Sequence record: PZ445418.1
Strand: one strand, 5' to 3'
Length of the DNA: 43,104 nt
DNA from: a phage
Shown here: positions 1 through 43,104 of the stretch, one piece after another
How the letters are laid out: the number at the start of each line of letters is the position of its first letter
Position numbering within the stretch: position 1 is the first letter of the stretch
Notes under the pieces: model-generated
Databases searched by the model: none
What the model was told of the DNA's origin: nothing
Seen by the model: the letters and a program-made list of their open reading frames with translations, nothing else
Translations under genes and position numbers: made by a program

Positions 1-1386
1 ATGCGTAACTACGCGGAAGAACACCGCGCACTTGAACGCGCGATCGCAAAGCGCAACCGACCGCCGCGCCCGACACGCGTTGCGCAGGCCGTCCGCCTGT
101 ATCAACCTGATTGCCTTCCTCACCAGGTCGAACTACTGCGCGACACAAAGACTAAAATACTCGGCCTGTGTTCCGGCTTCGGTGGCGGTAAGTCATGGGT
201 CGCGGCGAGAAAGGTCATCCAGCTTTTAACCCTGAACCCCGGTCATGATGGCATCGTGACAGAACCGACTATTCCCCTCCTGGTTAAAATCATGTACCCG
301 GAACTGGAAAAGGCGTTTGACGAGGCGGGCTTCCGGTGGAAGTTCAATAAGCAGGACAAGATTTATAACGTGCTTGTGAAAGGCAAATGGACCCGCGTTA
401 TCTGTGAGTCAATGGAGAACTATACCCGCCTGATCGGGGTTAACGCCGCGTGGATTGTTGCCGACGAGTTCGATACCACGAAGCAAGACGTTGCGCTGGC
501 GGCGTATCACAAATTGCTCGGTCGTCTGCGTGCAGGCTTTGTACGCCAGTTCGTCATCGTGTCCACCCCGGAAGGCTACCGGGCGATGTATCAAATTTTC
601 GAGGTGGAGAAGGATAGCCAGAAACGTTTGATCCGGGCGAAGACCACCGACAACCACCATTTACCGGCAGACTTTATCGACACGCTGCGCAGCCAATACC
701 CGGCTAACCTGATCGACGCGTACCTGAACGGCCTGTTTGTTAACCTTACGTCGGGCGCGGTGTATAAGATGTTCAACCGTGATGAGAACGCCAGCACCGA
801 GGAAGTGCAACCGGATGACACGCTGATTATCGGTATGGACTTTAACGTCACGAAAATGGCGGCGGTCGTGTACGTCAGACGGCAGCGCATCACCGAAAAC
901 AAGGAGTTCCGCGACGAGATTCACGCAGTGGATGAATTTGTGGACCTGTTTGATACCCCGGCTATGATTGAGGCGATCGAGGAGCGATACCCCGATCATT
1001 GTGCCGCCGGTCGTGTTGTCGTTTACCCGGATAGCAGTGGTAAGTCTCGTAAGACTGTTAACGCATCATCGTCCGATATAGCGCAACTGGAAGACGCGGG
1101 CTTCGAGGTGGAGTATGACAGTGTTAACCCACCTGTGAAAGACCGATTGATCGCGATGAATACGATGATGTGCAACTCGAAGGGCGTGCGCCAGTATTTT
1201 GTCAACCTGGATAAATGCCCTACACTAGCGAAATGTCTGGAACAGCAGGTTTACGACCTGAAGAAAGGCGAGCCGGATAAAACCGCCGGTGTGGACCACA
1301 TGAACGATGCCGCGGGCTATCCAATTGCGCACCTGTTCCCAGTGATTCGCCCAATCGCCGTTGTTCCAACTGTAGACTTCTACTAA
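1..1386 (+). CDS. terL: terminase large subunit
   Basis: Walker A-like GFGGGKS, Walker B-like IVADEFD, C-terminal nuclease-like region; ATG at position 1 overlaps the TerS stop across the window junction. Confidence 0.85.
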   Translation: MRNYAEEHRALERAIAKRNRPPRPTRVAQAVRLYQPDCLPHQVELLRDTKTKILGLCSGFGGGKSWVAARKVIQLLTLNPGHDGIVTEPTIPLLVKIMYPELEKAFDEAGFRWKFNKQDKIYNVLVKGKWTRVICESMENYTRLIGVNAAWIVADEFDTTKQDVALAAYHKLLGRLRAGFVRQFVIVSTPEGYRAMYQIFEVEKDSQKRLIRAKTTDNHHLPADFIDTLRSQYPANLIDAYLNGLFVNLTSGAVYKMFNRDENASTEEVQPDDTLIIGMDFNVTKMAAVVYVRRQRITENKEFRDEIHAVDEFVDLFDTPAMIEAIEERYPDHCAAGRVVVYPDSSGKSRKTVNASSSDIAQLEDAGFEVEYDSVNPPVKDRLIAMNTMMCNSKGVRQYFVNLDKCPTLAKCLEQQVYDLKKGEPDKTAGVDHMNDAAGYPIAHLFPVIRPIAVVPTVDFY

Positions 1387-1396
1387 GGAAACGACC

Positions 1397-2917
1397 ATGA
1401 CCGTTAACGTTGACAACCAGCACCCACTTTATGCGCGCATCGCGCCCGAGTGGAAGATGATCCGCGATTGTGTAGCAGGGGAGCGCGCCGTGAAGGCGTG
1501 CGGCCCTTTGTACCTGCCACACCCAGCCAGTGGCGACAACACTGACCCGAAAGCACGGGCGAGATATAAGGCGTACAAGCAACGCGCTGTATTCCTTAAC
1601 GCCACCGCACGTACACTTAACGCGCTGTTAGGCGTTGCCTTTGCTAAACCGGTGAGTCTCGACCTTTCCGGGGCGATGGCTGACCTGATTGACGACGTAG
1701 ACGGTAGCGGTATGCCGCTACCGCAACTCCTGCGCGGTGCTATGTCGGAAGTGCTGCAATCAGGCCGTGCGGGCTTTATGGTGGACTACGACCGCCAGGC
1801 GCATTTTGATGAACTGGGTAACGTAGTGCCGCAGACAGCCGCCGAGATGGCGTCACACCGCCCGCTTATCCGCCTGTACACGGCAGAACAGATCATCAAC
1901 TGGCGGCAGACCCACGGCGTCGATACGCTGATTGTGCTGAAGGAGACGGACGAAATCAGCACTGAAGACCCGGACGACTTCGCAAACCACGAAGTAACAA
2001 TCTGGACCGAGCTTCGCATGATTAACGGTGCGGCACACGCCCGACGCTGGTTTTACAACGCGGACACGTCCGAGGTGCAAATGGACTTGCCGCGTGGATT
2101 TACCCGCACCGACCTTGTGCCGCTGGTGGATGCTGCCGGTAAAGCGCTGACACAGCTTCCGTTTTGCTGGTGTGGCGCGGTGGATAACAACGCAACGCCT
2201 GACGCCGCTCCGCTGGCGGATATCGCGTCCATCAACATTAAGCACTACAACGCCGAAGCGGACGTCGCCGAGATTGCGCATATTGTGGGTCAGCCTACCC
2301 TTGTTGCGACTGGTCTGACCCAATCATGGGTGGACAAAAACCTGAAAGGTGGCATCGCGCTCGGAGCGACTAAGGGCGTTATTCTGGGGCAGAACATGGA
2401 CGCCAAACTGATCCAGGCCGAGGAGCGCAACTTGTCTGTTGCGCTGTGTGAGCGACGCGAATTGCAAATGGCTAAACTTGGCGCGGCCCTGGTTGAGAAG
2501 GGGACCGCACCCAAGACGGCAACTGAAGCGGCATACGACGCGCAGACTGATAACAGTATCCTGTCACTGATTGCCGGTAACGTTGAGAAGGCTTTCAACC
2601 GTGCGCTGCAAATCGTGCAGCTTTTCACGGGCGACACCGCCGACCAGCGTGTGACGCTGAATAAGTTCTACACCGAAATCACGGTTGATGCGCAGCTTAT
2701 GACCGCGATGATGTCGGGGGTGCAGACCGGCACGGTCCGCCTGGCTGATTTCATCAAGTGGATGATGGCGCAGGGCGTCATCGACGACTCGCAAACCGTC
2801 GAGCAGGTGGAAGACGAACTGCGAAATCAGAATCCATTGCCTCAAATGTCCCCTGATGCGGTAGAATCTACCGAAGAAGACCCGGACAAGGTAGCGGACA
2901 ATGGCGAAGACAATTAA
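1397..2917 (+). CDS. portal protein
   Basis: 506 aa ORF immediately after TerL, RBS AAGGAAA upstream; size and position typical of portal. Confidence 0.7.
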   Translation: MTVNVDNQHPLYARIAPEWKMIRDCVAGERAVKACGPLYLPHPASGDNTDPKARARYKAYKQRAVFLNATARTLNALLGVAFAKPVSLDLSGAMADLIDDVDGSGMPLPQLLRGAMSEVLQSGRAGFMVDYDRQAHFDELGNVVPQTAAEMASHRPLIRLYTAEQIINWRQTHGVDTLIVLKETDEISTEDPDDFANHEVTIWTELRMINGAAHARRWFYNADTSEVQMDLPRGFTRTDLVPLVDAAGKALTQLPFCWCGAVDNNATPDAAPLADIASINIKHYNAEADVAEIAHIVGQPTLVATGLTQSWVDKNLKGGIALGATKGVILGQNMDAKLIQAEERNLSVALCERRELQMAKLGAALVEKGTAPKTATEAAYDAQTDNSILSLIAGNVEKAFNRALQIVQLFTGDTADQRVTLNKFYTEITVDAQLMTAMMSGVQTGTVRLADFIKWMMAQGVIDDSQTVEQVEDELRNQNPLPQMSPDAVESTEEDPDKVADNGEDN

Positions 2918-4004
2918 TCAATATATGGCGGACCGCATGATCCGCCGTCACATCTTCACCCAGCGCCTGAGCAATGACCAGGCGCGGAGGGTGCTGGCTA
3001 TGTGGGAGAAGTTCCGGCCCACGTTACTGGGTAAGCTGACCGAGTTACTTGATGGCAAAAAGTCCATGAACAACAAGGCACTTACCACTTTGTTAACGCA
3101 ACTCGACAAGACCGTTAAAGCAGAATTGCGCACCGAGTTTAAGGCGTTGGCCGAAAGCCTTCAGGAGTTTGCCGACACCGAGGCCGATTATCTCGCCGAC
3201 ACATTGACGGCAGCGATCCAGCCGGTGGTCGCCGTACCGGCGGTCGAGGTGGTTGGCGTAGTGACCGGTGCGCAGATCGCAGCTACGGCAATGAAAAACC
3301 CGTTCCAGGGTAATACGATGATGCAATGGCCTGACTCACTTTCTGAGTGGACCAGGACGCAGATCGGCAATCAGGTGCGCGCCGGATTCATCCAGGGCAA
3401 GCCGACTATGGAAATTATTGCGGACGTGAGGCGCGCGCTAGGCGGTCGTAGTGCGCAAGCTATCTCGAGCGTTGTTAAATCCGCAGTAAACCACTATGCG
3501 GCGACGGCCCGCGAACTAATGGTAAAAGCAAATGACGATATTCTCGAAGGTCGCCAATGGTTATCTACATTGGACACGCATACTTCTCCCATGTGCCAGC
3601 TACGCGATCGCCTGTTCTATCCGGTCGATGTTACTCCCACTACAAAAGGCAAGCGCGGCGGGAAAGTGGTGGCGGGATCACAATATGGCGCTGGTCCGGG
3701 CAAGCTGCATTATTGCTGCCGTTCGACGGAGACGTGGAAAGTCAAAGGTATGGAAGATTGGCCCAGTGGTAAGCGTCCGGCACTGAAGGCCGACGCAGGC
3801 AGATTGCTGAGTGAGCAGGTCGACGCGCAGACTGATTTCTTCTCATGGGTGCAGCGCCAGCCGCGCCATATCCTGGAGGAATTATATGGAGTGCAACGCG
3901 CCGACCAGATTATGCGCGGCGTGAAAGTGCCGAAGATGTTTACCGATTCTGGCGAACTGATGACTATTGCACAGCTTAAAAACCGGGGGTTATGGCGTGA
4001 TTAA
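2901..4004 (+). CDS. MuF-like minor head / head morphogenesis protein
   Basis: 367 aa, follows portal; C-terminal W-STLD-THTSPMC segment resembles Mu F family. Confidence 0.55.
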   Translation: MAKTINQYMADRMIRRHIFTQRLSNDQARRVLAMWEKFRPTLLGKLTELLDGKKSMNNKALTTLLTQLDKTVKAELRTEFKALAESLQEFADTEADYLADTLTAAIQPVVAVPAVEVVGVVTGAQIAATAMKNPFQGNTMMQWPDSLSEWTRTQIGNQVRAGFIQGKPTMEIIADVRRALGGRSAQAISSVVKSAVNHYAATARELMVKANDDILEGRQWLSTLDTHTSPMCQLRDRLFYPVDVTPTTKGKRGGKVVAGSQYGAGPGKLHYCCRSTETWKVKGMEDWPSGKRPALKADAGRLLSEQVDAQTDFFSWVQRQPRHILEELYGVQRADQIMRGVKVPKMFTDSGELMTIAQLKNRGLWRD

Positions 4005-4305
4005 GTATGCAGCGATTGGGCTGGTAATTGGCCTGGCGGTTGGATTCTGGCAGGGTGATTCCTACCGCACTGGCGTTGAGGCGAGAGCGGCGCAAGAAGC
4101 GCAAGCGAAAGCCCAACGGCAGCAAACTAAGGTTGTCGAGGGGGCTGTGCAGGCAGAACAGGCCCGCGATGTGGAATACCGGACTATCACGAAAGAGGTT
4201 GTTAAATATGTTACGCGCCCTAACCGCCCTGATTGTAGTTTTGATTCTGAGCGCGTGCGGATCAAGCAACGTGCCATTGATGCCGCTAACCGAGTCGGTT
4301 TATAG
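3997..4305 (+). CDS. putative i-spanin (Rz-like)
   Basis: N-terminal TM helix (IKYAAIGLVIGLAVGFW) then Ala/Gln-rich helical domain; GTG at 3997 preceded by GGGGG; a TTG at 3967 is the alternative start. Confidence 0.4.
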   Translation: MIKYAAIGLVIGLAVGFWQGDSYRTGVEARAAQEAQAKAQRQQTKVVEGAVQAEQARDVEYRTITKEVVKYVTRPNRPDCSFDSERVRIKQRAIDAANRVGL

Positions 4306-4438
4306 ACCGCCTTGCACCTTTGAGAATGCCTCGGCAGACCCAGACGAAGACTTGCTTGTTGATGTTAAAAATATGGAGTGTGGGGCAAAGTTAAGGGCGC
4401 AAGTGCTGGAGTTGCAGAAAATAATTCGGGGGCCGTGA
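4208..4438 (+). CDS. putative o-spanin (Rz1-like lipoprotein)
   Basis: starts inside the Rz-like gene in another frame; lipobox LSAC after hydrophobic signal; RBS AAAGAGG 9 nt upstream of ATG; Pro/Cys-containing mature part. Confidence 0.45.
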   Translation: MLRALTALIVVLILSACGSSNVPLMPLTESVYRPPCTFENASADPDEDLLVDVKNMECGAKLRAQVLELQKIIRGP

Positions 4439-4452
4439 TGGCCCCTTTTTTG
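4428..4452 (+). terminator. intrinsic terminator
   Basis: GGGGCC-gtgat-GGCCCC hairpin followed by TTTTTT. Confidence 0.7.
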
Positions 4453-5217
4453 TTATCGCGGAATACCGCAAATCTCGTTTAACGTCTTCACGTCCAGTGC
4501 CACCGCCGTGGACTTCGGCTTGTCAGGGTACGGAATGAATTGTTCCACTTCAGGCCACGCCTTGATCAGCTTCTTATCGGTATTGTGCAAATCCAGCACG
4601 CCAGTTACGGTTAGTTTGAACGCGTCATACTTCGCGCGCAAATCGCGGCGGGCCTTGTCGTTACGGTCAAGGCGCTTGCAGAAATCATGGTCCGCCGGGT
4701 AGTCTACGCGACCGCGCGGAAGATATATCGGCAGCGATTTTCCGTCCTCGTCCACTTCGCACACTGAAGCCAGCATAACTTCCTCGTACCCCGGTACGAT
4801 ATCGCCGAGATCGGGAGATAGCTTATTCATATATTTCTCTTCCCAGTATCCGCGGTGCAGGCGGTATCGGAATCCATCGCCGCTCAATGATACGGTGCGA
4901 ACATTACCTCCTGCGTTGATATCGAATCCGGCGCTATAAACGCTGCCGATGCCTTTTGGCCGGTCGGAGTTATAGCTATACGTCGCCTTGTCGGTGTAAA
5001 CGCTAACGCCATACATCTGCGACTGGTTATCGCGGATTTCTGCGATATATGCGCGTAACTCGGCGAACGTGCGAATGCCTTCCGGCATACAGTCCAGCGT
5101 AATGGCGTACGCCAAGTCGCGAGAGTCCATCATGATGGATTTTGCTTCGGTCGCGATTTCATGGTCGCGCAGGATGTTAGCCAGAATCTTGTTTTTAACG
5201 TCTTTTGTCAGTCTCAT
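4453..5217 (-). CDS. hypothetical protein (opposite-strand gene inside head module)
   Basis: 254 aa from internal ATG (MRLTKD) of the 390-aa track ORF; own promoter upstream; no recognisable motif. Confidence 0.55.
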   Translation of the reverse strand: MRLTKDVKNKILANILRDHEIATEAKSIMMDSRDLAYAITLDCMPEGIRTFAELRAYIAEIRDNQSQMYGVSVYTDKATYSYNSDRPKGIGSVYSAGFDINAGGNVRTVSLSGDGFRYRLHRGYWEEKYMNKLSPDLGDIVPGYEEVMLASVCEVDEDGKSLPIYLPRGRVDYPADHDFCKRLDRNDKARRDLRAKYDAFKLTVTGVLDLHNTDKKLIKAWPEVEQFIPYPDKPKSTAVALDVKTLNEICGIPR

Positions 5218-5246
5218 TTTTGCGTCCTCGTTGTTGGTGTGCAACC

Positions 5247-5275
5247 AATATATGCAACCAATACGCGGATTGCAA
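5247..5275 (-). promoter_or_regulatory. sigma70-like promoter TTGCAA-17-TATATT
   Basis: hexamers with 17-bp spacer on minus strand; two TGCAACCAAT copies (5240-5249, 5253-5262) overlap it. Confidence 0.5.
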
Positions 5276-5365
5276 GCGAATTTTGCGATTATTTTTATCA
5301 CTGATAATATTAGAGGCGTGAAGTCGAGCGGGTGGCCCGCTCTGCCACAATCCCAGGGGGATAGC

Positions 5366-6070
5366 ATGAAACTTACTAAAGCAGAATATGACGCGTTGCC
5401 GGAAGGTATGAAGGCGCTTTTTGTTGCCGATGGTGACGGGTATAAATCAACGTTCATGACCGCAGAAGAAGTACAGGCGGAAATCAAGGGTCTGAAAGAC
5501 AACAACGCGAAGCTGGTGAGCGAGAAGAAAGCAGAAGCCGAACGCCGCGCCGAAGCTGAGCGCCTTGCGAAAGAGAAAGAGGAAGCCGCCGCGCGCAAAA
5601 ATGGCGACCTCGAAGCGATCGACAAGTCCTGGAAAGATAAGTTTGCGAAACACGAAGCAGATACATCGGGAAAAATCGAAGCCTACCGCAAGCAGATCCA
5701 CGATCTAACCATCGGCAGCGCTGCCAAAGACCTGGCGTCGAAGCTGTTCGGTAAGAATGCGGGCATCATGCAACGCCACGTAATGGACCGCCTGACGCTG
5801 GAAGACGGTGAAGACGGCAGCTTGAAAGTGCGTGTCTTGCAGGATGGCAAACCGTCCGCGCTGACTATGGAAGAGCTTGAAAAAGAGTTCCGTAATAACG
5901 CCGATTTTGCATCCGTCCTGGCTGGCACGCCAGCCGGTGGCGCGCCTAGCAAACCGACGCAGGTTGTCGAAGATGTGAAGTCGAAAATCACTATGGGCCA
6001 TAGCTTCGGCATCACTGACCTTACGAAACAGGCAGGTGATATCATCGCTAAGATGGGCGACGACGAGTAA
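5366..6070 (+). CDS. scaffolding protein
   Basis: 234 aa, Ala/Glu/Lys-rich helical sequence directly upstream of capsid gene; RBS GGGGGA. Confidence 0.6.
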   Translation: MKLTKAEYDALPEGMKALFVADGDGYKSTFMTAEEVQAEIKGLKDNNAKLVSEKKAEAERRAEAERLAKEKEEAAARKNGDLEAIDKSWKDKFAKHEADTSGKIEAYRKQIHDLTIGSAAKDLASKLFGKNAGIMQRHVMDRLTLEDGEDGSLKVRVLQDGKPSALTMEELEKEFRNNADFASVLAGTPAGGAPSKPTQVVEDVKSKITMGHSFGITDLTKQAGDIIAKMGDDE

Positions 6071-6074
6071 GCAG

Positions 6075-6100
6075 ATTGCCCGCGAAAGCGGGCAATTTTG
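6075..6100 (+). terminator. intrinsic terminator (weak U-tract)
   Basis: ATTGCCCGC-gaaa-GCGGGCAAT then TTTTG. Confidence 0.45.
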
Positions 6101-6167
6101 CGAGCGCGTAAATCTAAGGTAACATTAACGTCACTGGGCGAATGCTCACAACTCAAAGGATTTCGAT

Positions 6168-7271
6168 ATGTCTTTAACAGTGTTCCAGCGTAAACTCGTT
6201 ACCGCGGTTACGCAAATGATCCCCGACAACCTGAACGTATTCAACGCTGCCGCCAATGGCGCTGTTGTTCTCGGTACTGGTGAAGTGCTGAAGGATGTTG
6301 TAGAAAAAATGTCCGTAGGCTTGATCGCCAACCTTGTTACCGACCGTAACGCCTACGCCCCTGTCGGTACTCCGGCAACCGCTAAAGTGCTGGCGCGTAT
6401 GCTGACCAACTCGGTTAACCTGTCCGCGAAAGTGGGTCCGGTGGCAATCACTAAGGCTATGATGGCTAAGATCGAAACCAACGTTAACAGCGTTGCGGCT
6501 GAGATTGCGGCACAGGCCACGCAAGCGATTATGCTGCATTACCTAAAAGCGGGTATCGGTGCGGGTAAAGCGGCGATCGAGAGCAACAACAACAACGCGG
6601 TATACACCCAACCGGCGCGCGTTGATGGCGTTGGCGGTCGTATCTTCCCGACCCTGGCTGACTTCCCGCTGGCGGCTTCTAAGTTCGGCGATCAGGCGTC
6701 TTTGATTAAGTCCTGGTTTATGGACGGCGTTACCTGGGCAAACTTCATTGCATACCAGGCGCTCCCTTCCGCTGAACAGGTATTCGCGATTGGCGATCTT
6801 CAGGTAATGGGCGATGGCCTGGGCCGTCGTTTCATTATCTCCGATGCCGCTGCCGATGCTATGGGTGCTGGTAAAATGCTGGGTCTGGTCCCTGGCGCGG
6901 TTGCAGTTACCACCAACGGCCTCGATATGCTGGCGCAGGAGAAAGGCGGTAACGAGAACATTGAGCGCTGGTGGCAGGGTGAGTTCGACTTCAACGTGGC
7001 TGTTAAAGGCTACCGTCTGAAGGCGTCCGCTCGTACCCCGATCGAAGGCGTCCGCTCGTTCAAGCTGTCCGATATCACCACCAAGGACAACTGGGAACTG
7101 GACCAGGGCCAGGTAGACAACGCACCGGCAACCGTTCAAGATGTTGGCGCTGTGGGTGATGGCGATACTAAAGGCCGTCGTAAGACCCAGGCCGCACAGG
7201 AAGTGCCGACCCGTCACATCAAGGAAACGGCTGGCGTACTGGTTACGCTGACTGCGACCACAGCGTCCTAA
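6168..7271 (+). CDS. major capsid protein
   Basis: 367 aa ORF after scaffold, followed by a strong terminator; position and size. Confidence 0.65.
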   Translation: MSLTVFQRKLVTAVTQMIPDNLNVFNAAANGAVVLGTGEVLKDVVEKMSVGLIANLVTDRNAYAPVGTPATAKVLARMLTNSVNLSAKVGPVAITKAMMAKIETNVNSVAAEIAAQATQAIMLHYLKAGIGAGKAAIESNNNNAVYTQPARVDGVGGRIFPTLADFPLAASKFGDQASLIKSWFMDGVTWANFIAYQALPSAEQVFAIGDLQVMGDGLGRRFIISDAAADAMGAGKMLGLVPGAVAVTTNGLDMLAQEKGGNENIERWWQGEFDFNVAVKGYRLKASARTPIEGVRSFKLSDITTKDNWELDQGQVDNAPATVQDVGAVGDGDTKGRRKTQAAQEVPTRHIKETAGVLVTLTATTAS

Positions 7272-7288
7272 CAGGCGCACATCCCAAA

Positions 7289-7314
7289 GGGGCGGGCATA
7301 AGCCCGCCTTTTTT
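7289..7314 (+). terminator. intrinsic terminator
   Basis: GGCGGGC-ataa-GCCCGCC followed by TTTTTT. Confidence 0.75.
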
Positions 7315-7329
7315 ATAGGAGTGAATACA

Positions 7330-7830
7330 ATGTATGGCGACCCGCAAACCTTTGTCGATTATGCCGCTGCGCGAGGCGTTGAAATTACGCTGGGCGATGC
7401 AACGCGACACCTTACCATCGTTAATGACTTCCTTAACGGCATCAACTGGATCGGCGAACAAGCAGACCAGACCGGAATCGACGCATGGCCCCGCATTAAT
7501 TACCCGTCAGACGGTAAGCCGGTGCGGGACACGCTCACTGAAGTTGTGGCGGTAGTGCCTGCCGGGAAGATCGTAGACTTCGCATCAATCCCCGTTGCTG
7601 TTGAGCAAGCCGTTTACCGGCTGGCAATGTTGGTGGCTGACGAGGTCGATATTTCTCCGATCGGCGATGGCAAGGAGACTATCCGCGAAACTGTAGGCCC
7701 GATCACGATGGAATATGACCCCGCGACGATTGGTAGCGGGGTGTCGTTCCCGTGGTGGGATGGCTTGCTGGGCCACTGGATTGACTCAAACGGCAACGCA
7801 GCGGGTAATTTTGACGTATTCCGGGGGTGA
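7330..7830 (+). CDS. putative head-tail connector protein
   Basis: ATG at 7330 with AGGAG RBS; position between capsid and tail genes. Confidence 0.45.
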   Translation: MYGDPQTFVDYAAARGVEITLGDATRHLTIVNDFLNGINWIGEQADQTGIDAWPRINYPSDGKPVRDTLTEVVAVVPAGKIVDFASIPVAVEQAVYRLAMLVADEVDISPIGDGKETIRETVGPITMEYDPATIGSGVSFPWWDGLLGHWIDSNGNAAGNFDVFRG

Positions 7831-7831
7831 T

Positions 7832-7951
7832 ATGAATCCTGCATTACTGGCGGCTATTATCGCCGCAAATACTAAACAGCCGACGGAACAAGAACCGGAG
7901 CCAGAACCAGTACCACCGGCACAGGAGAGCGAAGAAGATGGCGGGCTTTAA
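7832..7951 (+). CDS. small Pro/Glu-rich hypothetical protein
   Basis: 39 aa, ATG preceded by GGGGGTGA. Confidence 0.3.
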   Translation: MNPALLAAIIAANTKQPTEQEPEPEPVPPAQESEEDGGL

Positions 7952-8291
7952 TTACGCAGGATTAAAGCGGAAAGTGAATCCGCTGATTAAAAAATTCGGC
8001 ATGACCGTTACGGTTACGCGTCCGGGATCGGTTGACCGCGTAGACGGCGAAGAAGTTGTCATCCCACCGACCTCGTTTGACGTCATCGGTCTTCGCGAGG
8101 AGTACGAGCCGAGCGAGATCGACGGAACGCGTATCGTTGCCGGTGATGTGAAGTTTTTATGTCGGGCGGTTGAGCAATTGCGGGTGGGCGACCTGGTTAA
8201 CCTGAACGGCACTGACTACCGGGTCGTCAACCCTAACCCACTGCAACCAGCTGGCACTACCATGCTGTTTCAACTACAGCTAAGGGGCTAA
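7938..8291 (+). CDS. putative head-tail adaptor / head closure protein
   Basis: 117 aa, position in connector region. Confidence 0.45.
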   Translation: MAGFNYAGLKRKVNPLIKKFGMTVTVTRPGSVDRVDGEEVVIPPTSFDVIGLREEYEPSEIDGTRIVAGDVKFLCRAVEQLRVGDLVNLNGTDYRVVNPNPLQPAGTTMLFQLQLRG

Positions 8292-8292
8292 C

Positions 8293-8886
8293 GTGGCTGA
8301 AGTCTACTCATTCGCCGCCACTATTGCTACGTGGGTGGATAAGACGAAGGAGAACAACGATAAGGCGGTGCGGGCGTACGGAATGCAAATACTCGGACGC
8401 CTTATTGAGATCTCCCCAGTGGGCGACCCTCGCCGGTGGAAGATTAACAGGGCGTACGCGATGGCCCGCCAGCACGCGAACAAGGTGAACGCCGCACAGC
8501 GCCGCAAGAATGGCGGCAAACTGAAGCGCGGACAGAAGAAGCACGCCAGTGTGCTGGTATCATTCAAGACTAAAAACGGCAACGTCACGTTCCGCCAGCG
8601 TGGCTGGGCCGCGAAGAATTACACCGGTGGGCGCTTCCGTGGGAACTGGCAGGTGACGTTCGACCGCCCGGCTGTCGGCGCTATTGACCGCGTGGATAAG
8701 GCCGGAACGGCAACATTAGCCGCGGGGCGTGAAGTGCTGGCGCATTACGATTCCGGTGAATACGGGTCGATCTGGTTTACTAACAATGTGCCGTATGCGA
8801 AGCGACTTGAGTATGGTTGGAGTCTACAAGCGCCTGCGGGGATTGTTCGCGTCGTAGCGGCAGAAATTAATTCGAAGGTGAAATAA
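8293..8886 (+). CDS. putative neck / tail completion protein
   Basis: 197 aa, GTG start abutting previous stop; position. Confidence 0.45.
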   Translation: MAEVYSFAATIATWVDKTKENNDKAVRAYGMQILGRLIEISPVGDPRRWKINRAYAMARQHANKVNAAQRRKNGGKLKRGQKKHASVLVSFKTKNGNVTFRQRGWAAKNYTGGRFRGNWQVTFDRPAVGAIDRVDKAGTATLAAGREVLAHYDSGEYGSIWFTNNVPYAKRLEYGWSLQAPAGIVRVVAAEINSKVK

Positions 8887-9308
8887 TGAGCAATACTCTA
8901 ATCCGCAAGGCGCTTAACAGCGTAGTAGAAGAATTATCGGTTAGCCTGAGCACTAGCACGCGCCCGATAAAGGTTAACTGGGAGAACGTGAGCGGCGACC
9001 ACGCAAACGGCAGCGGTGTCTACCTGGAGCCATATCTGCTTCCGGCCCCTACCCAGTTTGTGGGCTTCCAGCAGAAGGGCCGGATCTATGCAGGCGTGTA
9101 TCAGGTTGCTGTGGTATTTCCTGCGGGCACTGGCACACAGTATGCGAGCGAACTGGCGGACGCCATCGCGACGTCTGACAAGTGGCAGGCCGTAAGGCTT
9201 ACCGGCGCTGCATTCCAGCTTCAGGACGCGCCATACACCAGTTCAGTGATTGAAGACGTTGATCGCGCCCGCATCGTGGTTACAGTCCCCTACACCTGTT
9301 GCGCCTGA
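8886..9308 (+). CDS. putative tail terminator protein
   Basis: 140 aa, ATGA overlap with previous gene, immediately upstream of major tail gene. Confidence 0.45.
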   Translation: MSNTLIRKALNSVVEELSVSLSTSTRPIKVNWENVSGDHANGSGVYLEPYLLPAPTQFVGFQQKGRIYAGVYQVAVVFPAGTGTQYASELADAIATSDKWQAVRLTGAAFQLQDAPYTSSVIEDVDRARIVVTVPYTCCA

Positions 9309-9369
9309 TTTGGCGCTATTCTGCGCGTGCTGTATCATTAATCCGTATATCTAAACAGGAGCGTTCATT

Positions 9370-10095
9370 ATGGGTTATCAACTTCCTAACGGGTCCAGCG
9401 TCCAGATTGGGTCCGTACTGGGCAACGGCATCGCTGTTACGGCAGCTACCAACGCCGCCGCGTCGATCTCCGACCTTACGCAAGGTTGCGTAATTACCTG
9501 CGCGGAGTCTCACGGTCTGGTTGTTGGCGACGTTGTTATGTTCACTAAAACCCCGTGGGTCCGTGCGCTGAACCGCGCGTTCATCGTTGGTAAAGTATCT
9601 GGGAACGACGTTACACTGGCGCGCTTCGATACTCAAGACGCCACCAAATACCCGACCGGTGCTTTCGGCGTAGGCACACCAGGCGAGGTGGTGAAGGTGT
9701 CGAGCTTTATCGACTTCCCGTTTATCACTAACGTCGCCGTGTCTGGTGGCGACCAGCAGACTACTACCTTCCAGCCGTTGCAGGTGAATACCGCGATTAG
9801 TCTGAATACCACGAAAAACCCGTTGGTCCAGACGTACACCTTCACCCATGACGAAGAAGACCCGATCCGCCCGATTCTGGAAGACCTGGACGACACACAG
9901 AAAACCACTGTGATTAAGTTCACTAACCCGGCAGCGGCAAGCGGCAAAGGTGAGATCCGCATTTACCCGGCTAAGGTGTCTTTCCAGAAGATTCCATCAG
10001 CTGAAGTAAACAACGTGGAGACGGTGGAGTCCACTCTGACCATGCAATCCGATATGGTTATTTACCGTAAGGACCTGGTTGAAGCGCTGTCGTAA
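9370..10095 (+). CDS. major tail (tube) protein
   Basis: 241 aa, followed by strong terminator, upstream of G/GT chaperone and tape measure. Confidence 0.6.
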   Translation: MGYQLPNGSSVQIGSVLGNGIAVTAATNAAASISDLTQGCVITCAESHGLVVGDVVMFTKTPWVRALNRAFIVGKVSGNDVTLARFDTQDATKYPTGAFGVGTPGEVVKVSSFIDFPFITNVAVSGGDQQTTTFQPLQVNTAISLNTTKNPLVQTYTFTHDEEDPIRPILEDLDDTQKTTVIKFTNPAAASGKGEIRIYPAKVSFQKIPSAEVNNVETVESTLTMQSDMVIYRKDLVEALS

Positions 10096-10125
10096 TTTGG
10101 TCGCTTAAATAGCGGGTGTTAATAT

Positions 10126-10148
10126 GGGGCCAGTACGGCCCCTTTTTT
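10126..10148 (+). terminator. intrinsic terminator
   Basis: GGGGCC-agtac-GGCCCC followed by TTTTTT. Confidence 0.75.
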
Positions 10149-10164
10149 ATTGGAGAATACTACA

Positions 10165-10527
10165 ATGGCAAAAGCACCACTCTTCACACTTGACCCTAAG
10201 CCGACCTTTAAGCTGCCGATTGAGATCCCGCGCCCCGGTGAAAACGAACCGGGAAAAATGACGTTTACCGTGCGCCACCGCCCGATCGACGAATTTTCGC
10301 AGACCATGCAGGATACTGAGCGCAAGTTGTCGGAGTATGACGACAATGACCCTGACGGCTTTAACGTTATGGTCGAGGCCATAATGCACGTCGCTGAAGG
10401 CTGGAATCTGCCGGACGAATTTAACGCGGAGAACGTCCGCCGCCTGGTGGTCAACTACCCGCGCGCGTTCGGCGTGTTCCATACGTCGTACTACCTCGAA
10501 CTGATGGGATTGCGTGAAAAAAACTAA
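10165..10527 (+). CDS. tail assembly chaperone (G-like)
   Basis: 120 aa acidic protein directly upstream of tape measure; ends at slip site; RBS GGAGAA. Confidence 0.6.
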   Translation: MAKAPLFTLDPKPTFKLPIEIPRPGENEPGKMTFTVRHRPIDEFSQTMQDTERKLSEYDDNDPDGFNVMVEAIMHVAEGWNLPDEFNAENVRRLVVNYPRAFGVFHTSYYLELMGLREKN

Positions 10528-10841
10528 TTGAGGCGGCGCGACGCTTTTACGGCCCGCCGCCACCCTCCGAAGATTTAGCCGCGAGTTTATGGGGGGCGGC
10601 CCCTGAAGACGTTTGCCCTCCGGTCGCACTATGGCCCGACAACGCGAAGGTAGTCGCAGTCTTCACCGATTGCTCCACGCAATGGCGCACCGGATTCGGT
10701 GGCGCATACGGCATCGACTACGGCGTACTGGAATGGCTGTTTAGGATGCACGGCATCGAAAACGCACAACGTGCGTTTAAAGATATCAAACTAATGGAAC
10801 GCGTTGCGCTGGATGAAATGGCGCGGCAGAACCCAGCATAA
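10165..10841 (+). CDS. tail assembly chaperone GT-like fusion via programmed -1 frameshift
   Basis: heptamer A_AAA_AAC (10518-10524) just before G stop; -1 frame stays open about 107 codons to TAA at 10839-10841 with no start codon of its own. Confidence 0.5.
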
Positions 10842-10845
10842 CGAA

Positions 10846-11161
10846 GCGGGACAGGGGTGCTGTCCCGTTCTGTCCCGCCCACAATGAATCTGCATACCTA
10901 TTCAGTTTTACTGCATAAACTAAAAGCGGGACGGCGGGACGTCCCGATCTGTCCCGCCCCAGAAATGTGAATACCTATTCAGTTTTACTGCATAAAACAA
11001 ACGGGACAAAAAGCGGGACAGAATGGGGCGGGACAGATCGGGACGTCCCGCCGTCCCCCTCAGTGCTGCCGCGGGTTTCGGCCGATCGGGACAGGCGGGA
11101 CAACCACCAGTCTTTCAGACTAGACGGGGGTCAATGGCCCCCCTCGTCTGAGACTGAATAA
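10846..11161. repeat. iteron element A: GCGGGACA(G/A) array, two 26-bp box repeats, terminal GC-rich hairpin
   Basis: box ATACCTATTCAGTTTTACTGCATAAA at 10894-10919 and 10971-10996; about 9 forward and 5 reverse GGGAC units incl. palindromes GGGACGTCCC; hairpin 11107-11158. Confidence 0.8.
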
Positions 11162-11224
11162 GGTTTGTTTTAAATTCGCTGATACAATAAACGACGGCAA
11201 CTGCATAAAAAGGGGGACTGCATA

Positions 11225-13867
11225 ATGGCAGATCAGGCAGCGGGCATCACGCTCAAGGCGGACGTCGCGCAAATTAAAACGGCTAATACTGTGCTGGATA
11301 CATTTGCGCAGAAATCCGAGAACACAGAACAGAAAGTAAAGAAATTAAACGACACACTCGGCAAGTCGAAGAAGGTTACTAGCGACGCCGCGGGCGGAAT
11401 GGGGAAGTTAGCGACTGAATCGCAGCGTGCCGCCGATGGCATGACTAAACAGGAGCGACTCGCCAACCGGCTAGGCATGTCGACCAAGAACCTGGGATTC
11501 GCATCGCGGAACGCCGCATTCCAGTTACAGGATATCGCGGTAACGCTTGAAATGGGTATGCCGGTGCATCGAGTCATGCTTCAGCAGCTACCACAGCTTA
11601 CTGGGGCGTTTGGCGGGTTGGGGAATACGCTGCGTTATGTCGTCGGCACCCTCGGCCCGTTAGGGATCGGCATCGCTGCATTAACGGCAACGATGGGCGT
11701 TGGCGTGTCGATTATGTCACGAGCAGAGAACCAGGTCGCAGCGCTTAATAAGACGCTGGCGCTGTCGGGTAATATCTCCGGCCTCACCGCTAACCAGATC
11801 CTGGTGCTATCAGAGAACGCCGAGCGGATGGGCGGATCATTCCGCAAGACGCGTGACACAATTCAGTCACTGGCGGCGGCGGGTGTGAAAGCGGGTGCGG
11901 ACTTCGGCGGGTTAGCAAAGGTGGTTAATGACTTTGCAAAGACGTCGGGCCAACCTATTGAGGACGTTGTCGCGTCGGTGGCGAAGCTGTCAACCGATCC
12001 GGTAGGCGGCTTGCGCGCACTGGCGGATAAGTATCACGTCGTAAACGAAGCGCAGATCCAGCAGGTGCAGTCGCTTGTGGATATGGGTCGCGAGACAGAC
12101 GCAGTTGCGTTGGCTAACAAAACCGCCGCCGCGTCGTTTACCACTATGACCAACGATATCAAGGCGAACATGGGCACGCTTGAGCGGTCTATGAACGTCG
12201 TCACATCGGCAGCTAAATCGATGTGGGACGCTATCCTGGATGTGGGCCGCGCGCAGTCCTCGAATGAGTCAGAGATGAAAGCGCGTGAGTCCTTGCAGCG
12301 CATGACCACGGCTTACTATGCCGAGATGAGAGCGGTAAACGCTGCCGGCGGGGTGATGACCGAAGCGCAGAAAGCGCGTATTAACATGCTTTACAGCGAA
12401 CTGGTCGCCCAGGAAAAGGTGGTTGCGTCGCTTACCATGCGCAACCGTGCCGAGCGAGACAACGCCAGCGCCGCTGACGAAGCAGCAAAGGCGAACGAGG
12501 AGGCAAACCGCACCGCCCGCGACCGCGCCGCGTTTGAGAAGGAGTACGCAACCAACTCGAAGCGGCGAGCCAACGAGATCGCCCGCCTCAATTTGCTGAA
12601 TAAGCGCGGTGTTATTAACGAGAAAGAACTAGCCGAGGCGGTGAAGCAGGTCAACGAGCGCTACAAAGACCCCGCACCGAAGAAAGCGGCGGCAGTTCGA
12701 GTCGATGCCGGGCTGAAAATGCTGGAAGTCGCGCGAAGCGAATTAGCCCAGCTTCGTGAGTCTGGAAAGCAGATCGAAGCCAACGCATCGACGCAGACCC
12801 GCACGCAACGCGCGCAAGCGGCCCTAAACAAGCTGATCGCAGATAATGAGCAGTTAATCGCAGCAAGCAAGGAGCGCACACTAACGGCAGCAGAAAAGCA
12901 GCAAATGGCGGAGTTCGAGGCGGTTAAATCTGTACGCGAGCAGATCGTCGAAGAAGCCAAATTGCTGGACGCGAAAGAGAAGCAGATCAAGGCACATGCC
13001 CAGGTCGAGGCATTCATCAAGAACCAGAACGCCGAGCTAAAAGCCACCGCGGCGGGCTATGCGCTTTCCACTCGCGAAGCGGCTAACCTGCGCGAAGAAT
13101 TGCAGCTAATTGACCGCCTTCAGCGTGTAGGTGCTAACGATACTGAGATAGACAAGGCGGTGTCTAAGCTGCGTGAAGTTCAGGAAGCGCAGACCGGAGC
13201 TAACGCCTCATTATGGGATGGATTTAGTCGCGGGCTTCGCGATAGTGTGGATGAAATGGGTAACGGCTATACGCAGATGTCGTCACTCACAAAATTCACG
13301 TTCGGCGCTATGCAGGACACGATGAACGAGTTTTTCGAGACTGGCAAGCTGAACGCAAAGGATATGGTTAAATCCATCCTGAGCGAACTAATCAAGCTGG
13401 CTACCTCGCAGGCTTTCAAGTCGATCGTTAGCGCTTTTGGTGGCGACGGCGGCAAAAACGGATTGTTCGGCGCTATCTTCTCTGGCCTCACCAAGAATGC
13501 GGACGGCGGAGCGTACGCAGGAGGCAATCTCGCGGCCTATTCAGGGAAAGTGGTAAGTCAGCCTACCTTTTTCAGTTATGGCGTCCAGGCGTTCGCTAAT
13601 GGCGCAGGATTGATGGGCGAGGCTGGTCCTGAGGCCATCATGCCACTGAAGCGCGGGCCGGACGGGAAACTGGGCGTTGCCGCGTCTGGCGCAGGCGGGG
13701 GTATGGTCGTGACGACTAACGTTTACACGGGGGCCGGTAAAACGGATACCAGTGTCAGCGGGCCGGACCCCCGTACCGCGCAGGCGTTCGGCAAGCAGAT
13801 CACCGAGGCGGTGAAGGCCGAGATCGTGAAAGCGACGAAACCGGGTGGTGTACTTTACAAACGATGA
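11225..13867 (+). CDS. tail tape measure protein
   Basis: 880 aa, helical N-terminal two-thirds, Gly-rich C-terminus, between GT chaperone and gpM-like gene. Confidence 0.85.
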   Translation: MADQAAGITLKADVAQIKTANTVLDTFAQKSENTEQKVKKLNDTLGKSKKVTSDAAGGMGKLATESQRAADGMTKQERLANRLGMSTKNLGFASRNAAFQLQDIAVTLEMGMPVHRVMLQQLPQLTGAFGGLGNTLRYVVGTLGPLGIGIAALTATMGVGVSIMSRAENQVAALNKTLALSGNISGLTANQILVLSENAERMGGSFRKTRDTIQSLAAAGVKAGADFGGLAKVVNDFAKTSGQPIEDVVASVAKLSTDPVGGLRALADKYHVVNEAQIQQVQSLVDMGRETDAVALANKTAAASFTTMTNDIKANMGTLERSMNVVTSAAKSMWDAILDVGRAQSSNESEMKARESLQRMTTAYYAEMRAVNAAGGVMTEAQKARINMLYSELVAQEKVVASLTMRNRAERDNASAADEAAKANEEANRTARDRAAFEKEYATNSKRRANEIARLNLLNKRGVINEKELAEAVKQVNERYKDPAPKKAAAVRVDAGLKMLEVARSELAQLRESGKQIEANASTQTRTQRAQAALNKLIADNEQLIAASKERTLTAAEKQQMAEFEAVKSVREQIVEEAKLLDAKEKQIKAHAQVEAFIKNQNAELKATAAGYALSTREAANLREELQLIDRLQRVGANDTEIDKAVSKLREVQEAQTGANASLWDGFSRGLRDSVDEMGNGYTQMSSLTKFTFGAMQDTMNEFFETGKLNAKDMVKSILSELIKLATSQAFKSIVSAFGGDGGKNGLFGAIFSGLTKNADGGAYAGGNLAAYSGKVVSQPTFFSYGVQAFANGAGLMGEAGPEAIMPLKRGPDGKLGVAASGAGGGMVVTTNVYTGAGKTDTSVSGPDPRTAQAFGKQITEAVKAEIVKATKPGGVLYKR

Positions 13868-13902
13868 TAAAATGGCCCTCACATCCATCGTGGGGGCTTT
13901 TT

Positions 13903-14502
13903 ATGTCACAAGGTACAATCACCTTAACTAAGGGCAGTAAGACCGTTACGGGCGCGGGGACGGCGTTCCTTAGCGAGATCGGGAAGGTACTCGTATTCGC
14001 CCGCATCGACGGCAACGACTACACCGGAAAAATTGCGGCGTTCAACTCGAACACGGTCATTACCCTGAAAGATAACTGGGCCGGCCCAACGAAAGCCGGT
14101 GCGGTATATGAGCTAATAGAAGCGCACGACCCGCGGTCAAATGAATGGCCCTATTACTGGCACATGCAATTGCAAGGCGGCGGAGACGTGCAGTTGGCTT
14201 TCCGGTCCGAGGAATTGCAATTCGGTAACGGTTACGGTCAGAACATCGCGGACGGCCCGAACGCCGAGACAAAACAGTTCCCCGTGCAATTCATTGGACT
14301 GACTACGGACAAGTGGTGCGACCCTAAACTGGTTTACAACTTCCTTCGCGGGCACTTCATCAAACCGTTTGTTGTCACCGCGCCGGATGGCGAAACAGGT
14401 TTGTTCGTGGTCGAGCGTTCGAGCTTGTCGTACACTGACAATGGGCACTACACGGCAACGGTGTCCGCCACCCTTAAGACAGCTATTGGATTCGTAAGAT
14501 GA
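13903..14502 (+). CDS. minor tail protein (gpM-like) with N-terminal extension
   Basis: C-terminal half resembles lambda gpM (W-x-Q...QFGNGYGQ vs RFGDGYSQ); N-terminal 90 aa shares motif with fibre 21385. Confidence 0.6.
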   Translation: MSQGTITLTKGSKTVTGAGTAFLSEIGKVLVFARIDGNDYTGKIAAFNSNTVITLKDNWAGPTKAGAVYELIEAHDPRSNEWPYYWHMQLQGGGDVQLAFRSEELQFGNGYGQNIADGPNAETKQFPVQFIGLTTDKWCDPKLVYNFLRGHFIKPFVVTAPDGETGLFVVERSSLSYTDNGHYTATVSATLKTAIGFVR

Positions 14503-15287
14503 ATAAACTATATCGCGAGGCGACGCGCTTTGACCCATCGGGCCGCGTTCGCCTGATTCACATTGACGCGCAGGACGTGGAGCCGGGCGACGGAGCGATC
14601 GGCGCAGGCCATCACTATTTTCACTATTGCTTTATCCCGCACACTGCCGAAGATATTGCCGCCGCAGGCGGTGACGAGTCCAAGCTAAAACCGAAATCCA
14701 TCTTCTTCGGTGGGCAGGAGTTCGAATTTTGGCCCTTTGATTTGTCCGGCCTTAACTTCTCCACATCAACGGCAGCAGAACCGCAGCTGACCATCGTTGA
14801 TATTGGCGGCATAATCACCCGGCTGTCGCTGAATCACGACCAGCTACTGGGCGCGAAGGTTGAGATCATTGATACGTTCGCGAAGTTCCTGGATAACGGA
14901 TCGGACCCAGACCCAACGCAAAAACGTGTCCAGGAGTATTACATCGACTCACAGATCGGTCGCAATCCGGGCAAGCAGATCACCTTTGCGCTATCCTCAC
15001 CTGCGGATATGGAGGGGCAAGTAGTTCCCCGCCGCCAGATCATGAACATGTGCGAATGGGCGTTAAATGGGAAGTACGCCAGCGGGGACGGCTGCACGTG
15101 GAACCTTGCGAAGCCTGGCATCAAATACTACGACGAGCGCGGAAACGAAGTCATCTCGATGACTATGGACCGATGCGGCGGATGCTTGTCGGACTGCTAT
15201 CTTCGTTTTGGACAAGGTCTTGCGGACCCAAAAGCAGCGGTGCTGGACTTCGGCGGTTTTCCAGGGTCCAAATTAATTAAGGGGTAG
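14499..15287 (+). CDS. minor tail protein (gpL-like)
   Basis: 262 aa, C-terminal Cys cluster CGGCLSDC, position after gpM-like. Confidence 0.65.
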   Translation: MNKLYREATRFDPSGRVRLIHIDAQDVEPGDGAIGAGHHYFHYCFIPHTAEDIAAAGGDESKLKPKSIFFGGQEFEFWPFDLSGLNFSTSTAAEPQLTIVDIGGIITRLSLNHDQLLGAKVEIIDTFAKFLDNGSDPDPTQKRVQEYYIDSQIGRNPGKQITFALSSPADMEGQVVPRRQIMNMCEWALNGKYASGDGCTWNLAKPGIKYYDERGNEVISMTMDRCGGCLSDCYLRFGQGLADPKAAVLDFGGFPGSKLIKG

Positions 15288-15289
15288 TC

Positions 15290-16030
15290 ATGCTAACGAA
15301 GAAGGTTAAACGCGATATCGCCGCACACGTTGCGGCATGTCTGCCGGAAGAAGCGTGCGGGCTGGTCGTCATGGTGGGCCGCAAACAAGTGTTTATCCCG
15401 TGCCTGAACGTCTTCGAAGACCCGACCGGCGTGCGCTCGCGCAAAGACGCGTTTACGATTAGCGATATGGCCTGGATGGATGCCGAGGATATGGGTGACG
15501 TCGTGCGCGTAGTCCACTCGCACCCAGGTCAGCGCGAGCTAGCCCCGTCATTGGGCGACGTTAACGGGTGCAACGGCAGCGGCGTCGTCTGGACAATTAC
15601 CAATGAGTATGGCGACTTTATCGAGATCGACCCGGAAGACCCGCCGCTGGTAGGACGCCGATTTGTTCTCGGGGTTACTGACTGTTACGGCCTCGTCATG
15701 GCATGGCATAAAAAGCAGGGCGTAAACCTGCCGGACTTCCGTGTACCATACAACTGGTGGGAGGCAGGCGAAAACCTGTATATGGACAATTGGTATGGCG
15801 CTGGCTTCCGGGAGTGCGAGGAGAATACGCCGGGGGCAATGGTCATCATGCAGATTAGCGCACCCGTGCCTAACCATGCCGGGATATTCCTTCCGGGCAA
15901 CCAACTACTACACCATATCTACGGCAGCCTGTCTAGCGTGATACCTTTCCGGGCAGGATTTTTCCGCGACAATGTGGTTAAATGGGTACGTCATAAAGAC
16001 CTACCGGGGAATATCACAGAATGGCAATGA
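15290..16030 (+). CDS. tail protein gpK-like (JAMM/MPN plus NlpC/P60-like)
   Basis: HSHPGQ...S..D JAMM-like motif, Cys/His peptidase-like C-terminal half, position. Confidence 0.7.
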   Translation: MLTKKVKRDIAAHVAACLPEEACGLVVMVGRKQVFIPCLNVFEDPTGVRSRKDAFTISDMAWMDAEDMGDVVRVVHSHPGQRELAPSLGDVNGCNGSGVVWTITNEYGDFIEIDPEDPPLVGRRFVLGVTDCYGLVMAWHKKQGVNLPDFRVPYNWWEAGENLYMDNWYGAGFRECEENTPGAMVIMQISAPVPNHAGIFLPGNQLLHHIYGSLSSVIPFRAGFFRDNVVKWVRHKDLPGNITEWQ

Positions 16031-16638
16031 CCACGTTTAAATTGTACGGCGTCTTAGGGCGTCGTTTTGGTAAAGTGCATAAGCTGGACTGCTTCACACC
16101 AGGCGAAGGCATCACCGGCCTGTGTGTGAAGTTGCCAGGGTTACAGGACTTTCTAATGTCGGCCCACCTGGACAATATGATGTTCAAGGTGCGCAAAGGC
16201 AACCACACGATGACCGGCTATGATGAACTGGGCGAGTTCCACGGCAACCGCGTCGTTACCATCGCGCCGGTTATGACTGGCGCAAAAAGCGGATTGGGCC
16301 AATTGCTGGCGGGTGTCGCGATCGTAGTGGCGTCGTTCTATACGGGCGGACTTGCTACTGCCGCTTTTGGGGCTTCGGCGGCAACCGCTGCCGCTATCGG
16401 TACGGCGACGTTTTCGTTCGGGATGTCGATGGCGCTGGGTGGCGTTATGCAATTGCTGTCGCCACAACCGAAAGGATTGCAGACACGGCAGGACGTGGAT
16501 AACAAGGCGTCGTACGCGTTCGGCGGACCGGTGAACACAACCGCGCAAGGCACGGCACTTGGTGTATTATGGGGCGAGCGTGAGATCGGCGGCGCTATTA
16601 TTTCAGCCGGAATCGTAACCGAGGACTTGAACGAATGA
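16021..16638 (+). CDS. tail assembly protein gpI-like
   Basis: 205 aa, Gly/Ala-rich hydrophobic C-terminal half, directly upstream of gpJ-like gene. Confidence 0.6.
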   Translation: MAMTTFKLYGVLGRRFGKVHKLDCFTPGEGITGLCVKLPGLQDFLMSAHLDNMMFKVRKGNHTMTGYDELGEFHGNRVVTIAPVMTGAKSGLGQLLAGVAIVVASFYTGGLATAAFGASAATAAAIGTATFSFGMSMALGGVMQLLSPQPKGLQTRQDVDNKASYAFGGPVNTTAQGTALGVLWGEREIGGAIISAGIVTEDLNE

Positions 16639-19600
16639 CGATTATCTACAACGTCACAGGGCATAAAGGCGGCGGCGGCAAACAGCACACTCCGCAGGAA
16701 ACGCCGGATAGCCTGCATTCCCTGGCTAAAATCCGCATCTTGCTTGCGCTAGGGGAAGGGGAATTCGAAAGTATTACCAGCGCCAGCGAATTACGGCAGC
16801 GTGTATATCTGGACGGCACTCCGATCCAGAACGCCGACCTGTCGGAAAACTTCCCCGGCGCGCGCGTGGAGTTCCGCCCGGGCACACAGCACCAGGACGT
16901 GATCCACGGATTTTCAGCGGTAGAAAGCGAGCAATCCGTCGGTGTAAAACTGGAAAACGGCACGCCGTGGGTGCGCCAGATTAATGACACCAGTCTTGAC
17001 GCCGTGCGCATTCGAATCGGCATTCCGGCTTTGTACACCAACGAAGATAACGGCGACCTGGTGGGCGGGCGCATCGACTATAAAATCGTTGTGTACACCG
17101 ATAACGCCGACCCGCGCGAGTTCAACTTCGCTGCCGTTGGTAAAACAATGTCGCTGTATGAGCGCGACCACCGCATCGAATTACCGCCGAACGTGAACAC
17201 CGGCTGGCGCGTGGAAGTGCACCGCACAACGGCGGATTCCACATCGGCGAAAGTGGTGAACGATATCCGGGTACAATCAATCACTGAGATTATCGACGCC
17301 CGTCTGCGCTACCCGCTAACCGCGCTGTTGTTCGTGGAGTTCGACGCTAAGGCGTTCCAGAACATCCCGCGCGTGTCCATCAAGTGCAAAGGTCGCAAAG
17401 TGCTGGTCCCGAACAACTACGACCCGATTAATCATACCTATTCTGGCGACTGGGACGGCACGTTCAAACGCGCATGGACGGATAACCCCGCGTGGCACTG
17501 GTACGATATTTGTATTACTGAGCGCTTCGGCCTCGGGCGTAGGATCAAGCCGCAAATGCTGAACCGGTACGCGCTATACCAGATTGCGCAGCGCTGCGAC
17601 CAAATGGTCAGTGACGGCAACGGCGGGCAAGAAATCCGCTTTAAGAATGATATGTACATTCAATCGCAGACAGACGCCTGGACCGTGCTTAAGGATTTAG
17701 CAGCTATCTTTGCCGGTATGACCTGGTGGGGCAACCAGATGTTGAATATCGTCAGTGACCAACCGGTAGCAGCAGTGTCTCACACTATCACCAACGCCTC
17801 GGTTATTGATGGTCGATTCGACTACGCGTCAGGGAGCCAGAAAACTCGGTATTCCACGTTCGCGGTAGCATACGGCAACCCGAAGAACCACTATGATGAT
17901 GCCATCGCAACGGGACAACGTGTCGAACTGGTACGCCGCCATAAGATCAACCGTCTTGATATCACGGCGATTGGCTGTACGCGTGAATCTGAAGCGCAAC
18001 GCCGCGGGCACTGGGCGCTAATATCCAACCAGCTTGACCAGCAAGTTAGCTTCAAAGTTGGCATGGAAGGGTTATTCTTTATTCCGGGTAGCGTAGTCGC
18101 GATCGCGGATACAAACATTTCTGGCGGCTTCGAGTCCCGAGGCGGTCGCCTGTTGTCAGATCCAGGCACGCGTACCGTGCTGAACACGGACTGCGAAATC
18201 ACGTTCCGTCCGGGTGATAAATTCCTGGTACGCACCGATAGCGGGAATGTGGAGACTCGCGAGATCGCCAGCGTCAACGGCAACCAGGTAACGCTAAAAA
18301 CCGCACTGGACGCCAACCCTATTCCTGATCAGCCGTTTTGCGTTGATGGCGACGATATCCAGTTGCAGAAGTTCCGCATAACCGACCTGGAATATGACGA
18401 CTCTACCAGCACTTTCTCGGTGCGTGGGATTGAATACAACGATAGCAAGTATGATGCCGTTGATAATGGCGCTCGCCTTGACCCTGGCATCTTCACGCAA
18501 GTGCCTGACGGCGTAATGAAGGGGCCAGAATCCGTGACCATAACCCCGTCGCAGATTTCATCGCAAGGCCAGCTAATCACCAACGTGGATATTGTTTTCC
18601 CGCCGGTGAAGGATGCCGTTGTATATGAAATCCAGTGGCGACGAACCAGCTTGCAGAATATGGAAATCCAGTGGGGTAACGACTGGGTGAACATCCCCCG
18701 CACGGCATCGAACGGCGCGCACATCCCGAACGTGTTTTCCGGGAACTATCAGGCGCGCGTTCGCGCAATCGGTATGGGCGAAATTTCATCCCCGTGGGTG
18801 TCTTCCGCAATCACGCCGGTGGAAGGTCGCCTCGGCGGGCTTAATGCGCCAATCATCACCAACGCGATTTCAGGTTTGCACCAGATCCTATGGAAGTGGA
18901 ACCACAACAACGCCGCTACGGATATTTCGCACACCGAGCTTGAAGTCCGCAAGACGGGTGAGACGGAATGGAGGTTCCTAACCAACGTCCCATACCCTGG
19001 GTCGGAGTATGCGCAAACGTCGCTGGAGTTCGGCATCTATCAGCAGTTGCGCGCCCGTGTAGCGGATAAAATCGGCAACCTGTCGGACTGGTCCGCCCCG
19101 TTTGAAGGCCAGGTGAGTGACAAAGTTGACGAGTACATGAAGGGGCTTGATGACGAGTTCTTGACGTCCGAGGATGGCAAACGCTTCCAGGAAGCGATCG
19201 ACACCATGCCGCAAGGCATTTATGAGGCCATGCTAACGGACGCACAGCAGTTGTTTAACGCCCGCGCCGAGTACAAGGGGATTTATGCAGAAATCTCGGT
19301 CGCGTATAACGTGGCGGCAGATGCCCGCCAGGCGGTAGCGCAACTGGAAACGTTGATCGGCACTCGCCTTGACGATGCTGAAGCGGCAATCCACACGTTG
19401 CAGACCGCGCAGAGTACGCAGGAACAAGCGTTCGCCCAGTACCAGCAAACTGTTGCCGCTAAGTTCGGGGAACAGGAAGCCGCCATCCAGCAGGTACAAA
19501 CGGCAACCGCAGACGTTGCGGGAGCGCTGGCGGAGTATAAGACCCAGGTCGCGGCGCAGTTTGATCAGCAGTCCGCAGCTATCGAGCAGAAGATGACGTC

Positions 19601-20054
19601 TTCGTTTAACCATGCCGGTGGCAACGCCACATACAGCCTTAAGGCAGGCGTGACGTATAACGGGACTTACTATGATGCCGGTATGCAGCTTTCCGTCGTG
19701 GCGGAAGGCGGCGCGGTTAAATCGCGTATTGCGTTCAAGGCGGACCAGTTCTACATCATGCACCCATCTAATGGGTCGCTTTCGTCCGCGTTTATCGTTG
19801 ACGGTGGTCAGGTGTACATCGACACCGCCCGCATCAAGAATGCGTCCATTAACTTTGCGCAGATAACGGACACGTTGCAGTCCAACAACTACGACGGCAG
19901 TACTCGAGGATGGCGCTTAGGTAAGGATGGAACGTTTATCAACCTGGGGACTGGAAGCGGTGGTGGTACAAAGCAGACCAACACCAACTACAGCGTTAAA
20001 GACGAGAACGGTGTTTTACGCGTGCAACTTGGCGAGCTTACTGGTCGCTGGTAG
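16635..20054 (+). CDS. central tail fibre / host specificity protein (gpJ-like)
   Basis: 1139 aa (lambda J about 1130 aa), position after gpI-like. Confidence 0.8.
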   Translation: MTIIYNVTGHKGGGGKQHTPQETPDSLHSLAKIRILLALGEGEFESITSASELRQRVYLDGTPIQNADLSENFPGARVEFRPGTQHQDVIHGFSAVESEQSVGVKLENGTPWVRQINDTSLDAVRIRIGIPALYTNEDNGDLVGGRIDYKIVVYTDNADPREFNFAAVGKTMSLYERDHRIELPPNVNTGWRVEVHRTTADSTSAKVVNDIRVQSITEIIDARLRYPLTALLFVEFDAKAFQNIPRVSIKCKGRKVLVPNNYDPINHTYSGDWDGTFKRAWTDNPAWHWYDICITERFGLGRRIKPQMLNRYALYQIAQRCDQMVSDGNGGQEIRFKNDMYIQSQTDAWTVLKDLAAIFAGMTWWGNQMLNIVSDQPVAAVSHTITNASVIDGRFDYASGSQKTRYSTFAVAYGNPKNHYDDAIATGQRVELVRRHKINRLDITAIGCTRESEAQRRGHWALISNQLDQQVSFKVGMEGLFFIPGSVVAIADTNISGGFESRGGRLLSDPGTRTVLNTDCEITFRPGDKFLVRTDSGNVETREIASVNGNQVTLKTALDANPIPDQPFCVDGDDIQLQKFRITDLEYDDSTSTFSVRGIEYNDSKYDAVDNGARLDPGIFTQVPDGVMKGPESVTITPSQISSQGQLITNVDIVFPPVKDAVVYEIQWRRTSLQNMEIQWGNDWVNIPRTASNGAHIPNVFSGNYQARVRAIGMGEISSPWVSSAITPVEGRLGGLNAPIITNAISGLHQILWKWNHNNAATDISHTELEVRKTGETEWRFLTNVPYPGSEYAQTSLEFGIYQQLRARVADKIGNLSDWSAPFEGQVSDKVDEYMKGLDDEFLTSEDGKRFQEAIDTMPQGIYEAMLTDAQQLFNARAEYKGIYAEISVAYNVAADARQAVAQLETLIGTRLDDAEAAIHTLQTAQSTQEQAFAQYQQTVAAKFGEQEAAIQQVQTATADVAGALAEYKTQVAAQFDQQSAAIEQKMTSSFNHAGGNATYSLKAGVTYNGTYYDAGMQLSVVAEGGAVKSRIAFKADQFYIMHPSNGSLSSAFIVDGGQVYIDTARIKNASINFAQITDTLQSNNYDGSTRGWRLGKDGTFINLGTGSGGGTKQTNTNYSVKDENGVLRVQLGELTGRW

Positions 20055-20057
20055 TAT

Positions 20058-20076
20058 GGGGCTTCGGCCCCTTTTT
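20058..20076 (+). terminator. intrinsic terminator
   Basis: GGGGC-ttcg-GCCCC followed by TTTTT. Confidence 0.65.
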
Positions 20077-20089
20077 AACGAGGTTATTT

Positions 20090-20392
20090 ATGGCATTCGG
20101 TATCGCAACGTGGGACGCGCAAGGACGCCCAAACAACTACGGCATTAAACCGGTAAGCGTGATCGGAAGGATTCATCTTGCGGAAGGACAAAAATCAGGC
20201 GCATGGTCATTCCCTGTGCCGGCGGGGATGAAGGTCGGATACGTGGTCGCACTGGATAAAGGCGCGGTCGGGCCAGGACGCAGAATAACCGCCAGCGGGA
20301 ACACTATCACGGTTTCCGCGGCAAGTGAGGTTGGTGGCGGGGTTTACTCCGCATCTGAATGTGACGTTATTGTTTTTGTGGAGCGAGCATAA
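20090..20392 (+). CDS. hypothetical tail-associated protein
   Basis: 100 aa ORF with RBS GAGG, downstream of gpJ-like. Confidence 0.45.
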   Translation: MAFGIATWDAQGRPNNYGIKPVSVIGRIHLAEGQKSGAWSFPVPAGMKVGYVVALDKGAVGPGRRITASGNTITVSAASEVGGGVYSASECDVIVFVERA

Positions 20393-21066
20393 TGGCTAAT
20401 TACGGCGCGTTGATTGACTTACCAAACGGCAACCCGTTTATCACGCCAGAATCGACGCCGTTTTGTCTATTCCGCCGTGTGGTTGTTGGGTCTTCGGCTA
20501 ACGGCACTGCGCAGTCGGCGGCTGCCGATATTAATTTGGGCGGTGACTACCCTGCAATAGCGTTTGTGAAAACTACGAACACCGCCCAGCCGACCGTCGT
20601 AGGGTCTTCTCGCGTTGGTAATGTGGTGAAGGTGAGCGCCAGCAATCCATTTGGGCAAGGATTCACGATGACGGCATACATCTTTGCCATATTCCCACAG
20701 ACCCTTCCGCGGTGGGGCTTCGCTATTTGGGATAAGACGGGGAGGCTAGTGCTGACGAACGAGAGCCGGGTACTAAGCGATTTAGTTACCGTCGGATCGC
20801 CAGGCGCTAACGGGGGGATTAACATTGACCAGACGCTAAACGGCAGCTACGCCGTCGCTCCGGGCATATTGGGGTCTACGCTGATCCGGTTTTTTGTGCA
20901 GGGCCAGCCGCAGGTAATATCGGTAACGGCGTACACGGGGGCCAGATTTGATGGGTCGCGAACGCGTATATCGGCAGCGTCGTCGGGGAACGCCACGGGG
21001 GATGTGGTTGGGTATACTAACAACGGCAACGCGATTATGGCGATTAACACTGCCAATTATGATTGA
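20392..21066 (+). CDS. hypothetical tail-associated protein
   Basis: 224 aa, ATGA-type coupling to previous gene. Confidence 0.45.
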   Translation: MANYGALIDLPNGNPFITPESTPFCLFRRVVVGSSANGTAQSAAADINLGGDYPAIAFVKTTNTAQPTVVGSSRVGNVVKVSASNPFGQGFTMTAYIFAIFPQTLPRWGFAIWDKTGRLVLTNESRVLSDLVTVGSPGANGGINIDQTLNGSYAVAPGILGSTLIRFFVQGQPQVISVTAYTGARFDGSRTRISAASSGNATGDVVGYTNNGNAIMAINTANYD

Positions 21067-21068
21067 AG

Positions 21069-21090
21069 AAAGCCCCGAAAGGGGCTTATT
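21069..21090. terminator. bidirectional intrinsic terminator
   Basis: AAGCCCC-gaaa-GGGGCTT between convergent genes; overlaps lipoprotein stop. Confidence 0.6.
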
Positions 21091-21304
21091 TGCAGGTTGT
21101 GCTTTTGAAATGGCCTACAGACACGTACTGGAAACTAAACGGATAGCCAGCCCGTAACATTTTATGACCGCTAACGTCCGCAACCCCAAACACAGGGACT
21201 GAGTACTCCATACCACTATTCATGTATGTTGCGTCGCAGATTTTAGACGGCATATTGGCACAACCGGACAAAAGAACCACACAAATCATAATTAAAGTTT
21301 TCAT
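21086..21304 (-). CDS. small lipoprotein, candidate Cor/Llp-like superinfection exclusion protein
   Basis: MKTLIMICVVLLSGC signal with lipobox LSGC; AGGAGA RBS; antisense to tail genes next to fibre locus. Confidence 0.55.
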   Translation of the reverse strand: MKTLIMICVVLLSGCANMPSKICDATYMNSGMEYSVPVFGVADVSGHKMLRAGYPFSFQYVSVGHFKSTTCK

Positions 21305-21334
21305 GGTATCATCTCCTATATTTGGTTGGGTTTT

Positions 21335-21363
21335 AGTATTGCACCGCTCAACCAAGAATGCAA
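21335..21363 (-). promoter_or_regulatory. sigma70-like promoter TTGCAT-17-AATACT for lipoprotein gene
   Basis: hexamers with 17-bp spacer; -35 overlaps TGCAACCAAT (21359-21368). Confidence 0.4.
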
Positions 21364-21384
21364 CCAATTTATGAGGATTCAGCT

Positions 21385-23388
21385 ATGGCAGCGGGTACAC
21401 TATCCGTAACGAATAACAGCAAGGCGGTAGTCGGTGTCGGCACGACGTTCACCGCGTTTAAAGCTGGCGACTTCTTAACGTTGGTGGTGGGGCAAGTCCC
21501 TTACACTGTTGCTATCGCGTCCGTCGAAAGCAACACCGCGCTTACGCTGGTGCTGCCGTTCGACGGCCCCACGGCAACCGGCCTTGCCTGGGATGGCGTT
21601 GCGCGTGATACCATGTCCCTGGCGACGATGGGCGTAACAGTCCAGGCGCAGAAAGCATTGCGCTTGATGATTGCAGATGAAAACAACTGGCGTGCCATCT
21701 TCGGCGACGCTGAAGAAATCACAGTGACGTTACCAAACGGGCAGGTTATGCAGGGCATGTCATGGGGCTATCTGTCAAGTCTTCTAAAAGACGTTGACCC
21801 GGTGGAGCTTCAGAATATTGCCAACCAGGCTGTAACCGCGAAAAACGATGCTGTGTCTGCCAAGAATGATGCGCAGACTGCGAAGACTGCCGCAGAAACA
21901 GCGCGCACGCAAGCCCAGTCGGCTAAGACCGCCGCAGAGTCAGCACGTGACGACGCGCAGACGGCTAAGACCGCCGCAGAAACAGCACGCACCCAGGCAC
22001 AGACCGCGAAGACCGCCGCAGAAACCGCCAAGGGTGCGGCGGAAGACGCCCGCGATGAGGCGAAGCAATATGCAGAGCAAGCCGGAGCACCATATAAGCA
22101 GGTATTACAACCGCTACCAGACGTGTGGATTCCGTTTAACGATTCGCTGGATATGCTCGCAGGCTTCGCGCCCGGATACAAGACGGTTACGGTAGCCGAC
22201 GACGAGGTTACTATGCCGAGCGACAAGGTGGTGTCGCTCAAGCGCGCATCAACGGCAACATATATTAACAAGTCCGGCGAGTTTAAAATCGCAGAGATTG
22301 ACGAGCCGAGATTCGAAAAATACGGCCTGCTCATTGAAGGCCAACGCACTAACCACATCATCAACGGGGGCGCTCCGGCTGGCTGGGGCCACAGCACATC
22401 GGTTGGCGTGGTTACGGGTACAGATGCTTTCGGTTTCTTGTATGGAAAGTTTGGTATCGGCCAGGGCGACGTGGGCAGTACGACTGTGCTTAACCTGGCT
22501 TCCGTAACATCAGCAAACAGTCTGGATACTTCCGGCGTCGATAAGTATGTAACGGCGTCATGCCGCTTTCGGTCCGACAAGGATGTACGTCTTCGTGTGC
22601 GTTTTGCAGAAGGCGCGGATCAAGGCAGCATGGCTTTCTCTGGCGACGCGTACATTAAATTAAGCGATTTGTCCGTGTCTAAGACGGGTGTCGCGGCAGA
22701 CCGCATTACCGTAGAAGTCGAGAAAGACGAAGCCACCGGATGGAATCGTGCGGTGGTAATGCTGCAAGCTACCACGGCGCTGGTGAACGCGCAGATCCAG
22801 ATCTCGCCAGTGAGCAGTTATGCTGCCGGTGATTATATCGAACTGGCAACTCCGCAGGTTGAGTTAGGGATCGGGGCGTCTTCATATATCATCTCCGGCA
22901 CATCTCCAACCACACGCGCTAGCGATATGGTGACGGTACCGGCTAACCGCAACCTGTATAACCTGCCGTTTACGGTGCTTGTAGAAGTGCACAAGAACTG
23001 GTCTAAGGCGCCGAACGCAGCGCCGCGTGTATTCGACACCGGCGGTCATCAATCGGGTGCGGCTATTATCCTGGGATTCGGGTCTGGCGATATTGACGGG
23101 TATCCGTACTGCGACATCGGCGGTGCTCACAGACGTTTGAATGAAAACGCAGGGCTTAAGCATATGGTTATGGGTATGCGTGTGAAAGAAAACCAGGACA
23201 CTTGCGCGGTGAGTAACGGCATTCTTTCGACCGAATCGAAAACCACATGGACCTACCTGAAAGGGTCTGCGACGCTGCGAATCGGGGGTCAAACAACGAC
23301 TGGAGACAGACACCTGTTCGGGCACGTCCGTAACTTCCGTATCTGGCATAATGCGCTGACCGACCTACAAATGGGGGAATTAGTGTGA
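21385..23388 (+). CDS. tail fibre protein (Ala-rich repeat shaft, C-terminal lectin-like domain)
   Basis: RBS GAGGA; tandem TAKTAAETARTQAQ-type repeats; C-terminal F-R-I-W-H-N-A-L-T-D segment resembles LamG/ConA-like fold. Confidence 0.65.
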   Translation: MAAGTLSVTNNSKAVVGVGTTFTAFKAGDFLTLVVGQVPYTVAIASVESNTALTLVLPFDGPTATGLAWDGVARDTMSLATMGVTVQAQKALRLMIADENNWRAIFGDAEEITVTLPNGQVMQGMSWGYLSSLLKDVDPVELQNIANQAVTAKNDAVSAKNDAQTAKTAAETARTQAQSAKTAAESARDDAQTAKTAAETARTQAQTAKTAAETAKGAAEDARDEAKQYAEQAGAPYKQVLQPLPDVWIPFNDSLDMLAGFAPGYKTVTVADDEVTMPSDKVVSLKRASTATYINKSGEFKIAEIDEPRFEKYGLLIEGQRTNHIINGGAPAGWGHSTSVGVVTGTDAFGFLYGKFGIGQGDVGSTTVLNLASVTSANSLDTSGVDKYVTASCRFRSDKDVRLRVRFAEGADQGSMAFSGDAYIKLSDLSVSKTGVAADRITVEVEKDEATGWNRAVVMLQATTALVNAQIQISPVSSYAAGDYIELATPQVELGIGASSYIISGTSPTTRASDMVTVPANRNLYNLPFTVLVEVHKNWSKAPNAAPRVFDTGGHQSGAAIILGFGSGDIDGYPYCDIGGAHRRLNENAGLKHMVMGMRVKENQDTCAVSNGILSTESKTTWTYLKGSATLRIGGQTTTGDRHLFGHVRNFRIWHNALTDLQMGELV

Positions 23389-23642
23389 AAGACTTAACGC
23401 TGAAGTTTGAAAGCAAGGCCGCTTTTGCAGCCTTCAAAGCGCAATTGAATTGGGACGAGAACGAGGCGTTGCAGGATGATATTCTGCTTGATGTCATCGG
23501 CAACGTGTATGAGGGTGATGAGGATAATCTCGTTGCCGTTGAGGGGTACTTCGTTAACGTGCGCATTCTTGACGACGACCACGGCATTAACTTTGAGCAG
23601 TATGCCGTTGTGTTAGACTCCCCACTTCGTCAATGGGCTTAA
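23385..23642 (+). CDS. small acidic hypothetical protein
   Basis: 85 aa, overlaps fibre stop; no motif. Confidence 0.35.
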   Translation: MKDLTLKFESKAAFAAFKAQLNWDENEALQDDILLDVIGNVYEGDEDNLVAVEGYFVNVRILDDDHGINFEQYAVVLDSPLRQWA

Positions 23643-23653
23643 GAGGGTAAATC

Positions 23654-23950
23654 ATGGTTACTAAAACAAACATCCCCGCGGATATTACGGCGCTGAAAAA
23701 TTCTACTTCATCATTGTCGTCTGACAAGATGGATAAGTCAGCCAATTTGTCGGACCTGGCAGACAAAACTGAGGCGCGAAGTCACCTTGGTTTAGGGTCA
23801 GCAGCCACGTTGGACGTAGGGGGTAGCAGCGGAAACGCGATGGAGGTTGGCGCTTTCGGCCTCGGTCGCCCGGATGGTGCTTATGTTTTCAACACAACCT
23901 CGCAGGATGCGATATTAGCCGAACTTGAAACTAAGGGGTTGTGTGTTTAG
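23654..23950 (+). CDS. tail fibre N-terminal module protein
   Basis: contains S-A-N-L-S-D-L-A-D-K...A-R-S-H-L-G-L-G-S-A-A-T motif common at tail fibre N-termini. Confidence 0.5.
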   Translation: MVTKTNIPADITALKNSTSSLSSDKMDKSANLSDLADKTEARSHLGLGSAATLDVGGSSGNAMEVGAFGLGRPDGAYVFNTTSQDAILAELETKGLCV

Positions 23951-24533
23951 AAATAACCAACAAATTGCGGCCCCGTGGGATATTTGGAACTATTCATCGA
24001 ACCTATTCTTCAGGGCTGGCGATACCTACAGCATGATAAGTATACCGTTCGAACAGGCCGGGAAAATAAAGGTTTTTGGTGGTGCGGCTGGGTTTGGGTG
24101 GAAGACCGCTCGCACCATCTACGATACGGAAAACACGACCGTAGACTCTAACGGCTTCCTTAAGACCGCGTCGCCTATAGTAAAGGTTTTTAAAGACGGC
24201 AGTTTTGAGACAAACGAGCAATCGAAAGGTGCTACCGTAGAGCGAGTCTCTACTGGTGTTTACAAGATTTCCGGTGTTCTCGGCCTTAATTCCGAGGCAG
24301 TATGGGGTGGTGTCGGCGGCGGCTTTGAGATACCCGTGGACGTTAACAAGCAGGCCAGAATATGGCTTGATTATGAGGTTAATGCTGACGGGTCGATAGT
24401 TATGAAAACTTACCATCGAACACATGACTCGTCACCGTCTTTCGCTACCAATACAATTGACGGTTTTAATAATGGCGACCCAATTGATATCCCATCGGAC
24501 GCGTTCGTATCTGTTCGAGTTAACATGCCATAA
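23925..24533 (+). CDS. hypothetical protein, possible distal part of the fibre
   Basis: 202-aa ORF in a different frame overlapping end of 23654 ORF; in-frame GTG at 23943 after AAGGGG. Confidence 0.4.
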   Translation: MKLRGCVFRNNQQIAAPWDIWNYSSNLFFRAGDTYSMISIPFEQAGKIKVFGGAAGFGWKTARTIYDTENTTVDSNGFLKTASPIVKVFKDGSFETNEQSKGATVERVSTGVYKISGVLGLNSEAVWGGVGGGFEIPVDVNKQARIWLDYEVNADGSIVMKTYHRTHDSSPSFATNTIDGFNNGDPIDIPSDAFVSVRVNMP

Positions 24534-24568
24534 TGAGAAGGGGCCATCCAGATCGCAAATCAGTAATT

Positions 24569-24793
24569 TCATTTCAACTCCTCGATCAGATTCATACGAA
24601 CACCACGGGCAGAAAAAGCGTCACACACAAGATGCCAACGGGCGGTCATTACAAGCCAGCCGGTAAGGTCCATGCCGAGCAATTGCTCCGGGCGACTGAC
24701 CCGCCGCACTTTGTTCTCCCTCGGGTTAATTTGGTAGCGTTTAACAATTTCGTCCACGACGCGCATACTGCGGTCAACGACTAAGATATTCAT
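24569..24793 (-). CDS. hypothetical protein
   Basis: 74 aa from ATG (MNILVV), overlaps end of Dam gene. Confidence 0.4.
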   Translation of the reverse strand: MNILVVDRSMRVVDEIVKRYQINPRENKVRRVSRPEQLLGMDLTGWLVMTARWHLVCDAFSARGVRMNLIEELK

Positions 24794-25259
24794 GTAGCTC
24801 ACTCTCGCTCATTATTTCAATTTGCGCGCTGCCGGTGGGTGGCGCTTCGTCAAAGATTATCAATTGCTGGCACTTGTTATTGCTCGGACCGACTTCGCCG
24901 GTGACGGCGTGAATGAATCGAACACGCCAGTCCAGAAGAATTATCAGGTTTGCAGTCTTCCGGGCCAGCTTCGCCCACTTCGTCGACGTGTCCTGATTCA
25001 GTAGCATGACGGTCCGACGTCCATGCGCTGCGCACTCAACCCACGGCAGCGGATCGGAATACGGCGGGTTGCACCACTTCCACCCTTTCAGCTCTGACCA
25101 GTCCGCATCGAGCGCGCTGTGCTCTGCCGTGAAGTAACGCGGTAGCAGGTGGTTGGCATCGCTTGCCGCCATATCGTAACGGAATCGGTACTTCCGGCGC
25201 AGTGGTTTAAATAAAGCTGGCGGTGTGCGCCAGCTATCTTTTTGCTCACTCTTCTGCAT
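24774..25259 (-). CDS. dam: DNA N6-adenine methyltransferase (phage Dam family)
   Basis: 161 aa with NPPY motif (WKWCNPPYSD) and N-terminal W-R-T-P. Confidence 0.8.
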   Translation of the reverse strand: MQKSEQKDSWRTPPALFKPLRRKYRFRYDMAASDANHLLPRYFTAEHSALDADWSELKGWKWCNPPYSDPLPWVECAAHGRRTVMLLNQDTSTKWAKLARKTANLIILLDWRVRFIHAVTGEVGPSNNKCQQLIIFDEAPPTGSAQIEIMSESELHEYLSR

Positions 25260-25710
25260 GATCTGGATCTATCGCGTACAGGGCAATCTTTTCACCTTTA
25301 TTGATGACGCGTTGCACGCGCTTTGACTCCTCGGCACTAAGCGGGCGCGCGTCCGGGTAGAAGCTGCCGTTTGTAGGGTTACGCCACGCCATAAGCACCA
25401 AATCTTTACGGTCAACCTTAGACTGACGACCTTTGGGGGGCACGTATCCCTCGGCGCGTTTGCATTGCTCGCGCAGACCTTCGGCAGTGATGCGGTTTAG
25501 TGCAACGCTGGTGGTGTATCCGGTGCGCTGCATAATCCCCATCAATTCGAATAGCAGTTCGAAGCGCTCCTCTAGCTCCCGGCGCACTTTCTTCTCGCCT
25601 TCATATAGCGCCTGGTTGGAGTCCGCCAGCGCGTTCGCGCGTTCGGCCTGTTCGCGGGCTTCTAGGCATTGCGCGGCCCAGTATGCTTTTTCTTCTTGTA
25701 AAATTATCAT
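25246..25710 (-). CDS. hypothetical protein (first gene after promoter)
   Basis: 154 aa from ATG at 25710 with GGAG RBS; helical N-terminus. Confidence 0.5.
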   Translation of the reverse strand: MIILQEEKAYWAAQCLEAREQAERANALADSNQALYEGEKKVRRELEERFELLFELMGIMQRTGYTTSVALNRITAEGLREQCKRAEGYVPPKGRQSKVDRKDLVLMAWRNPTNGSFYPDARPLSAEESKRVQRVINKGEKIALYAIDPDHAEE

Positions 25711-25756
25711 CGTGTTGTCTCCAGGTATTAGAAAGGGCGTCCAACCGGACACCCTC

Positions 25757-25785
25757 AATATAATGCAACCAATAGGGTTATGCAA
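25757..25785 (-). promoter_or_regulatory. sigma70-like promoter TTGCAT-17-TATATT
   Basis: two TGCAACCAAT copies (25764-25773, 25781-25790); same hexamers as 38620-38648. Confidence 0.5.
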
Positions 25786-25790
25786 CCAAT

Positions 25791-26114
25791 TTACGAATAA
25801 AAATTTGGGTCGCGTGCAACGTCTACCAGATACAGATTGCTGATTCGGTTTCCGTAGTGGCCTGGTGTGCGCTGGCGGCACACAACGGCGTAGCCTGGAG
25901 GGATTGTATTGCCTGTCGCGATGATCCAAGCCACGCGCGCGCCGGATAGCGTCTTGCCGTTGCACTCGATGCGCGTGCCGCCATCGGCAGTGTTGAGGTT
26001 TCCAATCTTACATCCGGTGGACTTAAGGCGAATAACGCCGGTCTTGCTGTCGTAGGAGAATAACTGGTTAGTCATTGCAACCGAAAAATCAATGGCCTCG
26101 AATGTAGTATTCAT
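25791..26114 (-). CDS. HNH endonuclease-like protein (degenerate)
   Basis: R-V-A-W...G-N-R-I-S-N-L-Y-L-V resembles HNH_3 core, but first His/Asp positions not conserved. Confidence 0.4.
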   Translation of the reverse strand: MNTTFEAIDFSVAMTNQLFSYDSKTGVIRLKSTGCKIGNLNTADGGTRIECNGKTLSGARVAWIIATGNTIPPGYAVVCRQRTPGHYGNRISNLYLVDVARDPNFYS

Positions 26115-26806
26115 TTTAAATTTTCCTCATTGACTGCTATCGCGAAGCCGCGCGGGGTGAGTGAGCGGATTAATTTTGTACGAGCGGATTTACCACCGAG
26201 GCGACTATACTGCTTCGAGTACCCTTTTTCAACGAATACAGGCTTTTTCTCAGGCATACGAAAGCCGTTGCCGGTCCATAAGCAGGTCAACTTCGGATAT
26301 GAATCGCGGGCGTTGATGTATTCAGGGAAGAGCGGGTGTACGTCATCCTCCGGCAGATAGCCGCCATACTCCCACGGGTCAAACGAGTGGTCTGGCTTGC
26401 GCCACTGTGTGGAAAGCACACTGCGCGGATTTTCAATCATATATGGCACTTCGAAGAAATCGCCCAGGTAAGCTGCGATCTTCGCGGTGCGCACCGCCTT
26501 AAGCTGAAAGGCTGGGTCTTTCGCACGCTTGCGCGGGAAAGCTGGCGCGCCGCTCACTGCCAGATCAGTACAAGGCGGGAATGCGTAGATGATGTCCGGC
26601 GTGCCGAAATCGCCATTCATCGCACGGTCCACGAAATCCAGGTCGATAAACTCATTGCGATATCGGATCCCGCGACCGTAAATCCGGTAGTCCAGGTACG
26701 ACCCGTGATCGGCTTCGGAGTAGTTGAAGCAATAACACTTATGTCCCATCTCGGCAGCACGCTCGACCATCAAGCCGCTGCCGTCAAATAATGACCAGAT
26801 AATCAT
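26111..26806 (-). CDS. C5-cytosine DNA methyltransferase-like protein (compact)
   Basis: motif I-like LFDGSG, motif IV-like FPPC, motif VI-like ENP, in canonical order within 231 aa. Confidence 0.5.
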   Translation of the reverse strand: MIIWSLFDGSGLMVERAAEMGHKCYCFNYSEADHGSYLDYRIYGRGIRYRNEFIDLDFVDRAMNGDFGTPDIIYAFPPCTDLAVSGAPAFPRKRAKDPAFQLKAVRTAKIAAYLGDFFEVPYMIENPRSVLSTQWRKPDHSFDPWEYGGYLPEDDVHPLFPEYINARDSYPKLTCLWTGNGFRMPEKKPVFVEKGYSKQYSRLGGKSARTKLIRSLTPRGFAIAVNEENLK

Positions 26807-28263
26807 TTGCGCGCCTTTTTAGCTTTCATGTATTCCATCAAGTCGTCCTGGATATCTCGCTTACTGTCGCGACGTTCGGCGACCAGTTCATCCAGTGTGC
26901 CACGCGCCTGGATAATGTAGACGAATACCGGACGGGGGTGTCCGGCTTGCATCTGGCGAACCGGCCCTATACGCTCCACAATCTGCGAAAAGTGCTCATA
27001 GTTCCAGGTGTCTGAGAAGATAGCAAGGTGGTGCCCACCATCCTGCAAGTTAAGGCCGTGACCCGCCGATGCCGGGTGCGCGAACATGATGGGGATCTCG
27101 CCCCTGTTCCACGCTTCCATATCCTTATTGCCCTGCTTACCTTTACCCAACGCAACGCCGTGCGGAAATTTCTTCTTGAGACGCGCCAGATCATGCTTGT
27201 ACTGGTATGCGACGAGCAACGGTGCGCCGTTCAACTCCTCCACGATACTTTCCAGCGCGTCTAGCTTAGCGTCGTGAATCTTCACCCACTCGTCGGTCCG
27301 TTCGCCGTCTTCGTCGACTTTATACACAGCCCCCGAAGCAAGCTGAAGGCATTTAATAGTCTTCGACGCAGCGTTCGCCGCCTCCACAGTTCCGCTCTCC
27401 AGTTCGGCAAATAGCTCCGCCTCAAACTGGTCATAAATCTTGCGGGCTTTCTTCGGTAGATCCACAACAACCGGCGTATATATTGGCTTGTCACATCCGA
27501 AATATTCAGCCGCATCAACGGTTAGCGACACGTCTGACAGGCGTTGTTGTATTTCTTTCTCGGAGTTTTTTAGCGGGGCGTGCTGCATAGTGAAGCGGCC
27601 AGGCTTAACAGGCTTGCTAATAAACCAGCGGTCTGTGAATGCTTTATAGCTACTGCCGAGGCGTTCGCCACCGTCGACAAACCACGTCTGACCCCATAGG
27701 TCTTTCAGCCCGTTTGGTGCGGGTGTGCCTGTCAGGTTGATCCAGCGCTTGACGTGCTTGTGCGCAATCGCCGCCAGTGCGCGGGCGCGCTTACTTCCCT
27801 GCTTACTTCGATAGCCTTTCAGCTTAGTCGATTCATCGGCAACAACGACCGTAAAGGGCCACGCATCGCCGTAATAGTCAACCAGCCACTCAACCACATC
27901 ATAGTTAACACAAACCACGTTAGCGTTACTCTCCAGCGCGGCTATGCGGTCCTTCTCTGGCCCGGTGCCGTCTACGACCAGCAAGGCGGGGAATCGCCAT
28001 TTTTCTTGTTCCGGGGGCCACGTACCGGACGCAACGCGCAGCGGAGCCAGCACCAGCACGCGGTCATCTTGGTTTGACAGTATGCCAGTCTGGAACATTT
28101 TGTTCAGTGCCCACATTGTCGCGCCGGTTTTACCCGACCCCATTGTCGCCCAGATATTACATCGCTTATGCTTAAGGATGAACGCGGTAATCAACTTCTG
28201 ATATTCGCGGCGTCGGAATCGTGCCATATCTTTATTCCGCCTTTTTCCAGACTTCAGTTTCAC
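26803..28263 (-). CDS. SNF2-family helicase
   Basis: Walker A GSGKTG, Walker B-like VVVADEST, C-terminal helicase motifs HGLNLQ and Q-x-x-E-R. Confidence 0.8.
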   Translation of the reverse strand: MKLKSGKRRNKDMARFRRREYQKLITAFILKHKRCNIWATMGSGKTGATMWALNKMFQTGILSNQDDRVLVLAPLRVASGTWPPEQEKWRFPALLVVDGTGPEKDRIAALESNANVVCVNYDVVEWLVDYYGDAWPFTVVVADESTKLKGYRSKQGSKRARALAAIAHKHVKRWINLTGTPAPNGLKDLWGQTWFVDGGERLGSSYKAFTDRWFISKPVKPGRFTMQHAPLKNSEKEIQQRLSDVSLTVDAAEYFGCDKPIYTPVVVDLPKKARKIYDQFEAELFAELESGTVEAANAASKTIKCLQLASGAVYKVDEDGERTDEWVKIHDAKLDALESIVEELNGAPLLVAYQYKHDLARLKKKFPHGVALGKGKQGNKDMEAWNRGEIPIMFAHPASAGHGLNLQDGGHHLAIFSDTWNYEHFSQIVERIGPVRQMQAGHPRPVFVYIIQARGTLDELVAERRDSKRDIQDDLMEYMKAKKARK

Positions 28264-28450
28264 TATCCCAGTTCCTCTTTGTGGCGTCGTAGTTGGTGGC
28301 GTGTCCGACGTGGATACCGGTAGCCAGGAAGCTCTTAAATTTTTGCCAGCATACCGTCAACGGCAGCGGGTCATTCATGCCTGAGATAAACCATACGCGA
28401 TCGCCCGGTTTACATTCGCCCAGCTTGGTGAGTCTGTAATGTTCTTTCAT
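28232..28450 (-). CDS. hypothetical protein
   Basis: about 72 aa from ATG (MKEHY) after GGGAGA; overlaps helicase start. Confidence 0.35.
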   Translation of the reverse strand: MKEHYRLTKLGECKPGDRVWFISGMNDPLPLTVCWQKFKSFLATGIHVGHATNYDATKRNWDSETEVWKKAE

Positions 28451-28493
28451 CGTCATGTCTCCCAAAAATGGCGGGACAAGCCCGCCGTATTAA

Positions 28494-28667
28494 TTATTTT
28501 TGCTCTGCGCGGTAGCGGCGCTGCCGTTCGCGCTCTTTTTTATTGCGGCACGATTTGCACTCCGCCCGATACCCGTCCGGGCTGCGCGCAGTCTTGCCGG
28601 TGTACTTGTGGAACTGGGATAGCGGTTTAACGCAGCCGCAATTACTGCAACGTTTTTCTTCAATCAT
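28494..28667 (-). CDS. small zinc-ribbon protein
   Basis: 57 aa with C-x2-C ... C-x2-C and basic C-terminus; GAGGA RBS. Confidence 0.45.
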   Translation of the reverse strand: MIEEKRCSNCGCVKPLSQFHKYTGKTARSPDGYRAECKSCRNKKERERQRRYRAEQK

Positions 28668-28707
28668 CTCTAAAATCCTCGATATGGCTAACCGGCACAC
28701 TATACCG

Positions 28708-28986
28708 CTACGCGACCAATTCAGCAACCAATAAATCACAGTCGGCTATGTTGTCGATAACGCGAACGTCAGCACCGCGGCGGGCCATTCTCACATGCTC
28801 ACGTACCTGGTGCGGCTTCGGTTTTCCGCCGGGGCGCTTCACTTCGACGAACACTATGATGCCGTTGATTATGATAATCAGGTCGGGCGCACCCGCGCGC
28901 CCCTCCCATGCCAGTTTGCGGCAGAAGCCGCCTACCTCTTTCACCCGTCGCATCAGGTGACTTTGAATCTTGCCTTCGGGTGTCAT
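28708..28986 (-). CDS. VRR-NUC domain nuclease
   Basis: DLIII...FVEVKRPGGKPKPHQ PD-(D/E)xK-like core; 92 aa. Confidence 0.65.
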   Translation of the reverse strand: MTPEGKIQSHLMRRVKEVGGFCRKLAWEGRAGAPDLIIIINGIIVFVEVKRPGGKPKPHQVREHVRMARRGADVRVIDNIADCDLLVAELVA

Positions 28987-29174
28987 TTGGTTTGCAATTC
29001 CACGTTACGCAGACGAAGGTCTACCGGTATATCCGATCGACCGGTTAGCGCCAGCGCCAGGTTTTCAGGCGTGACAAGTGCCGTAATGGTCTTGCCACGT
29101 TCCAGTCTAATGACGATTCGAATCTCGTCATTGTCCGCCGCGACAGCGCGCATAATGCTCATTTCTGCTTTCAT
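28983..29174 (-). CDS. hypothetical protein
   Basis: about 63 aa from ATG (MKAEM) with AGGAAG RBS, 4 nt after polymerase stop. Confidence 0.4.
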   Translation of the reverse strand: MKAEMSIMRAVAADNDEIRIVIRLERGKTITALVTPENLALALTGRSDIPVDLRLRNVELQTK

Positions 29175-29178
29175 AATC

Positions 29179-31470
29179 TTACTTCCTGTATCGATACATA
29201 ATGTCGCCTTCCGCGGCAAGCGGGAAGCCTTTCGCCCAGATCGGCAGGTCGCACATCAGCGCGCATAGCTCCTCGGTCGTGTAGTCGTCAGTATCCGGCA
29301 CTTCGGTTATCAGTTCATCGTGTACGGACAGTACGATCTCATATCCCGCAGATTCAACGCCCGGCATGGACCATGCGAGGATATCGCGACACAGCGCCTG
29401 TACGATGTTTTCCGTGAGTTTGCCGCCGTAGGTGTACTGGAAGCCCCACTGGCGGGTCGTCTGATTCTCGCCCTGATATTTAATGCGGGTGCTGGTGCGC
29501 TTCTTGCCGGTATCTTCGTCGATCTCGGTAGTCACTGACAGCGCAATGCCCGGATAACTCATGATGCGCCCCGACGGCAACTCGATTTTCAACCACCACC
29601 CCGCGGCGTTCGGGTCGTCGCGCTCCTCGTCGAAGGTGGGGTCGTGCTTCGCCTTCGTGCGGACTATCTTGAGCGCTTTCTTGCCATCCGGGCGAACGTT
29701 CGCGCCAGCCCAGTACGCTTTGCCCGGATTGCGGATCGCGCAGAGCACCGCGTCTTCCAGTTCGGCCCAAAATGCTACCGTCTTCGGGTGGGCCTCACGC
29801 CACATACGTTTGATCGCATCACACGTCAACCATACGTTTTTCGGCAGTATATAAGTTGGGCGCTCGTCTTTCTTGCCAGGCTTCGGCGGTCGTTTCGCTT
29901 CGTTAATGCGGGCATACTCATAACCACGTTTCGCCGCGGCCCAAATATGATCGGGAAATGTGCCCTTCATGACGTCCGCCATCGCATACAGGTCGAGGCC
30001 CAGGTTTTTAGCAAACTGCAGGAACGCCGCCACGCCGCCGCCATAACCAAGTCCCAATTCGCACGCCTTACCAATCTGGCGCAAGTCTTTGCGGTTGGCT
30101 TTGATGTATTCCGGGTCGAGGCCGAACATCTTACCGGCAGTCTCGCAATAGATATCGCGACCAGCCCTGAACACCATTAGCGCGGTTTTCTCGCCGGCGA
30201 TCCAGGCAAGCCCGCGACCTTCCACGTTAGAATAGTCAGCTACAACAAACTTCTTGCCCTTAGCCGGGATAATGCACCCGCGAACGGTAGAGGCTGTTAA
30301 CTTCGATATGTCATACGCCCAGTGCGCTGTCCCGCGTAACAGGGAGTTGATGCCGTTGGTAAGCATGTGCGACCGCACCCAAAACGCGACGTCGCTCTCG
30401 CCATCACGGCGCTTAATCTTCCCTTCGGGGTCGTCGCTATACTCGCCGCGTGCTAGGTTTTGCGGCTGGAAGCCCTTACCGGCCCAGCGTAGCGTGCGCT
30501 TTGCCCCACCATACTGAAGACAACCACGGCGGCGACCATCGGCAGACAGCCCATTTACGAGCGGATTGTACTTGGTCGATGCCGTTGATGATGCTCCGAG
30601 GCGCATCTCGATAAGCACTTTGCCTTCGTCTGGGAAGTCCGGGTCTTCAAGCAGGTCGTTAAGCGTGGATTTCTGCGCGTTGTGGATTGTGAACGCAGGA
30701 GCGAGGTCGCGCAGCGCGGGCAAGAAGTCATTGCCGGTCAGCTTACCGCCGAAGCGCTCCCATGCTTCTTCCTTCAATTCTTCCTTATGCGCCTGTACCG
30801 CTTTGATCGCGGCGCGCGCCAGGTCAACGTCCACATAGAAGCCGCGGTCATTGATCAACTGGTCAATACGCAGGATTTCGTCTTCCTTCGGCGTGTTACC
30901 CCAGTCCGGTATGCGCCAGTAGACTTCCCTCATCGCTATAATATCCAGCGCGGCATAGCGCAGGAATTTAGCCCACTCCTCGGGGTGAGTCTCGCGCGTG
31001 TAGCGGCGGATTTTGTAAGTCTTAGGGGTTGGCTTACAGAATCGTTTAATCAGCGCCTTGCCCGCCTTATCCTTCGCGTGCTCTGCGTCAACGCCCAGCA
31101 CCTGGCATTGCATATCGAGGCTACCCGGCAGCGCGTGTCGAAAGGCCATAATCATGGTATCTTCGATCTGGCCTACCGGCAGGTCAATGCCCCACTTCTC
31201 GCGAATAACCAGGCGGTCAAACAGGAGGCCGTTAGCCATCACTATTTTAGCCTTCTTGCGGCATACCTGGCGGAGCGCCTTGCGCAGTTCACGCGGCATT
31301 GTTGGGGATTCAGTGGCGTCCCATGTCTGCACGCGGCCCTCGTCGATGGCGTATGTGCAAATCATAATCTCGGTGGTTGGGTGCTCTGCGTAGGCGTACG
31401 CCCCTACTTTCTTCAGGTCCACCCCGCTAAATGTCTCGGTATCGAGAAACAGGCGTTCGAAGTCTTTCAT
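29179..31470 (-). CDS. DNA polymerase, family A, with 3'-5' exonuclease domain
   Basis: N-terminal DTET exo motif; DYSNVEGR (motif A-like); KACELGLGYGGG (motif B-like); VHDEL (motif C). Confidence 0.9.
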   Translation of the reverse strand: MKDFERLFLDTETFSGVDLKKVGAYAYAEHPTTEIMICTYAIDEGRVQTWDATESPTMPRELRKALRQVCRKKAKIVMANGLLFDRLVIREKWGIDLPVGQIEDTMIMAFRHALPGSLDMQCQVLGVDAEHAKDKAGKALIKRFCKPTPKTYKIRRYTRETHPEEWAKFLRYAALDIIAMREVYWRIPDWGNTPKEDEILRIDQLINDRGFYVDVDLARAAIKAVQAHKEELKEEAWERFGGKLTGNDFLPALRDLAPAFTIHNAQKSTLNDLLEDPDFPDEGKVLIEMRLGASSTASTKYNPLVNGLSADGRRRGCLQYGGAKRTLRWAGKGFQPQNLARGEYSDDPEGKIKRRDGESDVAFWVRSHMLTNGINSLLRGTAHWAYDISKLTASTVRGCIIPAKGKKFVVADYSNVEGRGLAWIAGEKTALMVFRAGRDIYCETAGKMFGLDPEYIKANRKDLRQIGKACELGLGYGGGVAAFLQFAKNLGLDLYAMADVMKGTFPDHIWAAAKRGYEYARINEAKRPPKPGKKDERPTYILPKNVWLTCDAIKRMWREAHPKTVAFWAELEDAVLCAIRNPGKAYWAGANVRPDGKKALKIVRTKAKHDPTFDEERDDPNAAGWWLKIELPSGRIMSYPGIALSVTTEIDEDTGKKRTSTRIKYQGENQTTRQWGFQYTYGGKLTENIVQALCRDILAWSMPGVESAGYEIVLSVHDELITEVPDTDDYTTEELCALMCDLPIWAKGFPLAAEGDIMYRYRK

Positions 31471-31637
31471 TGCTTAATCCTCACTACGGCGTCAGCGCTG
31501 CCGATCATGGAGAAGATACCGTCGGAAAGGGTTATCTCCTCGCCGTTGTTGCGAATCTCGGCAACGGTGAAATACTCGCCCAGCAATTTAGACCATACTC
31601 GCATTCCGACTTTTACTTCGCTGGCTTTAATGCGCAT
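31467..31637 (-). CDS. small hypothetical protein
   Basis: 56 aa (MRIKASEVKVGMRV...), stop overlaps polymerase ATG (ATGA). Confidence 0.4.
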   Translation of the reverse strand: MRIKASEVKVGMRVWSKLLGEYFTVAEIRNNGEEITLSDGIFSMIGSADAVVRIKQ

Positions 31638-31695
31638 TTTTCATTGTCCTATTAAGAAGCCCGCATTAAGCGGGCTTGAATAGTGGGCTTTGCCC

Positions 31696-32472
31696 TTAAC
31701 GGCGGCGACGTTTGCGTGGTGCTTCGTCTTCGTCGTCGTCCTCATCATCTTCGTCATCGCGTGGCTTACGACGTTTACGAGGTTTCTCGTCTTCGTCATC
31801 GTCATCGCGGCGCTTGGACTTTTTGGACTTGCGCGACTTGTCATCTTCGTCATCGTCATCACGACGTTTTGACTTTTTGGACTTGCGCGGTGCTTCGTCT
31901 TCGTCGTTGTCCAGGTCTTCATCGGAGCAAGAAGACCCGCCACCGCCGAAGGCTTCGCCGTCGTCACGGAAGCGTAAACCCAGCAGTCCAGCACCGAGTC
32001 CCTTGCCGTTGGTATTGTTCCACGCCCAAATATCCAGGGACACATTGCAATAACAACCGGAGTAGATCTCCTGGCCTTCAATTTCGTCGCCTTCTACGGT
32101 CAGACCCTGTTCGGTCTGCTTCTCGCCGAGTGACGTTTGAATGTTTGGCTGCTTGAACGATTTGGCATTGATGTACAACATGCCTTCGAATTCTTCGGTT
32201 ACTTCGTCGCGCTCGTCGCCGTCGCGAACTGCGCATTCCTTAGAATCCTGGGCGTAGTGGCGGTCCATCCACTTATCGGCGTTCTTCTCGGATTTCAGCT
32301 TGTCGGTGAGCACTGCGCGCGCTGCCGCTTCCACTTTGTCCACCTGCGGATCTTCTTTATCAAGAAGAATCACTGCACGGTATGCCGGTTTTTGTCCATC
32401 CTGTTTAGGGGTATCGCGCTCCCAAATTTTAAGGAAACATACGCGCACATTTTTCAGGTTGACTTTAGCCAT
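31696..32472 (-). CDS. ssDNA-binding-like protein (DUF2815-like) with charged tandem-repeat tail
   Basis: ATG at 32472 (MAKVNLKNVRV) with AGGA RBS; FGGGG near C-terminus; tail of repeated DDDDED/KSKKSKRR units. Confidence 0.5.
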   Translation of the reverse strand: MAKVNLKNVRVCFLKIWERDTPKQDGQKPAYRAVILLDKEDPQVDKVEAAARAVLTDKLKSEKNADKWMDRHYAQDSKECAVRDGDERDEVTEEFEGMLYINAKSFKQPNIQTSLGEKQTEQGLTVEGDEIEGQEIYSGCYCNVSLDIWAWNNTNGKGLGAGLLGLRFRDDGEAFGGGGSSCSDEDLDNDEDEAPRKSKKSKRRDDDDEDDKSRKSKKSKRRDDDDEDEKPRKRRKPRDDEDDEDDDEDEAPRKRRRR

Positions 32473-32562
32473 TTTCCAATTCCTCATTTTCACATGTATC
32501 GGGGTTATTGTGAGCCACCCCGTTCGGCTTGGTTGCTAATCTACTTGGTTGCGCCTAAGCGG

Positions 32563-32805
32563 TCAAGCATTTTCATTAAAAAGATTTCGGGTCACGTAGT
32601 TGGCGGCGTTCTCGACCCAGCTTAGCGGCGGGCGTTCGCCATGTCTCGCGATCCACGCCACGGCAATGGTGCTGTATCCATCGTCCAGCCAGCTGGTCGG
32701 ATGGCGAATCATCCAGGCCACCATTAACACGCCTTGCACGCAATGCAGGATAAATCCAAGCGCGCCGAGCAAAAACATCAATAAGATTGCGAATACTTTA
32801 TTCAT
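32563..32805 (-). CDS. small membrane protein
   Basis: 80 aa with two hydrophobic helices. Confidence 0.35.
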   Translation of the reverse strand: MNKVFAILLMFLLGALGFILHCVQGVLMVAWMIRHPTSWLDDGYSTIAVAWIARHGERPPLSWVENAANYVTRNLFNENA

Positions 32806-34228
32806 TGCTTAAGTCCTCGTCAGTAGCTTCCGACCACGCAGGGCGAGGGTCGTCGATTGGTGCTAACACCGGTTTGGCTGGTGCGCGCGTGATTTTATCA
32901 CACAGCTTCGCCCACACTTTCGGCTTTTCGTCCTTCAATACCTTCTCGGCATCCGTAGGGCTGAGCAATGTTTCTTTGTACATCACATCGCGCTTAATCC
33001 GGGCCTTCGTGAATATTTCAATCACTTCGCTCTCGTCCGCCCACTTCCGGATCCCTTCCTTACCGGCAACCATCTTGAGGCCCAGCGATTCGCCAGCCCC
33101 CGCCATTACCGCTTTGAATACCGCGGACTCGATAGCTTTGATGTGCTGGCGCATTGCGTCCAGGCCTTCATAAGCCTTGCGCAGTTCCGCAGCGCTCATA
33201 GCACCGGGGGCCGCTTCTTTCTTACCACGCTTCGCACGTCGTGCCGCCTTCCTGGCTTCGCGGGCCATATTGCGATCGTGAGTGGCGCATTCTTCCTCGG
33301 TCGCCACGCTCACGTCGTCGCCCAGGTCTTCGTCTGTTGCCGTTGGGGGTGTCATCGTGTCGATTGCGGCCTTAGCGCGGGCACTACACTGATCCGCAAA
33401 TCGGCACCACTGGCACGCATCAACGCTGGGACGGAAGTCGGCACGGGTAAGTCCCTTCTTGCCTCGGGAATACGCCTCCAGTGCGGCAATAGCGCGCTTG
33501 GATGCAAACTTCGAGAATATCTCCAGCGCTTCTACCGAAATATCCCACTCCGACGCCCCGCCGCAATACGGCTGGAAGATAACCAGGCGAACGGTCGTAA
33601 TGTCGTACATAGTTTGCAGCTTGCGCAGCAGTCCGAGCGCGTACAACATAAGCTGTTTGTTCTCTTTCGCCTCGACCTTATGACGCCCGGTCTTCAGGTC
33701 GCCAACAATCAGCATGTACGTTCCATCGGTCTTTTTCATGACCATGACCATATCGGCAGTACCGAACGTTTTAATCCGGTTGCCGTCGATCTCGTAGCCT
33801 GGGTGAAGGACGCGGGTCAGATCGGCGCGCATCTCAAGCTGGACAAACTCCGCCACTTCGAGGAGCGGTCGCCAGTGGTCAATGTACGCGTCGCACTGTT
33901 TCACCATGTCGTCGTTGACCAGTACGCCGCCTTTCGGTGCTTTCGGGTGTGCCTTTACTGGCCCCCTGCCTTCGTTCTCGACGTAGCACCCTTTATATGT
34001 CTCCGCGGTAATCAGCTTCTCACCGGCGATAATGCGGTTTAGCACCACTTCAGATACGGTGTGCATACTCGTACCGTTAATCGCGGCTTGCCCGGATTCG
34101 TTCGGGATATCTTTTTCCACCACCAGGGCGGCAGGACACCCCATCCATTTTTTAGCACCGGATGGCCCAAGTAATGAGTGTTCTGTATTGCTACCGGATT
34201 GCGTTTTACGTTTTGGTTTAATCGCCAT
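32798..34228 (-). CDS. Cas4-like PD-(D/E)xK exonuclease (DUF2800-like)
   Basis: N-terminal S-L-L-G-P-S-G-A-K-K-W-M-G-C-P, nuclease core D-M-V-M..V-G-D-L-K, C-terminal C-Q-W-C-R-F-A-D-Q-C cysteine cluster. Confidence 0.65.
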   Translation of the reverse strand: MAIKPKRKTQSGSNTEHSLLGPSGAKKWMGCPAALVVEKDIPNESGQAAINGTSMHTVSEVVLNRIIAGEKLITAETYKGCYVENEGRGPVKAHPKAPKGGVLVNDDMVKQCDAYIDHWRPLLEVAEFVQLEMRADLTRVLHPGYEIDGNRIKTFGTADMVMVMKKTDGTYMLIVGDLKTGRHKVEAKENKQLMLYALGLLRKLQTMYDITTVRLVIFQPYCGGASEWDISVEALEIFSKFASKRAIAALEAYSRGKKGLTRADFRPSVDACQWCRFADQCSARAKAAIDTMTPPTATDEDLGDDVSVATEEECATHDRNMAREARKAARRAKRGKKEAAPGAMSAAELRKAYEGLDAMRQHIKAIESAVFKAVMAGAGESLGLKMVAGKEGIRKWADESEVIEIFTKARIKRDVMYKETLLSPTDAEKVLKDEKPKVWAKLCDKITRAPAKPVLAPIDDPRPAWSEATDEDLSNE

Positions 34229-34407
34229 TATTCCACCCGTGTAAACTGGACAATTACATATTTCACATTTGCCAGGCCCGCTTTTTCGACTCGGCGCTTA
34301 ACTTCATTTTGCGCGTCCACAAAGCAATTGCTTGCGTTGGTGTTTTCAACAATAAAAGAAGTGTGGTCGTTTAATTCGTGGCATGTTGCCAGCACGAAGA
34401 ATTTCAT
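34228..34407 (-). CDS. small hypothetical protein
   Basis: 59 aa (MKFFVLATCHEL...) not in ORF track; GGGAGA RBS; TAATG coupling at both ends. Confidence 0.35.
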   Translation of the reverse strand: MKFFVLATCHELNDHTSFIVENTNASNCFVDAQNEVKRRVEKAGLANVKYVIVQFTRVE

Positions 34408-34658
34408 TATTTCGTCTCCCAGCGGTCAATTGTTTTTGCTTCGGATGCAACTGCGAAGCGAACATATTCCAGATTGGAGTCTGCCCAAATATAAAAGTCG
34501 GGGTTAGTAAAGGTGGTGCGCTTAATTTGCGCAGGAGTATTGCGGCGTTTATCAATTACGGCAACGCGTGACTGAAAGCTGCCGATGCGTTCGAATAGCC
34601 AATAGTACGGGCGCTGGTCGCGGGAATCCACCGCCTCGATTAGCGTGAAGCGTGCCAT
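34407..34658 (-). CDS. hypothetical protein
   Basis: 83-aa track ORF in the coupled early operon. Confidence 0.4.
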   Translation of the reverse strand: MARFTLIEAVDSRDQRPYYWLFERIGSFQSRVAVIDKRRNTPAQIKRTTFTNPDFYIWADSNLEYVRFAVASEAKTIDRWETK

Positions 34659-34706
34659 TGTCTCTTCCTCTAAAAATAGGCCCGCAGATTAGCGGGCCGG
34701 ATAATA

Positions 34707-35135
34707 TTAGTCTTCCAGTTCGAAATAGGTTTCGACGATTTCTTTCAGATCTTTGTGGAAGTCTTCGACGTCGTCATCTTCCAGCTTGGCGATTGATTTG
34801 ATCTCAAACGCTTCCAGCAGGTCGTCAAATTCGTCGTTCGCGTCGTCGTCGTCACCACCAGCGATAATAGCGGCGTACTGTTTGATCTCATCGCGCATCT
34901 CTGCCAGCGGGTCGGCATCTTTCTTACCTTTTCCTTTCGCCGGAGCTTTTTTACCCTTCGCTGGTTTTTCGTCTTCGGCTTCATCGTCGTCATCTTCTAC
35001 GACTTCTTTTTTGGCCTTAGACGGCTTCTTGTCTTCCTGCTTACCAACGGCAGCGCCAACGGTTTCATAATGCTTAGCGATGGTTTCCAGTGCTACTACG
35101 CCGCGAGTAATCAGGTTTACGATTTGCTCAAACAT
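34707..35135 (-). CDS. acidic/Lys-rich early protein, first gene of leftward operon
   Basis: 143 aa from ATG at 35135 with GGAG RBS; runs DDDDEAEDE, GGDDDDANDEFDD, LEDDDVED plus KPAKGKKAPAKGKGKK; track ORF extends upstream to 35363. Confidence 0.5.
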   Translation of the reverse strand: MFEQIVNLITRGVVALETIAKHYETVGAAVGKQEDKKPSKAKKEVVEDDDDEAEDEKPAKGKKAPAKGKGKKDADPLAEMRDEIKQYAAIIAGGDDDDANDEFDDLLEAFEIKSIAKLEDDDVEDFHKDLKEIVETYFELED

Positions 35136-35331
35136 GGTATATCTCCAATTGGTTAAGTTTAGGTGTCGACCATTAACCTCGTCGGTGGCCTTAACATATT
35201 GCCTGGTTACGCGTTCTCCCGTTCGGGTAGTGGACCAGGTTATATAATCACGGTTGGGAATCCTGACACTTCGATCCGGCCCCTGCGTCGCCCCTCTCCA
35301 GTTTGCGTCCTGCATCCTGTCGACGGAGTGC

Positions 35332-35360
35332 ATATTAGATTGGTTGCAGAAGGGAGTCAA
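35332..35360 (-). promoter_or_regulatory. sigma70-like promoter TTGACT-17-TAATAT (leftward early promoter)
   Basis: good hexamers, 17-bp spacer containing TGCAACCAAT (35339-35348 on plus strand). Confidence 0.5.
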
Positions 35361-35370
35361 CAACTAATTT

Positions 35371-35406
35371 AAAAAAAAAGCGCCGAGGCAAAATGCAACG
35401 GCGCTA
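35371..35406 (-). terminator. intrinsic terminator on minus strand
   Basis: AGCGCCG / CGGCGCT stem followed on minus strand by nine U. Confidence 0.6.
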
Positions 35407-35428
35407 ACCAATAAGAGACAATGAGACG
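35371..35428 (-). ncRNA. candidate small RNA (about 58 nt)
   Basis: minus-strand promoter-like TTGAAA-17-AATAAT (35435-35463) followed within about 60 nt by the terminator above; no ORF. Confidence 0.25.
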
Positions 35429-35476
35429 GGATTTATTATTACACGCGTGCGCGCCCGTTTCAATATTCCAAAGGAG

Positions 35477-35505
35477 TTGACACCCTGCGGTTTTAGGTGT
35501 AGTTT
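35477..35505 (+). promoter_or_regulatory. sigma70-like promoter TTGACA-17-TAGTTT
   Basis: perfect -35, weak -10, upstream of HTH gene. Confidence 0.4.
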
Positions 35506-35536
35506 CATTGGTCATTAACCAACCGGAGACAGAACA

Positions 35537-35866
35537 ATGAACGTAAACGACGCAATCGAAATGTTAACCAAGACTGTTTGCAGTGAGACAAGCCGGTCCT
35601 GGGCGTATACCGATGCCGTGGGGGCGGTGTTATTCGAGGTCGAACGTCTGCGCAGTGTAGAAAAAGAATTACGCGCCAGGCTGGAATTGCTCAACGGTAC
35701 GGCGGCGAGCAAGCTGCAAAAGCACAATGAGGAAATGGAAGAATACAAAAAGCAGGTTATCCGTTTGCGCGCCGAGGGAAAGTCATGGGCGATGATCGCG
35801 GAGTTGACAGGAATTAATCAGAGCACCGTGCGATCCTGGGTACGCAATAACAAAACTTCGAAGTAA
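35537..35866 (+). CDS. helix-turn-helix DNA-binding protein
   Basis: 109 aa, C-terminal GKSWAMIAELTGINQSTVRSWVRN HTH-like segment; GGAGA RBS. Confidence 0.55.
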   Translation: MNVNDAIEMLTKTVCSETSRSWAYTDAVGAVLFEVERLRSVEKELRARLELLNGTAASKLQKHNEEMEEYKKQVIRLRAEGKSWAMIAELTGINQSTVRSWVRNNKTSK

Positions 35867-35876
35867 GGCAACGGCA

Positions 35877-38141
35877 ATGAGCTTAATTAAATTCGCTGTA
35901 ACAAGACCCGCTAAAAAAGGCGAAAAAGCCAGGGCGGAAAACTTCCAGATGACGACCGATGAGTTTTTCGAATTTATCAAAGATGCGAAAGAAATCTCCT
36001 CGGTGCATATCAACAAGACCGAGGATAAAGCCGAGTATGCGCGCCGCAAGCGTAAGGCCGACGGCATCGTGGCGTATACCAGTGATGGATTGCGTCGCAA
36101 GACCAGTGCGGTGGACCGCTCGATCCTGTTCTTCGATATTGACCGTACCGACACCCGCACCCTACGCCGCTGCCGTAAGGCGTTCATTGACGCGGGTATG
36201 GAACACGTATTTCACACCACAACCGGCGACCGTCACCCACTGAAAGGCGGTATGCGTTGTGCCCGTTTCCTGGTGCTCACCGATAAGCCTGTACCGGCTG
36301 AAGACCTGGGCCGCGTCCAGTATGCACTACTACACCAACTGGGCCTGTCAGATGTGGACTTCGACGATTGCACGAAAGACACTAACCGCCTAATGTACCT
36401 GCCACATCAGCAGTCTGTCGTTAAGTGTCACTACGGCAAACGTGCCCGCGTCCGTCGTCTGCTTCGCCTGGCTGATAAGCTGGGAGTGGAAAAAGAGGAA
36501 GTACGCCGCGAACTAACCCAGGGCGATGACGGCGTGGCAGACGGTATTCTGGATTGGTGCTTCCAGGCGGGATTCGAACCGCTGTCGTCCGGTCGTGGCT
36601 ATGAAGTGCCGTGCCCGAACGAACACCTGCACAGCGGCGAAGGGTCCACCGCTATTATGGTTAAGGATGGCGAGATCCGTTTCAAGTGTATGCACACCGG
36701 AAACGAGTGCTGTTCCGAACTGAACAGACACCAGCACCTGGCGCTACGTCTTATAGGGATCCCGGACCACCTGAACGTCGAACCGCACAACATGTCACGT
36801 AAGCAAATCGCCGCCATCCTCCCTGGACTGGACGACGAGGAAGTCGAATCGTGCTATGAACATATTGTTGATGCAGTTGGCGACGGCGAAGAATACGGCG
36901 TGTGCACCGATGCGGATCTGGATAACGAGCCGGTCGCACTCTTCAGTAAGCACGACCCGATCATAGAAGGCCTGGTAAACTTCAAATCGACCTGGTACAT
37001 GGCTGGCGAGTCGAACATCGGTAAATCGTTCTACGTGCTGGGGCAAATGGGCGCGGTTGCCGCGGGGATTCCGTTCGGTGGCGCGAAGGTAGTCCAGTCT
37101 CATTGCTTCTATTTCGACGCGGAAGGTGGTGAAGCCTCCAACCAGCGTAAAGAAGCATTGCAGATTAAATACGAGCACGACCTGGACAAGCTGCACATTA
37201 TCGATCTGCAATCACGCGGCTGGGATATCACCAGCAAATCCGGCTTGCGTGAAGTTATCAGCTTCATCAACCGCACCGCTAACGGCGAGCCGGTTGGCCT
37301 GGTGGCGTTCGACTCACTCAACCAGACTGTTGCGCTGCGGTCCGCCGATGCAAAACCGTTCGACGAGAATAACGCCAGCGATATGGGTGAAGTGGTCAAA
37401 GCGCTGAAGGCCATTGCGGAAAATACAGGCGGCAGTGCGGGCGTCATCCACCACCCAGCGAAGGGTGCAAACGGCAGCAGATCTCCCCGTGGGTCCGGCG
37501 CGCTTCATGGTGCTGTCGATTCTGCGTTCTTCCTGGAACAGCCGGACGACAACCAGCCAGGCCAACTCAACCTGTACCATGAAAAGGCACGTAACGGCAT
37601 CAAGCAAGCGCCGCGCGGCTTCGTCCTGCTTAAGTGCAAGGTTAAGGTGGATCTCCGCAAGTCCGAGGCGTTCGAAGCCCACCAGTCCACCAGCACCGGG
37701 CCGGACTTCGGTGATGTGGTTGCCGGATGGGACGTCAAGCCAATTGCCTCCACGCCACGCGACGAGACTCTCTACCTCGTACCGGTCGCCCTGGCGCCGT
37801 TCGCTATCGAACAGGCAAAGGCAGCGGGCAAAGCAGCAGTTAAGGAAGAGAACACCGCCGGACCGCGCAACGAAAAAGAAAAGGTACTTTACGCGGCGCT
37901 GGAAAAACTGATGGAAGACAACCCGGACCATACCGGATTCAGTAAATCGGCAATTGTCCGCCAGGCGGGATTGGCAAAAGGTGGCACATCGACGAAGGCA
38001 ATCGACGATATGGTCGAGCGCGGAGTGCTGGGTTTTTACACCGATCCGCACACTGGGGCCATCTATGGGTCGTCGAATATCGTCATTAAAACGAATATAC
38101 CCATCACGCTTTCGGCGACCGACGAAGATTTAAAAGATTAA
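35877..38141 (+). CDS. primase / replicative ATPase fusion protein
   Basis: 754 aa; Cys/His cluster CPNEHLH...CMHTGNEC; Walker A GESNIGKS and Walker B-like LVAFDSLN in C-terminal half. Confidence 0.7.
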   Translation: MSLIKFAVTRPAKKGEKARAENFQMTTDEFFEFIKDAKEISSVHINKTEDKAEYARRKRKADGIVAYTSDGLRRKTSAVDRSILFFDIDRTDTRTLRRCRKAFIDAGMEHVFHTTTGDRHPLKGGMRCARFLVLTDKPVPAEDLGRVQYALLHQLGLSDVDFDDCTKDTNRLMYLPHQQSVVKCHYGKRARVRRLLRLADKLGVEKEEVRRELTQGDDGVADGILDWCFQAGFEPLSSGRGYEVPCPNEHLHSGEGSTAIMVKDGEIRFKCMHTGNECCSELNRHQHLALRLIGIPDHLNVEPHNMSRKQIAAILPGLDDEEVESCYEHIVDAVGDGEEYGVCTDADLDNEPVALFSKHDPIIEGLVNFKSTWYMAGESNIGKSFYVLGQMGAVAAGIPFGGAKVVQSHCFYFDAEGGEASNQRKEALQIKYEHDLDKLHIIDLQSRGWDITSKSGLREVISFINRTANGEPVGLVAFDSLNQTVALRSADAKPFDENNASDMGEVVKALKAIAENTGGSAGVIHHPAKGANGSRSPRGSGALHGAVDSAFFLEQPDDNQPGQLNLYHEKARNGIKQAPRGFVLLKCKVKVDLRKSEAFEAHQSTSTGPDFGDVVAGWDVKPIASTPRDETLYLVPVALAPFAIEQAKAAGKAAVKEENTAGPRNEKEKVLYAALEKLMEDNPDHTGFSKSAIVRQAGLAKGGTSTKAIDDMVERGVLGFYTDPHTGAIYGSSNIVIKTNIPITLSATDEDLKD

Positions 38142-38260
38142 ATTTTGCGCGCATTGGTTGCCGATATGGGAATTCCCATATCGCTAAAAGGTTAAATTTT
38201 GCGCGCATTGGTTGCCATTTTGAGTGTTTTTATTTGGTCGTATTGGTTGCCGTGTAGTGT
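38138..38260. repeat. direct repeats flanking a perfect 20-bp palindrome
   Basis: TTAAATTTTGCGCGCATTGGTTGCC at 38138-38162 and 38192-38216; palindrome GATATGGGAATTCCCATATC at 38163-38182; third ATTGGTTGCC at 38242-38251. Confidence 0.75.
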
Positions 38261-38268
38261 AAATATAG

Positions 38269-38463
38269 TGAATAGTTATGCAGTTTTATTGCATAAAGTA
38301 AGCGGGACAGAAAGCGGGACAAACAAGGGGCGGGACAAAGCGGGACAGCACCCCCGTCCCGCCCCGGATGGCGCGGCTTCCAGAGGAGCGGGACAGCGGG
38401 ACAGCACCCCAGTCTTTCAGACTAGACGGGGGTCATCGGCCCCCCTCGTCTGAGACTGAATAA
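38269..38463. repeat. iteron element B (second copy of element A)
   Basis: box TGAATAGTTATGCAGTTTTATTGCATAAA, six GCGGGACA(G/A) units, terminal hairpin differing from copy A at only 2 positions. Confidence 0.8.
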
Positions 38464-38619
38464 AATCCGGGGGATTGCAAAATACACGGCAGCATGTTGC
38501 GAAGTGCGGTCGCGGATGAACTAGGCAACCAATGCGAGATGCATTATGCGGAGTGAAAAACACAGTTTGCAGTTGCAGCAGATAGCGATCAACTTTTTCA
38601 TGCGCATGTTTGATATTGG

Positions 38620-38648
38620 TTGCATCCGCCCTAGCACCCTGCTATATT
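38620..38648 (+). promoter_or_regulatory. sigma70-like promoter TTGCAT-17-TATATT
   Basis: flanked by ATTGGTTGCA at 38615-38624 and 38645-38654; leader matches the one upstream of 4453..5217. Confidence 0.55.
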
Positions 38649-38676
38649 GGTTGCACACCAACAAGAGGACTGAACA

Positions 38677-38982
38677 ATGAAAGCGATTATCTGGAATTAC
38701 TCCCTGGCCGTGGCAAAGCTGGACGAAGCGAAGGCACTAAACAGCAACGTAGATCAGGCGCTTCAGGTTGCGATACTGGCGCATCAATCCCTTCGCAGCG
38801 CGCTCTATGGCATGGGCGCCAGCATGGACGAACTGAGGCCGTTGCGTATGGCAATCCACGAATACGCGCGGGCATTCTCCCGTGAGCGCCTGGCGTATCG
38901 CTTCGGTATTGGCGATAAGGCAGTGACAAACGTCGCCAGGATTAAAGCCCAGCGCGAGCTATTCGCCCAGCTTGCGAAATAA
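38677..38982 (+). CDS. hypothetical protein
   Basis: 101 aa helical protein, RBS GAGGA. Confidence 0.5.
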   Translation: MKAIIWNYSLAVAKLDEAKALNSNVDQALQVAILAHQSLRSALYGMGASMDELRPLRMAIHEYARAFSRERLAYRFGIGDKAVTNVARIKAQRELFAQLAK

Positions 38983-38991
38983 GGGGCCAAA

Positions 38992-39261
38992 ATGAGACGT
39001 AGACGAGCTAAACAGCTTTCATGGCATATTCCACTGCATTGCATACGAATATGGGCTGAGAATGCGGTTGAGGGCGATTCTGTGTTCTGGTGCTATCGCG
39101 ATGATGTGAAGCCACTGACGCAGACTCGCTACTTGCACCAGTTTGCAGCACAACACGATTTCAGGGTGCGGACTTCCTTGCAACCAATGGGCATTCGTAT
39201 TACATTACGCCGGAAGCCCGCCGTTGAGCGGGTAGGCAAACACTGGAGGCTGAGCAAATGA
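38992..39261 (+). CDS. hypothetical protein
   Basis: 89 aa, RBS AAGGGG. Confidence 0.45.
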   Translation: MRRRRAKQLSWHIPLHCIRIWAENAVEGDSVFWCYRDDVKPLTQTRYLHQFAAQHDFRVRTSLQPMGIRITLRRKPAVERVGKHWRLSK

Positions 39262-39410
39262 CACCAATGCAAAGGGCACTAATGGCGGGATTCTCGCAGA
39301 AGTTTATTTCAGTAGACGCCTGCATAGCTGATTATGAGATGGACGGCATCGCTACGGTATGCGATGGCGACTATAAGACTGTTGACGAGATCGAGGAGAC
39401 TGAGCAATGA
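39258..39410 (+). CDS. small acidic hypothetical protein
   Basis: 50 aa, ATGA overlaps at both ends; not in ORF track. Confidence 0.35.
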   Translation: MTPMQRALMAGFSQKFISVDACIADYEMDGIATVCDGDYKTVDEIEETEQ

Positions 39411-39979
39411 AATTACTATTCCGCCGTAAGTGCGATGGCTGCATCCTGAAGCCGATCCAGACCCTGGATTCCTACGTCCGCTTGCAAAACGCGGCAGGCA
39501 ATCGGGTGTGGTGGGCGAAGAAAGACAAGCTGACGGCAAACTTTGACGTACTCACCCACGATATCGAGCGCGGCGATGTGCTGCGGGATATTCGCGACGG
39601 GCAGCTATGGATCGTGGAATACGTTGGTTTTAATAGCCTTCGTATGCAGACGCGCAAGGGTGGCGTTGCTGGTAACCTGGTTAAGAGCGTGGCGTACTTC
39701 GGACTAATCAACTACGAGCGAGTGGGCCGCAAATACAGCCTTCGCAAACACCAGCCGCATGAGCGCGTCGAGTTCCGCAAGTCGCAGCCCGCGTATGCCA
39801 CCTACGACGCGAGCAAAGTGATGGAGCCGATCCGTCAGGCGGCGCATGAGATAGTCAATCGCGTTGATGCCGTGACGAATGCACAGCGCCATGCGCAGGA
39901 ATACGGCGTGGGATTCATCCGTGTCGAACGAGACGGCAGCATGAACGCCATCGACCCGCGCTCGGTGATTCTGAAATGA
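39407..39979 (+). CDS. hypothetical protein
   Basis: 190 aa, translationally coupled. Confidence 0.5.
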   Translation: MKLLFRRKCDGCILKPIQTLDSYVRLQNAAGNRVWWAKKDKLTANFDVLTHDIERGDVLRDIRDGQLWIVEYVGFNSLRMQTRKGGVAGNLVKSVAYFGLINYERVGRKYSLRKHQPHERVEFRKSQPAYATYDASKVMEPIRQAAHEIVNRVDAVTNAQRHAQEYGVGFIRVERDGSMNAIDPRSVILK

Positions 39980-40116
39980 GTGCGACGATCCGTGATATGC
40001 TTCAGCACAACCGCTTTGAGATAGGCGGTCGGGTATTTCGCAATTACTTCGTGGCGCGTGCATGGGCGCGCCATATTGGAAAACCGGAAGGGGCAATACG
40101 ATGCTACACGATTTGA
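39976..40116 (+). CDS. small hypothetical protein
   Basis: 46 aa, ATGA overlap with previous gene; not in ORF track. Confidence 0.3.
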   Translation: MSATIRDMLQHNRFEIGGRVFRNYFVARAWARHIGKPEGAIRCYTI

Positions 40117-40388
40117 TATATTGGTTTGGTTTGATCTGCGGGCTGTGCCTGCTTACCGCGGTGCTGGTGGGCGTCCTGATGTTCGTAGTGTGGCCCGCGG
40201 TGGAAGCCGCCAGCATTACCCGCATGACGTTCGAGATATACAAGCGCCGTGGAATCAAGGAGCACCCGACCAGGTTGCGCATGTGGTGGCTGTGGTATCG
40301 CGATATGATAGGCGGGCGAACATTCGAAGCCGTCCGGTCTAGTGGATGGGAGTGGAAAGGCGTCGGCAAGTGGTCCATTTTCGATTAA
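40101..40388 (+). CDS. membrane protein (one TM helix)
   Basis: from ATG at 40101; hydrophobic YWFGLICGLCLLTAVLVGVLMFVVW then basic/Trp-rich tail. Confidence 0.45.
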   Translation: MLHDLIYWFGLICGLCLLTAVLVGVLMFVVWPAVEAASITRMTFEIYKRRGIKEHPTRLRMWWLWYRDMIGGRTFEAVRSSGWEWKGVGKWSIFD

Positions 40389-40405
40389 TTATGCAAGCGT
40401 GATAT

Positions 40406-40440
40406 AGTCCCAGTGAGATAAAACTTACTGGGACTTTTTT
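40406..40440 (+). terminator. intrinsic terminator abutting holin start
   Basis: AGTCCCAGT / ACTGGGACT 9-bp stem, 12-nt loop, TTTTTT ending at 40440; ATG at 40441. Confidence 0.65.
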
Positions 40441-40731
40441 ATGGATAAGCTAAACGAGTGGTTATTCGCCCTTGCGTGTCTTGCTGGTGGCTTCGTCGGC
40501 GCACGCATTCATGGCGAGGCAACGAAAGGGCCGTTGAACTTCGTTTTATATGTCGTGGTTGGCTTCCTGTGTGCCATATTTGGTGCGCCAGCTATTGCCG
40601 AGTGGTCTGGTTTGTCTGGTGAGCGCACTGTTGCCGGTTTGGGCTTCGTAACTGCCATCTTCTGGATGCCAATAGCTGACCGGATCCGGGAGACAATTGC
40701 GTCGCTACACCTTCCGGGGGGCGCAAAATGA
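40441..40731 (+). CDS. holin
   Basis: 96 aa with about three hydrophobic segments, immediately upstream of second membrane protein and endolysin. Confidence 0.6.
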   Translation: MDKLNEWLFALACLAGGFVGARIHGEATKGPLNFVLYVVVGFLCAIFGAPAIAEWSGLSGERTVAGLGFVTAIFWMPIADRIRETIASLHLPGGAK

Positions 40732-40973
40732 TTATCACCGTCCTGTTGTTTGTTATCATAGGGGCTTCGTCCCTGTTTAACGTGTATGCGCCGTCCGTCC
40801 AGGATGGCATTTTAGGCCGGGTGTTATATCTGCTAACAGCGATGATCTGCGTTATCGGATTGTTGCAAACAGGAGACGTATCTGACACCACCTGGACCGC
40901 GTTAATCTGGCTGTTTGCATTGCGCACCCTGCGTAATGCTGTTTTGAATGGGGTAAAACATGCGATTCAGTGA
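40728..40973 (+). CDS. second holin/antiholin-like membrane protein
   Basis: 81 aa, two hydrophobic helices, ATGA coupling. Confidence 0.5.
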   Translation: MIITVLLFVIIGASSLFNVYAPSVQDGILGRVLYLLTAMICVIGLLQTGDVSDTTWTALIWLFALRTLRNAVLNGVKHAIQ

Positions 40974-41451
40974 TAACGGTCTACGATTTACGGCAGCATG
41001 GGAGACGTTCAGCCCAGTGCCGTATTTCGCGACTAAGAAAGAGCAGGCCCGCGGCCTGTACACCTGGGGTTATGGTCATACCGGCACTAACCCGCCTCGA
41101 AGCATTACCCGCGCGGAAGCGCTGGAGCTACTTAAGCACGATGTGGCGTATGCTGAGGACTGGGTGAACAAATACGCACATCCGAGCATTAACCAGGCGC
41201 AATTCGACGCGCTGGTGGACCTGGTAATCAATGCTGGTCCGGGTCCGATCGTACCGGATGACGTCGCGAATGATTTCGATGATGCGGTGCGACTGGGCGA
41301 CTGGGCGAAGGTACGGGCTACTCTGCCGCAGTTCCGCAAGCAAGGTGGGGAAGTGCTGAAGGGGTTAGTCCGTCGAGCAATCGGCAGGCAGGCGCTATTC
41401 GATGGTAAGCAGTGGGACGTTGCCGAGAAGATCGGACGTAACGCAGCATAA
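40960..41451 (+). CDS. endolysin, GH24 lysozyme-like
   Basis: GYGHTG and N-Q-A-Q-F-D-A-L-V-D-L-V-I-N resemble P22 gp19 / T4 lysozyme family. Confidence 0.7.
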   Translation: MRFSDNGLRFTAAWETFSPVPYFATKKEQARGLYTWGYGHTGTNPPRSITRAEALELLKHDVAYAEDWVNKYAHPSINQAQFDALVDLVINAGPGPIVPDDVANDFDDAVRLGDWAKVRATLPQFRKQGGEVLKGLVRRAIGRQALFDGKQWDVAEKIGRNAA

Positions 41452-41467
41452 TACGGGGTAACACAGT

Positions 41468-41881
41468 ATGTTAAAAAGTATTCTTGATCATAACGCCGAC
41501 GCGCTCGCCGCGCTGGCTAAAACCGAAGACCCTGGCGCACGCGCTATCATCGCGGACACTATCAGCCATGCAGGCGTCTTTGACGCGAAGCTGCCTAGCG
41601 TGCCGGAGAGTAAGCCGGTGGCAAGTGCGACCATAACCATCACCCCAGTGTCCGCCGCAGTCGGTGCGAAGGCCGCCGCTTCTGTTGCCGTCCAGCCATC
41701 CGACGCAACTAACAAGGCTGGGAAGTGGGTGTCCGCAAACCCTGACTGCGCGGCAATCGACCAGACTACCGGCGAAATCACAGCGAAATCGGAGGGTGGC
41801 GTCCACATCTTTTGGGTGGCATCCGATGGAGGCGGGGCGATGGCGTCCGCCATCTTCACCGTAACGGGAGCAGGAGCATAA
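41468..41881 (+). CDS. Ig-like (Big_2-type) domain protein
   Basis: C-terminal 80 aa fit Big_2 pattern (ITITP...ATNK...W-S-NP...A-ID...G-ITAK..G...I....DGG). Confidence 0.5.
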   Translation: MLKSILDHNADALAALAKTEDPGARAIIADTISHAGVFDAKLPSVPESKPVASATITITPVSAAVGAKAAASVAVQPSDATNKAGKWVSANPDCAAIDQTTGEITAKSEGGVHIFWVASDGGGAMASAIFTVTGAGA

Positions 41882-41887
41882 AACCAC

Positions 41888-41915
41888 AAGCCCGGTTAAT
41901 TCCGGGCTTTTTATT
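41888..41915 (+). terminator. intrinsic terminator
   Basis: AAGCCCGG-ttaatt-CCGGGCTT followed by TTTTATT. Confidence 0.7.
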
Positions 41916-41917
41916 GC

Positions 41918-41947
41918 TTGACTTGCAACCAACTATCAGACCATACT
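41918..41947 (+). promoter_or_regulatory. sigma70-like promoter TTGACT-18-CATACT
   Basis: TGCAACCAA directly after -35; followed by strong RBS GAGAGGAG. Confidence 0.35.
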
Positions 41948-41977
41948 GCTACCGATCAACGAGAGGAGTATTACACT

Positions 41978-42064
41978 ATGGCACGTAATGATATTTGGGT
42001 GATGGCAATATGGTCCACCGCAGCATTCATTGGTATGGTTATTTGTGAGGTGATAAATGGCTGA
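41978..42064 (+). CDS. small hydrophobic peptide
   Basis: 28 aa (MARNDIWVMAIWSTAAFIGMVICEVING) with strong RBS. Confidence 0.3.
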   Translation: MARNDIWVMAIWSTAAFIGMVICEVING

Positions 42065-42227
42065 GTTAGTCCGCCTTATGGCGCGCGATGAACACGTAAA
42101 AGTCACATTCTACGATAGCGGGAAGTGCTGCCGGGTTGAGTGCTGTGACCGCGGCGTTAAAATGCAATTCGAAGGATACACGGACACGATTGTTGATATC
42201 CTACGCGACCTGGGAACGTTGAAATGA
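42057..42227 (+). CDS. small Cys-rich hypothetical protein
   Basis: 56 aa, RBS GAGGTGA, ATGA coupling to next gene. Confidence 0.4.
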   Translation: MAELVRLMARDEHVKVTFYDSGKCCRVECCDRGVKMQFEGYTDTIVDILRDLGTLK

Positions 42228-42436
42228 TTAGACAAGTATTCATGAGCACGCAGGCCACCCGCCTGAAAGAGCTACGCAAACAACTCGAAGGCTTGCGCCG
42301 ATTCGAACGAACGGCAGCGGCAATAGGCATGTCTATCAGTGAGCGGATCGAGATACTATCTCAAATACGCTACACAGAAGGCGCAATAAGCGAAGTAGAA
42401 AGCATGTTAACCCGATACTACGGTCGCCCCGTTTAA
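42224..42436 (+). CDS. hypothetical protein
   Basis: 70-aa helical track ORF. Confidence 0.45.
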   Translation: MIRQVFMSTQATRLKELRKQLEGLRRFERTAAAIGMSISERIEILSQIRYTEGAISEVESMLTRYYGRPV

Positions 42437-42443
42437 CCCTCCT

Positions 42444-42469
42444 AGCCCGCCGATTTGGTGGGCTTTTTT
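42444..42469 (+). terminator. intrinsic terminator
   Basis: AGCCCGCC-gattt-GGTGGGCT followed by TTTTT. Confidence 0.7.
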
Positions 42470-42483
42470 GTGCCTGTTATAAT
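42455..42483 (+). promoter_or_regulatory. extended -10 promoter (TGtTATAAT) for packaging operon
   Basis: perfect TATAAT at 42478-42483 with TG at 42475-42476; weak -35 TTGGTG inside terminator stem. Confidence 0.5.
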
Positions 42484-42553
42484 CCCAATTAGATGGCAGG
42501 GCCGTCTCCTATGTTGCCGATGGTCGGCGCATATGCACAAAAGGGCTTATATC

Positions 42554-43104
42554 ATGGCAGAAATCAAAGTTAAGGGCCGACGCGCCAAACTGGACGGACG
42601 AGTGGCAGTAACCCCGCGCCGTAAACCTGGCGAGCAAACAGAACACACCAATCTCGGGCCGGAGATCGAATACGGCAAGCGCCGTAGAGGCGGCAAATGT
42701 GGACGTCCTACCGACTACCGTACCGTGTATTGTGACCAGCTTCGCCGCTATTTCGCCGATGCCGTAGCCTGGCAAATCAACTACTCCGACAAAGGTGCTG
42801 CGCAGGTAATCCCTCGCAACAAGATGCCGACTCTAGGTCGCTTTGCCGCAGATATTGGTGTAGGCGTCGCCTGCCTGTACCGCTGGGCGCGCGCACATGA
42901 GGAGTTCGCCGAGGCGATGGCGGACGCTATGGAGTTGCAGAAAACGTTCCTGATGGAAGCTGGCGGCGTGACCATCGCGGCGGGCTTCGCTACCTTCCTG
43001 CTTAAAGCCAACCACGGCGTCCGGGACGATGTACCGCTGGATGACGACGAAGATGATAACGGCGACGTCGTTGTGGAGCCTACTGGCAAAGGTCAGGGTG
43101 AGTA
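42554..43104 (+). CDS. terS: terminase small subunit (stop codon completed by position 1)
   Basis: HTH-like PTLGRFAADIGVGVACLYRWA, acidic C-terminus, directly precedes TerL; RBS AAAGGG. Confidence 0.65.
   Translation, partial: MAEIKVKGRRAKLDGRVAVTPRRKPGEQTEHTNLGPEIEYGKRRRGGKCGRPTDYRTVYCDQLRRYFADAVAWQINYSDKGAAQVIPRNKMPTLGRFAADIGVGVACLYRWARAHEEFAEAMADAMELQKTFLMEAGGVTIAAGFATFLLKANHGVRDDVPLDDDEDDNGDVVVEPTGKGQGE

Follow-up and report, generated by a model that had tools for sequence, protein, structure and literature searches.

The window analysed here, a stretch of 43,104 nt of phage DNA (PZ445418.1), belongs to a Dhillonvirus of the HK578/EP23 type: 174 phage records match a 1.5-kb stretch around the region of interest at 90–95% identity, nearly all of them Escherichia and Shigella Dhillonviruses such as EP23, HK578 and SO-1. 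Large open reading frames run rightward from 1 to 23.4 kb, leftward from 24.7 to 35.1 kb and rightward again from 35.5 to 43.1 kb, and because of these directions on either side the gap at 35136–35536 is the divergent early control region of the phage. This gap measures ~400 bp in most relatives too. A sequence-only reading of the DNA had described three promoters and a minus-strand terminator in a divergent control region, and every feature that it listed is present where it was placed (Table 1).

Databases label the helix-turn-helix protein encoded by the first rightward gene a 'transposase/resolvase'; it is likely a regulator, and a helicase-primase gene comes after it. On the leftward side, the strong intrinsic terminator that follows the first gene is also annotated in WF5505, a phage without the leader fold described below. 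No recognisable promoter lies ahead of the next leftward genes (from 34658 leftward), so the rest of the leftward operon would need read-through of this terminator.

All three predicted promoters of the gap have both sigma-70 hexamers, a spacer of 16–18 bp and conservation in relatives. The rightward one has the perfect −35 that the sequence-only reading had named, and its −10 matches at 3 of 6 positions, which is why the promoter scanner did not list it. Hexamer matches found by the scan are not above chance (3 in the region vs 2.0 expected from shuffled sequence), so the sequence by itself proves little and support comes from conservation. Three promoters are also annotated in this region of the HK578 record, where the annotations are themselves predictions. 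The predicted start of the leftward transcript falls 0–3 nt from the first helix of the leader RNA, P1, and 0–1 nt before it as placed from the leftward promoter.

Between the rightward −10 and the Shine-Dalgarno sequence lies an inverted repeat that is unchanged in 21 of 22 distinct relatives, while the adjoining 5′ untranslated region (UTR) varies; this pattern suggests that the repeat is probably an operator. One of its half-sites, TTGGTTA, recurs in the single-stranded 5′ region of the candidate small transcript. The 9-mer GCAACCAAT sits in the spacer of the leftward promoter (35347–35339) and is found throughout the phage, with 14 exact copies in the window (5241, 5254, 21360, 25765, 25782, 28724, 35339, 38153, 38207, 38242, 38525, 38615, 38646 and 39180) and, with one mismatch allowed, 24 copies vs 11.7 expected. 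The copies are often paired at 13–17 bp, and the motif is probably a site of a phage regulator. The 7-mer AACCAAT is likewise repeated (17 copies vs 5.3 expected). An intergenic stretch after the helicase-primase gene (38100–38720) holds six copies of GCAACCAAT/ATTGGTTGC, two 32-nt repeats and several AGCGGGAC units, and could be a replication origin or a second control region.

Table 1 Features of the control region and its flanks, in window coordinates
Feature	Position	Strand	Details
Strong intrinsic terminator right after first leftward gene	34679–34698	-	GGCCCGC-taatct-GCGGGCC, then TATTTTT
First leftward early gene	34707–35135	-	142-aa acidic protein; phrog_3127, function-unknown family; start codon 35135
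Linker, P1 to start codon	35136–35164	-	29 nt, G-poor; ACC tail, then GGAG Shine-Dalgarno
Structured leader RNA, P1 to P1	35165–35324	-	~160 nt, nine helices
P1	35324–35319 with 35170–35165	-	the GTCGAC pair
P2	35318–35312 with 35306–35300	-	loop AGGAC, 35311–35307
Junction GGAGA	35299–35295	-	
P3	35294–35290 with 35189–35184	-	long-range helix; A35186 bulged
P3b	35288–35286 with 35252–35250	-	short helix within P3, leads to Pc
Pc	35283–35274 with 35267–35256	-	hairpin arm, loop CGAAGU
P4	35245–35241 with 35198–35194	-	P4-P5-P6 form a three-helix arm
P5	35239–35234 with 35207–35202	-	contains the CCTGG/CCAGG pair
P6	35230–35225 with 35220–35216	-	
Leftward early promoter	35332–35360	-	TTGACT-17-TAATAT; promoter scan; HK578 promoter annotation at homologous place
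Candidate ~57-nt non-coding transcript	35371–35428	-	5′ region 35428–35405, hairpin 35404–35380, U9 35379–35371
Promoter of candidate small transcript	35435–35463	-	TTGAAA-17-AATAAT; TG upstream of −10; 10/12 consensus matches
Rightward promoter	35477–35505	+	TTGACA-17-TAGTTT; −35 35477–35482, −10 35500–35505; hexamers conserved in relatives' alignment
Inverted repeat (putative operator)	35508–35522	.	TTGGT-cattA-ACCAA
First rightward gene	35537–35866	+	109-aa helix-turn-helix protein; phrog_9366; Pfam HTH_23, HTH_28, Sigma70_r4_2

The candidate small transcription unit between the divergent promoters

The minus-strand hairpin and U9 tract proposed at 35371–35406 are present, with GCGCCG (35380–35385) opposite CGGCGC (35399–35404). 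Our scanner missed this hairpin because its loop exceeds 8 nt. It comprises a 7-bp GC stem and a small inner stem, and folding of the candidate transcript, a check that the sequence-only reading had suggested, gives the hairpin −16.4 kcal/mol (z = −3.6) and leaves the 5′ region single-stranded. On the plus strand no U-tract follows the stem. Among relatives, the stem changes from GCGCCG/CGGCGC to TCCCCG/CGGGGA in L015 and to CCCCAG/CTGGGG in L018 with the T-tract kept, and these compensatory changes mark the hairpin and U9, at the level of sequence, as a real intrinsic terminator. The WF5505 record annotates a minus-strand terminator here as well, itself a prediction.

We then profiled conservation across 22 distinct Dhillonvirus sequences. 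Invariant columns make up 86% of the second minus-strand promoter, 92% of the 24-nt single-stranded 5′ region and 72% of the hairpin, in comparison with 0% of the 6 nt between the −10 and the start and 12% of the rightward 5′UTR. Conservation in the gap is thus highest in the block made up of promoter, 5′ region and terminator. In the divergent L018 the unit is built anew from different sequence, with a TTGCGC-17-TATTAT promoter at the same place, a 5′ region that begins GCUCAUUGUCU, and CCCCAG/CUGGGG plus U13. Because this block is the best conserved and is rebuilt in L018, a real RNA of ~57 nt, close to the 58 nt of the sequence-only reading, is the probable product of the unit, and the terminator would in addition shield the leftward promoter. 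There are no minus-strand genes to the right of the unit, so that the conserved upstream promoter would be the only one in need of blocking, a point against insulation as the sole function. An insulator role besides, or in place of, a small RNA is plausible.

If the second of these applied, the hairpin and U9 would be an insulator and nothing else, the T-tract would serve as an UP element for the leftward promoter, no functional small RNA would exist, and the promoter-like site upstream would be a by-product or a protein-binding site. Consistent with this, the T-tract occupies positions −38 to −50 relative to the leftward promoter, phages of the L031 type likewise have a terminator immediately ahead of the promoter from which the fold is transcribed, and promoter-like matches occur in the region at chance frequency. 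An insulator would nevertheless leave the contrast between the 92% invariant stretch from start to hairpin and the wholly variable 6 nt before it to be accounted for, and we consider this explanation somewhat unlikely.

It is rather less likely still that the ~57-nt RNA is the key feature of the region and represses the rightward helix-turn-helix gene by pairing at its ribosome-binding site and start codon. Besides the conservation of the block, the 5′ region can pair with UAACCAA, GGAGAC and CAAUGA at 35517–35541, and a CUCAUUG opposite CAAUGAG recurs in HK578 and L018. However, a duplex-energy scan of the whole genome found the complementarity to the neighbouring start site not above background: the site falls outside the best 12 genome-wide duplexes of the 24-nt region (the top ones at −22.2 to −19.7 kcal/mol), and a duplex of −21.2 kcal/mol included bases that precede the likely start. 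A protein-binding half-site is another possible identity of the shared TTGGTTA, and the 5′ region is invariant, so that it offers no covariation with a target. The phage regulatory RNAs lambda oop, P22 sar and P1 c4 are small and each have a promoter and an intrinsic terminator of their own. Like them, the unit at 35428–35371 is short and non-coding, has a near-consensus promoter and a hairpin with a U-tract, and lies inside a control region; unlike them, the candidate small RNA does not overlap its proposed target and its complementarity is at background. To our knowledge there is no earlier study of early regulation in Dhillonvirus, for which this unit and the repeated GCAACCAAT offer a starting map.

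The structured RNA of the leftward leader

The main result lies in the leader of the leftward transcript, whose GTCGAC-flanked and CCTGG/CCAGG-paired segments the sequence-only reading had treated as a minor remark. This suggestion of RNA structure proved sound: the two pairs are P1 and P5 of a fold supported by covariation. A sensitive blastn search with the 401-bp gap matched the leader at ~35208–35313 to intergenic DNA of unrelated phages at 78–94% identity, including Drexlerviridae (JK16 and others), Murrayvirus Lumpael and Klebsiella phage IME279, and the genes flanking each match run in the leader direction. Pattern scans of IMG/VR, metagenomes and genomes supplied further copies, all on contigs of phage size (39–52 kb) or short fragments. 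In an exact-pattern scan of 185,579 bacterial and archaeal genomes there was one match, on a 42.7-kb phage-like contig inside a metagenome-assembled genome (MAG), and looser IMG/VR pattern scans followed by the model found no distant members.

The helices were first worked out by hand, from differences between lineages that compensate each other, and were then put to the test; their coordinates in the window come from structure computation together with direct reading of the sequence. P1 and P2 are misaligned in the raw MAFFT alignment, and RNAalifold consequently predicted a poor structure from it. In a test on the MAFFT alignment of 15 non-Dhillonvirus sequences, covering 43 proposed pairs in 8 helix blocks (the grouping of the counting tool), 95.7% of cells are paired vs 29–45% in controls in which the 3′ partner was slid by 1–3 columns, and both-sided changes occur at 18 pairs vs 2–5. 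In the model-based alignment of 36 distinct sequences, the values are 94.3% of cells paired vs 31–44% slid, compensatory changes at 22 pairs vs 5–8, and a covariation score of 0.367 vs at most 0.071; pair counts from a model-fitted alignment lean towards the model, and the MAFFT-only result agrees with them. Diversity in the family is modest, with identities of about 75% or more.

The individual helices display the same pattern, in which stems vary by compensation and junctions and loops are invariant. A pair of the long-range helix P3 is G-C in 20 sequences and A-U in 16 with zero exceptions. P5 occurs in six or more sequence versions, including CCUGG/CCAGG, CCAGG/CCUGG, CCCGG/CCGGG, CAUUGG/CCAAUG and CUAUC/GAUAG; inner P6 pairs swap C-G for G-C, and L053, L041 and Lumpael have single changes in the Pc arm, each with its compensating change. 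The GGA of the P2 loop is invariant, and the loop together with its closing bases is CAGGAUG or CAGGACG. On the opposite strand the invariant G-U pairs would become C-A mismatches, and for this reason the fold belongs to the minus strand, that is, to the leftward transcript.

A covariance model (R1) built from the 15 non-Dhillonvirus sequences alone finds the window leader at 35158–35331(−) with 121.5 bits (E about 2e-33). It matches one copy per genome and has zero matches in 780 kb of unrelated viral DNA. Folded alone, the window leader is not unusually stable (z = 0.14), a value that is uninformative, and the covariation-supported fold has −26.7 kcal/mol vs −47.7 for the minimum free energy structure. 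Taken jointly, a real RNA fold on the transcribed strand and a real terminator are very likely features of this region.

Placement of the element is regular. Across an alignment of 37 distinct copies, a −10 hexamer lies 7–10 nt before P1 in every lineage, followed by ~160 nt of alternating invariant and variable blocks, an unrelated linker and a start codon. The linkers are G-poor and unstructured; their length is 25–47 nt overall, and 15 of the 17 lineage variants have 25–32 nt. An ACC or ACCA stands right after P1 in about 9 of 13 lineage variants (35162–35164 in the window), reminiscent of a tRNA 3′ end. The fold always comes after a sigma-70 promoter and before unrelated genes, in at least six phage lineages; the downstream genes belong to different PHROG families, all of unknown function, and none of the copies found is free-standing. 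Carriers with names are Dhillonvirus, Murrayvirus, Sortsnevirus, Bas97 and Enterobacter phage Arya, and within the Drexlerviridae subfamily Tempevirinae Warwickvirus JK16, Changchunvirus PHB17 and 'Motto', so that three Drexlerviridae lineages have it. The fold is common to several unrelated groups of virulent enterobacterial phages and was seen only in virulent phages. Three records filed under unrelated hosts hold sequences nearly identical to enterobacterial phages (MG065648, Campylobacter phage A144; ON843697, Pseudomonas phage Motto; and QFQS01000013, a Cereibacter MAG contig, L060); contamination or mis-binning is the likely cause of these host labels.

Some Dhillonviruses lack the fold: WF5505 (L020), L004, L011, L013, L015 and L018. 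In these phages a clean block of ~120–140 nt is missing, with the promoter and the 5′ half of P1 retained on one side of it and the Shine-Dalgarno sequence, the gene and the downstream terminator on the other. Such leaders appear to have arisen by deletion, in lineages that once had the fold. Since these relatives keep everything around it, the domain is dispensable; it is a self-contained module. A short filler in their leaders (GGGGCAUACCGCACCGGAC) is similar to both halves of P3.

The fold matches no RNA family that we could identify. A covariance-model scan, another check put forward by the sequence-only reading, returned nothing on the fold from Rfam 15 at E up to 10 in the window and 7 other representatives; weak matches in the window (STnc480, ncS54 and isrL) fall on the terminator hairpin, far below gathering scores. 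ARAGORN predicts 0 tRNA or tmRNA genes in the window and 6 element-carrying loci. In 5,426 complete E. coli genomes, blastn (E up to 10) found nothing that matches the fold, a result that speaks against sequence mimicry of a host RNA. Given this result, apparent likenesses to the glycine riboswitch (CUGGAGAG/ACCGA-GAAG), 5S rRNA (GAUGGUAGUGU), 16S rRNA (AACCGUGAG), the 5′ end of tmRNA and c-di-GMP-II were set aside as chance. Full-text literature searches on core 13- and 16-mers and on RNA elements of Dhillonvirus and Drexlerviridae yielded nothing relevant. A bulk IMG/VR survey lists 10,006 unnamed viral RNA candidates (PMC10690425), and the leader fold may be one of these.

Existing records either leave the fold blank or call short ORFs over the leader. 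Bas97_0052 (L078 2044–2163) and TheodorHerzl gp49 (L003 2205–2315) are short 'hypothetical proteins' over the fold or the small unit, and the 3′ end of the PHB17 methyltransferase (L076 1369–2127) is a neighbouring-gene call extended over one of them. The 218-aa open frame that runs through the leader of the window (34707–35363) is an artefact of the same sort.

Possible roles of the leader domain

The leftward sigma-70 promoter (35360–35332) very probably starts a transcript whose first ~160 nt (35324–35165) fold into the conserved domain, in which P1 joins the extreme 5′ end to a stretch that lies ~30 nt ahead of the start codon. Because it is so elaborate and has invariant junctions, the fold most likely binds something. 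The domain would be a cis-acting element of the early mRNA to which a host factor, a phage factor or a small ligand binds, giving the phage control over translation initiation or stability for the following gene in the manner of a riboswitch or translational operator. The fixed position next to the ribosome-binding site is what favours a cis role on translation or stability, and we hold this mechanism tentatively, with a confidence that stops somewhat short of probable. As in riboswitches, an aptamer-like fold with covariation support occupies a 5′ leader. No conserved terminator, anti-terminator or Shine-Dalgarno-sequestering helix was found downstream of P1 across lineages, so a classical expression platform is missing. 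With the cis mechanism and the small RNA added to the fold and the terminator, we lean slightly towards the complete account being correct.

The dispensability of the domain fits an accessory or trans role as well as a cis one, and the main rival is a trans-acting accessory RNA, made first after infection and perhaps trimmed off the mRNA, that binds or decoys a host protein such as an immunity or RNA-metabolism factor and leaves the gene behind it unregulated. Such an RNA would account for a module that is cleanly present or absent among near-identical Dhillonviruses, that keeps 78–94% identity between phage families with unrelated flanking genes and that is absent from bacterial genomes; it also suits the location at the extreme 5′ end of early operons rich in small genes with no assigned function, and the ACC(A) tail after P1 in most lineages. 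Against it, the domain was never found with a terminator of its own, a start codon always lies 25–47 nt away, and no processing signal could be demonstrated, ARAGORN seeing no tRNA-like gene. On balance we think it unlikely.

Lower still in our estimation is a cis-acting processive antiterminator or anti-Rho element like HK022 put, which would modify its own polymerase to read through stops. The domain does adjoin the promoter in early operons of phages that use the host polymerase, and the first leftward gene of the window is followed by a strong terminator with no promoter beyond it, an arrangement similar to that in L031. Yet WF5505 and other relatives without the domain keep the same terminator (34698–34679), and Lumpael, JK16 and IME279 have no intrinsic terminator within 1.4–6 kb downstream; both points weaken this explanation. 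Terminator scans downstream of the element in four other lineages gave an inconsistent pattern, and the size and shape of the domain differ from those of put. We judge this explanation improbable.

A DNA-level element (an origin, a packaging or a protein-binding site) or a small coding gene in place of an RNA fold, to which the open frame through the window leader and the small ORFs called in several records might point, is hardly credible, since no frame is open in all lineages (each has stops in some lineage, and no conserved start codon was found) and since the compensatory stem changes, the strand-specific G-U pairs and the fixed orientation relative to the promoter all speak against it.

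Returning to the proposal of a domain that binds a factor or ligand, large and highly conserved RNA folds with invariant junctions usually bind something specific. Well over a hundred sequenced coliphages transcribe this fold before anything else, among them BASEL collection members able to grow on E. coli K-12, and all records examined leave it unannotated or mistake it for tiny ORFs. Through it, a new layer of early gene control in phages, or of counter-defence, based on RNA could come to light. A bolder reading, which we mention as a doubtful possibility, is that the fold is a new class of functional RNA exchanged horizontally among virulent enterobacterial siphoviruses: a riboswitch or ribozyme that senses the state of the host at the first moment of infection, or else a decoy RNA that disables a host defence or RNA-binding regulator ahead of the synthesis of the first phage protein. 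At a minimum, a well-supported family can be added to RNA databases and phage annotations can be corrected. Because natural relatives with and without the fold exist, its role is testable at once.

Several known systems share part of this architecture. With riboswitch aptamers and orphan candidates, the fold has in common its place in a 5′ leader, a closing P1, variable stems, invariant junctions and multi-way junctions; unlike riboswitches, it has no match in Rfam 15 and no recognisable expression platform, and as it stands before unrelated genes of unknown function in virulent phages, gene context gives no clue to a ligand. The put RNAs of the lambdoid phage HK022 are cis-acting antiterminators of ~70 nt with two stem-loops. 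They too are structured RNAs just downstream of early promoters in a phage dependent on the host polymerase, and their action, as proposed for the leader fold, does not depend on which gene comes next; the leader fold has ~160 nt and nine helices and bears no similarity to put. RNAs of the CsrB/CsrC type carry repeated GGA hairpin loops with the CsrA-binding heptamer, which the P2 loop CAGGAUG/CAGGACG may be said to resemble, although the leader has one or two such loops within a much larger conserved fold. Finally, the E. coli thrS operator, the rpsO pseudoknot and the T4 gene 32 leader each control one gene and bind its own product; as in these operators, the folded domain ends ~30 nt before the start codon at a fairly constant spacing, while the leader module, unlike them, precedes many unrelated genes.

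Follow-up and report, generated by a model that had tools for sequence, protein, structure and literature searches.

A probable replication origin downstream of the helicase-primase gene in an Escherichia coli phage of the genus Dhillonvirus

The window that we analyzed is the whole 43,104-nucleotide stretch of DNA in sequence record PZ445418.1, from an E. coli phage of the genus Dhillonvirus. On its plus strand, a gene for a helicase-primase of 754 amino acids extends from position 35877 to 38141 (stop codon at 38139-38141), downstream of a gene for an HTH protein of 109 amino acids (35537-35866). The full-length helicase-primase matches PHROG 3228 ("replicative helicase-primase"), its residues 15-177 match primase PHROGs, and its sole Pfam match, at residues 357-531, is AAA_25, which is RecA-type and RepA/DnaB-like. 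Together with an alignment of relatives, these matches give a layout, from the N to the C terminus, of a primase-like region, a zinc-binding motif, a RecA-type AAA_25 helicase, and a C-terminal winged helix. The last ~100 residues are predicted to fold as this winged helix, which covers about residues 666-737 (coding region 37872-38087, plus strand), with a recognition helix, H3, at residues 703-715 (nt 37983-38021; GTSTKAIDDMVER). Because the C-terminal 130 amino acids alone returned only two matches as a homology query, the full-length protein was used instead. A sequence search of the PDB (E <= 0.01) gave no match, so no solved-structure relative was found. The phage has this helicase-primase of its own, and no separate Rep gene is present.

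The features listed for the non-coding stretch after the gene sort into three modules: an insertion of repeats and a palindrome, a promoter motif (ATTGGTTGC), and an origin-like core. A preliminary description of this DNA had combined them into a single candidate origin, naming two 25-bp direct repeats around a palindrome with an EcoRI site, a third ATTGGTTGCC, an AT-rich box, GGGACAG iterons, an inverted GGCAACCAAT, and a promoter. All of these elements were located as described. The first module is polymorphic and spans 38131-38216 on the plus strand, with two ATTGGTTGCC sites (38153 and 38207). Its direct repeats are exact over 25 nt (TTAAATTTTGCGCGCATTGGTTGCC; 38138-38162 and 38192-38216) and reach 32 nt with one mismatch (repeat 1, 38131-38162; repeat 2, 38185-38216), starting within the final codons of the helicase-primase gene. 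The perfect palindrome with the EcoRI site (GATATGGGAATTCCCATATC; 38163-38182) lies between them and extends to 22 bp with the flanking C/G (38162-38183). The 54-bp unit formed by the palindrome and repeat 2 is missing from 9 of 20 IMG/VR loci. Among about 157 GenBank records it was found in 70-71 (about 45% of Dhillonviruses) and is imperfect in others. The direct repeats and the EcoRI palindrome are therefore no part of a conserved origin, since the unit is an insertion missing in about 55% of Dhillonviruses. On these comparative grounds, the module is a dispensable insertion outside the putative origin core.

The second module is spread over the genome. With at most one mismatch, ATTGGTTGC occurs 24 times against 12.1 expected, a count matched in 0 of 100 shuffles. 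Five promoter-like arrangements have a TATAnT hexamer exactly 28 nt downstream of the start of the motif. One of these is the promoter of the downstream operon at 38620-38648, within a plus-strand segment (38615-38654) where ATTGGTTGCAT holds the -35 hexamer TTGCAT (38620-38625), followed by a 17-nt spacer and the -10 hexamer TATATT (38643-38648). A second ATTGGTTGCA overlaps the -10 hexamer, and the leader ACACCAACAAGAGGA precedes an ATG at 38677. In 20 genomes, both hexamers and the 17-nt spacing are constant and the sequence of the spacer is variable. Two more copies of ATTGGTTGC (38615 and 38646), which the preliminary description had not listed, overlap this promoter. The third ATTGGTTGCC (38242-38251, plus strand) is conserved just upstream of the AT box, and its ATTGGTTGC(C) site (38242-38250) overlaps the reverse complement of ACGGCAAC (38246-38253). 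The inverted GGCAACCAAT, which is ATTGGTTGCC on the minus strand (38524-38533), is conserved in Dhillonviruses. As a promoter-associated motif found across the genome, ATTGGTTGC/GGCAACCAAT does not qualify as a conserved origin part, and the ATTGGTTGC sites belong to the promoter/regulatory system of the phage, outside the origin core.

The core, at 38268-38493, comprises an AT-rich box, seven GGGAC repeats, a long inverted repeat, and one ACGGCAGC. The AT box (GTGAATAGTTATGCAGTTTTATTGCATAAAG; 38268-38298, with no strand assigned) lies within the AT-richest stretch of the region (38255-38300; 72-80% A+T in 25-nt windows), and we propose it as an unwinding element or a factor-binding site. Within it is a GAATA-NN-TAT(T/G)C palindrome, and the box may serve as an operator instead of an unwinding element, which is a point against reading the core as an origin. 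The iteron array (38302-38403, plus strand) begins 160 nt past the helicase-primase stop codon. Its seven GGGAC units, at 38304-38402, consist of six direct 8-bp GCGGGACA repeats (at 38302, 38314, 38330, 38340, 38388, and 38396, with start-to-start spacings of 12, 16, 10, 48, and 8 nt) and one inverted unit, GTCCCGCCCC, at 38356-38365. Genome-wide there are 15 copies of GCGGGACA against 2.1 expected, a number reached in 0 of 100 shuffles, and 12 of the 15 fall in two clusters, one at 10846-11102 and the other being the array itself (38302-38403). By eye, TGTGAATAG resembles a DnaA box at 7-8 of 9 positions, a likeness too weak to claim. An open reading frame of 61-84 amino acids over the repeats, annotated in GeorgBuechner, was rejected as protein-coding because non-triplet indels between the two copies of the element put the repeats in different frames, and because stop codons are naturally absent from G-rich DNA.

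Beyond the repeats lies a compound inverted repeat of 49 nt (CAGTCTTTCAGACTAGACGGGGG-loop-CCCCCCTCGTCTGAGACTG; 38410-38458, no strand assigned), which may be a long three-helix hairpin or three adjacent palindromes. This conserved feature was missing from the preliminary description. Running MAFFT and RNAalifold on hairpins from different lineages produced an alignment that was not structural and only 5 pairs, and per-sequence folds with shuffles were used instead. In these, the inverted repeat folds as single-stranded DNA with a z of about -3.9, and folding is about equal on both strands, the minus strand being equal or better in 13 of 16 sequences. Its arms vary among lineages with their complementarity kept. 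The ACGGCAGC at 38486-38493 (plus strand) is a copy of an 8-mer, ACGGCA(A/G)C, that is over-represented throughout the genome (51 copies, ten times expectation) with a plus-strand bias. Its position beside the element is kept in most lineages examined, and across clades nearly all of the origin-like elements examined include one copy of the 8-mer.

The core is not unique in the genome. Element A (10843-11201, plus strand), between the tail-chaperone and tape-measure genes, contains 15 GGGAC units (9 direct and 6 inverted), two AT boxes (10884-10920 and 10967-10998), a hairpin (11108-11156), TGATACAAT (11180-11188), and ACGGCAAC (11194-11201). We found a 205-nt core at 353 places in 157 GenBank records, nearly all of them Dhillonviruses, with at least two per record; element A is absent from Salmonella phage SE1. 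The unlinked copies A and B, the latter beside the helicase-primase gene, use the same repeat and also have genome-specific spacing variants in common (L013/L031). Repeats flank the AT box on both sides in copy A and in SE1-like elements; in copy B they lie only to its right, together with the one inverted unit, an arrangement that counts against the origin reading. By analogy with phage P4, element A may be either a second origin or a partner site like the crr of P4.

Relatives with primases that are 44-49% identical have the same layout right after the primase stop, with other repeats. In SE1 (44% identical) and in IMG/VR relatives, the order is AT boxes, direct repeats, inverted repeats, spacer, repeats, hairpin, ACGGCARC, and promoter. 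The repeats are lineage-specific (GGGGGAGA, CGGACAA, CCGACA, GGGATAA, GGGATC, GGGACA, TTGCGAGT, and others), but how many units there are, in which order, and how far apart is conserved even as their sequence changes. The TGAATAGTTAT boxes are kept in SE1-like phages whatever the repeat type, inverted in L060, and the hairpin loop of related phages carries an inverted repeat unit. Six relatives (L043-47 and L052) do not have the element after the primase, which weighs against the origin reading; a search for a repeat cluster elsewhere yielded nothing more than a partial copy, weak and displaced, in L043 and L052, and this was not used as evidence.

Along most of the primase, identity within and between repeat groups is equal (about 0.85 versus 0.83). 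Only in the last ~100 residues do the two diverge, with 0.78-0.87 within groups versus 0.50-0.54 between them, and the group-specific residues map to the turn and to the N-terminal half of recognition helix H3 (for example, KGGTSTKAIDDMVER in this phage, KGGDRYKILKDLA in SE1, and DGGRRRPAVIALAER in the CCGACA type). Furthermore, blind prediction of the repeat type from the H3 motif of unseen proteins was correct in three of three cases, and two otherwise different CGGACAA lineages share a unique 2-residue insertion, GGGN(Q/S/A)RRR. Neither flanking gene behaves in this way. The upstream HTH protein (0.33 versus 0.34) and the downstream ORF (0.17 versus 0.17) do not co-vary with repeat type, and identical HTH proteins occur with three different repeat types. 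The segment encoding the winged helix is less than 250 bp from the repeats, and part of the co-variation could come from co-inheritance of a mosaic block; pure linkage is argued against because the equally close downstream ORF shows no co-variation. GGGACA-like repeats pair with three different H3 sequences (those of Dhillonvirus, L060, and L063), so the relation between H3 and repeat is many-to-one, which counts against the origin reading. Taken together, these comparisons suggest that the repeats are matched to a cognate winged helix, mainly through its recognition helix, as a candidate specificity pairing.

Our analysis of the sequence indicates that a replication origin very probably lies in the non-coding stretch that follows the helicase-primase gene. 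The earlier proposal of an origin here gains comparative support for the AT box and the GGGAC repeats, which lie right after the helicase-primase gene in two phage clades and change with the recognition helix; it loses the direct repeats, the palindrome, and ATTGGTTGC. Cumulative GC skew, which had been suggested as a check, was not diagnostic, since it tracks gene orientation, with a minimum near 35 kb at divergent promoters (not at 38.3 kb) and a maximum near 24 kb. We think it probable, though by no means assured, that the core (about 38268-38493) is an SaPI/P4-like origin of the "self-loading initiator-helicase" type, bound by the helicase-primase. In such an origin, the C-terminal winged helix would recognize the 8-bp GCGGGACA repeats, and several bound subunits would assemble as a ring, opening the AT-rich TGAATAGTTAT box next to the repeats. 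The single-stranded DNA would then be encircled by the RecA-type helicase, and first primers would come from the N-terminal primase domain, to be extended by the phage polymerase A. The long inverted repeat downstream may extrude after duplex opening and aid loading or priming. A bolder version, in which there are origins at both 38.3 kb and 11.0 kb read by one winged helix, ACGGCA(A/G)C is the primase's start signal for Okazaki fragments, and the H3/repeat code is swappable, is speculative and, as a whole, doubtful. If it were true, the phage genome would encode its own lagging-strand priming sites, and the H3/repeat pairs would amount to a naturally occurring specificity code, open to reading and to swapping for the re-targeting of origins.

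Several known systems share parts of this design. In the experimentally characterized SaPI origins, a C-terminal winged helix binds iterons of 5-6 nt, 6-12 of which directly follow rep and flank a central AT-rich region on both sides in opposite orientations; the Rep initiator is also the replicative helicase, fused to a primase in PriRep5, and loads itself without a loader (PMC9371898). The phage locus resembles these origins in the predicted C-terminal winged helix on a helicase, in the short iterons right downstream of the initiator gene (seven here, within the SaPI range of six to twelve, and with the same placement in SE1-like phages), and in the match between iteron sequence and winged helix, which is seen here from co-variation. 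It differs in that its helicase is RecA-type AAA_25 and that of SaPIs superfamily 3, pointing to similar working and not to family membership. In addition, the repeats here are 8 bp and, in copy B, confined to one side of the AT box; conserved TGAATAGTTAT boxes and a conserved compound inverted repeat of ~50 nt are present; the element has two copies per genome; and the host and type of virus are different, this one being a virulent enterobacterial siphophage. The alpha protein of P4 combines primase, superfamily 3 helicase, and a C-terminal winged-helix origin-binding domain, for which a structure exists, in one polypeptide, and it recognizes 8-bp repeats (TGTTCACC) in two separated clusters, ori and crr, 4.5 kb apart. 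To our knowledge, the P4 sites have no conserved hairpin. The likeness lies in the single polypeptide with primase, helicase, and predicted winged helix, and in two separated clusters of the same repeat per genome. The helicase class is different, the P4 alpha primase domain is unrelated, and homology to P4 alpha is not supported, as the protein here has no PDB sequence match. The two copies in our phage are separated by 16 or 27 kb, and the hairpin here is conserved.

Two plasmid systems and one plasmid model offer further comparisons. The archaeal plasmid pRN1 has a cis element containing a putative stem-loop, and we know of no iteron array described for it. This essential element lies 166 bp downstream of orf904 (PMC4234260). 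ORF904, a prim-pol/helicase, is similarly a multifunctional primase-helicase with a winged helix and a cis element downstream of its gene, and pRN1 differs in being an archaeal plasmid with a superfamily 3 helicase and no duplicated element. RepA of RSF1010/IncQ is the prototype of the AAA_25 helicase family, and oriV of RSF1010 has iterons, an AT-rich segment, and conserved hairpins (ssiA and ssiB, an oppositely oriented pair) that are primase start signals. Helicase family and this combination of elements are thus shared with our locus, whereas in RSF1010 the hairpins are paired, RepA, RepB', and RepC are separate proteins, and the iterons, bound by RepC, are 20 bp long. A classical iteron plasmid origin of the RepA/pi/TrfA type, with 17-22-bp helical-phase iterons and a Rep protein recruiting host DnaB, was rejected, given the 8-bp repeats and the lack of a Rep gene.

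An argument can be made that the element regulates transcription and is no origin. Operators would then be formed by the GGGAC repeats and by the palindrome in the AT box; bound by the winged helix of the helicase-primase or by another factor, they would serve autoregulation or a switch from the early replication operon to the downstream lysis/structural genes, with element A acting likewise ahead of the tail genes. Both copies do lie on a long plus-strand transcription unit upstream of gene blocks, the AT box holds the dyad described above, and the region is rich in promoter-associated ATTGGTTGC sites. Moreover, a conserved extended -10-like element, TGATACAAT, follows hairpin A, and related TGAATAGT..ATTA sites in RP180 overlap a sigma-70-type promoter beside a repressor-like gene. 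Yet the protein part that co-varies with the repeats belongs to the replicative helicase-primase and to neither flanking regulator, and SaPI-type origins are known by just such a signature, 7-15 short repeats with an AT-rich box right after the gene for an initiator-helicase. In L060 the AT boxes have the opposite orientation with respect to the repeats, and so are not a fixed promoter that reads into these. A generic sigma-70 and terminator scan, which overlooked the TTGCAT-17-TATATT promoter, detected no consensus promoter or terminator in the core and no enrichment. We consider pure transcriptional control unlikely.

It is quite improbable that the duplicated 200-nt element works as RNA. 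In that case it would be a structured leader, a small RNA, or a put/nut-like antitermination element; it would be part of the late-gene transcript and form a GGGGCGGGAC/GTCCCGCCCC hairpin as well as the long terminal one. Such a role would fit the sense orientation of both copies in the plus-strand unit, a plus-strand fold with z = -2.6 (0 of 200 shuffles were as good), and hairpin pairing that is preserved while the arms differ. A pair of copies of a single palindromic DNA site would, however, give arms that are complementary in the same way. A G-U signature of the plus strand is absent, the minus strand folding equally well or better as noted above; both repeat orientations occur, especially in copy A, and AT boxes can invert; and the repeat sequence tracks a DNA-binding winged helix. 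Rfam 15 gave no match in the whole window at gathering thresholds and none in 38100-38700 even at E <= 1, and no tRNA genes were found. We give almost no weight to a last explanation, that the element is a chance or selfish sequence, such as a duplicated, MITE-like, or recombination-generated spacer without replication function, and that its co-variation with the primase C terminus reflects only a shared recombination block. The adjacent direct-repeat/palindrome module is demonstrably a dispensable indel, copy A resembles a Dhillonvirus-specific insertion, and some relatives lack the element after the primase. Nevertheless, the core is kept at both sites in 157 of 157 matching GenBank records and across clades with 44% identical primases, with a constant number, order, and spacing of repeats though their sequence is replaced. 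The successful blind predictions from the recognition helix, and the absence of co-variation in an equally close ORF, also speak against it.

The proposed origin has implications for phages that are in wide use. Dhillonviruses and the related Guernseyvirinae-like Salmonella phages are employed in phage therapy and in studies of defense systems, and we found no mapped origin for either in the literature. It would have been natural to assume that the most conspicuous palindrome is the functional center, an assumption that our comparison corrects. In its place, the analysis yields a precise candidate, consisting of two coordinates, one protein domain, and about eight natural pairs of repeat and recognition helix, which may provide a set of orthogonal origin-initiator pairs for engineering. 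In HK578, mutations that allow escape from the OLD defense system are located in this helicase-primase and its promoter, and the authors of that study regard the two genes as ones for replication initiation (bioRxiv 10.64898/2026.07.10.737580). An origin bound by the helicase-primase would account for these defense-escape mutations falling in this operon. More generally, our findings suggest that the SaPI/P4 design, a winged helix with short iterons downstream, exists in a version based on a RecA-type, RepA-like helicase as well.

Our results partly support a replication origin in the 535-nt non-coding gap between the helicase-primase gene (35877-38141) and a 101-aa ORF (38677-38982). The repeats, palindrome, AT-rich stretch, iterons and promoter that the preliminary description had listed are all present where it placed them. 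Our comparisons favor an origin built on a different subset than it had stressed, the AT box and repeats of a core element at 38268-38493, and argue against the direct repeats and palindrome. The window comes from a Dhillonvirus, an HK578-like virulent siphophage of E. coli, and GeorgBuechner/Bas16, bob, HK578, and more than 150 other records are 86-91% identical to it over a 2-kb stretch around the gap. GenBank records (MG065648.1 and others) labeled as Campylobacter phage A144, an Acinetobacter phage, and a Salmonella phage also carry the Dhillonvirus element with at least 88% identity; their host labels may be incorrect, or the records may be contaminated. From about 35.5 kb, past the window end and as far as about 24.5 kb, genes point rightward; those from 24.8 to 35.4 kb point leftward. 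The 754-aa helicase-primase has a RecA-type helicase core (Pfam AAA_25); PHROG 3228 ("replicative helicase-primase") spans the entire protein, and primase PHROGs match its N-terminus. Upstream lies a 109-aa HTH protein (35537-35866; Pfam HTH_23/Sigma70_r4_2-like), and a 763-aa ORF (29179-31470) was assigned as a phage family-A polymerase by synteny with the related locus L055. Near the replication module of relatives there is a protein with an Nmad5 (nucleotide-modification-associated) domain (L055, 22016-22253; L060, 1-521), a hint that phages of this group may modify their DNA.

The core has a second copy, A (10843-11201), where the tail-chaperone and tape-measure genes are separated by an unusual 385 nt. 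When 38266-38464 is aligned with 10966-11162, both copies contain, in order, an AT box (GTGAATA..TAT.CAGTTTTA.TGCATAAA), a set of four GGGACA units in direct orientation, one inverted unit (GTCCC), a spacer rich in G+C, a further pair of units, an inverted repeat of 49 nt, and ACGGCA(A/G)C. Six GCGGGACA repeats occupy 38302-38403 (15 in the whole window versus 2.1 expected, a count attained in 0 of 100 shuffles). Copy A is richer: it has a pair of AT boxes and 15 GGGAC, some direct and some inverted. Genome-wide, GGGAC is not enriched (58 versus 76 expected), and 22 of the 58 fall inside the two clusters. Every Dhillonvirus examined carries both copies, and their concerted evolution is suggested by private variants that the two copies of one genome share, such as a spacing 1 nt shorter in two loci (L013/L031). 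Downstream of the copy A hairpin, 11180-11225 includes an invariant TGATACAAT, an extended -10-like element, and two CTGCATAA copies lie directly before and over the tape-measure start codon (11225).

The AT box of the primase-adjacent copy falls in the AT-richest stretch of the region (38255-38300), and it may be an unwinding element, a host-factor site, or both. Across lineages TGAATAGTTAT(G/T)C is kept regardless of repeat type; the box occurs as two direct copies in phages resembling Salmonella phage SE1, and L060 has it inverted as a unit. Its GAATA-NN-TATTC dyad is perfect in copy A and SE1, with TATGC in copy B, the primase-adjacent one. Within the box (38276-38296), TTATGCA and TGCATAA are separated by 7 nt that take two reverse-complement forms, GTTTTAT in the window versus ATAAAAC in roughly half of the remaining Dhillonviruses (L001, L005, L008, L012, L017, and others). 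The quasi-palindrome thus has a flipped center, which template switching or hairpin-mediated inversion would be expected to produce. TGCATAA occurs 13 times (5.3 expected), six of them within the two elements. A compound inverted repeat of 50-70 nt (38410-38458 in the window) follows the last repeat units in every lineage. Its arms vary (AGTCT/AGACT, ATCATC/GATGAT, TCCTC/GAGGA, GATCAC../..GTGATC) with pairing held in all, and it folds as single-stranded DNA with z of -3 to -5.5 in 9 of 11 lineages. An alternative reading open to most lineages, palindrome-GC palindrome-palindrome, would make it a dyad site present in two copies; L061 favors the long-hairpin reading, and several SE1-like lineages have an inverted repeat unit within the loop.

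Repeat type varies together with one part of the helicase-primase. The primase of SE1 is 44% identical to that of the window. The parts directly after its stop are arranged as in the window, except that the repeat is GGGGGAGA instead of GCGGGACA, and this cluster is the only one in the 41-kb genome. Judged by this single complete genome, the primase-adjacent copy appears to be ancestral and copy A specific to Dhillonviruses. Among IMG/VR relatives of SE1, 11 of 17 preserve this layout, and their repeats differ by lineage (GGGGGAGA, CGGACAA, CCGACA, GGGATAA). Aligned primases are similarly identical within and between repeat groups (~0.85 versus ~0.83) except over the last ~100 residues, where identity is 0.78-0.87 within groups versus 0.50-0.54 between them. 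The recognition-helix motif (H3; residues 703-715 in the window's protein) of the predicted C-terminal winged helix reads KGGT-STKAIDDM with GCGGGACA in Dhillonvirus; KGGD-RYKILKDL with GGGGGAGA in SE1, L038, and L053; GGGN(Q/S/A)RRR..VKE with CGGACAA in L039/40 and L049-51; DGGR-RRPAxxAL with CCGACA in L041, L042, and L054; and AGGN-RRPA(M/L)KAL with GGGATAA in L048. The GGGN(Q/S/A)RRR motif, which includes a two-residue insertion, is common to two otherwise different lineages, and four more H3 types accompany GGGATC, GGGACA (twice), and TTGCGAGT. For three unseen proteins, repeat type was called from the H3 motif before the DNA was retrieved, and all three predictions were right: CCGACA for P0081 (9 copies seen), CGGACAA for P0114 (8-9), and GGGATAA for P0084 (7). 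Simple linkage is unlikely to be the full cause, because neighboring genes fail to co-vary: the downstream ORF, as near the repeats as the winged-helix codons, bears no relation to repeat type (0.17 both within and between groups), and neither does the HTH protein (0.33 versus 0.34), identical versions of which accompany CCGACA, CGGACAA, and GGGGGAGA elements. The same intergenic zone of relatives contains microsatellite-like arrays, (GCAGCATG)x6 right after ACGGCAGC in L052 (6930-6990) and (CACACG)n in L055 (12580-12615). In L060 (~4230-4445), the ORF after the element is made of ~15-nt tandem repeats (GGGGC[CT]AACTTGTCC), like a pentapeptide-repeat protein.

On our comparisons, two features given prominence in the preliminary description do not belong to a conserved origin. 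Exact 25-nt direct repeats (38138-38162 and 38192-38216), extending to 32 nt with one mismatch, flank a perfect palindrome (38163-38182; 22 bp counting the flanking C/G). Nine of 20 IMG/VR Dhillonvirus loci have one repeat copy and no palindrome, one of them also lacking ATTGGTTGCC of the remaining repeat, and in GenBank the palindrome segment occurs in 70-71 records versus 157 for the core element. Where present, the palindrome center is often imperfect (GATATGTGGATTCCC, GGGGATTCCC, GGGAATCCCC) with no compensating changes. Judged by these records, the module is a 54-bp insertion polymorphism, and the second repeat seems to have arisen when the primase gene 3' end was partly re-duplicated. 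Its absence from some natural phages means that nature has already deleted the palindrome, and on this comparison it cannot be an essential origin core. The second feature, ATTGGTTGC, occurs six times in the gap (24 copies genome-wide with at most one mismatch versus 12.1 expected; 0 of 100 shuffles as high) and has further exact copies at 5.2, 21.4, 25.8, 28.7, 35.3, and 39.2 kb outside it. Four copies start exactly 28 nt 5' of a TATAnT-like hexamer (38615, TATATT; 25790, TATATT; 28732, TATAGT; 21368, AATACT), giving TTGCAT or TTGCTG as -35 with a 17-nt spacer; a fifth such arrangement, at 5.2 kb, has a degenerate copy. Since both hexamers and their spacing are constant across 20 genomes while the spacer sequence drifts, 38620-38648 is very probably a real promoter. 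This placement, together with the inversion of the copies 5' of the AT box in the divergent L032/L055 lineage, indicates that ATTGGTTGC behaves as a promoter-associated factor-binding site rather than an origin iteron. SE1-like phages have ATGTTGGCTGC at equivalent positions.

The promoter family comprises 5241-5262 (-), 21360-21368 (-), 25765-25790 (-), 28712-28732 (-), 35339-35347 (+), and 38615-38654 (+), with ATTGGTTGCA(T) set so that TTGCAT is the -35, 17 nt 5' of TATAnT. Often the spacer contains a second motif copy, or one overlaps the -10 element, and the 5.2-kb and 38.6-kb promoters share the leader ATATTGGTTGCACACCAACAA.GAGGA. These promoters suggest one regulon, and the HTH protein is a candidate binder of the motif. 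ACGGCAACCAAT is the reverse complement of ATTGGTTGCCGT, so that a GGCA(A/G)C core is common to the promoter motif and ACGGCA(A/G)C. The two forms of the latter, ACGGCAGC and ACGGCAAC, outnumber every other 8-mer in the genome (51 copies versus 4.8 expected; 0 of 100 shuffles get to 51). This 8-mer is found clade-wide and is strand-biased (39 plus, 12 minus in the window), with the bias holding in rightward gene blocks and a 5:5 split in the leftward block. It occurs in all reading frames and five intergenic places with unconserved flanks; SE1 has 29 copies in the same pattern and RP180 has 7 in 7 kb. Almost every element examined contains one, ~28-37 nt 3' of the hairpin in both window elements (38486-38493 and 11194-11201, both +), with an equivalent copy in almost every SE1-like lineage examined; another lies at 38246-38253 (-). 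Candidate functions are those of a priming signal, a Chi-like signal, and a binding site.

Other explanations of the gap must be weighed against an origin. That it is a transcriptional hub is improbable, though the least so of the rivals, as this gives no account of why the co-varying domain belongs to a replicative enzyme. We give still less credence to an RNA element. Both strands of the inverted repeat fold about equally, the minus strand slightly better in 13 of 16 sequences, and this lack of asymmetry does not favor a plus-strand RNA; furthermore, repeats run both ways and AT boxes are invertible. A functionless duplicated spacer is hardly credible, given universal retention and co-variation that is predictive.

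In the literature we found no origin that had been mapped or proposed in Dhillonvirus or related phages. Escapers of OLD defense in HK578 map to the helicase-primase and to the promoter of the gp45-gp46 operon, whose genes are regarded by the authors as replication-initiation genes (bioRxiv 10.64898/2026.07.10.737580). From the architecture, conservation, co-variation, and predicted winged-helix fold established here, we infer a mechanism in which the winged helices of several helicase-primase subunits would bind GCGGGACA units and oligomerization would open the AT box. The RecA-type helicase ring could then assemble on single-stranded DNA, the primase domain would prime, and the family-A polymerase would extend the primers. 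The inverted repeat may aid in keeping the region open or in placing loading or priming, and copy A may be a second origin or a crr-like partner. P4 alpha, with its ori and crr, follows the same logic. So does the design of SaPI Rep/PriRep, for which a C-terminal winged helix, 6-12 iterons of 5-6 nt that directly follow rep, an AT-rich center, and self-loading are known from experiment (PMC9371898). Because its AAA_25 helicase core is of a different class from both, the Dhillonvirus system is an analog, not a member, of these families.

What the first reader, a model, noticed from the sequence alone, without database searches (positions are those of the whole stretch)
38269..38463. Iteron element B is a second copy of element A, 27 kb away
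The same three parts recur: a box TGAATAGTTATGCAGTTTTATTGCATAAA, six GCGGGACA(G/A) units and a 52-bp terminal hairpin differing from copy A at only 2 positions. Conservation of a noncoding hairpin at two loci argues for selection on function. One copy precedes the tape measure gene and the other precedes the late/unknown cassette, which suggests paired regulatory or replication sites, or a substrate for recombination between the copies.
Basis: seen in the sequence. Interest (0 to 1): 0.7.

Follow-up and report, generated by a model that had tools for sequence, protein, structure and literature searches.

The report
Duplicated origin-like repeat module in phage
A coliphage of the HK578 group carries two copies, 27 kb apart, of a non-coding module (AT-rich box, six CGGGACA repeats, a strictly conserved hairpin). 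It is most likely the site where the phage's helicase-primase starts DNA replication, because the same repeats sit directly after the homologous helicase gene in many unrelated phages.

Summary
Element B (38269-38463) matches the right two-thirds of element A (75% identity over 207 columns). Both have the same box, six forward GCGGGACA(G/A) units at the same spacing, and a hairpin that differs at 2 loop bases.

The window is a near-complete Dhillonvirus genome. All 157 Dhillonvirus records in the phage collection match both elements. I found no published function.

New result: in IMG/VR, 52 non-Dhillonvirus loci carry CGGGACA arrays. The only window protein with homologues there is the helicase-primase (31 loci). 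In 28 of these the array starts 0-112 nt after the helicase stop codon. Closer relatives keep the post-helicase module but use other repeat sequences.

Most likely reading (0.5): an iteron-type replication-origin module. B is the ancestral copy beside the helicase-primase gene. A is a lineage-specific second copy that exchanges sequence with B.

Main rival (0.25): operator/terminator arrays at transcription-unit boundaries.

It is a new member of a known kind and of moderate interest. No function has been tested experimentally.

The parts
35537..35866 (+). Small helix-turn-helix protein (109 aa) encoded directly upstream of the helicase-primase gene. It is an alternative candidate for the protein that reads the repeats.
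   Evidence: Pfam HTH_23, HTH_28 and Sigma70_r4_2. It is the homologue of HK578 gp45, annotated 'transposase'. A preprint treats gp45-gp46 as replication-initiation genes.
35877..38141 (+). Replicative helicase-primase (754 aa), with an AAA_25 helicase core at residues 357-531. It is the only window protein with homologues next to CGGGACA arrays in other phages.
   Evidence: Pfam AAA_25. PHROG 3228, replicative helicase-primase. tblastn and HMM hits in 31 of 52 array-bearing loci.
37869..38078 (+). Predicted C-terminal winged-helix domain of the helicase-primase (about residues 665-734). It is a candidate origin-binding domain.
   Evidence: In the AlphaFold2 model the blocks covering fragment residues 141-210 have pLDDT 78-90, with helix-helix-helix-strand-strand order. 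All top Foldseek PDB matches are winged-helix DNA-binding proteins such as MarR/MepR, histone H1, TFE and ORC. Their E-values are weak, 0.025 or higher.
38131..38260 (+). Left part of the intergenic region that holds element B. It contains two 32-nt direct repeats and three TTGGTTGC motifs, with the perfect palindrome ATATGGGAATTCCCATAT (38164-38181) between the repeats.
   Evidence: Repeat family D6. TTGGTTGC sites at 38154, 38208 and 38243. Palindrome checked.
38269..38297 (.). Box of element B: an AT-rich segment (22% GC over 38261-38301) with inverted arms TTATGCA/TGCATAA and a 7-nt centre. It is a candidate DNA-unwinding or binding site.
   Evidence: The centre is exactly inverted between phages (GTTTTAT against ATAAAAC). 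The left half, GTGAATAGTTATGCAG, is also present twice after the helicase-primase gene of Salmonella phage FSL SP-031.
38302..38365 (+). Element B, first unit cluster: four forward GCGGGACA units (38302, 38314, 38330, 38340) and one reverse unit (38355-38361).
   Evidence: The forward CGGGAC cores are essentially invariant in 41 aligned copies, with one core substitution overall. The reverse unit varies.
38366..38387 (.). GC-rich spacer. Its sequence differs between A copies and B copies.
   Evidence: Alignment of 41 module copies.
38388..38404 (+). Element B, second unit pair: forward GCGGGACA units at 38388 and 38396.
38410..38458 (.). Terminal hairpin of element B. There is no T-run after it.
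   Evidence: Fold energies. The 5' arm CAGTCTTTCAGACTAGACGGGGG is identical in every copy examined apart from the first base in one copy. The loop and bulge vary, and there are no compensatory changes. It was not detected as an intrinsic terminator.
10846..10961 (.). Left part of element A, which B lacks: unit cluster 1 (10846-10880; one forward, two reverse), box 1 (10887-10924) and unit cluster 2 (10925-10961; two forward, two reverse). Cluster 2 is the inverted complement of the end of cluster 3.
   Evidence: Families D4, I1 and I2. This part is less conserved and is rearranged between phages.
10964..11104 (+). Right part of element A, homologous to B: box 2 (10964-11001), four forward and two reverse units (11002-11060), a GC-rich spacer (11061-11085) and two forward units (11087, 11096).
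   Evidence: Unit spacing is 12, 15, 10, 48, 9 nt, against 12, 16, 10, 48, 8 nt in B.
11108..11156 (.). Terminal hairpin of element A.
11160..11224 (+). AT-rich leader (38% GC) between the A hairpin and the tape measure start codon. It holds a conserved TGATACAAT sequence, which I read as an extended -10 promoter element, and two CTGCATAA motifs (11201, 11218).
   Evidence: Sequence. CTGCATAA occurs 8 times in the window against 1.2 expected. Conserved in other phages. The promoter reading is mine; the scan tool did not call a promoter here.
10150..10841 (+). Tail assembly chaperone gene (G, 10150-10527) and its presumed frameshift extension ending at 10841. This is the gene upstream of element A.
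   Evidence: Pfam Phage_TAC_4. HK578 gp15 and gp16 are annotated at the equivalent positions. The frameshift itself is inferred.
11225..13867 (+). Tail tape measure gene, immediately downstream of element A.
   Evidence: ORF list and annotation of matching records.

Best explanation
A and B are two copies of one cis-acting DNA module. I read it as an iteron-type replication origin belonging to the phage's helicase-primase replicon.

Proposed mechanism:
1. A phage DNA-binding protein occupies the six same-strand CGGGACA units, which keep a fixed spacing. The prime candidate is the predicted C-terminal winged helix of the helicase-primase. The small helix-turn-helix protein encoded just upstream is the alternative.
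2. The adjacent 22%-GC box melts.
3. The helicase loads.
4. The invariant-stem hairpin extrudes from single-stranded DNA and acts as a loading or priming signal for the primase.

B is the ancestral copy, because relatives keep a module at that position beside the helicase-primase gene. A is a Dhillonvirus-lineage duplicate placed between the tail chaperone and tape measure genes. It would act as a second origin or as a distal cis-replication site, in the way crr works with ori in phage P4. The two copies are kept alike by gene conversion or by co-selection.

Shown here: the anatomy, conservation in 157 genomes, the link between CGGGACA arrays and helicase genes, concerted change of all units in a related phage, and exchange between A and B.

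Inferred only: who binds the units, any melting, loading or priming step, and any role for A in replication.
For: 1. Link to the helicase gene across phages. A scan of IMG/VR for three spaced CGGGACA units, made without reference to any gene, found 52 non-Dhillonvirus loci with arrays of up to 14 forward and 8 reverse units in 380 nt. The only window protein with homologues in those loci is the helicase-primase, in 31 loci. In 28 of them the array starts 0-112 nt after the helicase stop codon, and almost no units lie upstream of the gene. These helicases have three different N-terminal architectures (Prim-Pol, DnaB_N, none) and come from contigs of 54-70% GC. No other neighbouring protein family is shared.

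2. The units change together. Rhizobium phage RHph_X2_25 has a helicase 68% identical to that of locus L046. It has the same array architecture, but every unit reads GCGTGACA.

3. Relatives keep the post-helicase module with other repeats. L096 (69% identical helicase-primase) has the same module. L097 (49%) uses CTCGCAA. Salmonella phage FSL SP-031 (44%) uses GGGGAGA and has the same GTGAATAGTTATGCAG box.

4. The conservation pattern fits binding sites. Across 41 copies the forward CGGGAC cores and their spacing are essentially invariant, with one core substitution overall. The reverse units decay (ATCCC, CGCCCC). The orientation of arrays relative to the helicase gene also varies between phages. 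Both points fit recognition of double-stranded DNA better than RNA pairing.

5. An AT-rich box (22% GC) lies next to arrays of 69-71% GC.

6. The helicase-primase has a confidently modelled C-terminal winged helix.

7. There is a tested precedent. In plasmid pRN1, a primase-helicase-winged-helix protein needs a stem-loop downstream of its own gene, and that stem-loop still works when moved elsewhere on the plasmid (PMC4234260).

8. A second copy recurs in another lineage. L097 has a 78-nt, 85%-identical second copy of its own post-helicase module 10 kb away.

9. A and B exchange sequence.
Against: - There are no experimental data on replication, binding or transcription for any Dhillonvirus element.
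- The predicted winged helix shows no sequence similarity to the C-termini of the other CGGGACA-associated helicases.
- Its closest homologues (44-49% identity) are followed by different repeats. Helicases only about 25% identical are followed by the same CGGGACA. So the protein that reads the units is unresolved.
- Within the Dhillonvirus/Cornellvirus group, the family of the small upstream helix-turn-helix protein changes together with the repeat type: HTH_23/sigma70_r4 with CGGGACA, HTH_3 with CTCGCAA and GGGGAGA. This fits a transcription factor as well as an initiator.
- In L097 the repeats form a perfect 20-bp palindrome of the kind bound by Cro-like repressors.
- Both A and B sit at likely transcription-unit boundaries. 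One clade has a canonical intrinsic terminator just upstream of A. I also read a conserved extended -10 element just after the A hairpin.
- B is separated from the helicase stop codon by 160 nt of other repeats (TTGGTTGC). In the other phages the arrays abut the stop codon.
- FSL SP-031 has only one array, so a second copy is not generally required.
- GC skew follows gene orientation and says nothing about an origin.
Confidence: 0.5

Rival explanations
1. A and B are control regions at transcription-unit boundaries. The CGGGACA arrays and the box would be operators for a phage transcription factor, for example the small helix-turn-helix protein gp45. The hairpins would stop or insulate upstream transcription, and promoters just downstream would restart it. 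The same control cassette would then govern the operon after the helicase-primase gene and the tape measure/tail-tip operon.
For: - Both copies lie between convergently organised same-strand gene blocks and are followed by AT-rich, promoter-like sequence.
- The Ioannina clade has a canonical intrinsic terminator (GGCCGGGTAATTCCGGCCTTTTT) immediately upstream of A.
- HK578 annotators called the first unit hairpin of A a rho-independent terminator.
- In Edwardsiella phage eiAU the chaperone/tape-measure junction holds a terminator, an inserted reverse-strand gene and a promoter-like region.
- The family of the small helix-turn-helix protein co-varies with the repeat type among relatives.
- The L097 repeats form a perfect palindrome typical of repressor operators, and they recur at a second operon boundary.
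Against: - No intrinsic terminator or sigma-70 promoter was detected by the scans on the coding strand of either element. The terminal hairpin has no T-run.
- This reading does not explain why CGGGACA arrays abut the stop codon of helicase genes in at least six deeply diverged phage groups that share no regulator.
- Six to fourteen sites at fixed spacing is more than typical operators have.
Confidence: 0.25
2. The elements act as RNA within the long + strand transcripts. The hairpin would be an RNase III-type processing site or a 3' stabiliser, or a nut/put-like antitermination signal. The forward units would pair with reverse units or bind an RNA-binding protein.
For: - Both copies are in the sense orientation of the flanking genes.
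- The hairpin is very stable as RNA: -28.4 kcal/mol, about 20 bp with small bulges, z about -4.
- Two-copy box-plus-hairpin signals are known from lambda nutL/nutR and HK022 putL/putR (my own knowledge).
Against: - No Rfam family matches. The only hits are far-sub-threshold miRNA-like matches to the long inverted repeat in A.
- The RNAalifold covariation term is 0.1. The stems never vary, so there is no compensatory support, and conservation is at the sequence level.
- The loop, which nut-type signals need, varies freely.
- Reverse units are less conserved than forward units, the opposite of what pairing partners would show.
- Array orientation relative to the helicase gene flips between phages.
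Confidence: 0.1
3. The second copy is a neutral or selfish duplication, for example a repeat spread by recombination or a mobile element remnant. Its main consequence would be as a recombination substrate, with no function of its own.
For: - The copies exchange sequence.
- The chaperone/tape-measure junction is an insertion hot spot in the related phage eiAU, where it holds a homing-endonuclease-like gene.
- The TH11 record carries a 515-bp tandem duplication spanning A.
Against: - Nearly all 157 records retain A: 149 cover at least 80% of the A query. The forward cores are invariant in 20 examined A copies, in a phage with a tightly packed genome.
- There is no homology in 5,426 E. coli genomes or 72,556 plasmids.
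- No terminal inverted repeats or target duplications are present, and the element sits at only two fixed loci.
Confidence: 0.05

Closest known systems
GenBank annotation of Sodalis phage SO-1 (NC_013600): repeat_region 'region A' (11214-11597) and 'region B' (40178-40657)
   Same: These are the same two elements at the same two positions.
   Different: This is only an annotation note. I found no analysis or experiment in the searchable literature.
pRN1 replication operon: orf56 repressor, ORF904 primase-helicase-winged-helix protein, and an essential stem-loop downstream of orf904 (PMC4234260)
   Same: - The gene order matches: a small DNA-binding protein gene, then a multifunctional primase-helicase with a C-terminal winged helix, then a non-coding region with a large stem-loop right after the gene.
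- The pRN1 stem-loop still works when moved elsewhere on the plasmid.
- The authors proposed the same layout for some bacteriophages.
   Different: - The pRN1 helicase is superfamily 3. Here it is AAA_25 (RecA/DnaB-like).
- The pRN1 stem-loop is conserved in structure but not in sequence. Here the stems are invariant in sequence.
- pRN1 has no iteron arrays and only one copy.
Phage P4 ori and crr, bound by the alpha primase-helicase (my own knowledge)
   Same: - Two separated clusters of the same short octamer repeat, in both orientations, on one replicon.
- A primase-helicase with a C-terminal winged-helix origin-binding domain.
- One cluster lies next to the replication gene.
   Different: - P4 alpha is a superfamily 3 helicase and is not homologous.
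- The P4 clusters are about 4.5 kb apart. Here they are 27 kb apart, and the second lies inside the tail gene block.
- The need for both sites has been tested in P4. It has not been tested here.
rep-ori modules of staphylococcal pathogenicity islands/PICIs, and non-coding origins after primase/helicase genes of dairy siphophages (my own knowledge)
   Same: The origin lies immediately 3' of the helicase-initiator gene. It consists of short iterons flanking an AT-rich stretch, and the iteron sequence co-varies with the initiator.
   Different: The helicase families differ, there is a single copy, and there is no conserved terminal hairpin.
RSF1010 (IncQ) oriV with RepA helicase, RepB' primase and RepC (my own knowledge)
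   Same: Iterons, GC-rich and AT-rich segments, and conserved hairpins (ssiA/ssiB) that a plasmid primase reads on single-stranded DNA. RepA is an AAA_25-type helicase, though the sequence match here is only weak (1g8y, E = 0.45).
   Different: In RSF1010 a separate protein (RepC) binds the iterons, there are two opposed ssi hairpins, and the repeats are 20 bp long. No homology of the DNA elements was found, and the plasmid collection gave no match.

Membership tests
Iteron-type replication origin next to its initiator/helicase gene | A cluster of three or more short repeats of one conserved sequence at regular spacing | tested here: met
   There are six forward CGGGACA units in B and eight forward plus six reverse in A. 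Spacing is 12, 15-16, 10, 48, 8-9 nt in both. The cores are essentially invariant in 41 copies.
Iteron-type replication origin next to its initiator/helicase gene | Adjacent to the gene of the replication initiator or helicase | tested here: met
   In B the first unit lies 161 nt after the helicase-primase stop codon. In 28 other phage loci arrays start 0-112 nt after the homologous gene. A does not meet this feature: it lies between tail genes.
Iteron-type replication origin next to its initiator/helicase gene | An AT-rich DNA-unwinding stretch beside the repeats | tested here: met
   The box regions are 22-30% GC, against 69-71% GC in the arrays and 55% in the genome. Unwinding itself was not tested.
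Iteron-type replication origin next to its initiator/helicase gene | Specific binding of the initiator to the repeats, and initiation of DNA synthesis at the site | not testable with these tools
   This needs EMSA or ChIP, and marker-frequency or 2D-gel mapping.
P4-type two-site system (ori plus crr) | Two distant clusters of the same repeat on one replicon | tested here: met
   A and B are 27.3 kb apart. L097 shows a parallel case with a different repeat.
P4-type two-site system (ori plus crr) | A primase-helicase homologous to P4 alpha (superfamily 3) with a winged-helix origin-binding domain | tested here: not met
   The helicase core is AAA_25, not superfamily 3. A C-terminal winged helix is predicted, but P4 alpha is not among the top 50 fold matches. 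The resemblance is in how it may work, not in family membership.
P4-type two-site system (ori plus crr) | Both sites required in cis for replication | not testable with these tools
   This needs deletion genetics.
Intrinsic (rho-independent) terminator | A GC-rich hairpin followed directly by a run of T on the transcribed strand | tested here: not met
   The scan called no + strand terminator at either terminal hairpin. The sequence after the stem is AATAAGG or AATAAAA.
Known RNA families (Rfam 15) | A covariance-model match at the gathering score | tested here: not met
   There were no matches in the whole window and none at E <= 1 in B. In A there were only miRNA-precursor hits of 20-42 bits against thresholds of 67-99 bits.
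nut/put-type antitermination RNA | Conserved loop or structure recognised in RNA, with compensatory changes in the stems | tested here: not met
   The loop varies freely (TCAATGG, TCAGCGG, TCTGGCA, GTATTGT). The stems never change and the covariation term is 0.1.
RNase III processing hairpin | About 20 bp of irregular double-stranded RNA in an intercistronic region | tested here: inconclusive
   The predicted RNA helix has about 20 pairs with small bulges. This is compatible, but no processing data exist.
Mobile repeat (MITE/REP-like) | Many copies, presence in host or other replicons, terminal inverted repeats with target duplications | tested here: not met
   There are two fixed loci per genome. 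No match was found in the E. coli genomes or plasmids.

The most novel reading that the evidence does not exclude
CGGGACA arrays (and variants such as CGTGACA) together with an AAA_25 helicase may form a widespread, undescribed phage replicon module. In Dhillonvirus and at least one other lineage the module has been duplicated into the structural-gene block. This would give a two-site origin system, ori plus a distal cis site, that couples replication to late gene expression. Its invariant hairpin would be a single-strand priming or loading signal, and a candidate trigger for defence systems that sense origin hairpins (OLD, Lamassu).
Probability: 0.3. Interest if true: 0.7.

Novelty: new member of a known kind. 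Interest (0 to 1): 0.5.

Why it matters
- Dhillonviruses (HK578, SECphi18, BASEL Bas14-18) are now standard phages in anti-phage defence work, yet their replication origin is unknown. This analysis gives two precise candidate sites and candidate binding proteins that can be tested directly.
- A 2026 preprint found that HK578 escapes the OLD system through mutations in the helicase-primase gene and in the promoter of the gp45-gp46 operon. It proposes that origin hairpins trigger OLD. The invariant hairpins at 11.1 kb and 38.4 kb are obvious candidates for such a trigger.
- The rule 'repeat array directly after an AAA_25 helicase gene' could be used to predict origins in many uncultured phages.
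- Cloned copies of the module might titrate the initiator and block infection.

Tried and rejected
- **RNA and tRNA searches.** Rfam at gathering and E-value thresholds, and a tRNA/tmRNA scan, gave nothing meaningful.
- **Promoter and terminator scans.** The scans of both elements found no + strand terminator at the terminal hairpins and no promoter by the tool's criteria.
- **GC skew.** It follows gene orientation, with its minimum at the divergent promoter region near 35 kb. It says nothing about an origin.
- **Literature.** Searches for Dhillonvirus, HK578, SO-1, GCGGGACA and iteron turned up nothing on these elements. One search was badly framed and wasted.
- **Homology search with only the C-terminal 190 aa of the helicase-primase.** It returned nothing, although the full-length search worked.
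- **phmmer, BLASTP and hhalign of the C-terminus against the other CGGGACA-associated helicases.** Only the helicase core aligns.
- **Clustering of neighbouring ORFs.** No shared neighbour family emerged. The upstream ORF calls in high-GC contigs were too noisy to scan further.
- **Unit-spacing histogram in other phages.** It peaks at 11-14 nt with smaller peaks near 21 and 33 nt. The search pattern itself fixed the first spacing, so I do not use this as evidence.
- **Scan of bacterial genomes with the same pattern.** Only 4 loci had the helicase; in three of them the array again lies directly downstream, and in the fourth it overlaps the end of the called ORF.
- **Attempt to find region A in the most divergent Dhillonvirus-like lineage (c50407/L096).** This failed. 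Only one exact copy of the hairpin's 5' arm is present there, and the tape measure region could not be fetched.
- **Other ideas considered and dropped.** DnaA box (TTATGCAGT matches 7 of 9 positions but misses a key one), CsrA-type GGA sponge, T7-type primase sites, pac site, and cruciform or telomere-like flip-flop. None could be tested here.
Full report
**What the window is.** The 43-kb window is a near-complete genome of a Dhillonvirus, an HK578-like virulent E. coli siphophage. It starts at the large terminase gene. The two 600-nt regions around the elements match 157 phage records at 80-95% identity. The gene order equals that of HK578 and Sodalis phage SO-1. Element A fills the gap between the tail assembly chaperone genes (ending at 10841) and the tape measure gene (starting at 11225). 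Element B lies in the 535-nt gap between the helicase-primase gene (35877-38141) and the next small ORF (38677).

**Check of the observation.**
- The box is at 38269-38297.
- Six forward GCGGGACA(G/A) units start at 38302, 38314, 38330, 38340, 38388 and 38396.
- The hairpin at 38410-38458 differs from the A hairpin (11108-11156) at two loop bases.

B aligns with the right part of A at 155 of 207 columns, 74.9%. The repeat finder independently reports the 137-nt repeat and three box copies. Of 26 CGGGACR sites in the window, 21 lie in the two elements, 14 in A and 7 in B, and none of 100 shuffles reached 26. The hairpin is much more stable than shuffled controls, both as RNA (-28.4 kcal/mol) and as DNA (-13.4 kcal/mol). 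A is bigger than B. On its left it has two more unit clusters and a second box, and a 37-nt inverted repeat brackets box 2.

The GenBank record of Sodalis phage SO-1 annotates 'region A' and 'region B' as repeat regions with mutual similarity and a 'possible ...' function. HK578 annotators marked the first unit hairpin of A as a terminator. Full-text searches found no paper that analyses these elements.

**Conservation pattern.** I aligned 41 module copies, 20 A and 21 B, from 22 Dhillonvirus genomes.
- The six forward CGGGAC cores and their spacing (12, 15-16, 10, 48, 8-9 nt) are essentially invariant, with one core substitution in one copy. The bases between the units vary.
- The reverse unit is not strictly kept (ATCCC, CGCCCC).
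- The 5' arm of the hairpin, CAGTCTTTCAGACTAGACGGGGG, is identical in every copy apart from the first base in one copy. The loop varies freely (TCAATGG, TCAGCGG, TCTGGCA, GTATTGT), as does the bulge (T, TC, G).
- RNAalifold gives a covariation term of 0.1, with essentially no compensatory change.

So the stems are conserved as sequence, not merely as structure. The forward units behave like recognition sites rather than pairing partners. The left part of A is looser and is rearranged between phages.

**Exchange between the copies.** If A and B had evolved independently since the duplication, an A copy should be no closer to the B copy of its own genome than to the B copy of any other genome. 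In fact identity at 110 variable, non-diagnostic columns is 0.650 within genomes and 0.606 between genomes. Only 3 of 10,000 permutations reach the observed value. Concrete cases support this. Both copies in Ioannina and LM40P1 carry the 3'-arm variant CCCCCTCCGTCT. Both copies in contig 2597490041 carry AACTCC plus the loop TCAGCGG. Co-selection by a shared binding partner would give the same signal.

**The key comparative result.**
- *The scan.* I scanned IMG/VR for three spaced CGGGACA units without reference to any gene. Besides Dhillonviruses, 52 loci from unrelated contigs (54-73% GC) matched. Many carry dense arrays, up to 14 forward and 8 reverse units in 380 nt.
- *The shared protein.* I then compared all 42 window proteins with these loci. 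Only the helicase-primase has homologues there, at about 25% identity in the AAA_25 core. tblastn found 24 loci and an HMM found 7 more.
- *Position of the arrays.* In 28 of these 31 loci the array begins 0-112 nt after the helicase stop codon, often at the very next base. Almost no units lie upstream of the gene.
- *Diversity of the helicases.* Their N-termini differ (Prim-Pol, DnaB_N, none). They share the AAA_25 core plus about 170 C-terminal residues. No other neighbouring protein family is shared.
- *Typical layout.* Forward units, then a G/C hairpin such as CCCCCCTC-TTAA-GAGGGGGG, then reverse units. The order relative to the gene can be flipped.
- *Concerted change.* In Rhizobium phage RHph_X2_25 the helicase is 68% identical to one of these. 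It has the same layout, but every unit reads GCGTGACA.

**Closer relatives of the Dhillonvirus helicase-primase**.
- A lineage with 69% identity (L096) has the same module.
- A lineage with 49% identity (L097) has CTCGCAA/TTGCGAG repeats starting 22 nt after the stop codon.
- Salmonella phage FSL SP-031 (44%) has seven GGGGAGA units and two copies of the same box half, GTGAATAGTTATGCAG.
- Edwardsiella phage eiAU has GCAACCAA repeats there.

So the post-helicase position holds a repeat module throughout this phage group, and the repeat sequence is lineage-specific. A second copy is not universal. FSL SP-031 has one array only. L097 has a 78-nt second copy, 85% identical, 10 kb away after a head gene. 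eiAU has its repeat both after the helicase-primase gene and before the tape measure gene.

**The candidate binding protein.** A structure model of the last 230 residues of the helicase-primase is poor over the helicase part. It is confident (pLDDT 78-90) for a helix-helix-helix-strand-strand unit at about residues 665-734. All top fold matches are winged-helix DNA-binding domains, though with weak E-values. This gives the same domain logic as P4 alpha and pRN1 ORF904. For pRN1, experiments show that a stem-loop just downstream of the replication gene is essential and still works when relocated. The authors proposed the same arrangement for some phages (PMC4234260). A recent preprint treats HK578 gp45 and gp46 as replication-initiation genes and discusses origin hairpins as triggers of the OLD defence system.

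**Most likely mechanism.** The module is an iteron-type origin. A DNA-binding protein occupies the CGGGACA units, the adjacent 22%-GC box melts, the helicase loads, and the hairpin extrudes as a loading or priming signal. B is the ancestral copy next to the gene. A is a Dhillonvirus duplicate that acts as a second origin or as a distal cis site. The anatomy, the conservation, the helicase association and the exchange between copies are shown here. Binding, melting, priming and any replication role of A are inferred. I put this at 0.5.

**What weighs against it.**
- The predicted winged helix is not detectably similar to the C-termini of the other CGGGACA-associated helicases.
- The nearest homologues use other repeats, while distant helicases share CGGGACA.
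- Among close relatives, the family of the small upstream helix-turn-helix protein changes together with the repeat type.
- The L097 repeats form a perfect 20-bp palindrome like a repressor operator.
- Both A and B sit at probable transcription-unit boundaries. One clade has a canonical terminator just before A. I read a conserved extended -10 element (TGATACAAT) just after the A hairpin, which the scan tool did not call.

Together these points sustain the main rival, transcription control arrays, at 0.25.

An RNA-level role gets 0.1. There is no Rfam match and no covariation, the loop is free to vary, and the array orientation flips between phages. A neutral or selfish duplicate gets 0.05. 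It is retained in all 157 genomes, its cores are invariant, and nothing similar exists in 5,426 E. coli genomes or 72,556 plasmids.

**Verdict.** The finding is real and conserved, but as an observation it is already annotated. The added value here is the link between CGGGACA arrays and AAA_25 helicase genes across diverse phages. That link turns 'unknown repeats' into a specific, testable origin hypothesis for a phage group widely used in defence research. It is a new member of a known kind (origins next to their initiator/helicase gene), with a P4-like second site. Interest is moderate, 0.5.

Noticed in passing
window 5241, 5254, 25765, 25782, 32529, 32545, 35340, 38154, 38208, 38243, 38525, 38616, 38647 and others: The octamer TTGGTTGC occurs 19 times against 1.9 expected, mostly in intergenic regions and often in pairs. 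At 38620-38648 it overlaps what I read as a -35 TTGCAT / 17 nt / -10 TATATT promoter. The same 22-nt sequence occurs inverted at 5231. The motif, as GCAACCAA, is also abundant after the helicase-primase gene and before the tape measure gene of Edwardsiella phage eiAU. It is probably a phage-specific promoter or operator element.
   Followed up: partly
window 38131-38216: Two 32-nt direct repeats (97% identical) lie 54 nt apart. They flank a perfect 18-nt palindrome, ATATGGGAATTCCCATAT (38164-38181), directly after the helicase-primase stop codon. Some relatives (HK578, SO-1) have only one repeat and lack the palindrome.
   Followed up: no
window 38283-38289, and the same position in related loci (for example L025, L007, L019, L030): The 7-nt centre of the B box is exactly inverted between phages: TGCA-GTTTTAT-TGCA in about half and TGCA-ATAAAAC-TGCA in the rest. 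This suggests an inversion or template switch between the 7-nt inverted arms. It could also mean that the orientation of the centre does not matter.
   Followed up: partly
L032 (Escherichia virus TH11, MT446389.1) about 15263-16295: A tandem duplication of about 515 bp, 99.8% identical, spans the whole of region A, so this record has three hairpin copies. The sibling phage TH13 lacks it. The record is flagged UNVERIFIED, so it may be an assembly artefact or a real rearrangement at the repeats.
   Followed up: partly
L028 (Ioannina), L029 (LM40P1), L015, just upstream of region A: This divergent clade has a canonical intrinsic terminator (GGCCGGGTAATTCCGGCCTTTTT) between the chaperone gene and region A. 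It also has a TTGGTTGCA motif right after the A hairpin in place of GGTTTGTTTT.
   Followed up: no
L095 (Rhizobium phage RHph_X2_25, MW960032.1) 3670-4060: The non-coding region after the primase/helicase gene has the same architecture as the CGGGACA arrays, but all 14 or so units read GCGTGACA/TGTCACGC. A CCCCACACCCC-TTTA-GGGGTGGGGG hairpin sits in the middle.
   Followed up: partly
L097 12330-12407 and 22098-22175: In an unnamed phage lineage with a helicase-primase 49% identical to the window's, the post-helicase repeat module is built from ACTCGCAA units and includes the perfect palindrome ACTCGCAAAATTTTGCGAGT. It recurs 10 kb away, directly after the Mu_F-like head gene.
   Followed up: partly
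window 35877-37000 (N-terminal half of the helicase-primase): The family consensus shows an FIDLDG motif (DxD, as in archaeo-eukaryotic primases) and a Cys/His cluster (CPN..H ... C.H.HC). Pfam does not detect a primase domain in the window protein.
   Followed up: no
window 31712-31924 and 34822-34998: Repeats of 42-54 nt rich in GTCTTCGTC (families D1 and D5) lie inside minus-strand genes, one being the Gp2.5-like single-strand-binding protein region. They probably encode acidic repeat tails.
   Followed up: no
window 21838-22005: Two tandem 84-nt copies, 71% identical, lie inside the tail fibre gene 21358-23388 (family D3).
   Followed up: no
window 10527-10841: The + strand reading frame that ends at 10841 has no start codon of its own in the ORF list. 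It corresponds to HK578 gp16. This fits the usual programmed frameshift product of tail assembly chaperones.
   Followed up: no
PQ843332.1 (Escherichia phage P-GXEC-L2P5, 88,607 bp): This record is twice the normal genome length and holds 7-8 matching places for the elements. It is probably a dimeric or concatenated assembly.
   Followed up: no

Follow-up and report, generated by a model that had tools for sequence, protein, structure and literature searches.

Clusters of small phage genes have been described in several settings that resemble the locus studied here. The nin region of phage lambda (ninA–ninI), located between O/P and Q/lysis, consists of small overlapping open reading frames (ORFs), is carried on the pR transcript with internal terminators, and is dispensable for plaque formation. 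In acr-aca loci, a strong promoter with an inverted repeat over its core is followed by variable first genes and then a conserved small gene, and close relatives differ in gene content. Single genes provide a further comparison: Ksap1 (sensed by KpAvs2), anti-Tmn (ORF35 of phiSMS22), and Nmad5 are small, genus-restricted, dispensable, and variable between isolates (PMC11564622, PMC11846954). The T7 class I genes 0.3–0.7 and the (pre-)early genes of T4 and T5 are likewise small, mostly non-essential, and read by the host RNA polymerase, with homologues in a narrow phage group only.

The window analysed here is a stretch of 43,104 nucleotides from a virulent E. coli phage of the genus Dhillonvirus. 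It contains a cassette of six small ORFs that is real and kept across the genus. A preliminary description had listed six coupled ORFs at this position; all six were confirmed on the + strand, with lengths of 101, 89, 50, 190, 46, and 95/108 aa and three ATGA overlaps. The features of the cassette and of its partner locus, in window coordinates, are as follows:

38615..38648, + strand: cassette promoter ATTGGTTGCAT, read from the sequence, with −35 TTGCAT (38620–25), a 17-nt spacer, and an extended −10 TGcTATATT (38640–48)
38646..38662, + strand: putative operator ATTGGTTGCACACCAAC, which includes TTGGT-N5-ACCAA and covers the −10 and +1 positions
38677..38982, + strand: P1, 101 aa, basic, phrog_9839
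38992..39261, + strand: P2, 89 aa, pI 11.3, phrog_12533
39258..39410, + strand: P3, 50 aa, acidic (pI 4.05), phrog_15977, in an exchangeable slot
39407..39979, + strand: P4, 190 aa, hypervariable, predicted to form two SH3/Tudor/KOW-like beta-barrels, a disordered linker, and a C-terminal helix plus hairpin
39976..40116, + strand: P5, 46 aa, basic, phrog_13628
40101..40388, + strand: P6, 95 aa (108 aa from 40062), phrog_2531
40406..40440, + strand: intrinsic terminator closing the cassette, with a 12-bp stem (40406–40435, 6 GC pairs) and a U-tract
5231..5275, − strand: partner promoter/operator at the nmad5 locus (TTGCAA, 17 nt, TATATT, and the same 17-mer), kept in other genomes
4453..5217, − strand: nmad5, 254 aa, PF18757 (E 8.5e-57)

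P1 and P2 are separated by 9 nt, ATGA start/stop overlaps join P2 to P3, P3 to P4, and P4 to P5, and P5 overlaps P6; these overlapping codons would couple translation. A Shine-Dalgarno sequence precedes every cassette start except 40062. For P6, the start at 40101 is the likelier one, given its AAGGGG Shine-Dalgarno sequence and a PHROG alignment in which the first aligned position of the 108-aa form is residue 14. Each ORF matches a PHROG of its own (E 1e-35 to 1e-96), and dN/dS, calculated for each gene or gene region from 7–22 distinct Dhillonvirus alleles, lies between 0.12 and 0.66, which indicates purifying selection on all six. Together, the PHROG matches and dN/dS values identify the ORFs as genuine genes rather than chance reading frames. 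In approximately 150 Dhillonvirus genomes, all six are annotated as “hypothetical”.

A repeat-rich, origin-like region (38142–38600) and the primase-helicase gene directly precede the cassette, and two holins (PHROGs 2359 and 2508) and an endolysin lie downstream. With replication genes on one side and lysis/late genes on the other, the unit occupies the lambda nin position, and it shares with nin the small overlapping ORFs and a dispensability that we deduce here from natural deletions. It differs in having no sequence relation to any Nin protein, in its own promoter and closing terminator, and in its hypervariable members and exchangeable slots.

A sigma-70-type promoter (38620–38648) and a strong intrinsic terminator (40406–40440) delimit the cassette as one promoter-to-terminator unit, and host sigma-70 RNA polymerase would read the six genes as a single transcript ending at the terminator. 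The promoter was not called in a consensus scan because its −35 hexamer scores only 3/6. The window nevertheless holds three instances of its architecture, ATTGGTTGCnn-N17-TATAnT, where zero are expected, and this architecture is kept upstream of the cassette at every related locus examined. It is also found at the start of the SNF2-helicase and Dam-methylase operons, and a Cor-like lipoprotein (an exclusion gene) sits behind a promoter with this motif. We found no transcriptome of a Dhillonvirus phage in the literature, and timing and repression are read from the sequence. The operon would most likely be switched on early, alongside the leftward DNA-metabolism operons of the same promoter architecture. 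The small, apparently dispensable proteins, their presumed transcription by the host RNA polymerase, and their mostly narrow distribution recall the T7, T4, and T5 early clusters, from which the cassette differs in lying near the lysis genes.

The cassette leader recurs once more in the window, with a perfect 22-nt match between 38643–38664 and 5231–5252. Among Dhillonvirus genomes in IMG/VR, the 17-mer ATTGGTTGCACACCAAC is present in two copies in each of 11, one at the cassette and one at the nmad5 locus. The promoter/leader that the preliminary description had assigned to both the cassette and the gene at 4453–5217 is thus a conserved pairing, and nmad5 is probably co-regulated with the cassette. 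The palindromic operator that the two loci have in common, placed across −10/+1, probably mediates either shut-off or this co-regulation. Nmad5 itself is reported to be non-essential and to have a link to Tmn sensing, and its cloned gene is apparently toxic (PMC11846954). The inverted repeat over the core promoter, the variable first genes followed by conserved P2, and the differing content of close relatives make the locus similar to acr-aca loci. In contrast to these, its operator also occurs at a second locus, Pfam/NCBIfam scans of P1–P6 revealed neither an HTH nor an Aca-like domain, the P1 model is a four-helix bundle rather than an HTH, and the cassette shows no homology to known anti-defence proteins. 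P2 may nevertheless have an undetected DNA-binding fold. A search for co-variation between the P2 truncation and operator mutations returned single substitutions only.

The terminator (dG −24.1 kcal/mol) lies in an intergenic region that is nearly invariant across the genus, and the holin ATG (40441) directly abuts its U-tract. It sets the cassette, which the preliminary description had placed before the lysis genes, apart from them, and would stop read-through into the holin genes. This arrangement bears on the possibility that the cassette, or P6 together with a 46-aa transmembrane ORF found at some loci, is a lysis accessory module that regulates lysis, for instance as an antiholin setting the time of holin action, or aids envelope disruption. 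The location just before the two holin genes and the endolysin gene, the N-terminal transmembrane helix and Trp/Arg-rich tail of P6, and a Jerseyvirus homologue of P6 encoded close downstream of a holin-holin-lysozyme array are in line with such a role. We nonetheless consider it unlikely, as a strong terminator that does not vary lies between P6 and the holin, a spanin encoded elsewhere (4208–4438) leaves no lysis function missing, all proteins but P6 are soluble and without a lysis-related match, and the Jerseyvirus homologue lies among nin-like small genes outside the lysis genes.

P6 has homologues in approximately 330 Jerseyvirus and other enterobacterial siphoviruses; the other five cassette genes are restricted to Dhillonvirus. 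It is a true homologue (30–40% identity) of the PHROG 2531/VOG4863 membrane protein, with which it shares its length, the N-terminal transmembrane segment (Kyte-Doolittle maximum 2.87 in a 19-residue window), and the conserved motifs WPxVEAxSxTR and GRxFEAxRSxGWxWxGVGKW that follow this segment. The Trp/Arg-rich C-terminal domain is predicted to be cytoplasmic by the positive-inside rule. The Jerseyvirus gene differs in its location, after the lysozyme gene and before terS, with neighbours annotated as NinH-like and gene-23-like, and the family itself is uncharacterised. Two specific assignments were rejected. P6 is not a missing spanin, as an Rz-like spanin identified by PHROG matches is encoded at 4208–4438; its C-terminus is predicted to lie in the cytoplasm instead of the periplasm, and no lipobox ORF was found in or near P6. 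Nor was it assigned as a holin or antiholin, since phrog_2531 is distinct from PHROGs 2359 and 2508 and the terminator separates P6 from the holins.

P2 and P5 are the other conserved members. P2 occurs in 155 phage records, without exception Dhillonvirus, with a mean column identity of 92% and a dN/dS of 0.18, and P5 is found in 150 records at 85–100% identity, with a dN/dS of 0.12. The pI values of P2, P4, and P5 range from 9.9 to 11.3. This basic character could reflect replication or recombination accessories comparable to lambda NinB/Orf, Rap, and NinH, with P2 and P5, and perhaps P4, binding DNA beside the origin-like repeats; the location next to the primase-helicase gene and the repeats that precede the cassette, and a promoter architecture matching that of the DNA-metabolism operons, fit this reading. 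It appears doubtful, however, because P1–P6 gave no match to NinB, NinG, NinH, or any nucleic-acid-binding family (Pfam/NCBIfam), hypervariability and natural truncations are unusual in replication factors, and neither an acidic protein such as P3 nor a membrane protein such as P6 would be expected. A resemblance of P2 to eL20 in the PDB profile search (E 0.24) was judged to be due to chance.

Database searches placed none of the six proteins in a characterised family, consistent with the earlier statement that they contain no assignable motif. At E ≤ 1, P1–P6 gave nothing but sub-threshold noise against Pfam/NCBIfam and matched no PADLOC family, and their PHROGs are exclusively families of no known function. 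PDB sequence profiles for P1, P2, P4, and P6 yielded nothing below E 0.2, and the cassette proteins show no similarity to Pfam-modelled anti-defence proteins or solved structures. The fold and profile searches that the preliminary description had proposed, carried out with two AlphaFold models and PDB profiles, returned no analogue. The same description had raised the prospect of homology to structural or lysis proteins; P1–P6 show no such match, and PHROG and Pfam searches for virion structural proteins were negative. In a lysate proteome of phage EE09, in which the cassette genes correspond to CDS44–50, the cassette products are absent from the 24 proteins detected, at limited depth (PMC10673088). 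The products are likely to be non-structural accessory proteins.

The two fast-evolving proteins, P1 and P4, stand out from their surroundings. Their identity between phages is 37–82%, compared with 98–99% for the primase and 95–99% for the endolysin, and clustering at 90% identity yields 425 clusters for P4, 113 for P1, and 40 for P6. P1 is predicted to be a four-helix bundle (AF2 pLDDT 94.6); its two ends are conserved, whereas residues 18–55 in the middle are hypervariable. Its dN/dS is 0.66 in the middle and 0.23–0.33 at the ends, and its identity between phages is 51–82%, against 95–99% for the flanking genes. Foldseek searches with the P1 model against the PDB and BFVD retrieved its own family only, with no analogue. 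An exhaustive profile search with P4 across 1.8 billion proteins gave 24 matches, which comprise family fragments and one chance match to a plant B3-domain protein. Synonymous divergence is also raised in both genes, which indicates that P1 and P4 represent old allelic lineages. When positive selection was tested for by region, dN/dS nowhere exceeded 1. It is very unlikely, in our assessment, that the cassette encodes a late-gene regulator comparable to lambda Q or Mu C, in which, for example, the P4 barrels or P2 would bind RNA polymerase or the invariant pre-holin region and switch on the lysis/packaging operon. CarD, the UvrD C-terminal domain, and NusG, as Tudor/KOW proteins that bind RNA polymerase, were considered as possible counterparts of P4.

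A comparison of 20 loci reveals a conserved backbone with exchangeable slots. P2, P5, and P6 are conserved, and P3 is present in some genomes only (105 of approximately 156 records, dN/dS 0.24), with its slot elsewhere empty or filled by unrelated small ORFs. The first slot carries different genes in different phages, as it does at the nmad5 locus, and the 46-aa transmembrane ORF lies between P5 and P6 at 8 of the 20 loci. The ORFs in the variable slots and in the nmad5 first slot have no known function, bar one sub-threshold beta-clamp-like match. Several isolates lack parts of the cassette: PNS1 is without P4 residues 69–190 and the whole of P5, JL1 without P4 residues 1–107, and slur05 without P2 residues 1–35. 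Judged from these sequenced isolates, the genes appear to be individually dispensable, and assembly errors could be among the truncations. Searched at the DNA level, 5,426 complete E. coli genomes yielded no match.

The variable gene content, the occurrence of small proteins in the membrane (P6 and, at some loci, the 46-aa ORF product), and the presence in this phage of a Cor-like lipoprotein exclusion gene behind the same promoter motif would also suit an operon that guards the infected cell from superinfecting phages rather than acting against host defences. Such an exclusion function seems distinctly improbable to us, given the mostly soluble products and the absence of matches to PADLOC models or known exclusion proteins.

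We instead favour, with a probability of roughly one half, the interpretation that the cassette is a dispensable accessory operon in a nin-like position, likely expressed early or in the middle of infection and acting at the phage–host interface. The fast evolution of P1 and P4 and the variable gene content suggest that the genes are dispensable and serve interaction with the host, not lysis or virion structure. According to this interpretation, basic P2, basic P5, and membrane-anchored P6 would form a conserved core, the P1 four-helix bundle and the tandem SH3-like barrels of P4 a fast-evolving soluble pair, and acidic P3 would fill an exchangeable slot taken by other small ORFs in relatives. 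We infer that the products bind components of the host or of competing phages, with P1 and P4 placed at an arms-race interface, where they would inhibit host factors that vary or be recognised by host sensors.

Of the host-takeover and anti-defence functions that the preliminary description had suggested, an anti-defence activity of the cassette is plausible. In the literature, no cassette gene has a reported defence-related phenotype, and both the RAZR trigger and the SECphi18 escape mutations lie outside the cassette. The Dhillonvirus counter-defence or defence-trigger proteins that we found in the literature, namely anti-Tmn, Ksap1, Nmad5, portal, SSB, and DNA polymerase, also map elsewhere (PMC11846954, PMC11564622, PMC13017515, bioRxiv 10.1101/2022.08.27.505566). 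Of these, Ksap1, anti-Tmn, and Nmad5 resemble the cassette genes as outlined above, and nmad5 additionally shares its operator; they differ in being separate genes at other loci, with Ksap1 located between methyltransferase and phosphatase genes. Anti-Tmn is absent from phiSMA8, which has the full cassette (PMC11846954).

More tentatively, we hypothesize that the cassette and the nmad5 locus constitute a genus-wide, one-operator regulon, the slots of which are refilled by recombination at repeated leader and junction elements. In this speculative scenario, P1 and P4 would found new families. Their members would be inhibitors of immune or core factors of the host, with RNA polymerase as a possible target of P4, or else the patterns that defence systems sense.

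Dhillonviruses are among the most frequently isolated E. coli phages and serve as workhorses of defence-system research (SECphi18, BASEL Bas14–18) and phage-therapy engineering. Our analysis provides ranked targets, comprising a dispensable-looking operon, two fast-evolving proteins, and an operator in common with Tmn-linked nmad5. If P1 or P4 are counter-defence proteins or immune triggers, they could explain host-range differences between near-identical phages and would represent new protein families; if they are neither, the cassette is another block of small phage genes with no assigned function, as is common in phage genomes.

Counterpoints to a host-interaction role include a dN/dS below 1 in every region tested and the housekeeping-like conservation of P2, P5, and P6. 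The pointers towards host-takeover or anti-defence activity are circumstantial: the hypervariable P1 and P4, the variable content, the natural deletions, the genus restriction of five of the six genes, and the absence from the EE09 proteome.

The region matches 156 phage records at 84–89% DNA identity. Sorted by the opening word of the organism name, they comprise 141 Escherichia, 5 Shigella, 5 Dhillonvirus and 2 Sodalis records, with one each for Acinetobacter, Salmonella and Campylobacter; the closest is Escherichia phage GeorgBuechner/Bas16, and every matching record for which taxonomy was fetched belongs to the genus Dhillonvirus. Clusters of small genes without known function are the rule in phages, and the annotation of all the cassette genes as "hypothetical protein" in those records was already known, as were PHROG families for all six. 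The best-supported reading, to which we give roughly even odds, is that the cassette is a dispensable accessory operon in a nin-like position, whose variable members would act at the phage–host interface. New here are the backbone-plus-slots anatomy, the hypervariability of P1 and P4, now quantified, and a two-locus putative operator. The local gene order is HTH protein, primase-helicase (35877–38141), repeat-rich non-coding region, six-gene cassette, holin, holin and endolysin. The cassette ORFs are as follows.

38677–38982, + strand: P1, 101 aa, basic (pI 10.0)
38992–39261, + strand: P2, 89 aa, basic (pI 11.3)
39258–39410, + strand: P3, 50 aa, acidic (pI 4.05)
39407–39979, + strand: P4, 190 aa, basic (pI 9.9)
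39976–40116, + strand: P5, 46 aa, basic (pI 10.8)
40101–40388 (95 aa) or from 40062 (108 aa), + strand: P6, pI 9.4, single N-terminal transmembrane helix and Trp/Arg-rich tail, the tail predicted to be cytoplasmic by the positive-inside rule

All six ORFs are present as the preliminary description reported. ATGA overlaps join P2 to P3, P3 to P4 and P4 to P5; P5 and P6 also overlap, and P1 and P2 lie 9 nt apart. A Shine-Dalgarno sequence precedes every start except the ATG at 40062. For P6 we prefer the start at 40101, because the PHROG alignment begins there and because the 13 codons upstream are, in 8 of 20 related loci, part of a separate 46-aa transmembrane ORF between P5 and P6. Each protein matches its own PHROG (E 1e-35 to 1e-96), and dN/dS is 0.03–0.62 in pairwise comparisons and 0.12–0.66 over 7–22 distinct alleles, showing that all six are real genes.

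The promoter previously placed at 38620 was not called by a generic promoter scan because its −35 hexamer scores 3/6. It is nevertheless backed by three observations, namely the motif ATTGGTTGC, a shared architecture and conservation in related loci.

38620 (TTGCAT), 17 nt, 38640–48 (TGcTATATT), + strand: cassette promoter, read from the sequence
38153, 38207, 38242, 38615, 38646, + strand: example sites of ATTGGTTGC
5249, 5262, 21368, 25773, 25790, 28732, − strand: example sites of ATTGGTTGC

The window has 14 copies of the 9-mer ATTGGTTGC, which overlaps the cassette −35, where 0.5 would be expected. Most sites overlap −35 elements of sigma-70-like promoters (ATTGGTTGCnn-N17-TATAnT); promoters of this kind stand before the cassette, the nmad5 gene, a Cor-like gene, an SNF2-helicase operon and a Dam-methylase operon. 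The full architecture is found three times (0 expected), at the cassette and at the heads of the two leftward operons for the SNF2-type helicase and the Dam methylase; the cassette promoter is kept in every related locus examined. The motif represents a −35 extension specific to the phage, or else the binding site of a regulator. The cassette would be transcribed by host RNA polymerase from the promoter class of the DNA-metabolism operons. That its products are themselves nin-like helpers of DNA metabolism is the least unlikely of the alternatives, and less likely than an accessory operon. The Cor-like gene (21086–21304, − strand; promoter with ATTGGTTGC at 21368) encodes a 72-aa lipoprotein matching a Cor superinfection-exclusion PHROG (E 1e-27).

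Two features lie upstream. The HTH protein (35537–35866, + strand, 109 aa), called a transposase in some records, has an HTH_23/sigma-70 region-4-like domain (E 2e-7 to 2e-6) and is the leading candidate to bind the ATTGGTTGC elements. The repeat-rich region 38142–38600, 3' of the primase gene, is 76–85% similar to 10840–11160 and contains a 54-nt unit, present in 2.5 copies and carrying a 22-nt perfect palindrome (CGATATGGGAATTCCCATATCG), together with GGGAC iterons. The SO-1 record marks both this region and its ~11 kb counterpart as repeat regions, and it may serve as an origin of replication or in regulation. The ORFs of 84 aa and 44 aa that other phages annotate here are probably not genes, since they have no PHROG match or span the promoter itself.

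At its 3' end the cassette is bounded by a terminator, a 12-bp hairpin with a U-tract (dG −24 kcal/mol), the unit ending 1 nt before the holin ATG. The 52-nt P6–holin intergenic region (40389–40440) is near-invariant in all loci, varying only in the loop, and varies less than the synonymous sites in the genes on either side. The cassette is therefore a discrete unit outside the lysis operon, and the terminator would insulate it from the holins. An extended −10-like box (TGaTATAGT, 40400–40408) overlaps the 5' arm of the terminator, whose U-tract abuts the holin ATG; a transcript starting inside the hairpin would be without the terminator, and the region could hold a late promoter or an antitermination site serving a holin-to-spanin operon.

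An accessory role in lysis, conceivable for P6 only, is opposed both by this terminator and by a spanin encoded elsewhere in the genome; it is unlikely, and less likely than an accessory operon. The spanin is a lipoprotein ORF (4208–4438, + strand) with an LSAC lipobox and matches to Rz-like spanin PHROGs 5672 and 1267. It closes the terminase–portal–head block just 5' of a bidirectional terminator, ~7 kb downstream of the holin and endolysin genes across the genome ends, so that lysis genes stand at both ends of a single putative late operon. Behind the endolysin, a 137-aa protein (41468–41881, + strand) has a Big_2 Ig-like domain; its homologue in phage EE09 (CDS40) was found in lysates and in infected cells (PMC10673088), and this gene of the lysis region may encode a decoration protein.

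Across 20 Dhillonvirus loci the cassette has a constant backbone: promoter, slot, P1, P2, slot, P4, P5, slot, P6, terminator, holin. The first slot, empty in this window, can also hold unrelated ORFs of 59 or 65 aa, and in some loci P1 is instead extended by an in-frame fusion of 58 aa. This beta-rich N-terminal extension (total 159 aa) occurs in loci L001 and L003 (GeorgBuechner and EE09) and in clusters P0136, P0139 and P0142, directly behind the conserved leader, and deposited annotations differ on its start codon. The P2–P4 slot holds P3 (present in 105 of ~156 records), divergent P3-like ORFs, ORFs of 50–63 aa, or a 114-aa paralogue of P4 residues 44–109. The junctions have in common a repeat, GACTGARCAATGA (SD-spacer-ATGA), found four times against 0.13 expected.

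38668–38680: GACTGARCAATGA, P1 leader
39398–39410: GACTGARCAATGA, P4 junction
35528–35540: GACTGARCAATGA with one mismatch, HTH gene at 35537
39245–39261: similar sequence, P2/P3 junction

First-slot genes of other phages end in this element too, which suggests, by inference, that recombination at the repeats adds and removes genes.

Amino acid identity of proteins in this window to seven relatives.
Primase: 98–99%
Endolysin: 95–99%
Holins: 91–99%
P5: 91–98%
P2: 75–98%
P6: 72–95%
P1: 51–82%
P4: 37–80%

At 90% identity, a 5.8-billion-protein collection yields 425 clusters for P4, 113 for P1 and 40 for P6. Variation in P1 centers on residues 18–55 (dN/dS 0.66, versus 0.23–0.33 at the ends), and no region has a dN/dS above 1 that would mark positive selection. 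Because synonymous divergence is raised in P1 and P4 as well, their alleles are indicated to be old lineages reassorting between genomes. Sequenced isolates also lack parts of the cassette: PNS1 is without P4 residues 69–190 and all of P5, JL1 without P4 residues 1–107, and slur05 without P2 residues 1–35. These natural truncations speak against a late-gene regulator, which is the least probable of the alternatives to an accessory operon.

Within the phage collection, P2, P3, P4 and P5 are confined to Dhillonvirus records; in the protein collection, relatives of P1 come from ~44 kb contigs or are named Dhillonvirus phage proteins. P6 has homologues at 30–40% identity in ~330 Jerseyvirus and other enterobacterial siphoviruses; in one Jerseyvirus it lies 3' of holin-holin-lysozyme, amid small nin-like genes and 5' of terS. 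The cassette has no match in 5,426 complete E. coli genomes.

The earlier failure to assign any motif or function was borne out by every search. Pfam, NCBIfam and PADLOC returned nothing for the cassette proteins, and PDB profile searches gave no match below E 0.2. P1 is predicted to be a confident four-helix bundle (pLDDT 94.6, pTM 0.86) with no specific analogue in PDB or BFVD outside its own family. The P4 model, of moderate quality (pLDDT 66), has a pair of small beta-barrels, a disordered linker, a long helix and a hairpin; when 1.84 billion representatives were searched exhaustively by profile, the 24 matches were all family fragments or paralogues bar one chance match.

The literature searched gives no function to the cassette genes. 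The defence-linked Dhillonvirus proteins are encoded outside it: Ksap1, sensed by KpAvs2 (PMC11564622), anti-Tmn and Nmad5 (PMC11846954), the portal protein that triggers RAZR (PMC13017515), and the SSB and DNA polymerase in which escape mutations arise (bioRxiv 10.1101/2022.08.27.505566). Exclusion of superinfecting phages by the cassette is less likely than an accessory operon, and slightly less probable than a lysis role for P6. Proteomics of EE09 picked up 24 phage proteins from lysates and 4 from infected cells, with the cassette products (CDS44–50) absent at a depth too shallow to judge expression (PMC10673088); this absence argues against a structural role.

The accessory-operon reading extends to a second locus. 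The promoter and leader said to be common to the cassette and the gene at 4453–5217 were confirmed as a 22-nt perfect match.

38643–38664 and 5231–5252: shared stretch spanning the −10, +1 and leader start, including TTGGT-N5-ACCAA
4453–5217, − strand: Nmad5 gene (PF18757, E 8.5e-57)

Nmad5 is reported to be non-essential and apparently toxic on cloning, with Tmn-escape mutations mapping there (PMC11846954). Each of 11 IMG/VR Dhillonvirus genomes carries the 17-mer ATTGGTTGCACACCAAC twice; where the downstream gene is readable, one copy lies 5' of the cassette and the other 5' of the nmad5 locus. The number of other IMG/VR matches fits chance; they fall in unrelated viruses, within a coding context that is conserved. 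The first slot of the nmad5 locus is likewise variable, being empty or holding an ORF of 109, 135–140 or 172 aa. At the sequence level, this pairing and variable slot support well the proposed co-regulation of two variable loci, which would act through the shared putative operator. The first genes of the nmad5 locus (loci L030, L058, L068, L055 and L071) are unrelated among phages and sit between that operator and nmad5; the one of 172 aa matches, below threshold, the central domain of the DNA polymerase III beta-clamp (E 7e-4). In HK578, nmad5 looks disrupted, since the frame found in its place spans just 136 aa and departs from it beyond residue 5.

Follow-up and report, generated by a model that had tools for sequence, protein, structure and literature searches.

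A terminator hairpin abutting the holin start codon in Dhillonvirus: a predicted translational lock and a candidate embedded promoter

In this work we analysed the boundary between the rightward helicase/small-gene block and the lysis cassette of a Dhillonvirus genome. Positions 40400-40443 form a compact boundary module in which a terminator hairpin and its T-run run directly into the start codon of the first holin gene. Early transcripts are probably kept by this hairpin from making the cell-killing holin, and we have good confidence in these two parts, the terminator and the translational lock, taken alone. A fuller account, which we favour tentatively, is that the hairpin terminates and translationally silences early RNA and that a promoter embedded in its DNA makes the productive mRNA, as in gene e of phage T4. 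Controls of this kind are already known from phages T4 and lambda, and the arrangement is a compact version of them.

The window, that is, the whole stretch of DNA analysed (43,104 nt, record PZ445418.1), is a nearly complete genome of a Dhillonvirus, an HK578-like siphovirus of E. coli. Its lysis region (39400-42000) shares about 90% identity with that of Escherichia phage GeorgBuechner; 151 phage records match it, most of them annotated as Dhillonvirus (HK578-like siphoviruses). On the circular map the lysis cassette is followed by terS, terL and the structural genes, as in lambda. The helicase/small-gene block upstream is presumably early, to judge from its replication genes. Coordinates are collected in Table 1; the start of the endolysin gene is ambiguous between ATG 40960 and GTG 41017 (PTXU06 annotation).

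Table 1. Positions of the features discussed, in window coordinates
Feature	Position	Strand	Remarks
terL and structural genes	1-23388	+	
Second copy of the hairpin/T-run/ATG design	13865..13905	+	TGATAAAAT, hairpin GGCCCTCAC...GTGGGGGCT (13874-13898), TTTT, ATG 13903 of a minor tail gene
Replication genes	about 24774-35363	-	
Primase/helicase and small-gene block	~35477 to 40388	+	opens at promoter candidate TTGACA-17-TAGTTT (35477)
Last gene of the helicase/small-gene block, 95 aa	40101..40388	+	phrog_2531 (unknown function); start mapped from PTXU06
Stop codon TAA of the 95-aa gene	40386-40388	+	
Three-codon mini-ORF	40391..40402	+	ATG CAA GCG TGA, read from sequence
Extended -10-like motif TGATATAGT (TGaTATAGT)	40400..40408	+	TG 40400-01, hexamer 40403-08
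Hairpin 5' arm	40406..40417	+	core 40406-40414
Loop ATAAAA	40418..40423	+	6 nt
Hairpin 3' arm	40424..40435	+	contains GGGAC 40430-40434
Terminator T-run	40435..40440	+	first T paired; 5-7 T in Dhillonvirus relatives
First holin-like gene, 96 aa	40441..40731	+	phrog_2359 holin, E = 5e-31 (PHROGs); relatives annotate holin
Second holin-like gene, 81 aa	40728..40973	+	phrog_2508 holin
Endolysin (Phage_lysozyme)	40960..41451	+	PF00959, E = 9e-21
Ig-like (Big_2) protein, last in lysis unit	41468..41881	+	PF02368
Terminator closing the lysis unit	41888..41913	+	annotated in PTXU06 and WFI
Two small ORFs, then terminator 42444-42469, then terS	downstream of the 41888 terminator		terS runs off the window end

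The hairpin, the T-run and the holin start

The segment 40406-40435 reads AGTCCCAGTGAG-ATAAAA-CTTACTGGGACT. Its core arms, AGTCCCAGT and ACTGGGACT, form nine Watson-Crick pairs (40406-14 with 40427-35), and three inner pairs (G.U, A-U and G-C) lengthen this core to 12 pairs, six of which are G-C. Intrinsic terminators have a G+C-containing stem of about 5-14 bp with a short loop and a U-tract directly 3' of the stem; both are present here, the latter as T40435-T40440, and by this sequence definition the element is a canonical intrinsic-terminator motif. The hairpin alone folds with -19.3 kcal/mol. Its 101-nt context gives a z of -5.19, none of 200 shuffles folding as well, and a terminator scan of 30000-43104 finds the most stem pairs (12) in the 40406-40435 match. 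The hairpin lies 17 nt past the stop of the upstream gene, and its helix base is 5 nt upstream of the start codon. Other terminators of this genome lie 20-25 nt ahead of the next start. In GenBank, MK373789 and MK373791 annotate the hairpin as a terminator predicted by ARNOLD, so the terminator itself is not new; a discussion of its overlap with the ribosome-binding site was not found in the searched literature.

A sequence-only reading of this DNA had described a nine-bp stem followed by six T ending at 40440, with the holin ATG at 40441. The sequence, the terminator scan and folding all bear out this arrangement, with two refinements: the nine pairs are the core of a longer, 12-pair stem, and the first of the six T closes the stem, which leaves five unpaired U before the AUG. 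The same reading had named GGGAC as the only Shine-Dalgarno (SD)-like candidate and had placed it inside the 3' arm. This holds for the 20 nt upstream of the ATG, where GGGA(C) is the sole purine-rich stretch. The best anti-SD duplex available to the holin start is -3.9 kcal/mol, among the weakest of 51 genes. A different holin start, which would have changed this picture, was looked for as well. An in-frame TGA (40414-16) precedes ATG 40441, which is the first start after that stop, and no other in-frame ATG, GTG or TTG occurs in the first 26 holin codons read, the next Met being at about residue 75.

The arrangement is not due to chance, since the 81-nt element reaches 95% identity or more in 150 of 155 phage records and is better conserved than the surrounding 2.6 kb, where relatives are 80-95% identical. 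The 18 sequences compared (the window and 17 loci) differ at two loop positions, in the length of the T-run and in one base-closing pair; the loop variants are A/C at 40418 and A/G at 40420. In the Ioannina lineage, with a holin about 70% identical, an extra C in the 5' arm together with an A to G change in the 3' arm adds a C:G pair, and the N-terminus of the holin differs, yet the ATG still abuts the T-run. In NHEP3 the loop and inner stem are inverted and the 9-bp core is intact.

Predicted occlusion of the holin initiation region

Further information was obtained by scoring the accessibility of 51 gene starts, mapped onto the window from the PTXU06 annotation. We defined the opening cost as the ensemble free energy needed to make positions -15 to +3 single-stranded. 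The holin start costs 19.0 kcal/mol, the second highest value of the 51 genes, whose median is about 5.7 kcal/mol. The highest cost, 21.1 kcal/mol, belongs to the minor tail gene at 13903. On an RNA initiated upstream, folding thus predicts that the SD is sequestered (19.0 versus a median of 5.7), and any RNA with both arms is predicted to have its SD-like bases buried.

Kagunavirus, the sister genus, has a holin about 45% identical and a hairpin, ATCCTCCAG...CTGGAGGAT, at the homologous position. This hairpin is followed by TCATC and a TTG start, and its helix base is again 5 nt before the start. Its 3' arm holds a consensus GGAGGA and the T-run is absent. As the Kagunavirus hairpin buries GGAGGA without a T-run, SD occlusion is the conserved feature; the terminator U-run is specific to Dhillonvirus, and SD sequestration right before the holin start is common to both genera. 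When the two stems are matched up from the helix base, both partners have changed in six of nine pairs, and every pair is still Watson-Crick. These pairs were counted by script; we chose the register ourselves, on the ground that the helix base lies 5 nt from the start codon in both genera. In the MAFFT alignments (A2 and A3) the genera were out of structural register, and count_structure_pairs and RNAalifold were therefore set aside. Within Kagunavirus the stem is extended in two loci (L052 and L067), shows an A-U to G.U change in another (L075) and has one broken pair in a contig (L116). Of 48 initiation regions in K1ind1, only two are more occluded than that of the holin. Upstream of the hairpin lies a long helicase operon in Dhillonvirus and only two small ORFs in K1ind1. 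The occlusion of the ribosome-binding site in the folded RNA, as proposed from the sequence, is thus supported by the 19 kcal/mol predicted for its opening and by the Kagunavirus hairpin.

No more distant relatives were returned by a scan of genome contigs, and metagenome and IMG/VR contigs gave the same two genera only, plus three remote matches without the arrangement. Two candidates were rejected: Pectobacterium phage Wc4-1 has no comparable hairpin, and in Pantoea phage MED16 a terminator precedes the holin-like gene by about 43 nt, but a separate SD is present.

The hairpin could also be a plain terminator of the upstream operon, adjacent to the holin gene by genome compaction and exerting no regulatory lock, with holin initiation independent of an SD and either coping with the hairpin or making use of it. 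Protein S1 could bind the U-run, a plausible site directly before the AUG, or the hairpin could bring GUGAU (40399-40403, complementary to AUCAC of 16S rRNA and 2 nt 5' of the helix base) near the AUG, as in T4 gene 38. The spacing of the other terminators in this genome fits with compaction. However, at the other genes preceded by a terminator (7330, 10165, 28450 and 34658) a separate GGAG is supplied after the T-run, so its omission at exactly two genes looks deliberate. The Kagunavirus hairpin, with a consensus SD inside and no T-run, argues for selected occlusion, and GUGAU is not conserved there (GUGC/GUGG). We thus find a plain terminator distinctly unlikely.

The second gene lacking an external SD is the minor tail gene at 13903, which carries a second copy of the design. 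This element is conserved in 15 loci, with switches between wobble and Watson-Crick pairs. Since hairpin, T-run and ATG are also combined at a tail gene, the design is not specific to lysis. Moreover, this essential gene is equally locked (21 kcal/mol), and therefore some mechanism that opens it must exist.

The stability of the initiation region is said, after de Smit and van Duin, to relate to expression, and on that basis the holin lock is too strong for a mere brake. With a barrier of 19 kcal/mol essentially no initiation is expected, rather than slow initiation, and practically no holin should come from an RNA under so tight a lock. As such a barrier is beyond the range of mere slowing, something must open the region. 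The sequence-only reading had suggested that terminator and hairpin restrain and delay holin production and may act as a lysis timer. Restraint is in line with the strong occlusion; a graded timer is doubtful, as 19 kcal/mol predicts essentially no initiation.

A candidate promoter within the hairpin DNA

We hypothesize that RNA polymerase coming from the early promoter region (about 35477) would mostly terminate at the hairpin, and that any read-through RNA would carry the -19 kcal/mol hairpin, leaving the holin initiation region inaccessible and early RNA unable to yield holin. Less certainly, productive holin mRNA would start inside the element, from an extended -10 promoter of the sigma70 type overlapping the 5' arm. 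A start near G40415/A40416 would omit this arm, so that the RNA would neither terminate nor hide its ribosome-binding site; its leader would be an A/U-rich stretch of 25-26 nt, with UGGGA 7 nt from the AUG.

The candidate -10 motif overlaps the first 3 nt of the hairpin 5' arm. The transcript start predicted 6-8 nt past the hexamer falls at about 40414-40416, just 3' of the 9-bp arm. An RNA starting near 40415 cannot form the hairpin because the 5' arm is left out, and folding gives an opening cost of about 2 kcal/mol for RNAs with a 5' end at 40414-40417. The pattern TGNTATAVT has only two matches in the 43-kb window, both on the + strand, intergenic and adjacent to a terminator, one upstream of holin and the other, TGTTATAAT (42475-42483), upstream of terS, directly after the 42444-42469 terminator. 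TGaTATAGT is invariant in the Dhillonvirus loci examined, and T40408, at the -7 position, is retained in Ioannina despite being bulged there. Kagunavirus keeps TGnTATCCT at the homologous place, with a predicted start just past its 5' arm; TGnTATnnT thus persists in both genera despite their different stems. A terminator stands on either side of the lysis unit, and the T-run lies too close to the ATG for a promoter to fit in between. The statement that holin mRNA arises only by read-through, made in the sequence-only reading, overlooks this conserved candidate, with its start near 40415 and its predicted opening cost of about 2 kcal/mol.

By extended -10 score alone the window site ranks 8th of 86,116. 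With a crude sigma70 matrix it ranks 25th of 86,116 and the Kagunavirus site 42nd of 84,492, fair placings that fall short of convincing. Against a promoter stand the poor -35 region (TCGATT/TTCGAT) and the weak Kagunavirus hexamer TATCCT, which comes 120th when scored as an extended -10; at the holin site, moreover, the discriminator reads CCC instead of being G-rich. In addition, the invariant CGTG exceeds what an extended -10 needs and can pair with the AUG region as a weak outer helix, so its conservation may have another cause. In K1ind1, opening the promoter-derived RNA costs 8.8 kcal/mol with a 3' boundary at +40 and the region is free with +20 or +60; energies for Kagunavirus are thus softer than those of the window, since the result hangs on the boundary chosen. 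An unregulated sigma70 promoter embedded in the hairpin would not by itself explain late timing. A repeated phage-specific promoter motif, CGTGATATAGT with at most two mismatches, was tried and rejected (9 matches versus 8.3 expected): none of the other matches is intergenic in an informative place, and no shared late-promoter word emerged. Transcript ends, transcription maps, reporter data or toeprints for Dhillonvirus or Kagunavirus were not found in the searched literature, and a lysis paper on KBNP1315 was discarded as irrelevant, as it concerns an SP6-like phage.

If the element held no internal promoter, holin would come only from terminator read-through and rare opening of the hairpin, and its slow accumulation would set the lysis time. 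Both the terminator and the SD occlusion are real and conserved, many Dhillonvirus operons have internal terminators that need read-through (16 ARNOLD terminators in PTXU06), and a low yield could be offset by late genome copy number. In lambda, too, a stem-loop lies over the GGGGG SD of S and translation rate sets lysis time. However, that stem-loop is much weaker and tunes the choice of start codon, whereas the 19 kcal/mol computed here, against a median of about 5.7, predicts effectively no initiation. The essential tail gene at 13903, under the same lock (21 kcal/mol), needs an opener, and the conserved TGnTATnnT would be left unexplained. For these reasons read-through as the sole source of holin appears unlikely, although it deserves serious consideration.

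Ribosomes could be the opener. They would reinitiate on the three-codon mini-ORF, which starts 2 nt past the upstream stop, melt the lowest 2-4 bp of the stem when they stall or terminate at its UGA, suppress termination and partly free the SD; holin output would then follow upstream translation, as in an attenuator. The mini-ORF is retained across Dhillonvirus with synonymous or conservative changes (CAA to CAG and GCG to TCG, giving ATG CAG TCG TGA in the relatives WFI and Ioannina), and it ends 3 nt short of the helix base. The reach of the ribosomal helicase is usually +11 to +13, which would open only 2-4 of the 12 pairs, and even with a 5' end at 40410 the computed opening cost remains 10.7 kcal/mol. 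Besides, the mini-ORF has no SD and is absent from Kagunavirus, the nascent RNA offers no convincing alternative antiterminator fold, and at the second site (13903) the stop of the tape-measure gene barely reaches the stem. Opening by translation is, on this evidence, highly improbable.

Alternatively, an endonuclease, such as RNase E acting on the A/U-rich loop, could cut the read-through RNA, so that the 5' arm is lost and the holin message becomes active. Processing by RNase III activates translation of lambda N and T7 early mRNAs, and the loop AUAAAA with its A/U flanks would suit a cut. Nevertheless, the cut halves would remain paired through 9-12 bp, lineages differ in their loop sequence and the DNA shows no sign of a processing site; we give this route hardly any credence. 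Initiation within the element, from the candidate promoter, is thus the opening mechanism that we tentatively prefer.

Relation to known controls and other terminator-adjacent sites

The closest likeness is found in T4, where genes e, soc, 49 and I-TevI have an inhibitory hairpin over the initiation region and a late promoter in its 5' strand (PMC3014915). The lock of gene e goes back to McPheeters et al. 1986, as summarized in that review. As described for gene e, the SD and AUG of a lysis gene would be sequestered on long transcripts initiated upstream, so preventing premature lysis (here by prediction), and a promoter-like element in the DNA of the 5' strand would give shorter transcripts from which the inhibitory arm is missing. 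In contrast with the T4 late promoter TATAAATA, which is read by gp55, the candidate here is of the sigma70 extended -10 type, with a TG ahead of its TATAGT. Unlike in gene e, the hairpin doubles as a complete intrinsic terminator right against the AUG, and the gene codes for a holin and not an endolysin. The element is thus an analogue of the gene e lock, not a homologue.

In lambda S, an upstream stem-loop (nt -21 to -7) controls access to a GGGGG SD, as cited in a preprint, and the rate of holin expression sets the lysis time (bioRxiv 10.1101/2025.05.14.654169). The likeness lies in a stem-loop over a G-run SD just upstream of a holin start (GGGAC in the 3' arm here). The lambda stem-loop is short and weak and splits initiation between Met1 and Met3, whereas here a far stronger hairpin with a U-run precedes a single start. 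A dual start for holin and antiholin of the lambda S type was not found, a single ATG being present in the first 26 codons read, and no protein family relationship with lambda S was detected (no Pfam hit; phrog_2359).

The lambda S-R-Rz late operon is preceded by pR'-tR' and Q antitermination, with tR' hundreds of nt before S. Here, likewise, the lysis cassette comes first among the late genes and is preceded by an intrinsic terminator; lambda tR', however, does not touch the ribosome-binding site of S, unlike the present hairpin. In attenuators and riboswitch expression platforms the 3' arm of a terminator may overlap the SD, so that one helix both terminates and masks. An Rfam scan of the whole window gave no family above threshold, and with the folding of nascent RNA it revealed no ligand-binding or leader-peptide sensing domain and no antiterminator fold; of a leader-peptide attenuator, the three-codon mini-ORF is present, and a competing stable fold of the 5' arm was not seen in nascent RNA. 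Without a T4 late promoter, a dual start or a detected protein family relationship, the element is not a member of the T4 or lambda systems.

Promoter-coupled terminators have also been described, in which the -10 lies downstream of the T-tract and transcription starts about 10 bp past the termination site (Fletcher et al., bioRxiv 10.64898/2026.08.19.745784). The holin element shares with this class the overlap of terminator and, here, candidate promoter DNA between tandem genes. The order of the parts differs: what follows the T-run is the holin coding sequence, while the -10-like motif precedes the stem, which would put the start within the hairpin and ahead of the termination site. The geometry of Fletcher et al. 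is found instead near terS, at 42444-42483. A 'terminate-and-restart' unit at the holin gene would have a geometry opposite to that of the promoter-coupled terminators described so far, which we put forward as a possibility.

With similar reserve, it is tempting to propose a module of about 45 nt in which one helix would terminate early RNA, lock read-through RNA and host a promoter starting inside the hairpin, and which this genome would use for the holin gene, again for the minor-tail gene and perhaps also at 10117 and 20049. At these last two positions TGTTAATAT (10117) and TGGTAGTAT (20049) abut terminators, and TGNTANNNT is found at the 5' edge of terminators at four sites in the window. 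At 13865 and 20049 the TGNTANNNT motifs take in the stop codon of the gene before them, and this accounts in part for their adjacency to hairpins. The association of TGNTANNNT with terminators, absent at the K1ind1 terminators, is suggestive only.

Because holin synthesis decides the time of cell death, a block to early holin in a virulent phage bears directly on lysis timing and burst size. If the embedded promoter proves true, insulation, silencing and restart of expression would all be packed into a very small natural part of 45 nt, which one genome employs more than once; overlapping promoters and terminators would gain a new geometry, and synthetic biology a useful element. If only the lock is real, it would be a strong and clean example of SD sequestration at a holin gene, in two genera and with compensatory changes. 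The searched literature held no studies of gene regulation in Dhillonvirus or Kagunavirus. Both genera are common E. coli isolates, and some of the isolates among the 151 records matching the lysis region come from phage-therapy-oriented studies.

Hairpin, T-run and start codon at the minor tail and holin genes

The arrangement of hairpin, T-run and ATG seen at the holin gene has a second instance between the tape-measure and minor tail genes (table). There the opening cost of the initiation region, that is, the computed free energy for making positions -15 to +3 single-stranded, reaches 21.1 kcal/mol, the genome maximum. The sole Shine-Dalgarno sequence, GGGGG, lies inside the 3' arm of the hairpin, and the stem is adjoined by TGATAAAAT. 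In relatives, this stem shows switches between wobble and Watson-Crick pairs, and some of them have a degraded T-run (TCTTCT, TTTTCT). We also observed that in Kagunavirus K1ind1 (~2760-2784) the head-morphogenesis gene (ATG 2782) starts close behind a hairpin and U-run, …CCGAAAGGGGCUUUCUUAUAGU AUG; the opening cost of its initiation region ranks second-highest among 48 genes.

At the holin hairpin itself, Escherichia phage NHEP3 (PQ511147.1, 1629-1709) carries the loop and inner stem as their reverse complement, GAGATAAAACTT becoming AAGTTTTATCTC. This change is a natural loop inversion at an inverted repeat, and the 9-bp core stem is unaltered. A three-codon ORF precedes the hairpin, and its stop codon, TGA, shares bases with the TG of the extended -10 motif. 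Dhillonvirus keeps this ORF, with CAA or CAG as the second codon and GCG or TCG as the third.

Features of the window discussed here, with coordinates and strand where reported
Feature	Position	Strand	Details
Compact terminator	10117-10148		TGNTANNNT motif adjoining stem
Hairpin/T-run/ATG junction	13865-13905		tape-measure/minor tail genes
Compact terminator	20049-20076		TGNTANNNT motif adjoining stem
100-aa ORF	20090-20392		directly past tail-fibre (J-like) gene and terminator
Divergent control region	35330-35510		
Sigma70-like site	35337	-	TTGACT-17-TAATAT
T9 terminator	35405-35379	-	
Sigma70-like site	35440 (hexamer)	-	TTGAAA-17-AATAAT with TG
Sigma70-like site	35477	+	TTGACA-17-TAGTTT
Three-codon ORF	40391-40402		ATG CAA GCG TGA, between upstream stop codon and holin hairpin
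Short ORFs	~41980-42064, 42057-42227, 42224-42436		where relatives have a 1143-bp ORF
Terminator, then extended -10	42444-42483		stem AGCCCGCC...GGTGGGCT + T6

Terminators and promoter-like motifs

Ahead of terS, a perfect extended -10, TGTTATAAT, stands 5 nt past the T6 of a terminator, and the -35 paired with it (TTGGTG) sits within the terminator stem. A terS-like ORF (ATG 42554) begins ~70 nt downstream. This arrangement, which is kept in the annotated relative PTXU06, fits the geometry of the 'promoter-coupled terminators' of Fletcher et al.

At both compact terminators the motif ends exactly at stem base 1 (TGTTAATAT/GGGGCC at 10117, TGGTAGTAT/GGGGCT at 20049). The TG, TA and T of the 10117 motif are retained in 15 relatives, among them one locus (L161) where they are kept beside a wholly different, compensated stem. 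At 20049, the motif includes the upstream gene's stop codon, TAG. The top-scoring sigma70-like sites of the window lie on the - strand, within the divergent control region.

Endolysin start and gene content

The endolysin start is ambiguous, being annotated at ATG 40960 in GeorgBuechner versus GTG 41017 in PTXU06. With the former, the endolysin gene overlaps the 3' end of the second holin-like gene; for the latter, the computed opening cost is high, at 12.9 kcal/mol. In relatives, a 1143-bp ORF similar to gp58 of Sodalis phage SO1 separates the lysis unit from terS (window 41915-42436 against 3527-4923 of the related locus L001); the window has short ORFs in its place. The ORF past the tail-fibre gene has 275 relatives at ~65-73% identity, on IMG/VR contigs of many sizes, and looks like a widely exchanged module.

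What the first reader, a model, noticed from the sequence alone, without database searches (positions are those of the whole stretch)
41468..41881. Stand-alone Ig-like (Big_2) protein between the lysis genes and the packaging operon
The C-terminal 80 aa match the Big_2 fold pattern and follow a 50-aa helical N-terminus. Ig-like domains in phages are usually appended to capsid or tail proteins; a free-standing copy here, followed by a strong terminator, may be a capsid decoration protein binding surface carbohydrates or an accessory adhesin.
Basis: partly seen in the sequence, partly recalled or inferred. Interest (0 to 1): 0.45.

Follow-up and report, generated by a model that had tools for sequence, protein, structure and literature searches.

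The report
Ig-bearing capsid decoration protein allele
This small gene after the lysozyme of an E. coli Dhillonvirus phage encodes the long form of the phage's capsid decoration protein, a 43-residue helical capsid anchor already seen in a solved capsid structure, here carrying an extra Ig-like domain; it is an ordinary kind of phage protein.

Summary
ORF 41468-41881 (+) encodes 137 aa. It has a two-helix N-terminus, a Pro-rich linker and a C-terminal Big_2 Ig-like domain (Pfam E=5e-11; AF2 pLDDT >90). It is the last gene of the holin-holin-lysozyme unit, ends at a conserved terminator, and lies upstream of terS/terL.

The window is an essentially complete Dhillonvirus (HK578-like) genome. Residues 1-44 are 43/44 identical to PDB 9zys chain H, "Decoration protein gp64" (55 aa). 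That chain was deposited with a major capsid protein nearly identical to the window's. The domain is not truly free-standing.

About three quarters of sequenced dhillonviruses carry the short 53-55-aa allele (anchor plus Pro/Glu tail). About one quarter carry a long allele, with at least three diverged Ig variants. Allele types are interspersed among near-identical lysis cassettes. Both parts are under purifying selection (dN/dS 0.07 for the anchor, about 0.2-0.27 for the Ig domain).

A 137-aa orthologue was detected by LC-MS/MS in pelleted phage EE09 particles. Carbohydrate or cell binding is untested.

Verdict: a new member of a known kind (Hoc/pb10-like Ig-displaying decoration proteins), of modest interest.

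The parts
41468..41881 (+). Complete CDS (137 aa plus stop): the long, Ig-bearing allele of the Dhillonvirus capsid decoration protein (gp64 of PDB 9zys; HK578 gp58; EE09 CDS40).
   Evidence: ORF. Family matches. PDB match. Orthologues.
41468..41596 (+). N-terminal capsid-anchor module, aa 1-43: a two-helix hairpin (H2-18, H22-34) belonging to phrog_11068.
   Evidence: 43/44 identical to 9zys_H 'Decoration protein gp64'. phrog_11068 E=2.7e-32. Helices in the AF2 model. dN/dS 0.066. Only 7 cluster representatives among 1.84 billion proteins.
41597..41623 (+). Pro-rich linker, aa 44-52 (SVPESKPVA). The short alleles diverge from here and end in a Pro/Glu tail.
   Evidence: Alignments. No regular secondary structure in the AF2 model.
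41624..41866 (+). Big_2 Ig-like beta-sandwich, aa 53-133 (the Pfam match covers aa 51-124, nt 41618-41839).
   Evidence: Pfam E=5.1e-11. pLDDT 91-95. Foldseek matches T5 pb6-C and lambda gpV-C at 30-33% identity. dN/dS about 0.2-0.27.
41888..41916 (+). Intrinsic-terminator-like hairpin (AAGCCCGG-TTAATT-CCGGGCTT) plus T tract, closing the lysis/decoration transcription unit. It is conserved in short-allele and long-allele phages.
   Evidence: 8-bp stem, 6 GC pairs. Conservation shown in the alignment.
40441..41451 (+). Upstream genes of the same unit: holin (40441-40731), holin (40728-40973) and lysozyme (40960-41451). The preceding terminator-like site is at 40406-40435.
   Evidence: PHROG and Pfam matches. 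Terminator. Same gene order in all relatives.
6168..7271 (+). Major capsid protein, the inferred binding partner of the anchor module.
   Evidence: Pfam Gp13-like. Matches 9zys_A 'Major capsid protein gp09' at E=1.5e-229.

Best explanation
The gene encodes the long allele of the Dhillonvirus capsid decoration protein. Shown by a deposited structure of a near-identical short allele: the N-terminal 43-aa helical hairpin binds the outside of the HK97-type capsid lattice. Inferred: in this phage the hairpin is followed by a flexible Pro-rich linker and a Big_2 Ig-like domain. That domain would project from the capsid surface in many copies (9zys holds 2 gp64 chains per 7 MCP chains, which suggests about 120 per T=7 capsid). 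By analogy with T4 Hoc, T5 pb10 and the lambda gpV C-domain, the displayed Ig domains would give weak multivalent adhesion to glycans on cells, debris or mucus. They are dispensable for particle formation, because most relatives naturally lack them. The protein is made late, co-transcribed with the holins and lysozyme, and is abundant in infected cells.
For: (1) Residues 1-44 are 43/44 identical to PDB 9zys_H 'Decoration protein gp64'. The same entry holds an MCP that matches the window's at E=1.5e-229. Companion entries hold the portal and tail tube of the same phage type. (2) Big_2 is confirmed by Pfam, by the AF2 model and by fold matches to virion-surface Ig domains. PDB decoration proteins that carry Big_2 also match: 9kmh gp29 and the 7x30 Hoc-like protein. 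(3) EE09 CDS40 (137 aa, 13.6 kDa) was detected in pelleted particles with 3 peptides and 28% coverage. It was also one of only four phage proteins seen in infected cells at 25 min (PMC10673088). (4) Purifying selection acts on both modules. (5) Short and long alleles differ by a clean module-sized indel between conserved flanks. Long alleles occur in 38 of 160 phage records. Allele types are interspersed on the tree of the upstream lysis cassette.
Against: No structure or purified-virion proteomics exists for a long allele. The EE09 preparation also contained lysin, terminase and phosphoesterase, so it does not prove virion association. The gene sits in the lysis operon, not the head module. 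HK578 carries an anchor only about 33% identical, although its MCP is 97% identical, so the binding determinants are not understood. I found no paper describing 9zys, so the binding site and occupancy rest on the entry's chain names and chain counts only. No glycan- or cell-binding data exist.
Confidence: 0.8

Rival explanations
1. It is a lysis accessory protein: a trans-acting cell-envelope-binding module that works with the adjacent lysozyme, like the stand-alone SH3 protein proposed for Drexlerviridae lysis cassettes. Alternatively it is a lysis-timing regulator.
For: It is the fourth gene of the holin-holin-lysozyme unit, bounded by terminators, and this synteny is invariant even in a distant relative. 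A comparable proposal exists for SH3 in T1-like phages (PMC13164509).
Against: The N-terminal module is modelled on a capsid as a decoration protein. The protein has no signal peptide, transmembrane segment or lipobox (sequence). Spanins are present elsewhere, at 3967-4305 and 4208-4438 (PMC6139136), so no lysis function is missing. HK578's anchor is about 33% identical while its lysozyme is 97.5% identical, so the two do not co-vary.
Confidence: 0.07
2. It is a tail protein, or decorates the tail. Several GenBank records annotate both alleles as 'major tail protein'.
For: The Ig domain is closest to the C-terminal Ig domains of tail tube proteins (T5 pb6, lambda gpV). PHROG hits to major tail protein families cover the Ig part only. 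Annotations appear.
Against: There is no tail-tube fold. The real tube protein is at 9370-10095 (Pfam Phage_tail_3), and it matches PDB 'Tail protein gp15' at E=1.6e-150. The PHROG tail hits come from the promiscuous Ig domain alone. The 55-aa short allele labelled 'major tail protein' has no Ig domain at all, so that label looks like annotation transfer. 9zys places gp64 with the capsid protein.
Confidence: 0.05
3. The long allele is a decaying or neutral passenger. The Ig module would be a recombinational add-on without function, and only the anchor would matter.
For: About three quarters of relatives lack it. Truncated or frameshifted versions exist in metagenome assemblies (P0013, P0030, P0031).
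Against: dN/dS of the Ig part is about 0.2-0.27 within and between variants. Three variants only 55-60% identical all keep an intact fold-defining pattern, with 25 invariant Ig-part columns across 30 sequences. The model confidence is high.
Confidence: 0.08

Closest known systems
Dhillonvirus 'Decoration protein gp64' (PDB 9zys chain H, 55 aa; same as SO-1 gp57, phrog_11068, 'lysozyme downstream ORF')
   Same: It is homologous: 43/44 identical over aa 1-44. It occupies the same genomic slot after the lysozyme and has the same capsid protein partner.
   Different: gp64 ends after a Pro/Glu tail (PSPPPPEEPGPAA). The window protein instead continues through a linker into an 81-aa Big_2 domain.
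HK578 gp58 and EE09 CDS40 (long alleles)
   Same: They have the same architecture and the same position. HK578 gp58 has been annotated 'pfam Big_2'. EE09 CDS40 is 137 aa and was detected by MS.
   Different: HK578's anchor is only about 33% identical and its Ig domain has diverged (pN 0.17 at non-synonymous sites; whole protein 58% identical). A third Ig variant of 135 aa is about 55% identical.
T5 pb10 and T4 Hoc (Ig-displaying, non-essential capsid decoration proteins; from established knowledge)
   Same: The working principle is the same: a small capsid-binding module plus outward-facing Ig-like domain(s), dispensable for assembly. A Hoc-like protein (7x30_P) and the Big_2-bearing decoration protein gp29 (9kmh) match the Ig part.
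   Different: The anchors show no detectable homology: the N-terminal profile finds only dhillonvirus proteins. The anchor here is far smaller, a 43-aa hairpin. The gene lies in the lysis operon rather than the head module.
C-terminal Ig-like domains of tail tube proteins (lambda gpV, T5 pb6)
   Same: They are the closest solved folds and sequences for the Ig part, at 30-33% identity.
   Different: Those domains are fused to tail-tube folds. Here the domain is fused to a capsid anchor.

Membership tests
Dhillonvirus decoration protein gp64 family (PDB 9zys_H; phrog_11068) | N-terminal module of about 43-48 aa homologous to gp64 | tested here: met
   phmmer E=8.2e-23 with 43/44 identical residues. 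Profile E=1.1e-32. phrog_11068 E=2.7e-32.
Dhillonvirus decoration protein gp64 family (PDB 9zys_H; phrog_11068) | Encoded immediately downstream of the lysozyme and followed by the conserved terminator | tested here: met
Dhillonvirus decoration protein gp64 family (PDB 9zys_H; phrog_11068) | Cognate major capsid protein present in the same genome | tested here: met
   Window 6168-7271 against 9zys_A gives E=1.5e-229.
Dhillonvirus decoration protein gp64 family (PDB 9zys_H; phrog_11068) | Physically bound to the mature capsid (for this long allele) | not testable with these tools
   Only indirect evidence: EE09 CDS40 was found in pelleted particles that also held non-structural proteins.
Pfam Big_2 (PF02368) Ig-like domain | Score above the curated gathering threshold | tested here: met
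   42.8 bits against 22.8, E=5.1e-11, profile positions 2-74 of 79.
Pfam Big_2 (PF02368) Ig-like domain | Ig-like beta-sandwich fold | tested here: met
   AF2 pLDDT 91-95 with eight strands. Foldseek probability 1.00 to pb6, gpV, intimin and Big_2-CBM56.
Hoc/pb10-type Ig-displaying decoration proteins (functional class) | Capsid anchor plus surface-exposed Ig domain(s) | tested here: met
   The architecture follows. Exposure of the Ig domain is inferred.
Hoc/pb10-type Ig-displaying decoration proteins (functional class) | Sequence homology of the anchor to the Hoc or pb10 capsid-binding domains | tested here: not met
   The N-terminal profile finds only dhillonvirus proteins in 1.84 billion representatives and in the PDB. 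The protein is therefore an analogue, not a homologue.
Hoc/pb10-type Ig-displaying decoration proteins (functional class) | Ig domain dispensable for virion formation; weak glycan or cell binding | not testable with these tools
   Dispensability is suggested by the natural short alleles in about 3/4 of relatives. Binding is untested.
Major tail (tube) protein, as annotated in several GenBank records | Tail tube fold (for example Pfam Phage_tail_3) | tested here: not met
   Only Big_2 is found in this protein. Phage_tail_3 is in 9370-10095, which matches PDB 'Tail protein gp15'.
Spanin or lysis membrane protein | N-terminal transmembrane segment (i-spanin) or lipobox signal (o- or u-spanin) | tested here: not met
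   Neither is present in the sequence. The i- and o-spanin candidates are at 3967-4305 and 4208-4438, consistent with PMC6139136.

The most novel reading that the evidence does not exclude
Within one phage genus, a minimal 43-aa capsid anchor acts as a natural plug-and-display scaffold. Recombination repeatedly adds, swaps (at least three Ig variants 55-60% identical) or removes the displayed Ig domain between otherwise about 93-97% identical phages. This would tune particle adhesion to different gut, mucus or cell-surface glycans. Placing the gene in the lysis operon could couple its dosage to the very end of infection, or give the protein a second role at lysis.
Probability: 0.15. Interest if true: 0.55.

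Novelty: new member of a known kind. Interest (0 to 1): 0.3.

Why it matters
The result corrects scattered annotations such as 'major tail protein', 'hypothetical' and 'lysozyme downstream ORF'. It links them to a structurally defined decoration protein.

It shows that Dhillonvirus capsids come in bare-anchor and Ig-displaying versions in nature. These form a ready-made isogenic-like series for testing what phage Ig domains do, for example adherence to mucus or adsorption.

It also shows that a 43-aa anchor tolerates a C-terminal fusion of about 85 aa, which is useful for capsid display engineering in therapeutic coliphages. None of this changes concepts: Ig-bearing decoration proteins are well known.

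Tried and rejected
- **Duplicated tail or capsid Ig domain.** I asked whether the Ig domain is a recent copy of another domain in the same genome. tblastn of the Ig part against the window found only itself, and no other Big_2 was found in ten structural proteins.
- **Spanin substitute or embedded lipoprotein gene.** A lipobox scan found the real o-spanin at 4208-4438 and nothing credible inside this ORF. Kongari et al. list dhillonviruses as having overlapped two-component spanins.
- **Wider distribution of the anchor.** An exhaustive HMM search of 1.84 billion representatives gave only 7 hits, all from this phage group.
- **Co-variation with the lysozyme or MCP.** I used HK578's divergent anchor as the test case. 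Neither partner co-diverges, so this is uninformative about the binding partner, and it does not support lysozyme binding.
- **Literature on 9zys, on the 'lysozyme downstream ORF', or on Dhillonvirus decoration and cryo-EM.** No describing paper was found. The Sf11 and Bil-system papers were irrelevant. The Ig-like protein of PMC12309495 is a different gene, downstream of the tail spike.
- **Anti-Tmn.** This is a different gene, ORF35.

Full report
**Observation**

The ORF at 41468-41881 (+) is exactly as described: ATG to TAA, 137 aa.
- Pfam Big_2 (PF02368) matches aa 51-124 with E=5.1e-11 and 42.8 bits, against a gathering score of 22.8.
- PHROGs splits the protein in two. Residues 1-48 match phrog_11068, a 55-position family of unknown function (E=2.7e-32). 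Residues about 29-136 match Ig-containing structural and tail families.
- An AlphaFold2 model built on 29 homologues gives two helices (2-18, 22-34; pLDDT about 70), an unstructured linker (35-52) and an eight-strand beta-sandwich (53-133; pLDDT 91-95).
- Foldseek against the PDB puts the sandwich closest to the C-terminal Ig domains of T5 pb6 and lambda gpV, at 30-33% identity.
- A terminator-like hairpin (8-bp stem, 6 GC pairs, T run) follows at 41888-41909.

**Context**

The window is an essentially complete Dhillonvirus (HK578-like E. coli siphophage) genome, permuted to start at terL. Hits are 87-92% identical at the DNA level. terL is at 1-1386 and terS at 42533-43102.

The gene is the fourth and last member of a compact unit bounded by terminator-like sites at 40406-40435 and 41888-41909:
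- holin, 40441-40731
- holin, 40728-40973
- lysozyme, 40960-41451
- this ORF

The same order is found in every relative examined, including a distant one from a metagenome.

The lysis machinery is otherwise complete. Overlapped i- and o-spanin candidates lie at 3967-4305 and 4208-4438, next to the head morphogenesis gene. This agrees with Kongari et al. 2018, who list HK578, SO-1 and EP23 among phages with overlapped two-component spanins (PMC6139136).

**What it is**

The decisive result came from the PDB sequence search. Residues 1-44 are 43/44 identical to chain H of entry 9zys, a 55-aa chain deposited as "Decoration protein gp64" (E=8.2e-23 for the single sequence, 1.1e-32 for the N-terminal profile).

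The same entry contains seven chains of "Major capsid protein gp09", which match the window's MCP (6168-7271) at E=1.5e-229. Companion entries hold the portal (10ec) and tail tube (10lj, 10xw, 23gd) of the same phage type.

So the N-terminal hairpin is an experimentally modelled capsid-bound module in a near-identical phage. The window's protein is that module extended by a linker and a Big_2 domain. I found no paper describing 9zys in the searchable library. The binding site and occupancy are therefore known to me only through the chain names and counts. Two gp64 chains per seven MCP chains suggests about 120 copies per T=7 capsid, which is an inference.

**Allelic dimorphism**

Among 160 phage records with a match, 38 cover at least 80% of the protein, meaning they carry a long allele. 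The rest match only residues 1-42 or 1-60.
- Short alleles (53-55 aa) consist of the anchor plus a Pro/Glu-rich tail such as PSPPPPEEPGPAA.
- Long alleles come in at least three Ig variants: the window type (137 aa), a 135-aa type about 55% identical, and the HK578 type (133 aa).
- The DNA alignment shows a clean, module-sized difference between highly conserved flanks, with the terminator conserved as well.
- Allele types are interspersed on a clustering of the upstream 1 kb lysis cassette. The window's nearest neighbour there (94.1%) is a short-allele phage. The Ig module is therefore gained, lost or exchanged by recombination.
- Truncated and frameshifted versions exist in metagenome assemblies.

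Both modules are under purifying selection. dN/dS is 0.066 for codons 1-43 across 16 haplotypes, and about 0.2-0.27 for the Ig part within and between variants.

The anchor family is tiny and lineage-restricted: 7 cluster representatives among 1.84 billion proteins.

HK578's anchor is only about 33% identical, although its MCP (97%) and lysozyme (97.5%) are nearly identical to the window's. The columns invariant among all variants (M1, L2, S4-L6, L16, A24, R25, I27, A29, G36, F38, D39, P43) are candidates for the hairpin core or the capsid contacts.

**Expression and virion association**

In phage vB_EcoS-EE09, CDS40 (hypothetical, 137 aa, 13.6 kDa) lies next to the lysin and phosphoesterase. 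It was detected by LC-MS/MS in ultracentrifuged cell-free lysate with 3 peptides and 28% coverage. It was also one of only four phage proteins detected in infected cells at 25 min (PMC10673088).

This shows that the long allele is expressed abundantly, and it is compatible with virion association. The preparation also contained lysin, terminase and phosphoesterase, so it is not proof.

**Mechanism**

The claim has three tiers of support.
- Shown: the anchor is a capsid decoration module (from the structure of the short allele), and the C-terminus is a Big_2 Ig-like domain.
- Inferred: the linker lets the Ig domain project from the capsid in many copies. The domain is dispensable for assembly, given the natural short alleles.
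- Inferred by analogy with T4 Hoc, T5 pb10 and the lambda gpV C-domain (established knowledge): the domain provides weak multivalent adhesion to glycans. No binding data exist.

**Rivals**

Three alternatives were considered.
- *Lysis-accessory role.* This would be analogous to the stand-alone SH3 protein proposed for Drexlerviridae lysis cassettes (PMC13164509). Only gene position favours it. The capsid structure, the lack of any export or membrane signal, the presence of spanins elsewhere, and the absence of co-variation with the lysozyme all argue against it.
- *'Major tail protein', as annotated in several GenBank records.* This label looks like annotation transfer through the promiscuous Ig domain. 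The real tube protein is at 9370-10095.
- *Neutral passenger.* Purifying selection on three diverged Ig variants argues against it.

**Comparison with known systems, and novelty**

The protein is a member of the gp64 decoration family; the homology, synteny and cognate-MCP tests were all met. It works like Hoc and pb10, but its anchor is not homologous to theirs.

Small Big_2 proteins annotated as decoration proteins are common in phages. Solved decoration proteins with Big_2 also exist: 9kmh gp29 and the 7x30 Hoc-like protein. HK578 gp58 has carried a 'pfam Big_2' note in its GenBank record.

What seems not to have been stated is that this Big_2 protein is the long form of the structurally defined decoration protein, and that the genus is polymorphic for Ig display. 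That makes it a new member of a known kind, of modest interest (0.3).

The most novel reading not excluded is a natural plug-and-display scaffold with recombinational swapping of display domains, possibly with a lysis-linked role. I give it about 0.15 probability.

Noticed in passing
window 41978-42064 (+), with promoter-like site 41918-41947: A conserved 28-aa hydrophobic mini-ORF (MARNDIWVMAIWSTAAFIGMVICEVING) with a strong RBS (GAGAGGAG) lies just after the terminator. It is preceded by TTGACT-18-CATACT. It is conserved in Gluttony and Sponge. Its function is unknown.
   Followed up: partly
window 42057-42436 (+): The roughly 1.14-kb calcineurin-like phosphoesterase gene that lies between this locus and terS in most dhillonviruses is absent here. 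Two small ORFs take its place: 42057-42227 (56 aa, no family) and 42224-42436 (70 aa, phrog_20931). A terminator-like site follows at 42444-42464.
   Followed up: partly
window 3967-4305 (+) and 4208-4438 (+): Overlapped i-spanin (N-terminal TM) and o-spanin (lipobox LILSAC) candidates sit next to the head morphogenesis gene, about 6 kb (circularly) from the holin-lysozyme cassette. This fits Kongari et al..
   Followed up: partly
window 21086-21304 (-): A small lipoprotein ORF (MKTLIMICVVLLSGC...) lies between the tail-tip and tail-fibre genes. The equivalent HK578 gene is annotated as similar to the RTP phage lipoprotein. It may be a receptor-blocking or superinfection-exclusion lipoprotein.
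   Followed up: no
window 40062-40388 (+): A 108-aa ORF (phrog_2531, unknown function) has an N-terminal hydrophobic segment. It lies just upstream of the lysis cassette and is separated from it by a terminator-like hairpin at 40406-40435.
   Followed up: no
literature: PMC11846954 Table 1 (phage PhiSMA8, GenBank PP920553.1 ~42780-42951): A Tmn-escape mutant of dhillonvirus PhiSMA8 carried a passenger frameshift, 'CDS67 Major tail protein Pro53fs'. From its position near the genome end and the Pro53 site, this is probably the short allele of this decoration gene, mutated in its poly-Pro (poly-C) tail. That suggests the tail is mutable and dispensable.
   Followed up: no
L004/L018 (HK578) 41655-42056 versus window 41468-41881: HK578's anchor module is only about 33% identical to the window's (pN 0.48), while the adjacent lysozyme is 97.5% identical and the MCP 97% identical. 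A third divergent short anchor (P0036) occurs in a distant relative (L019). How such different hairpins bind a nearly identical capsid is unexplained.
   Followed up: partly
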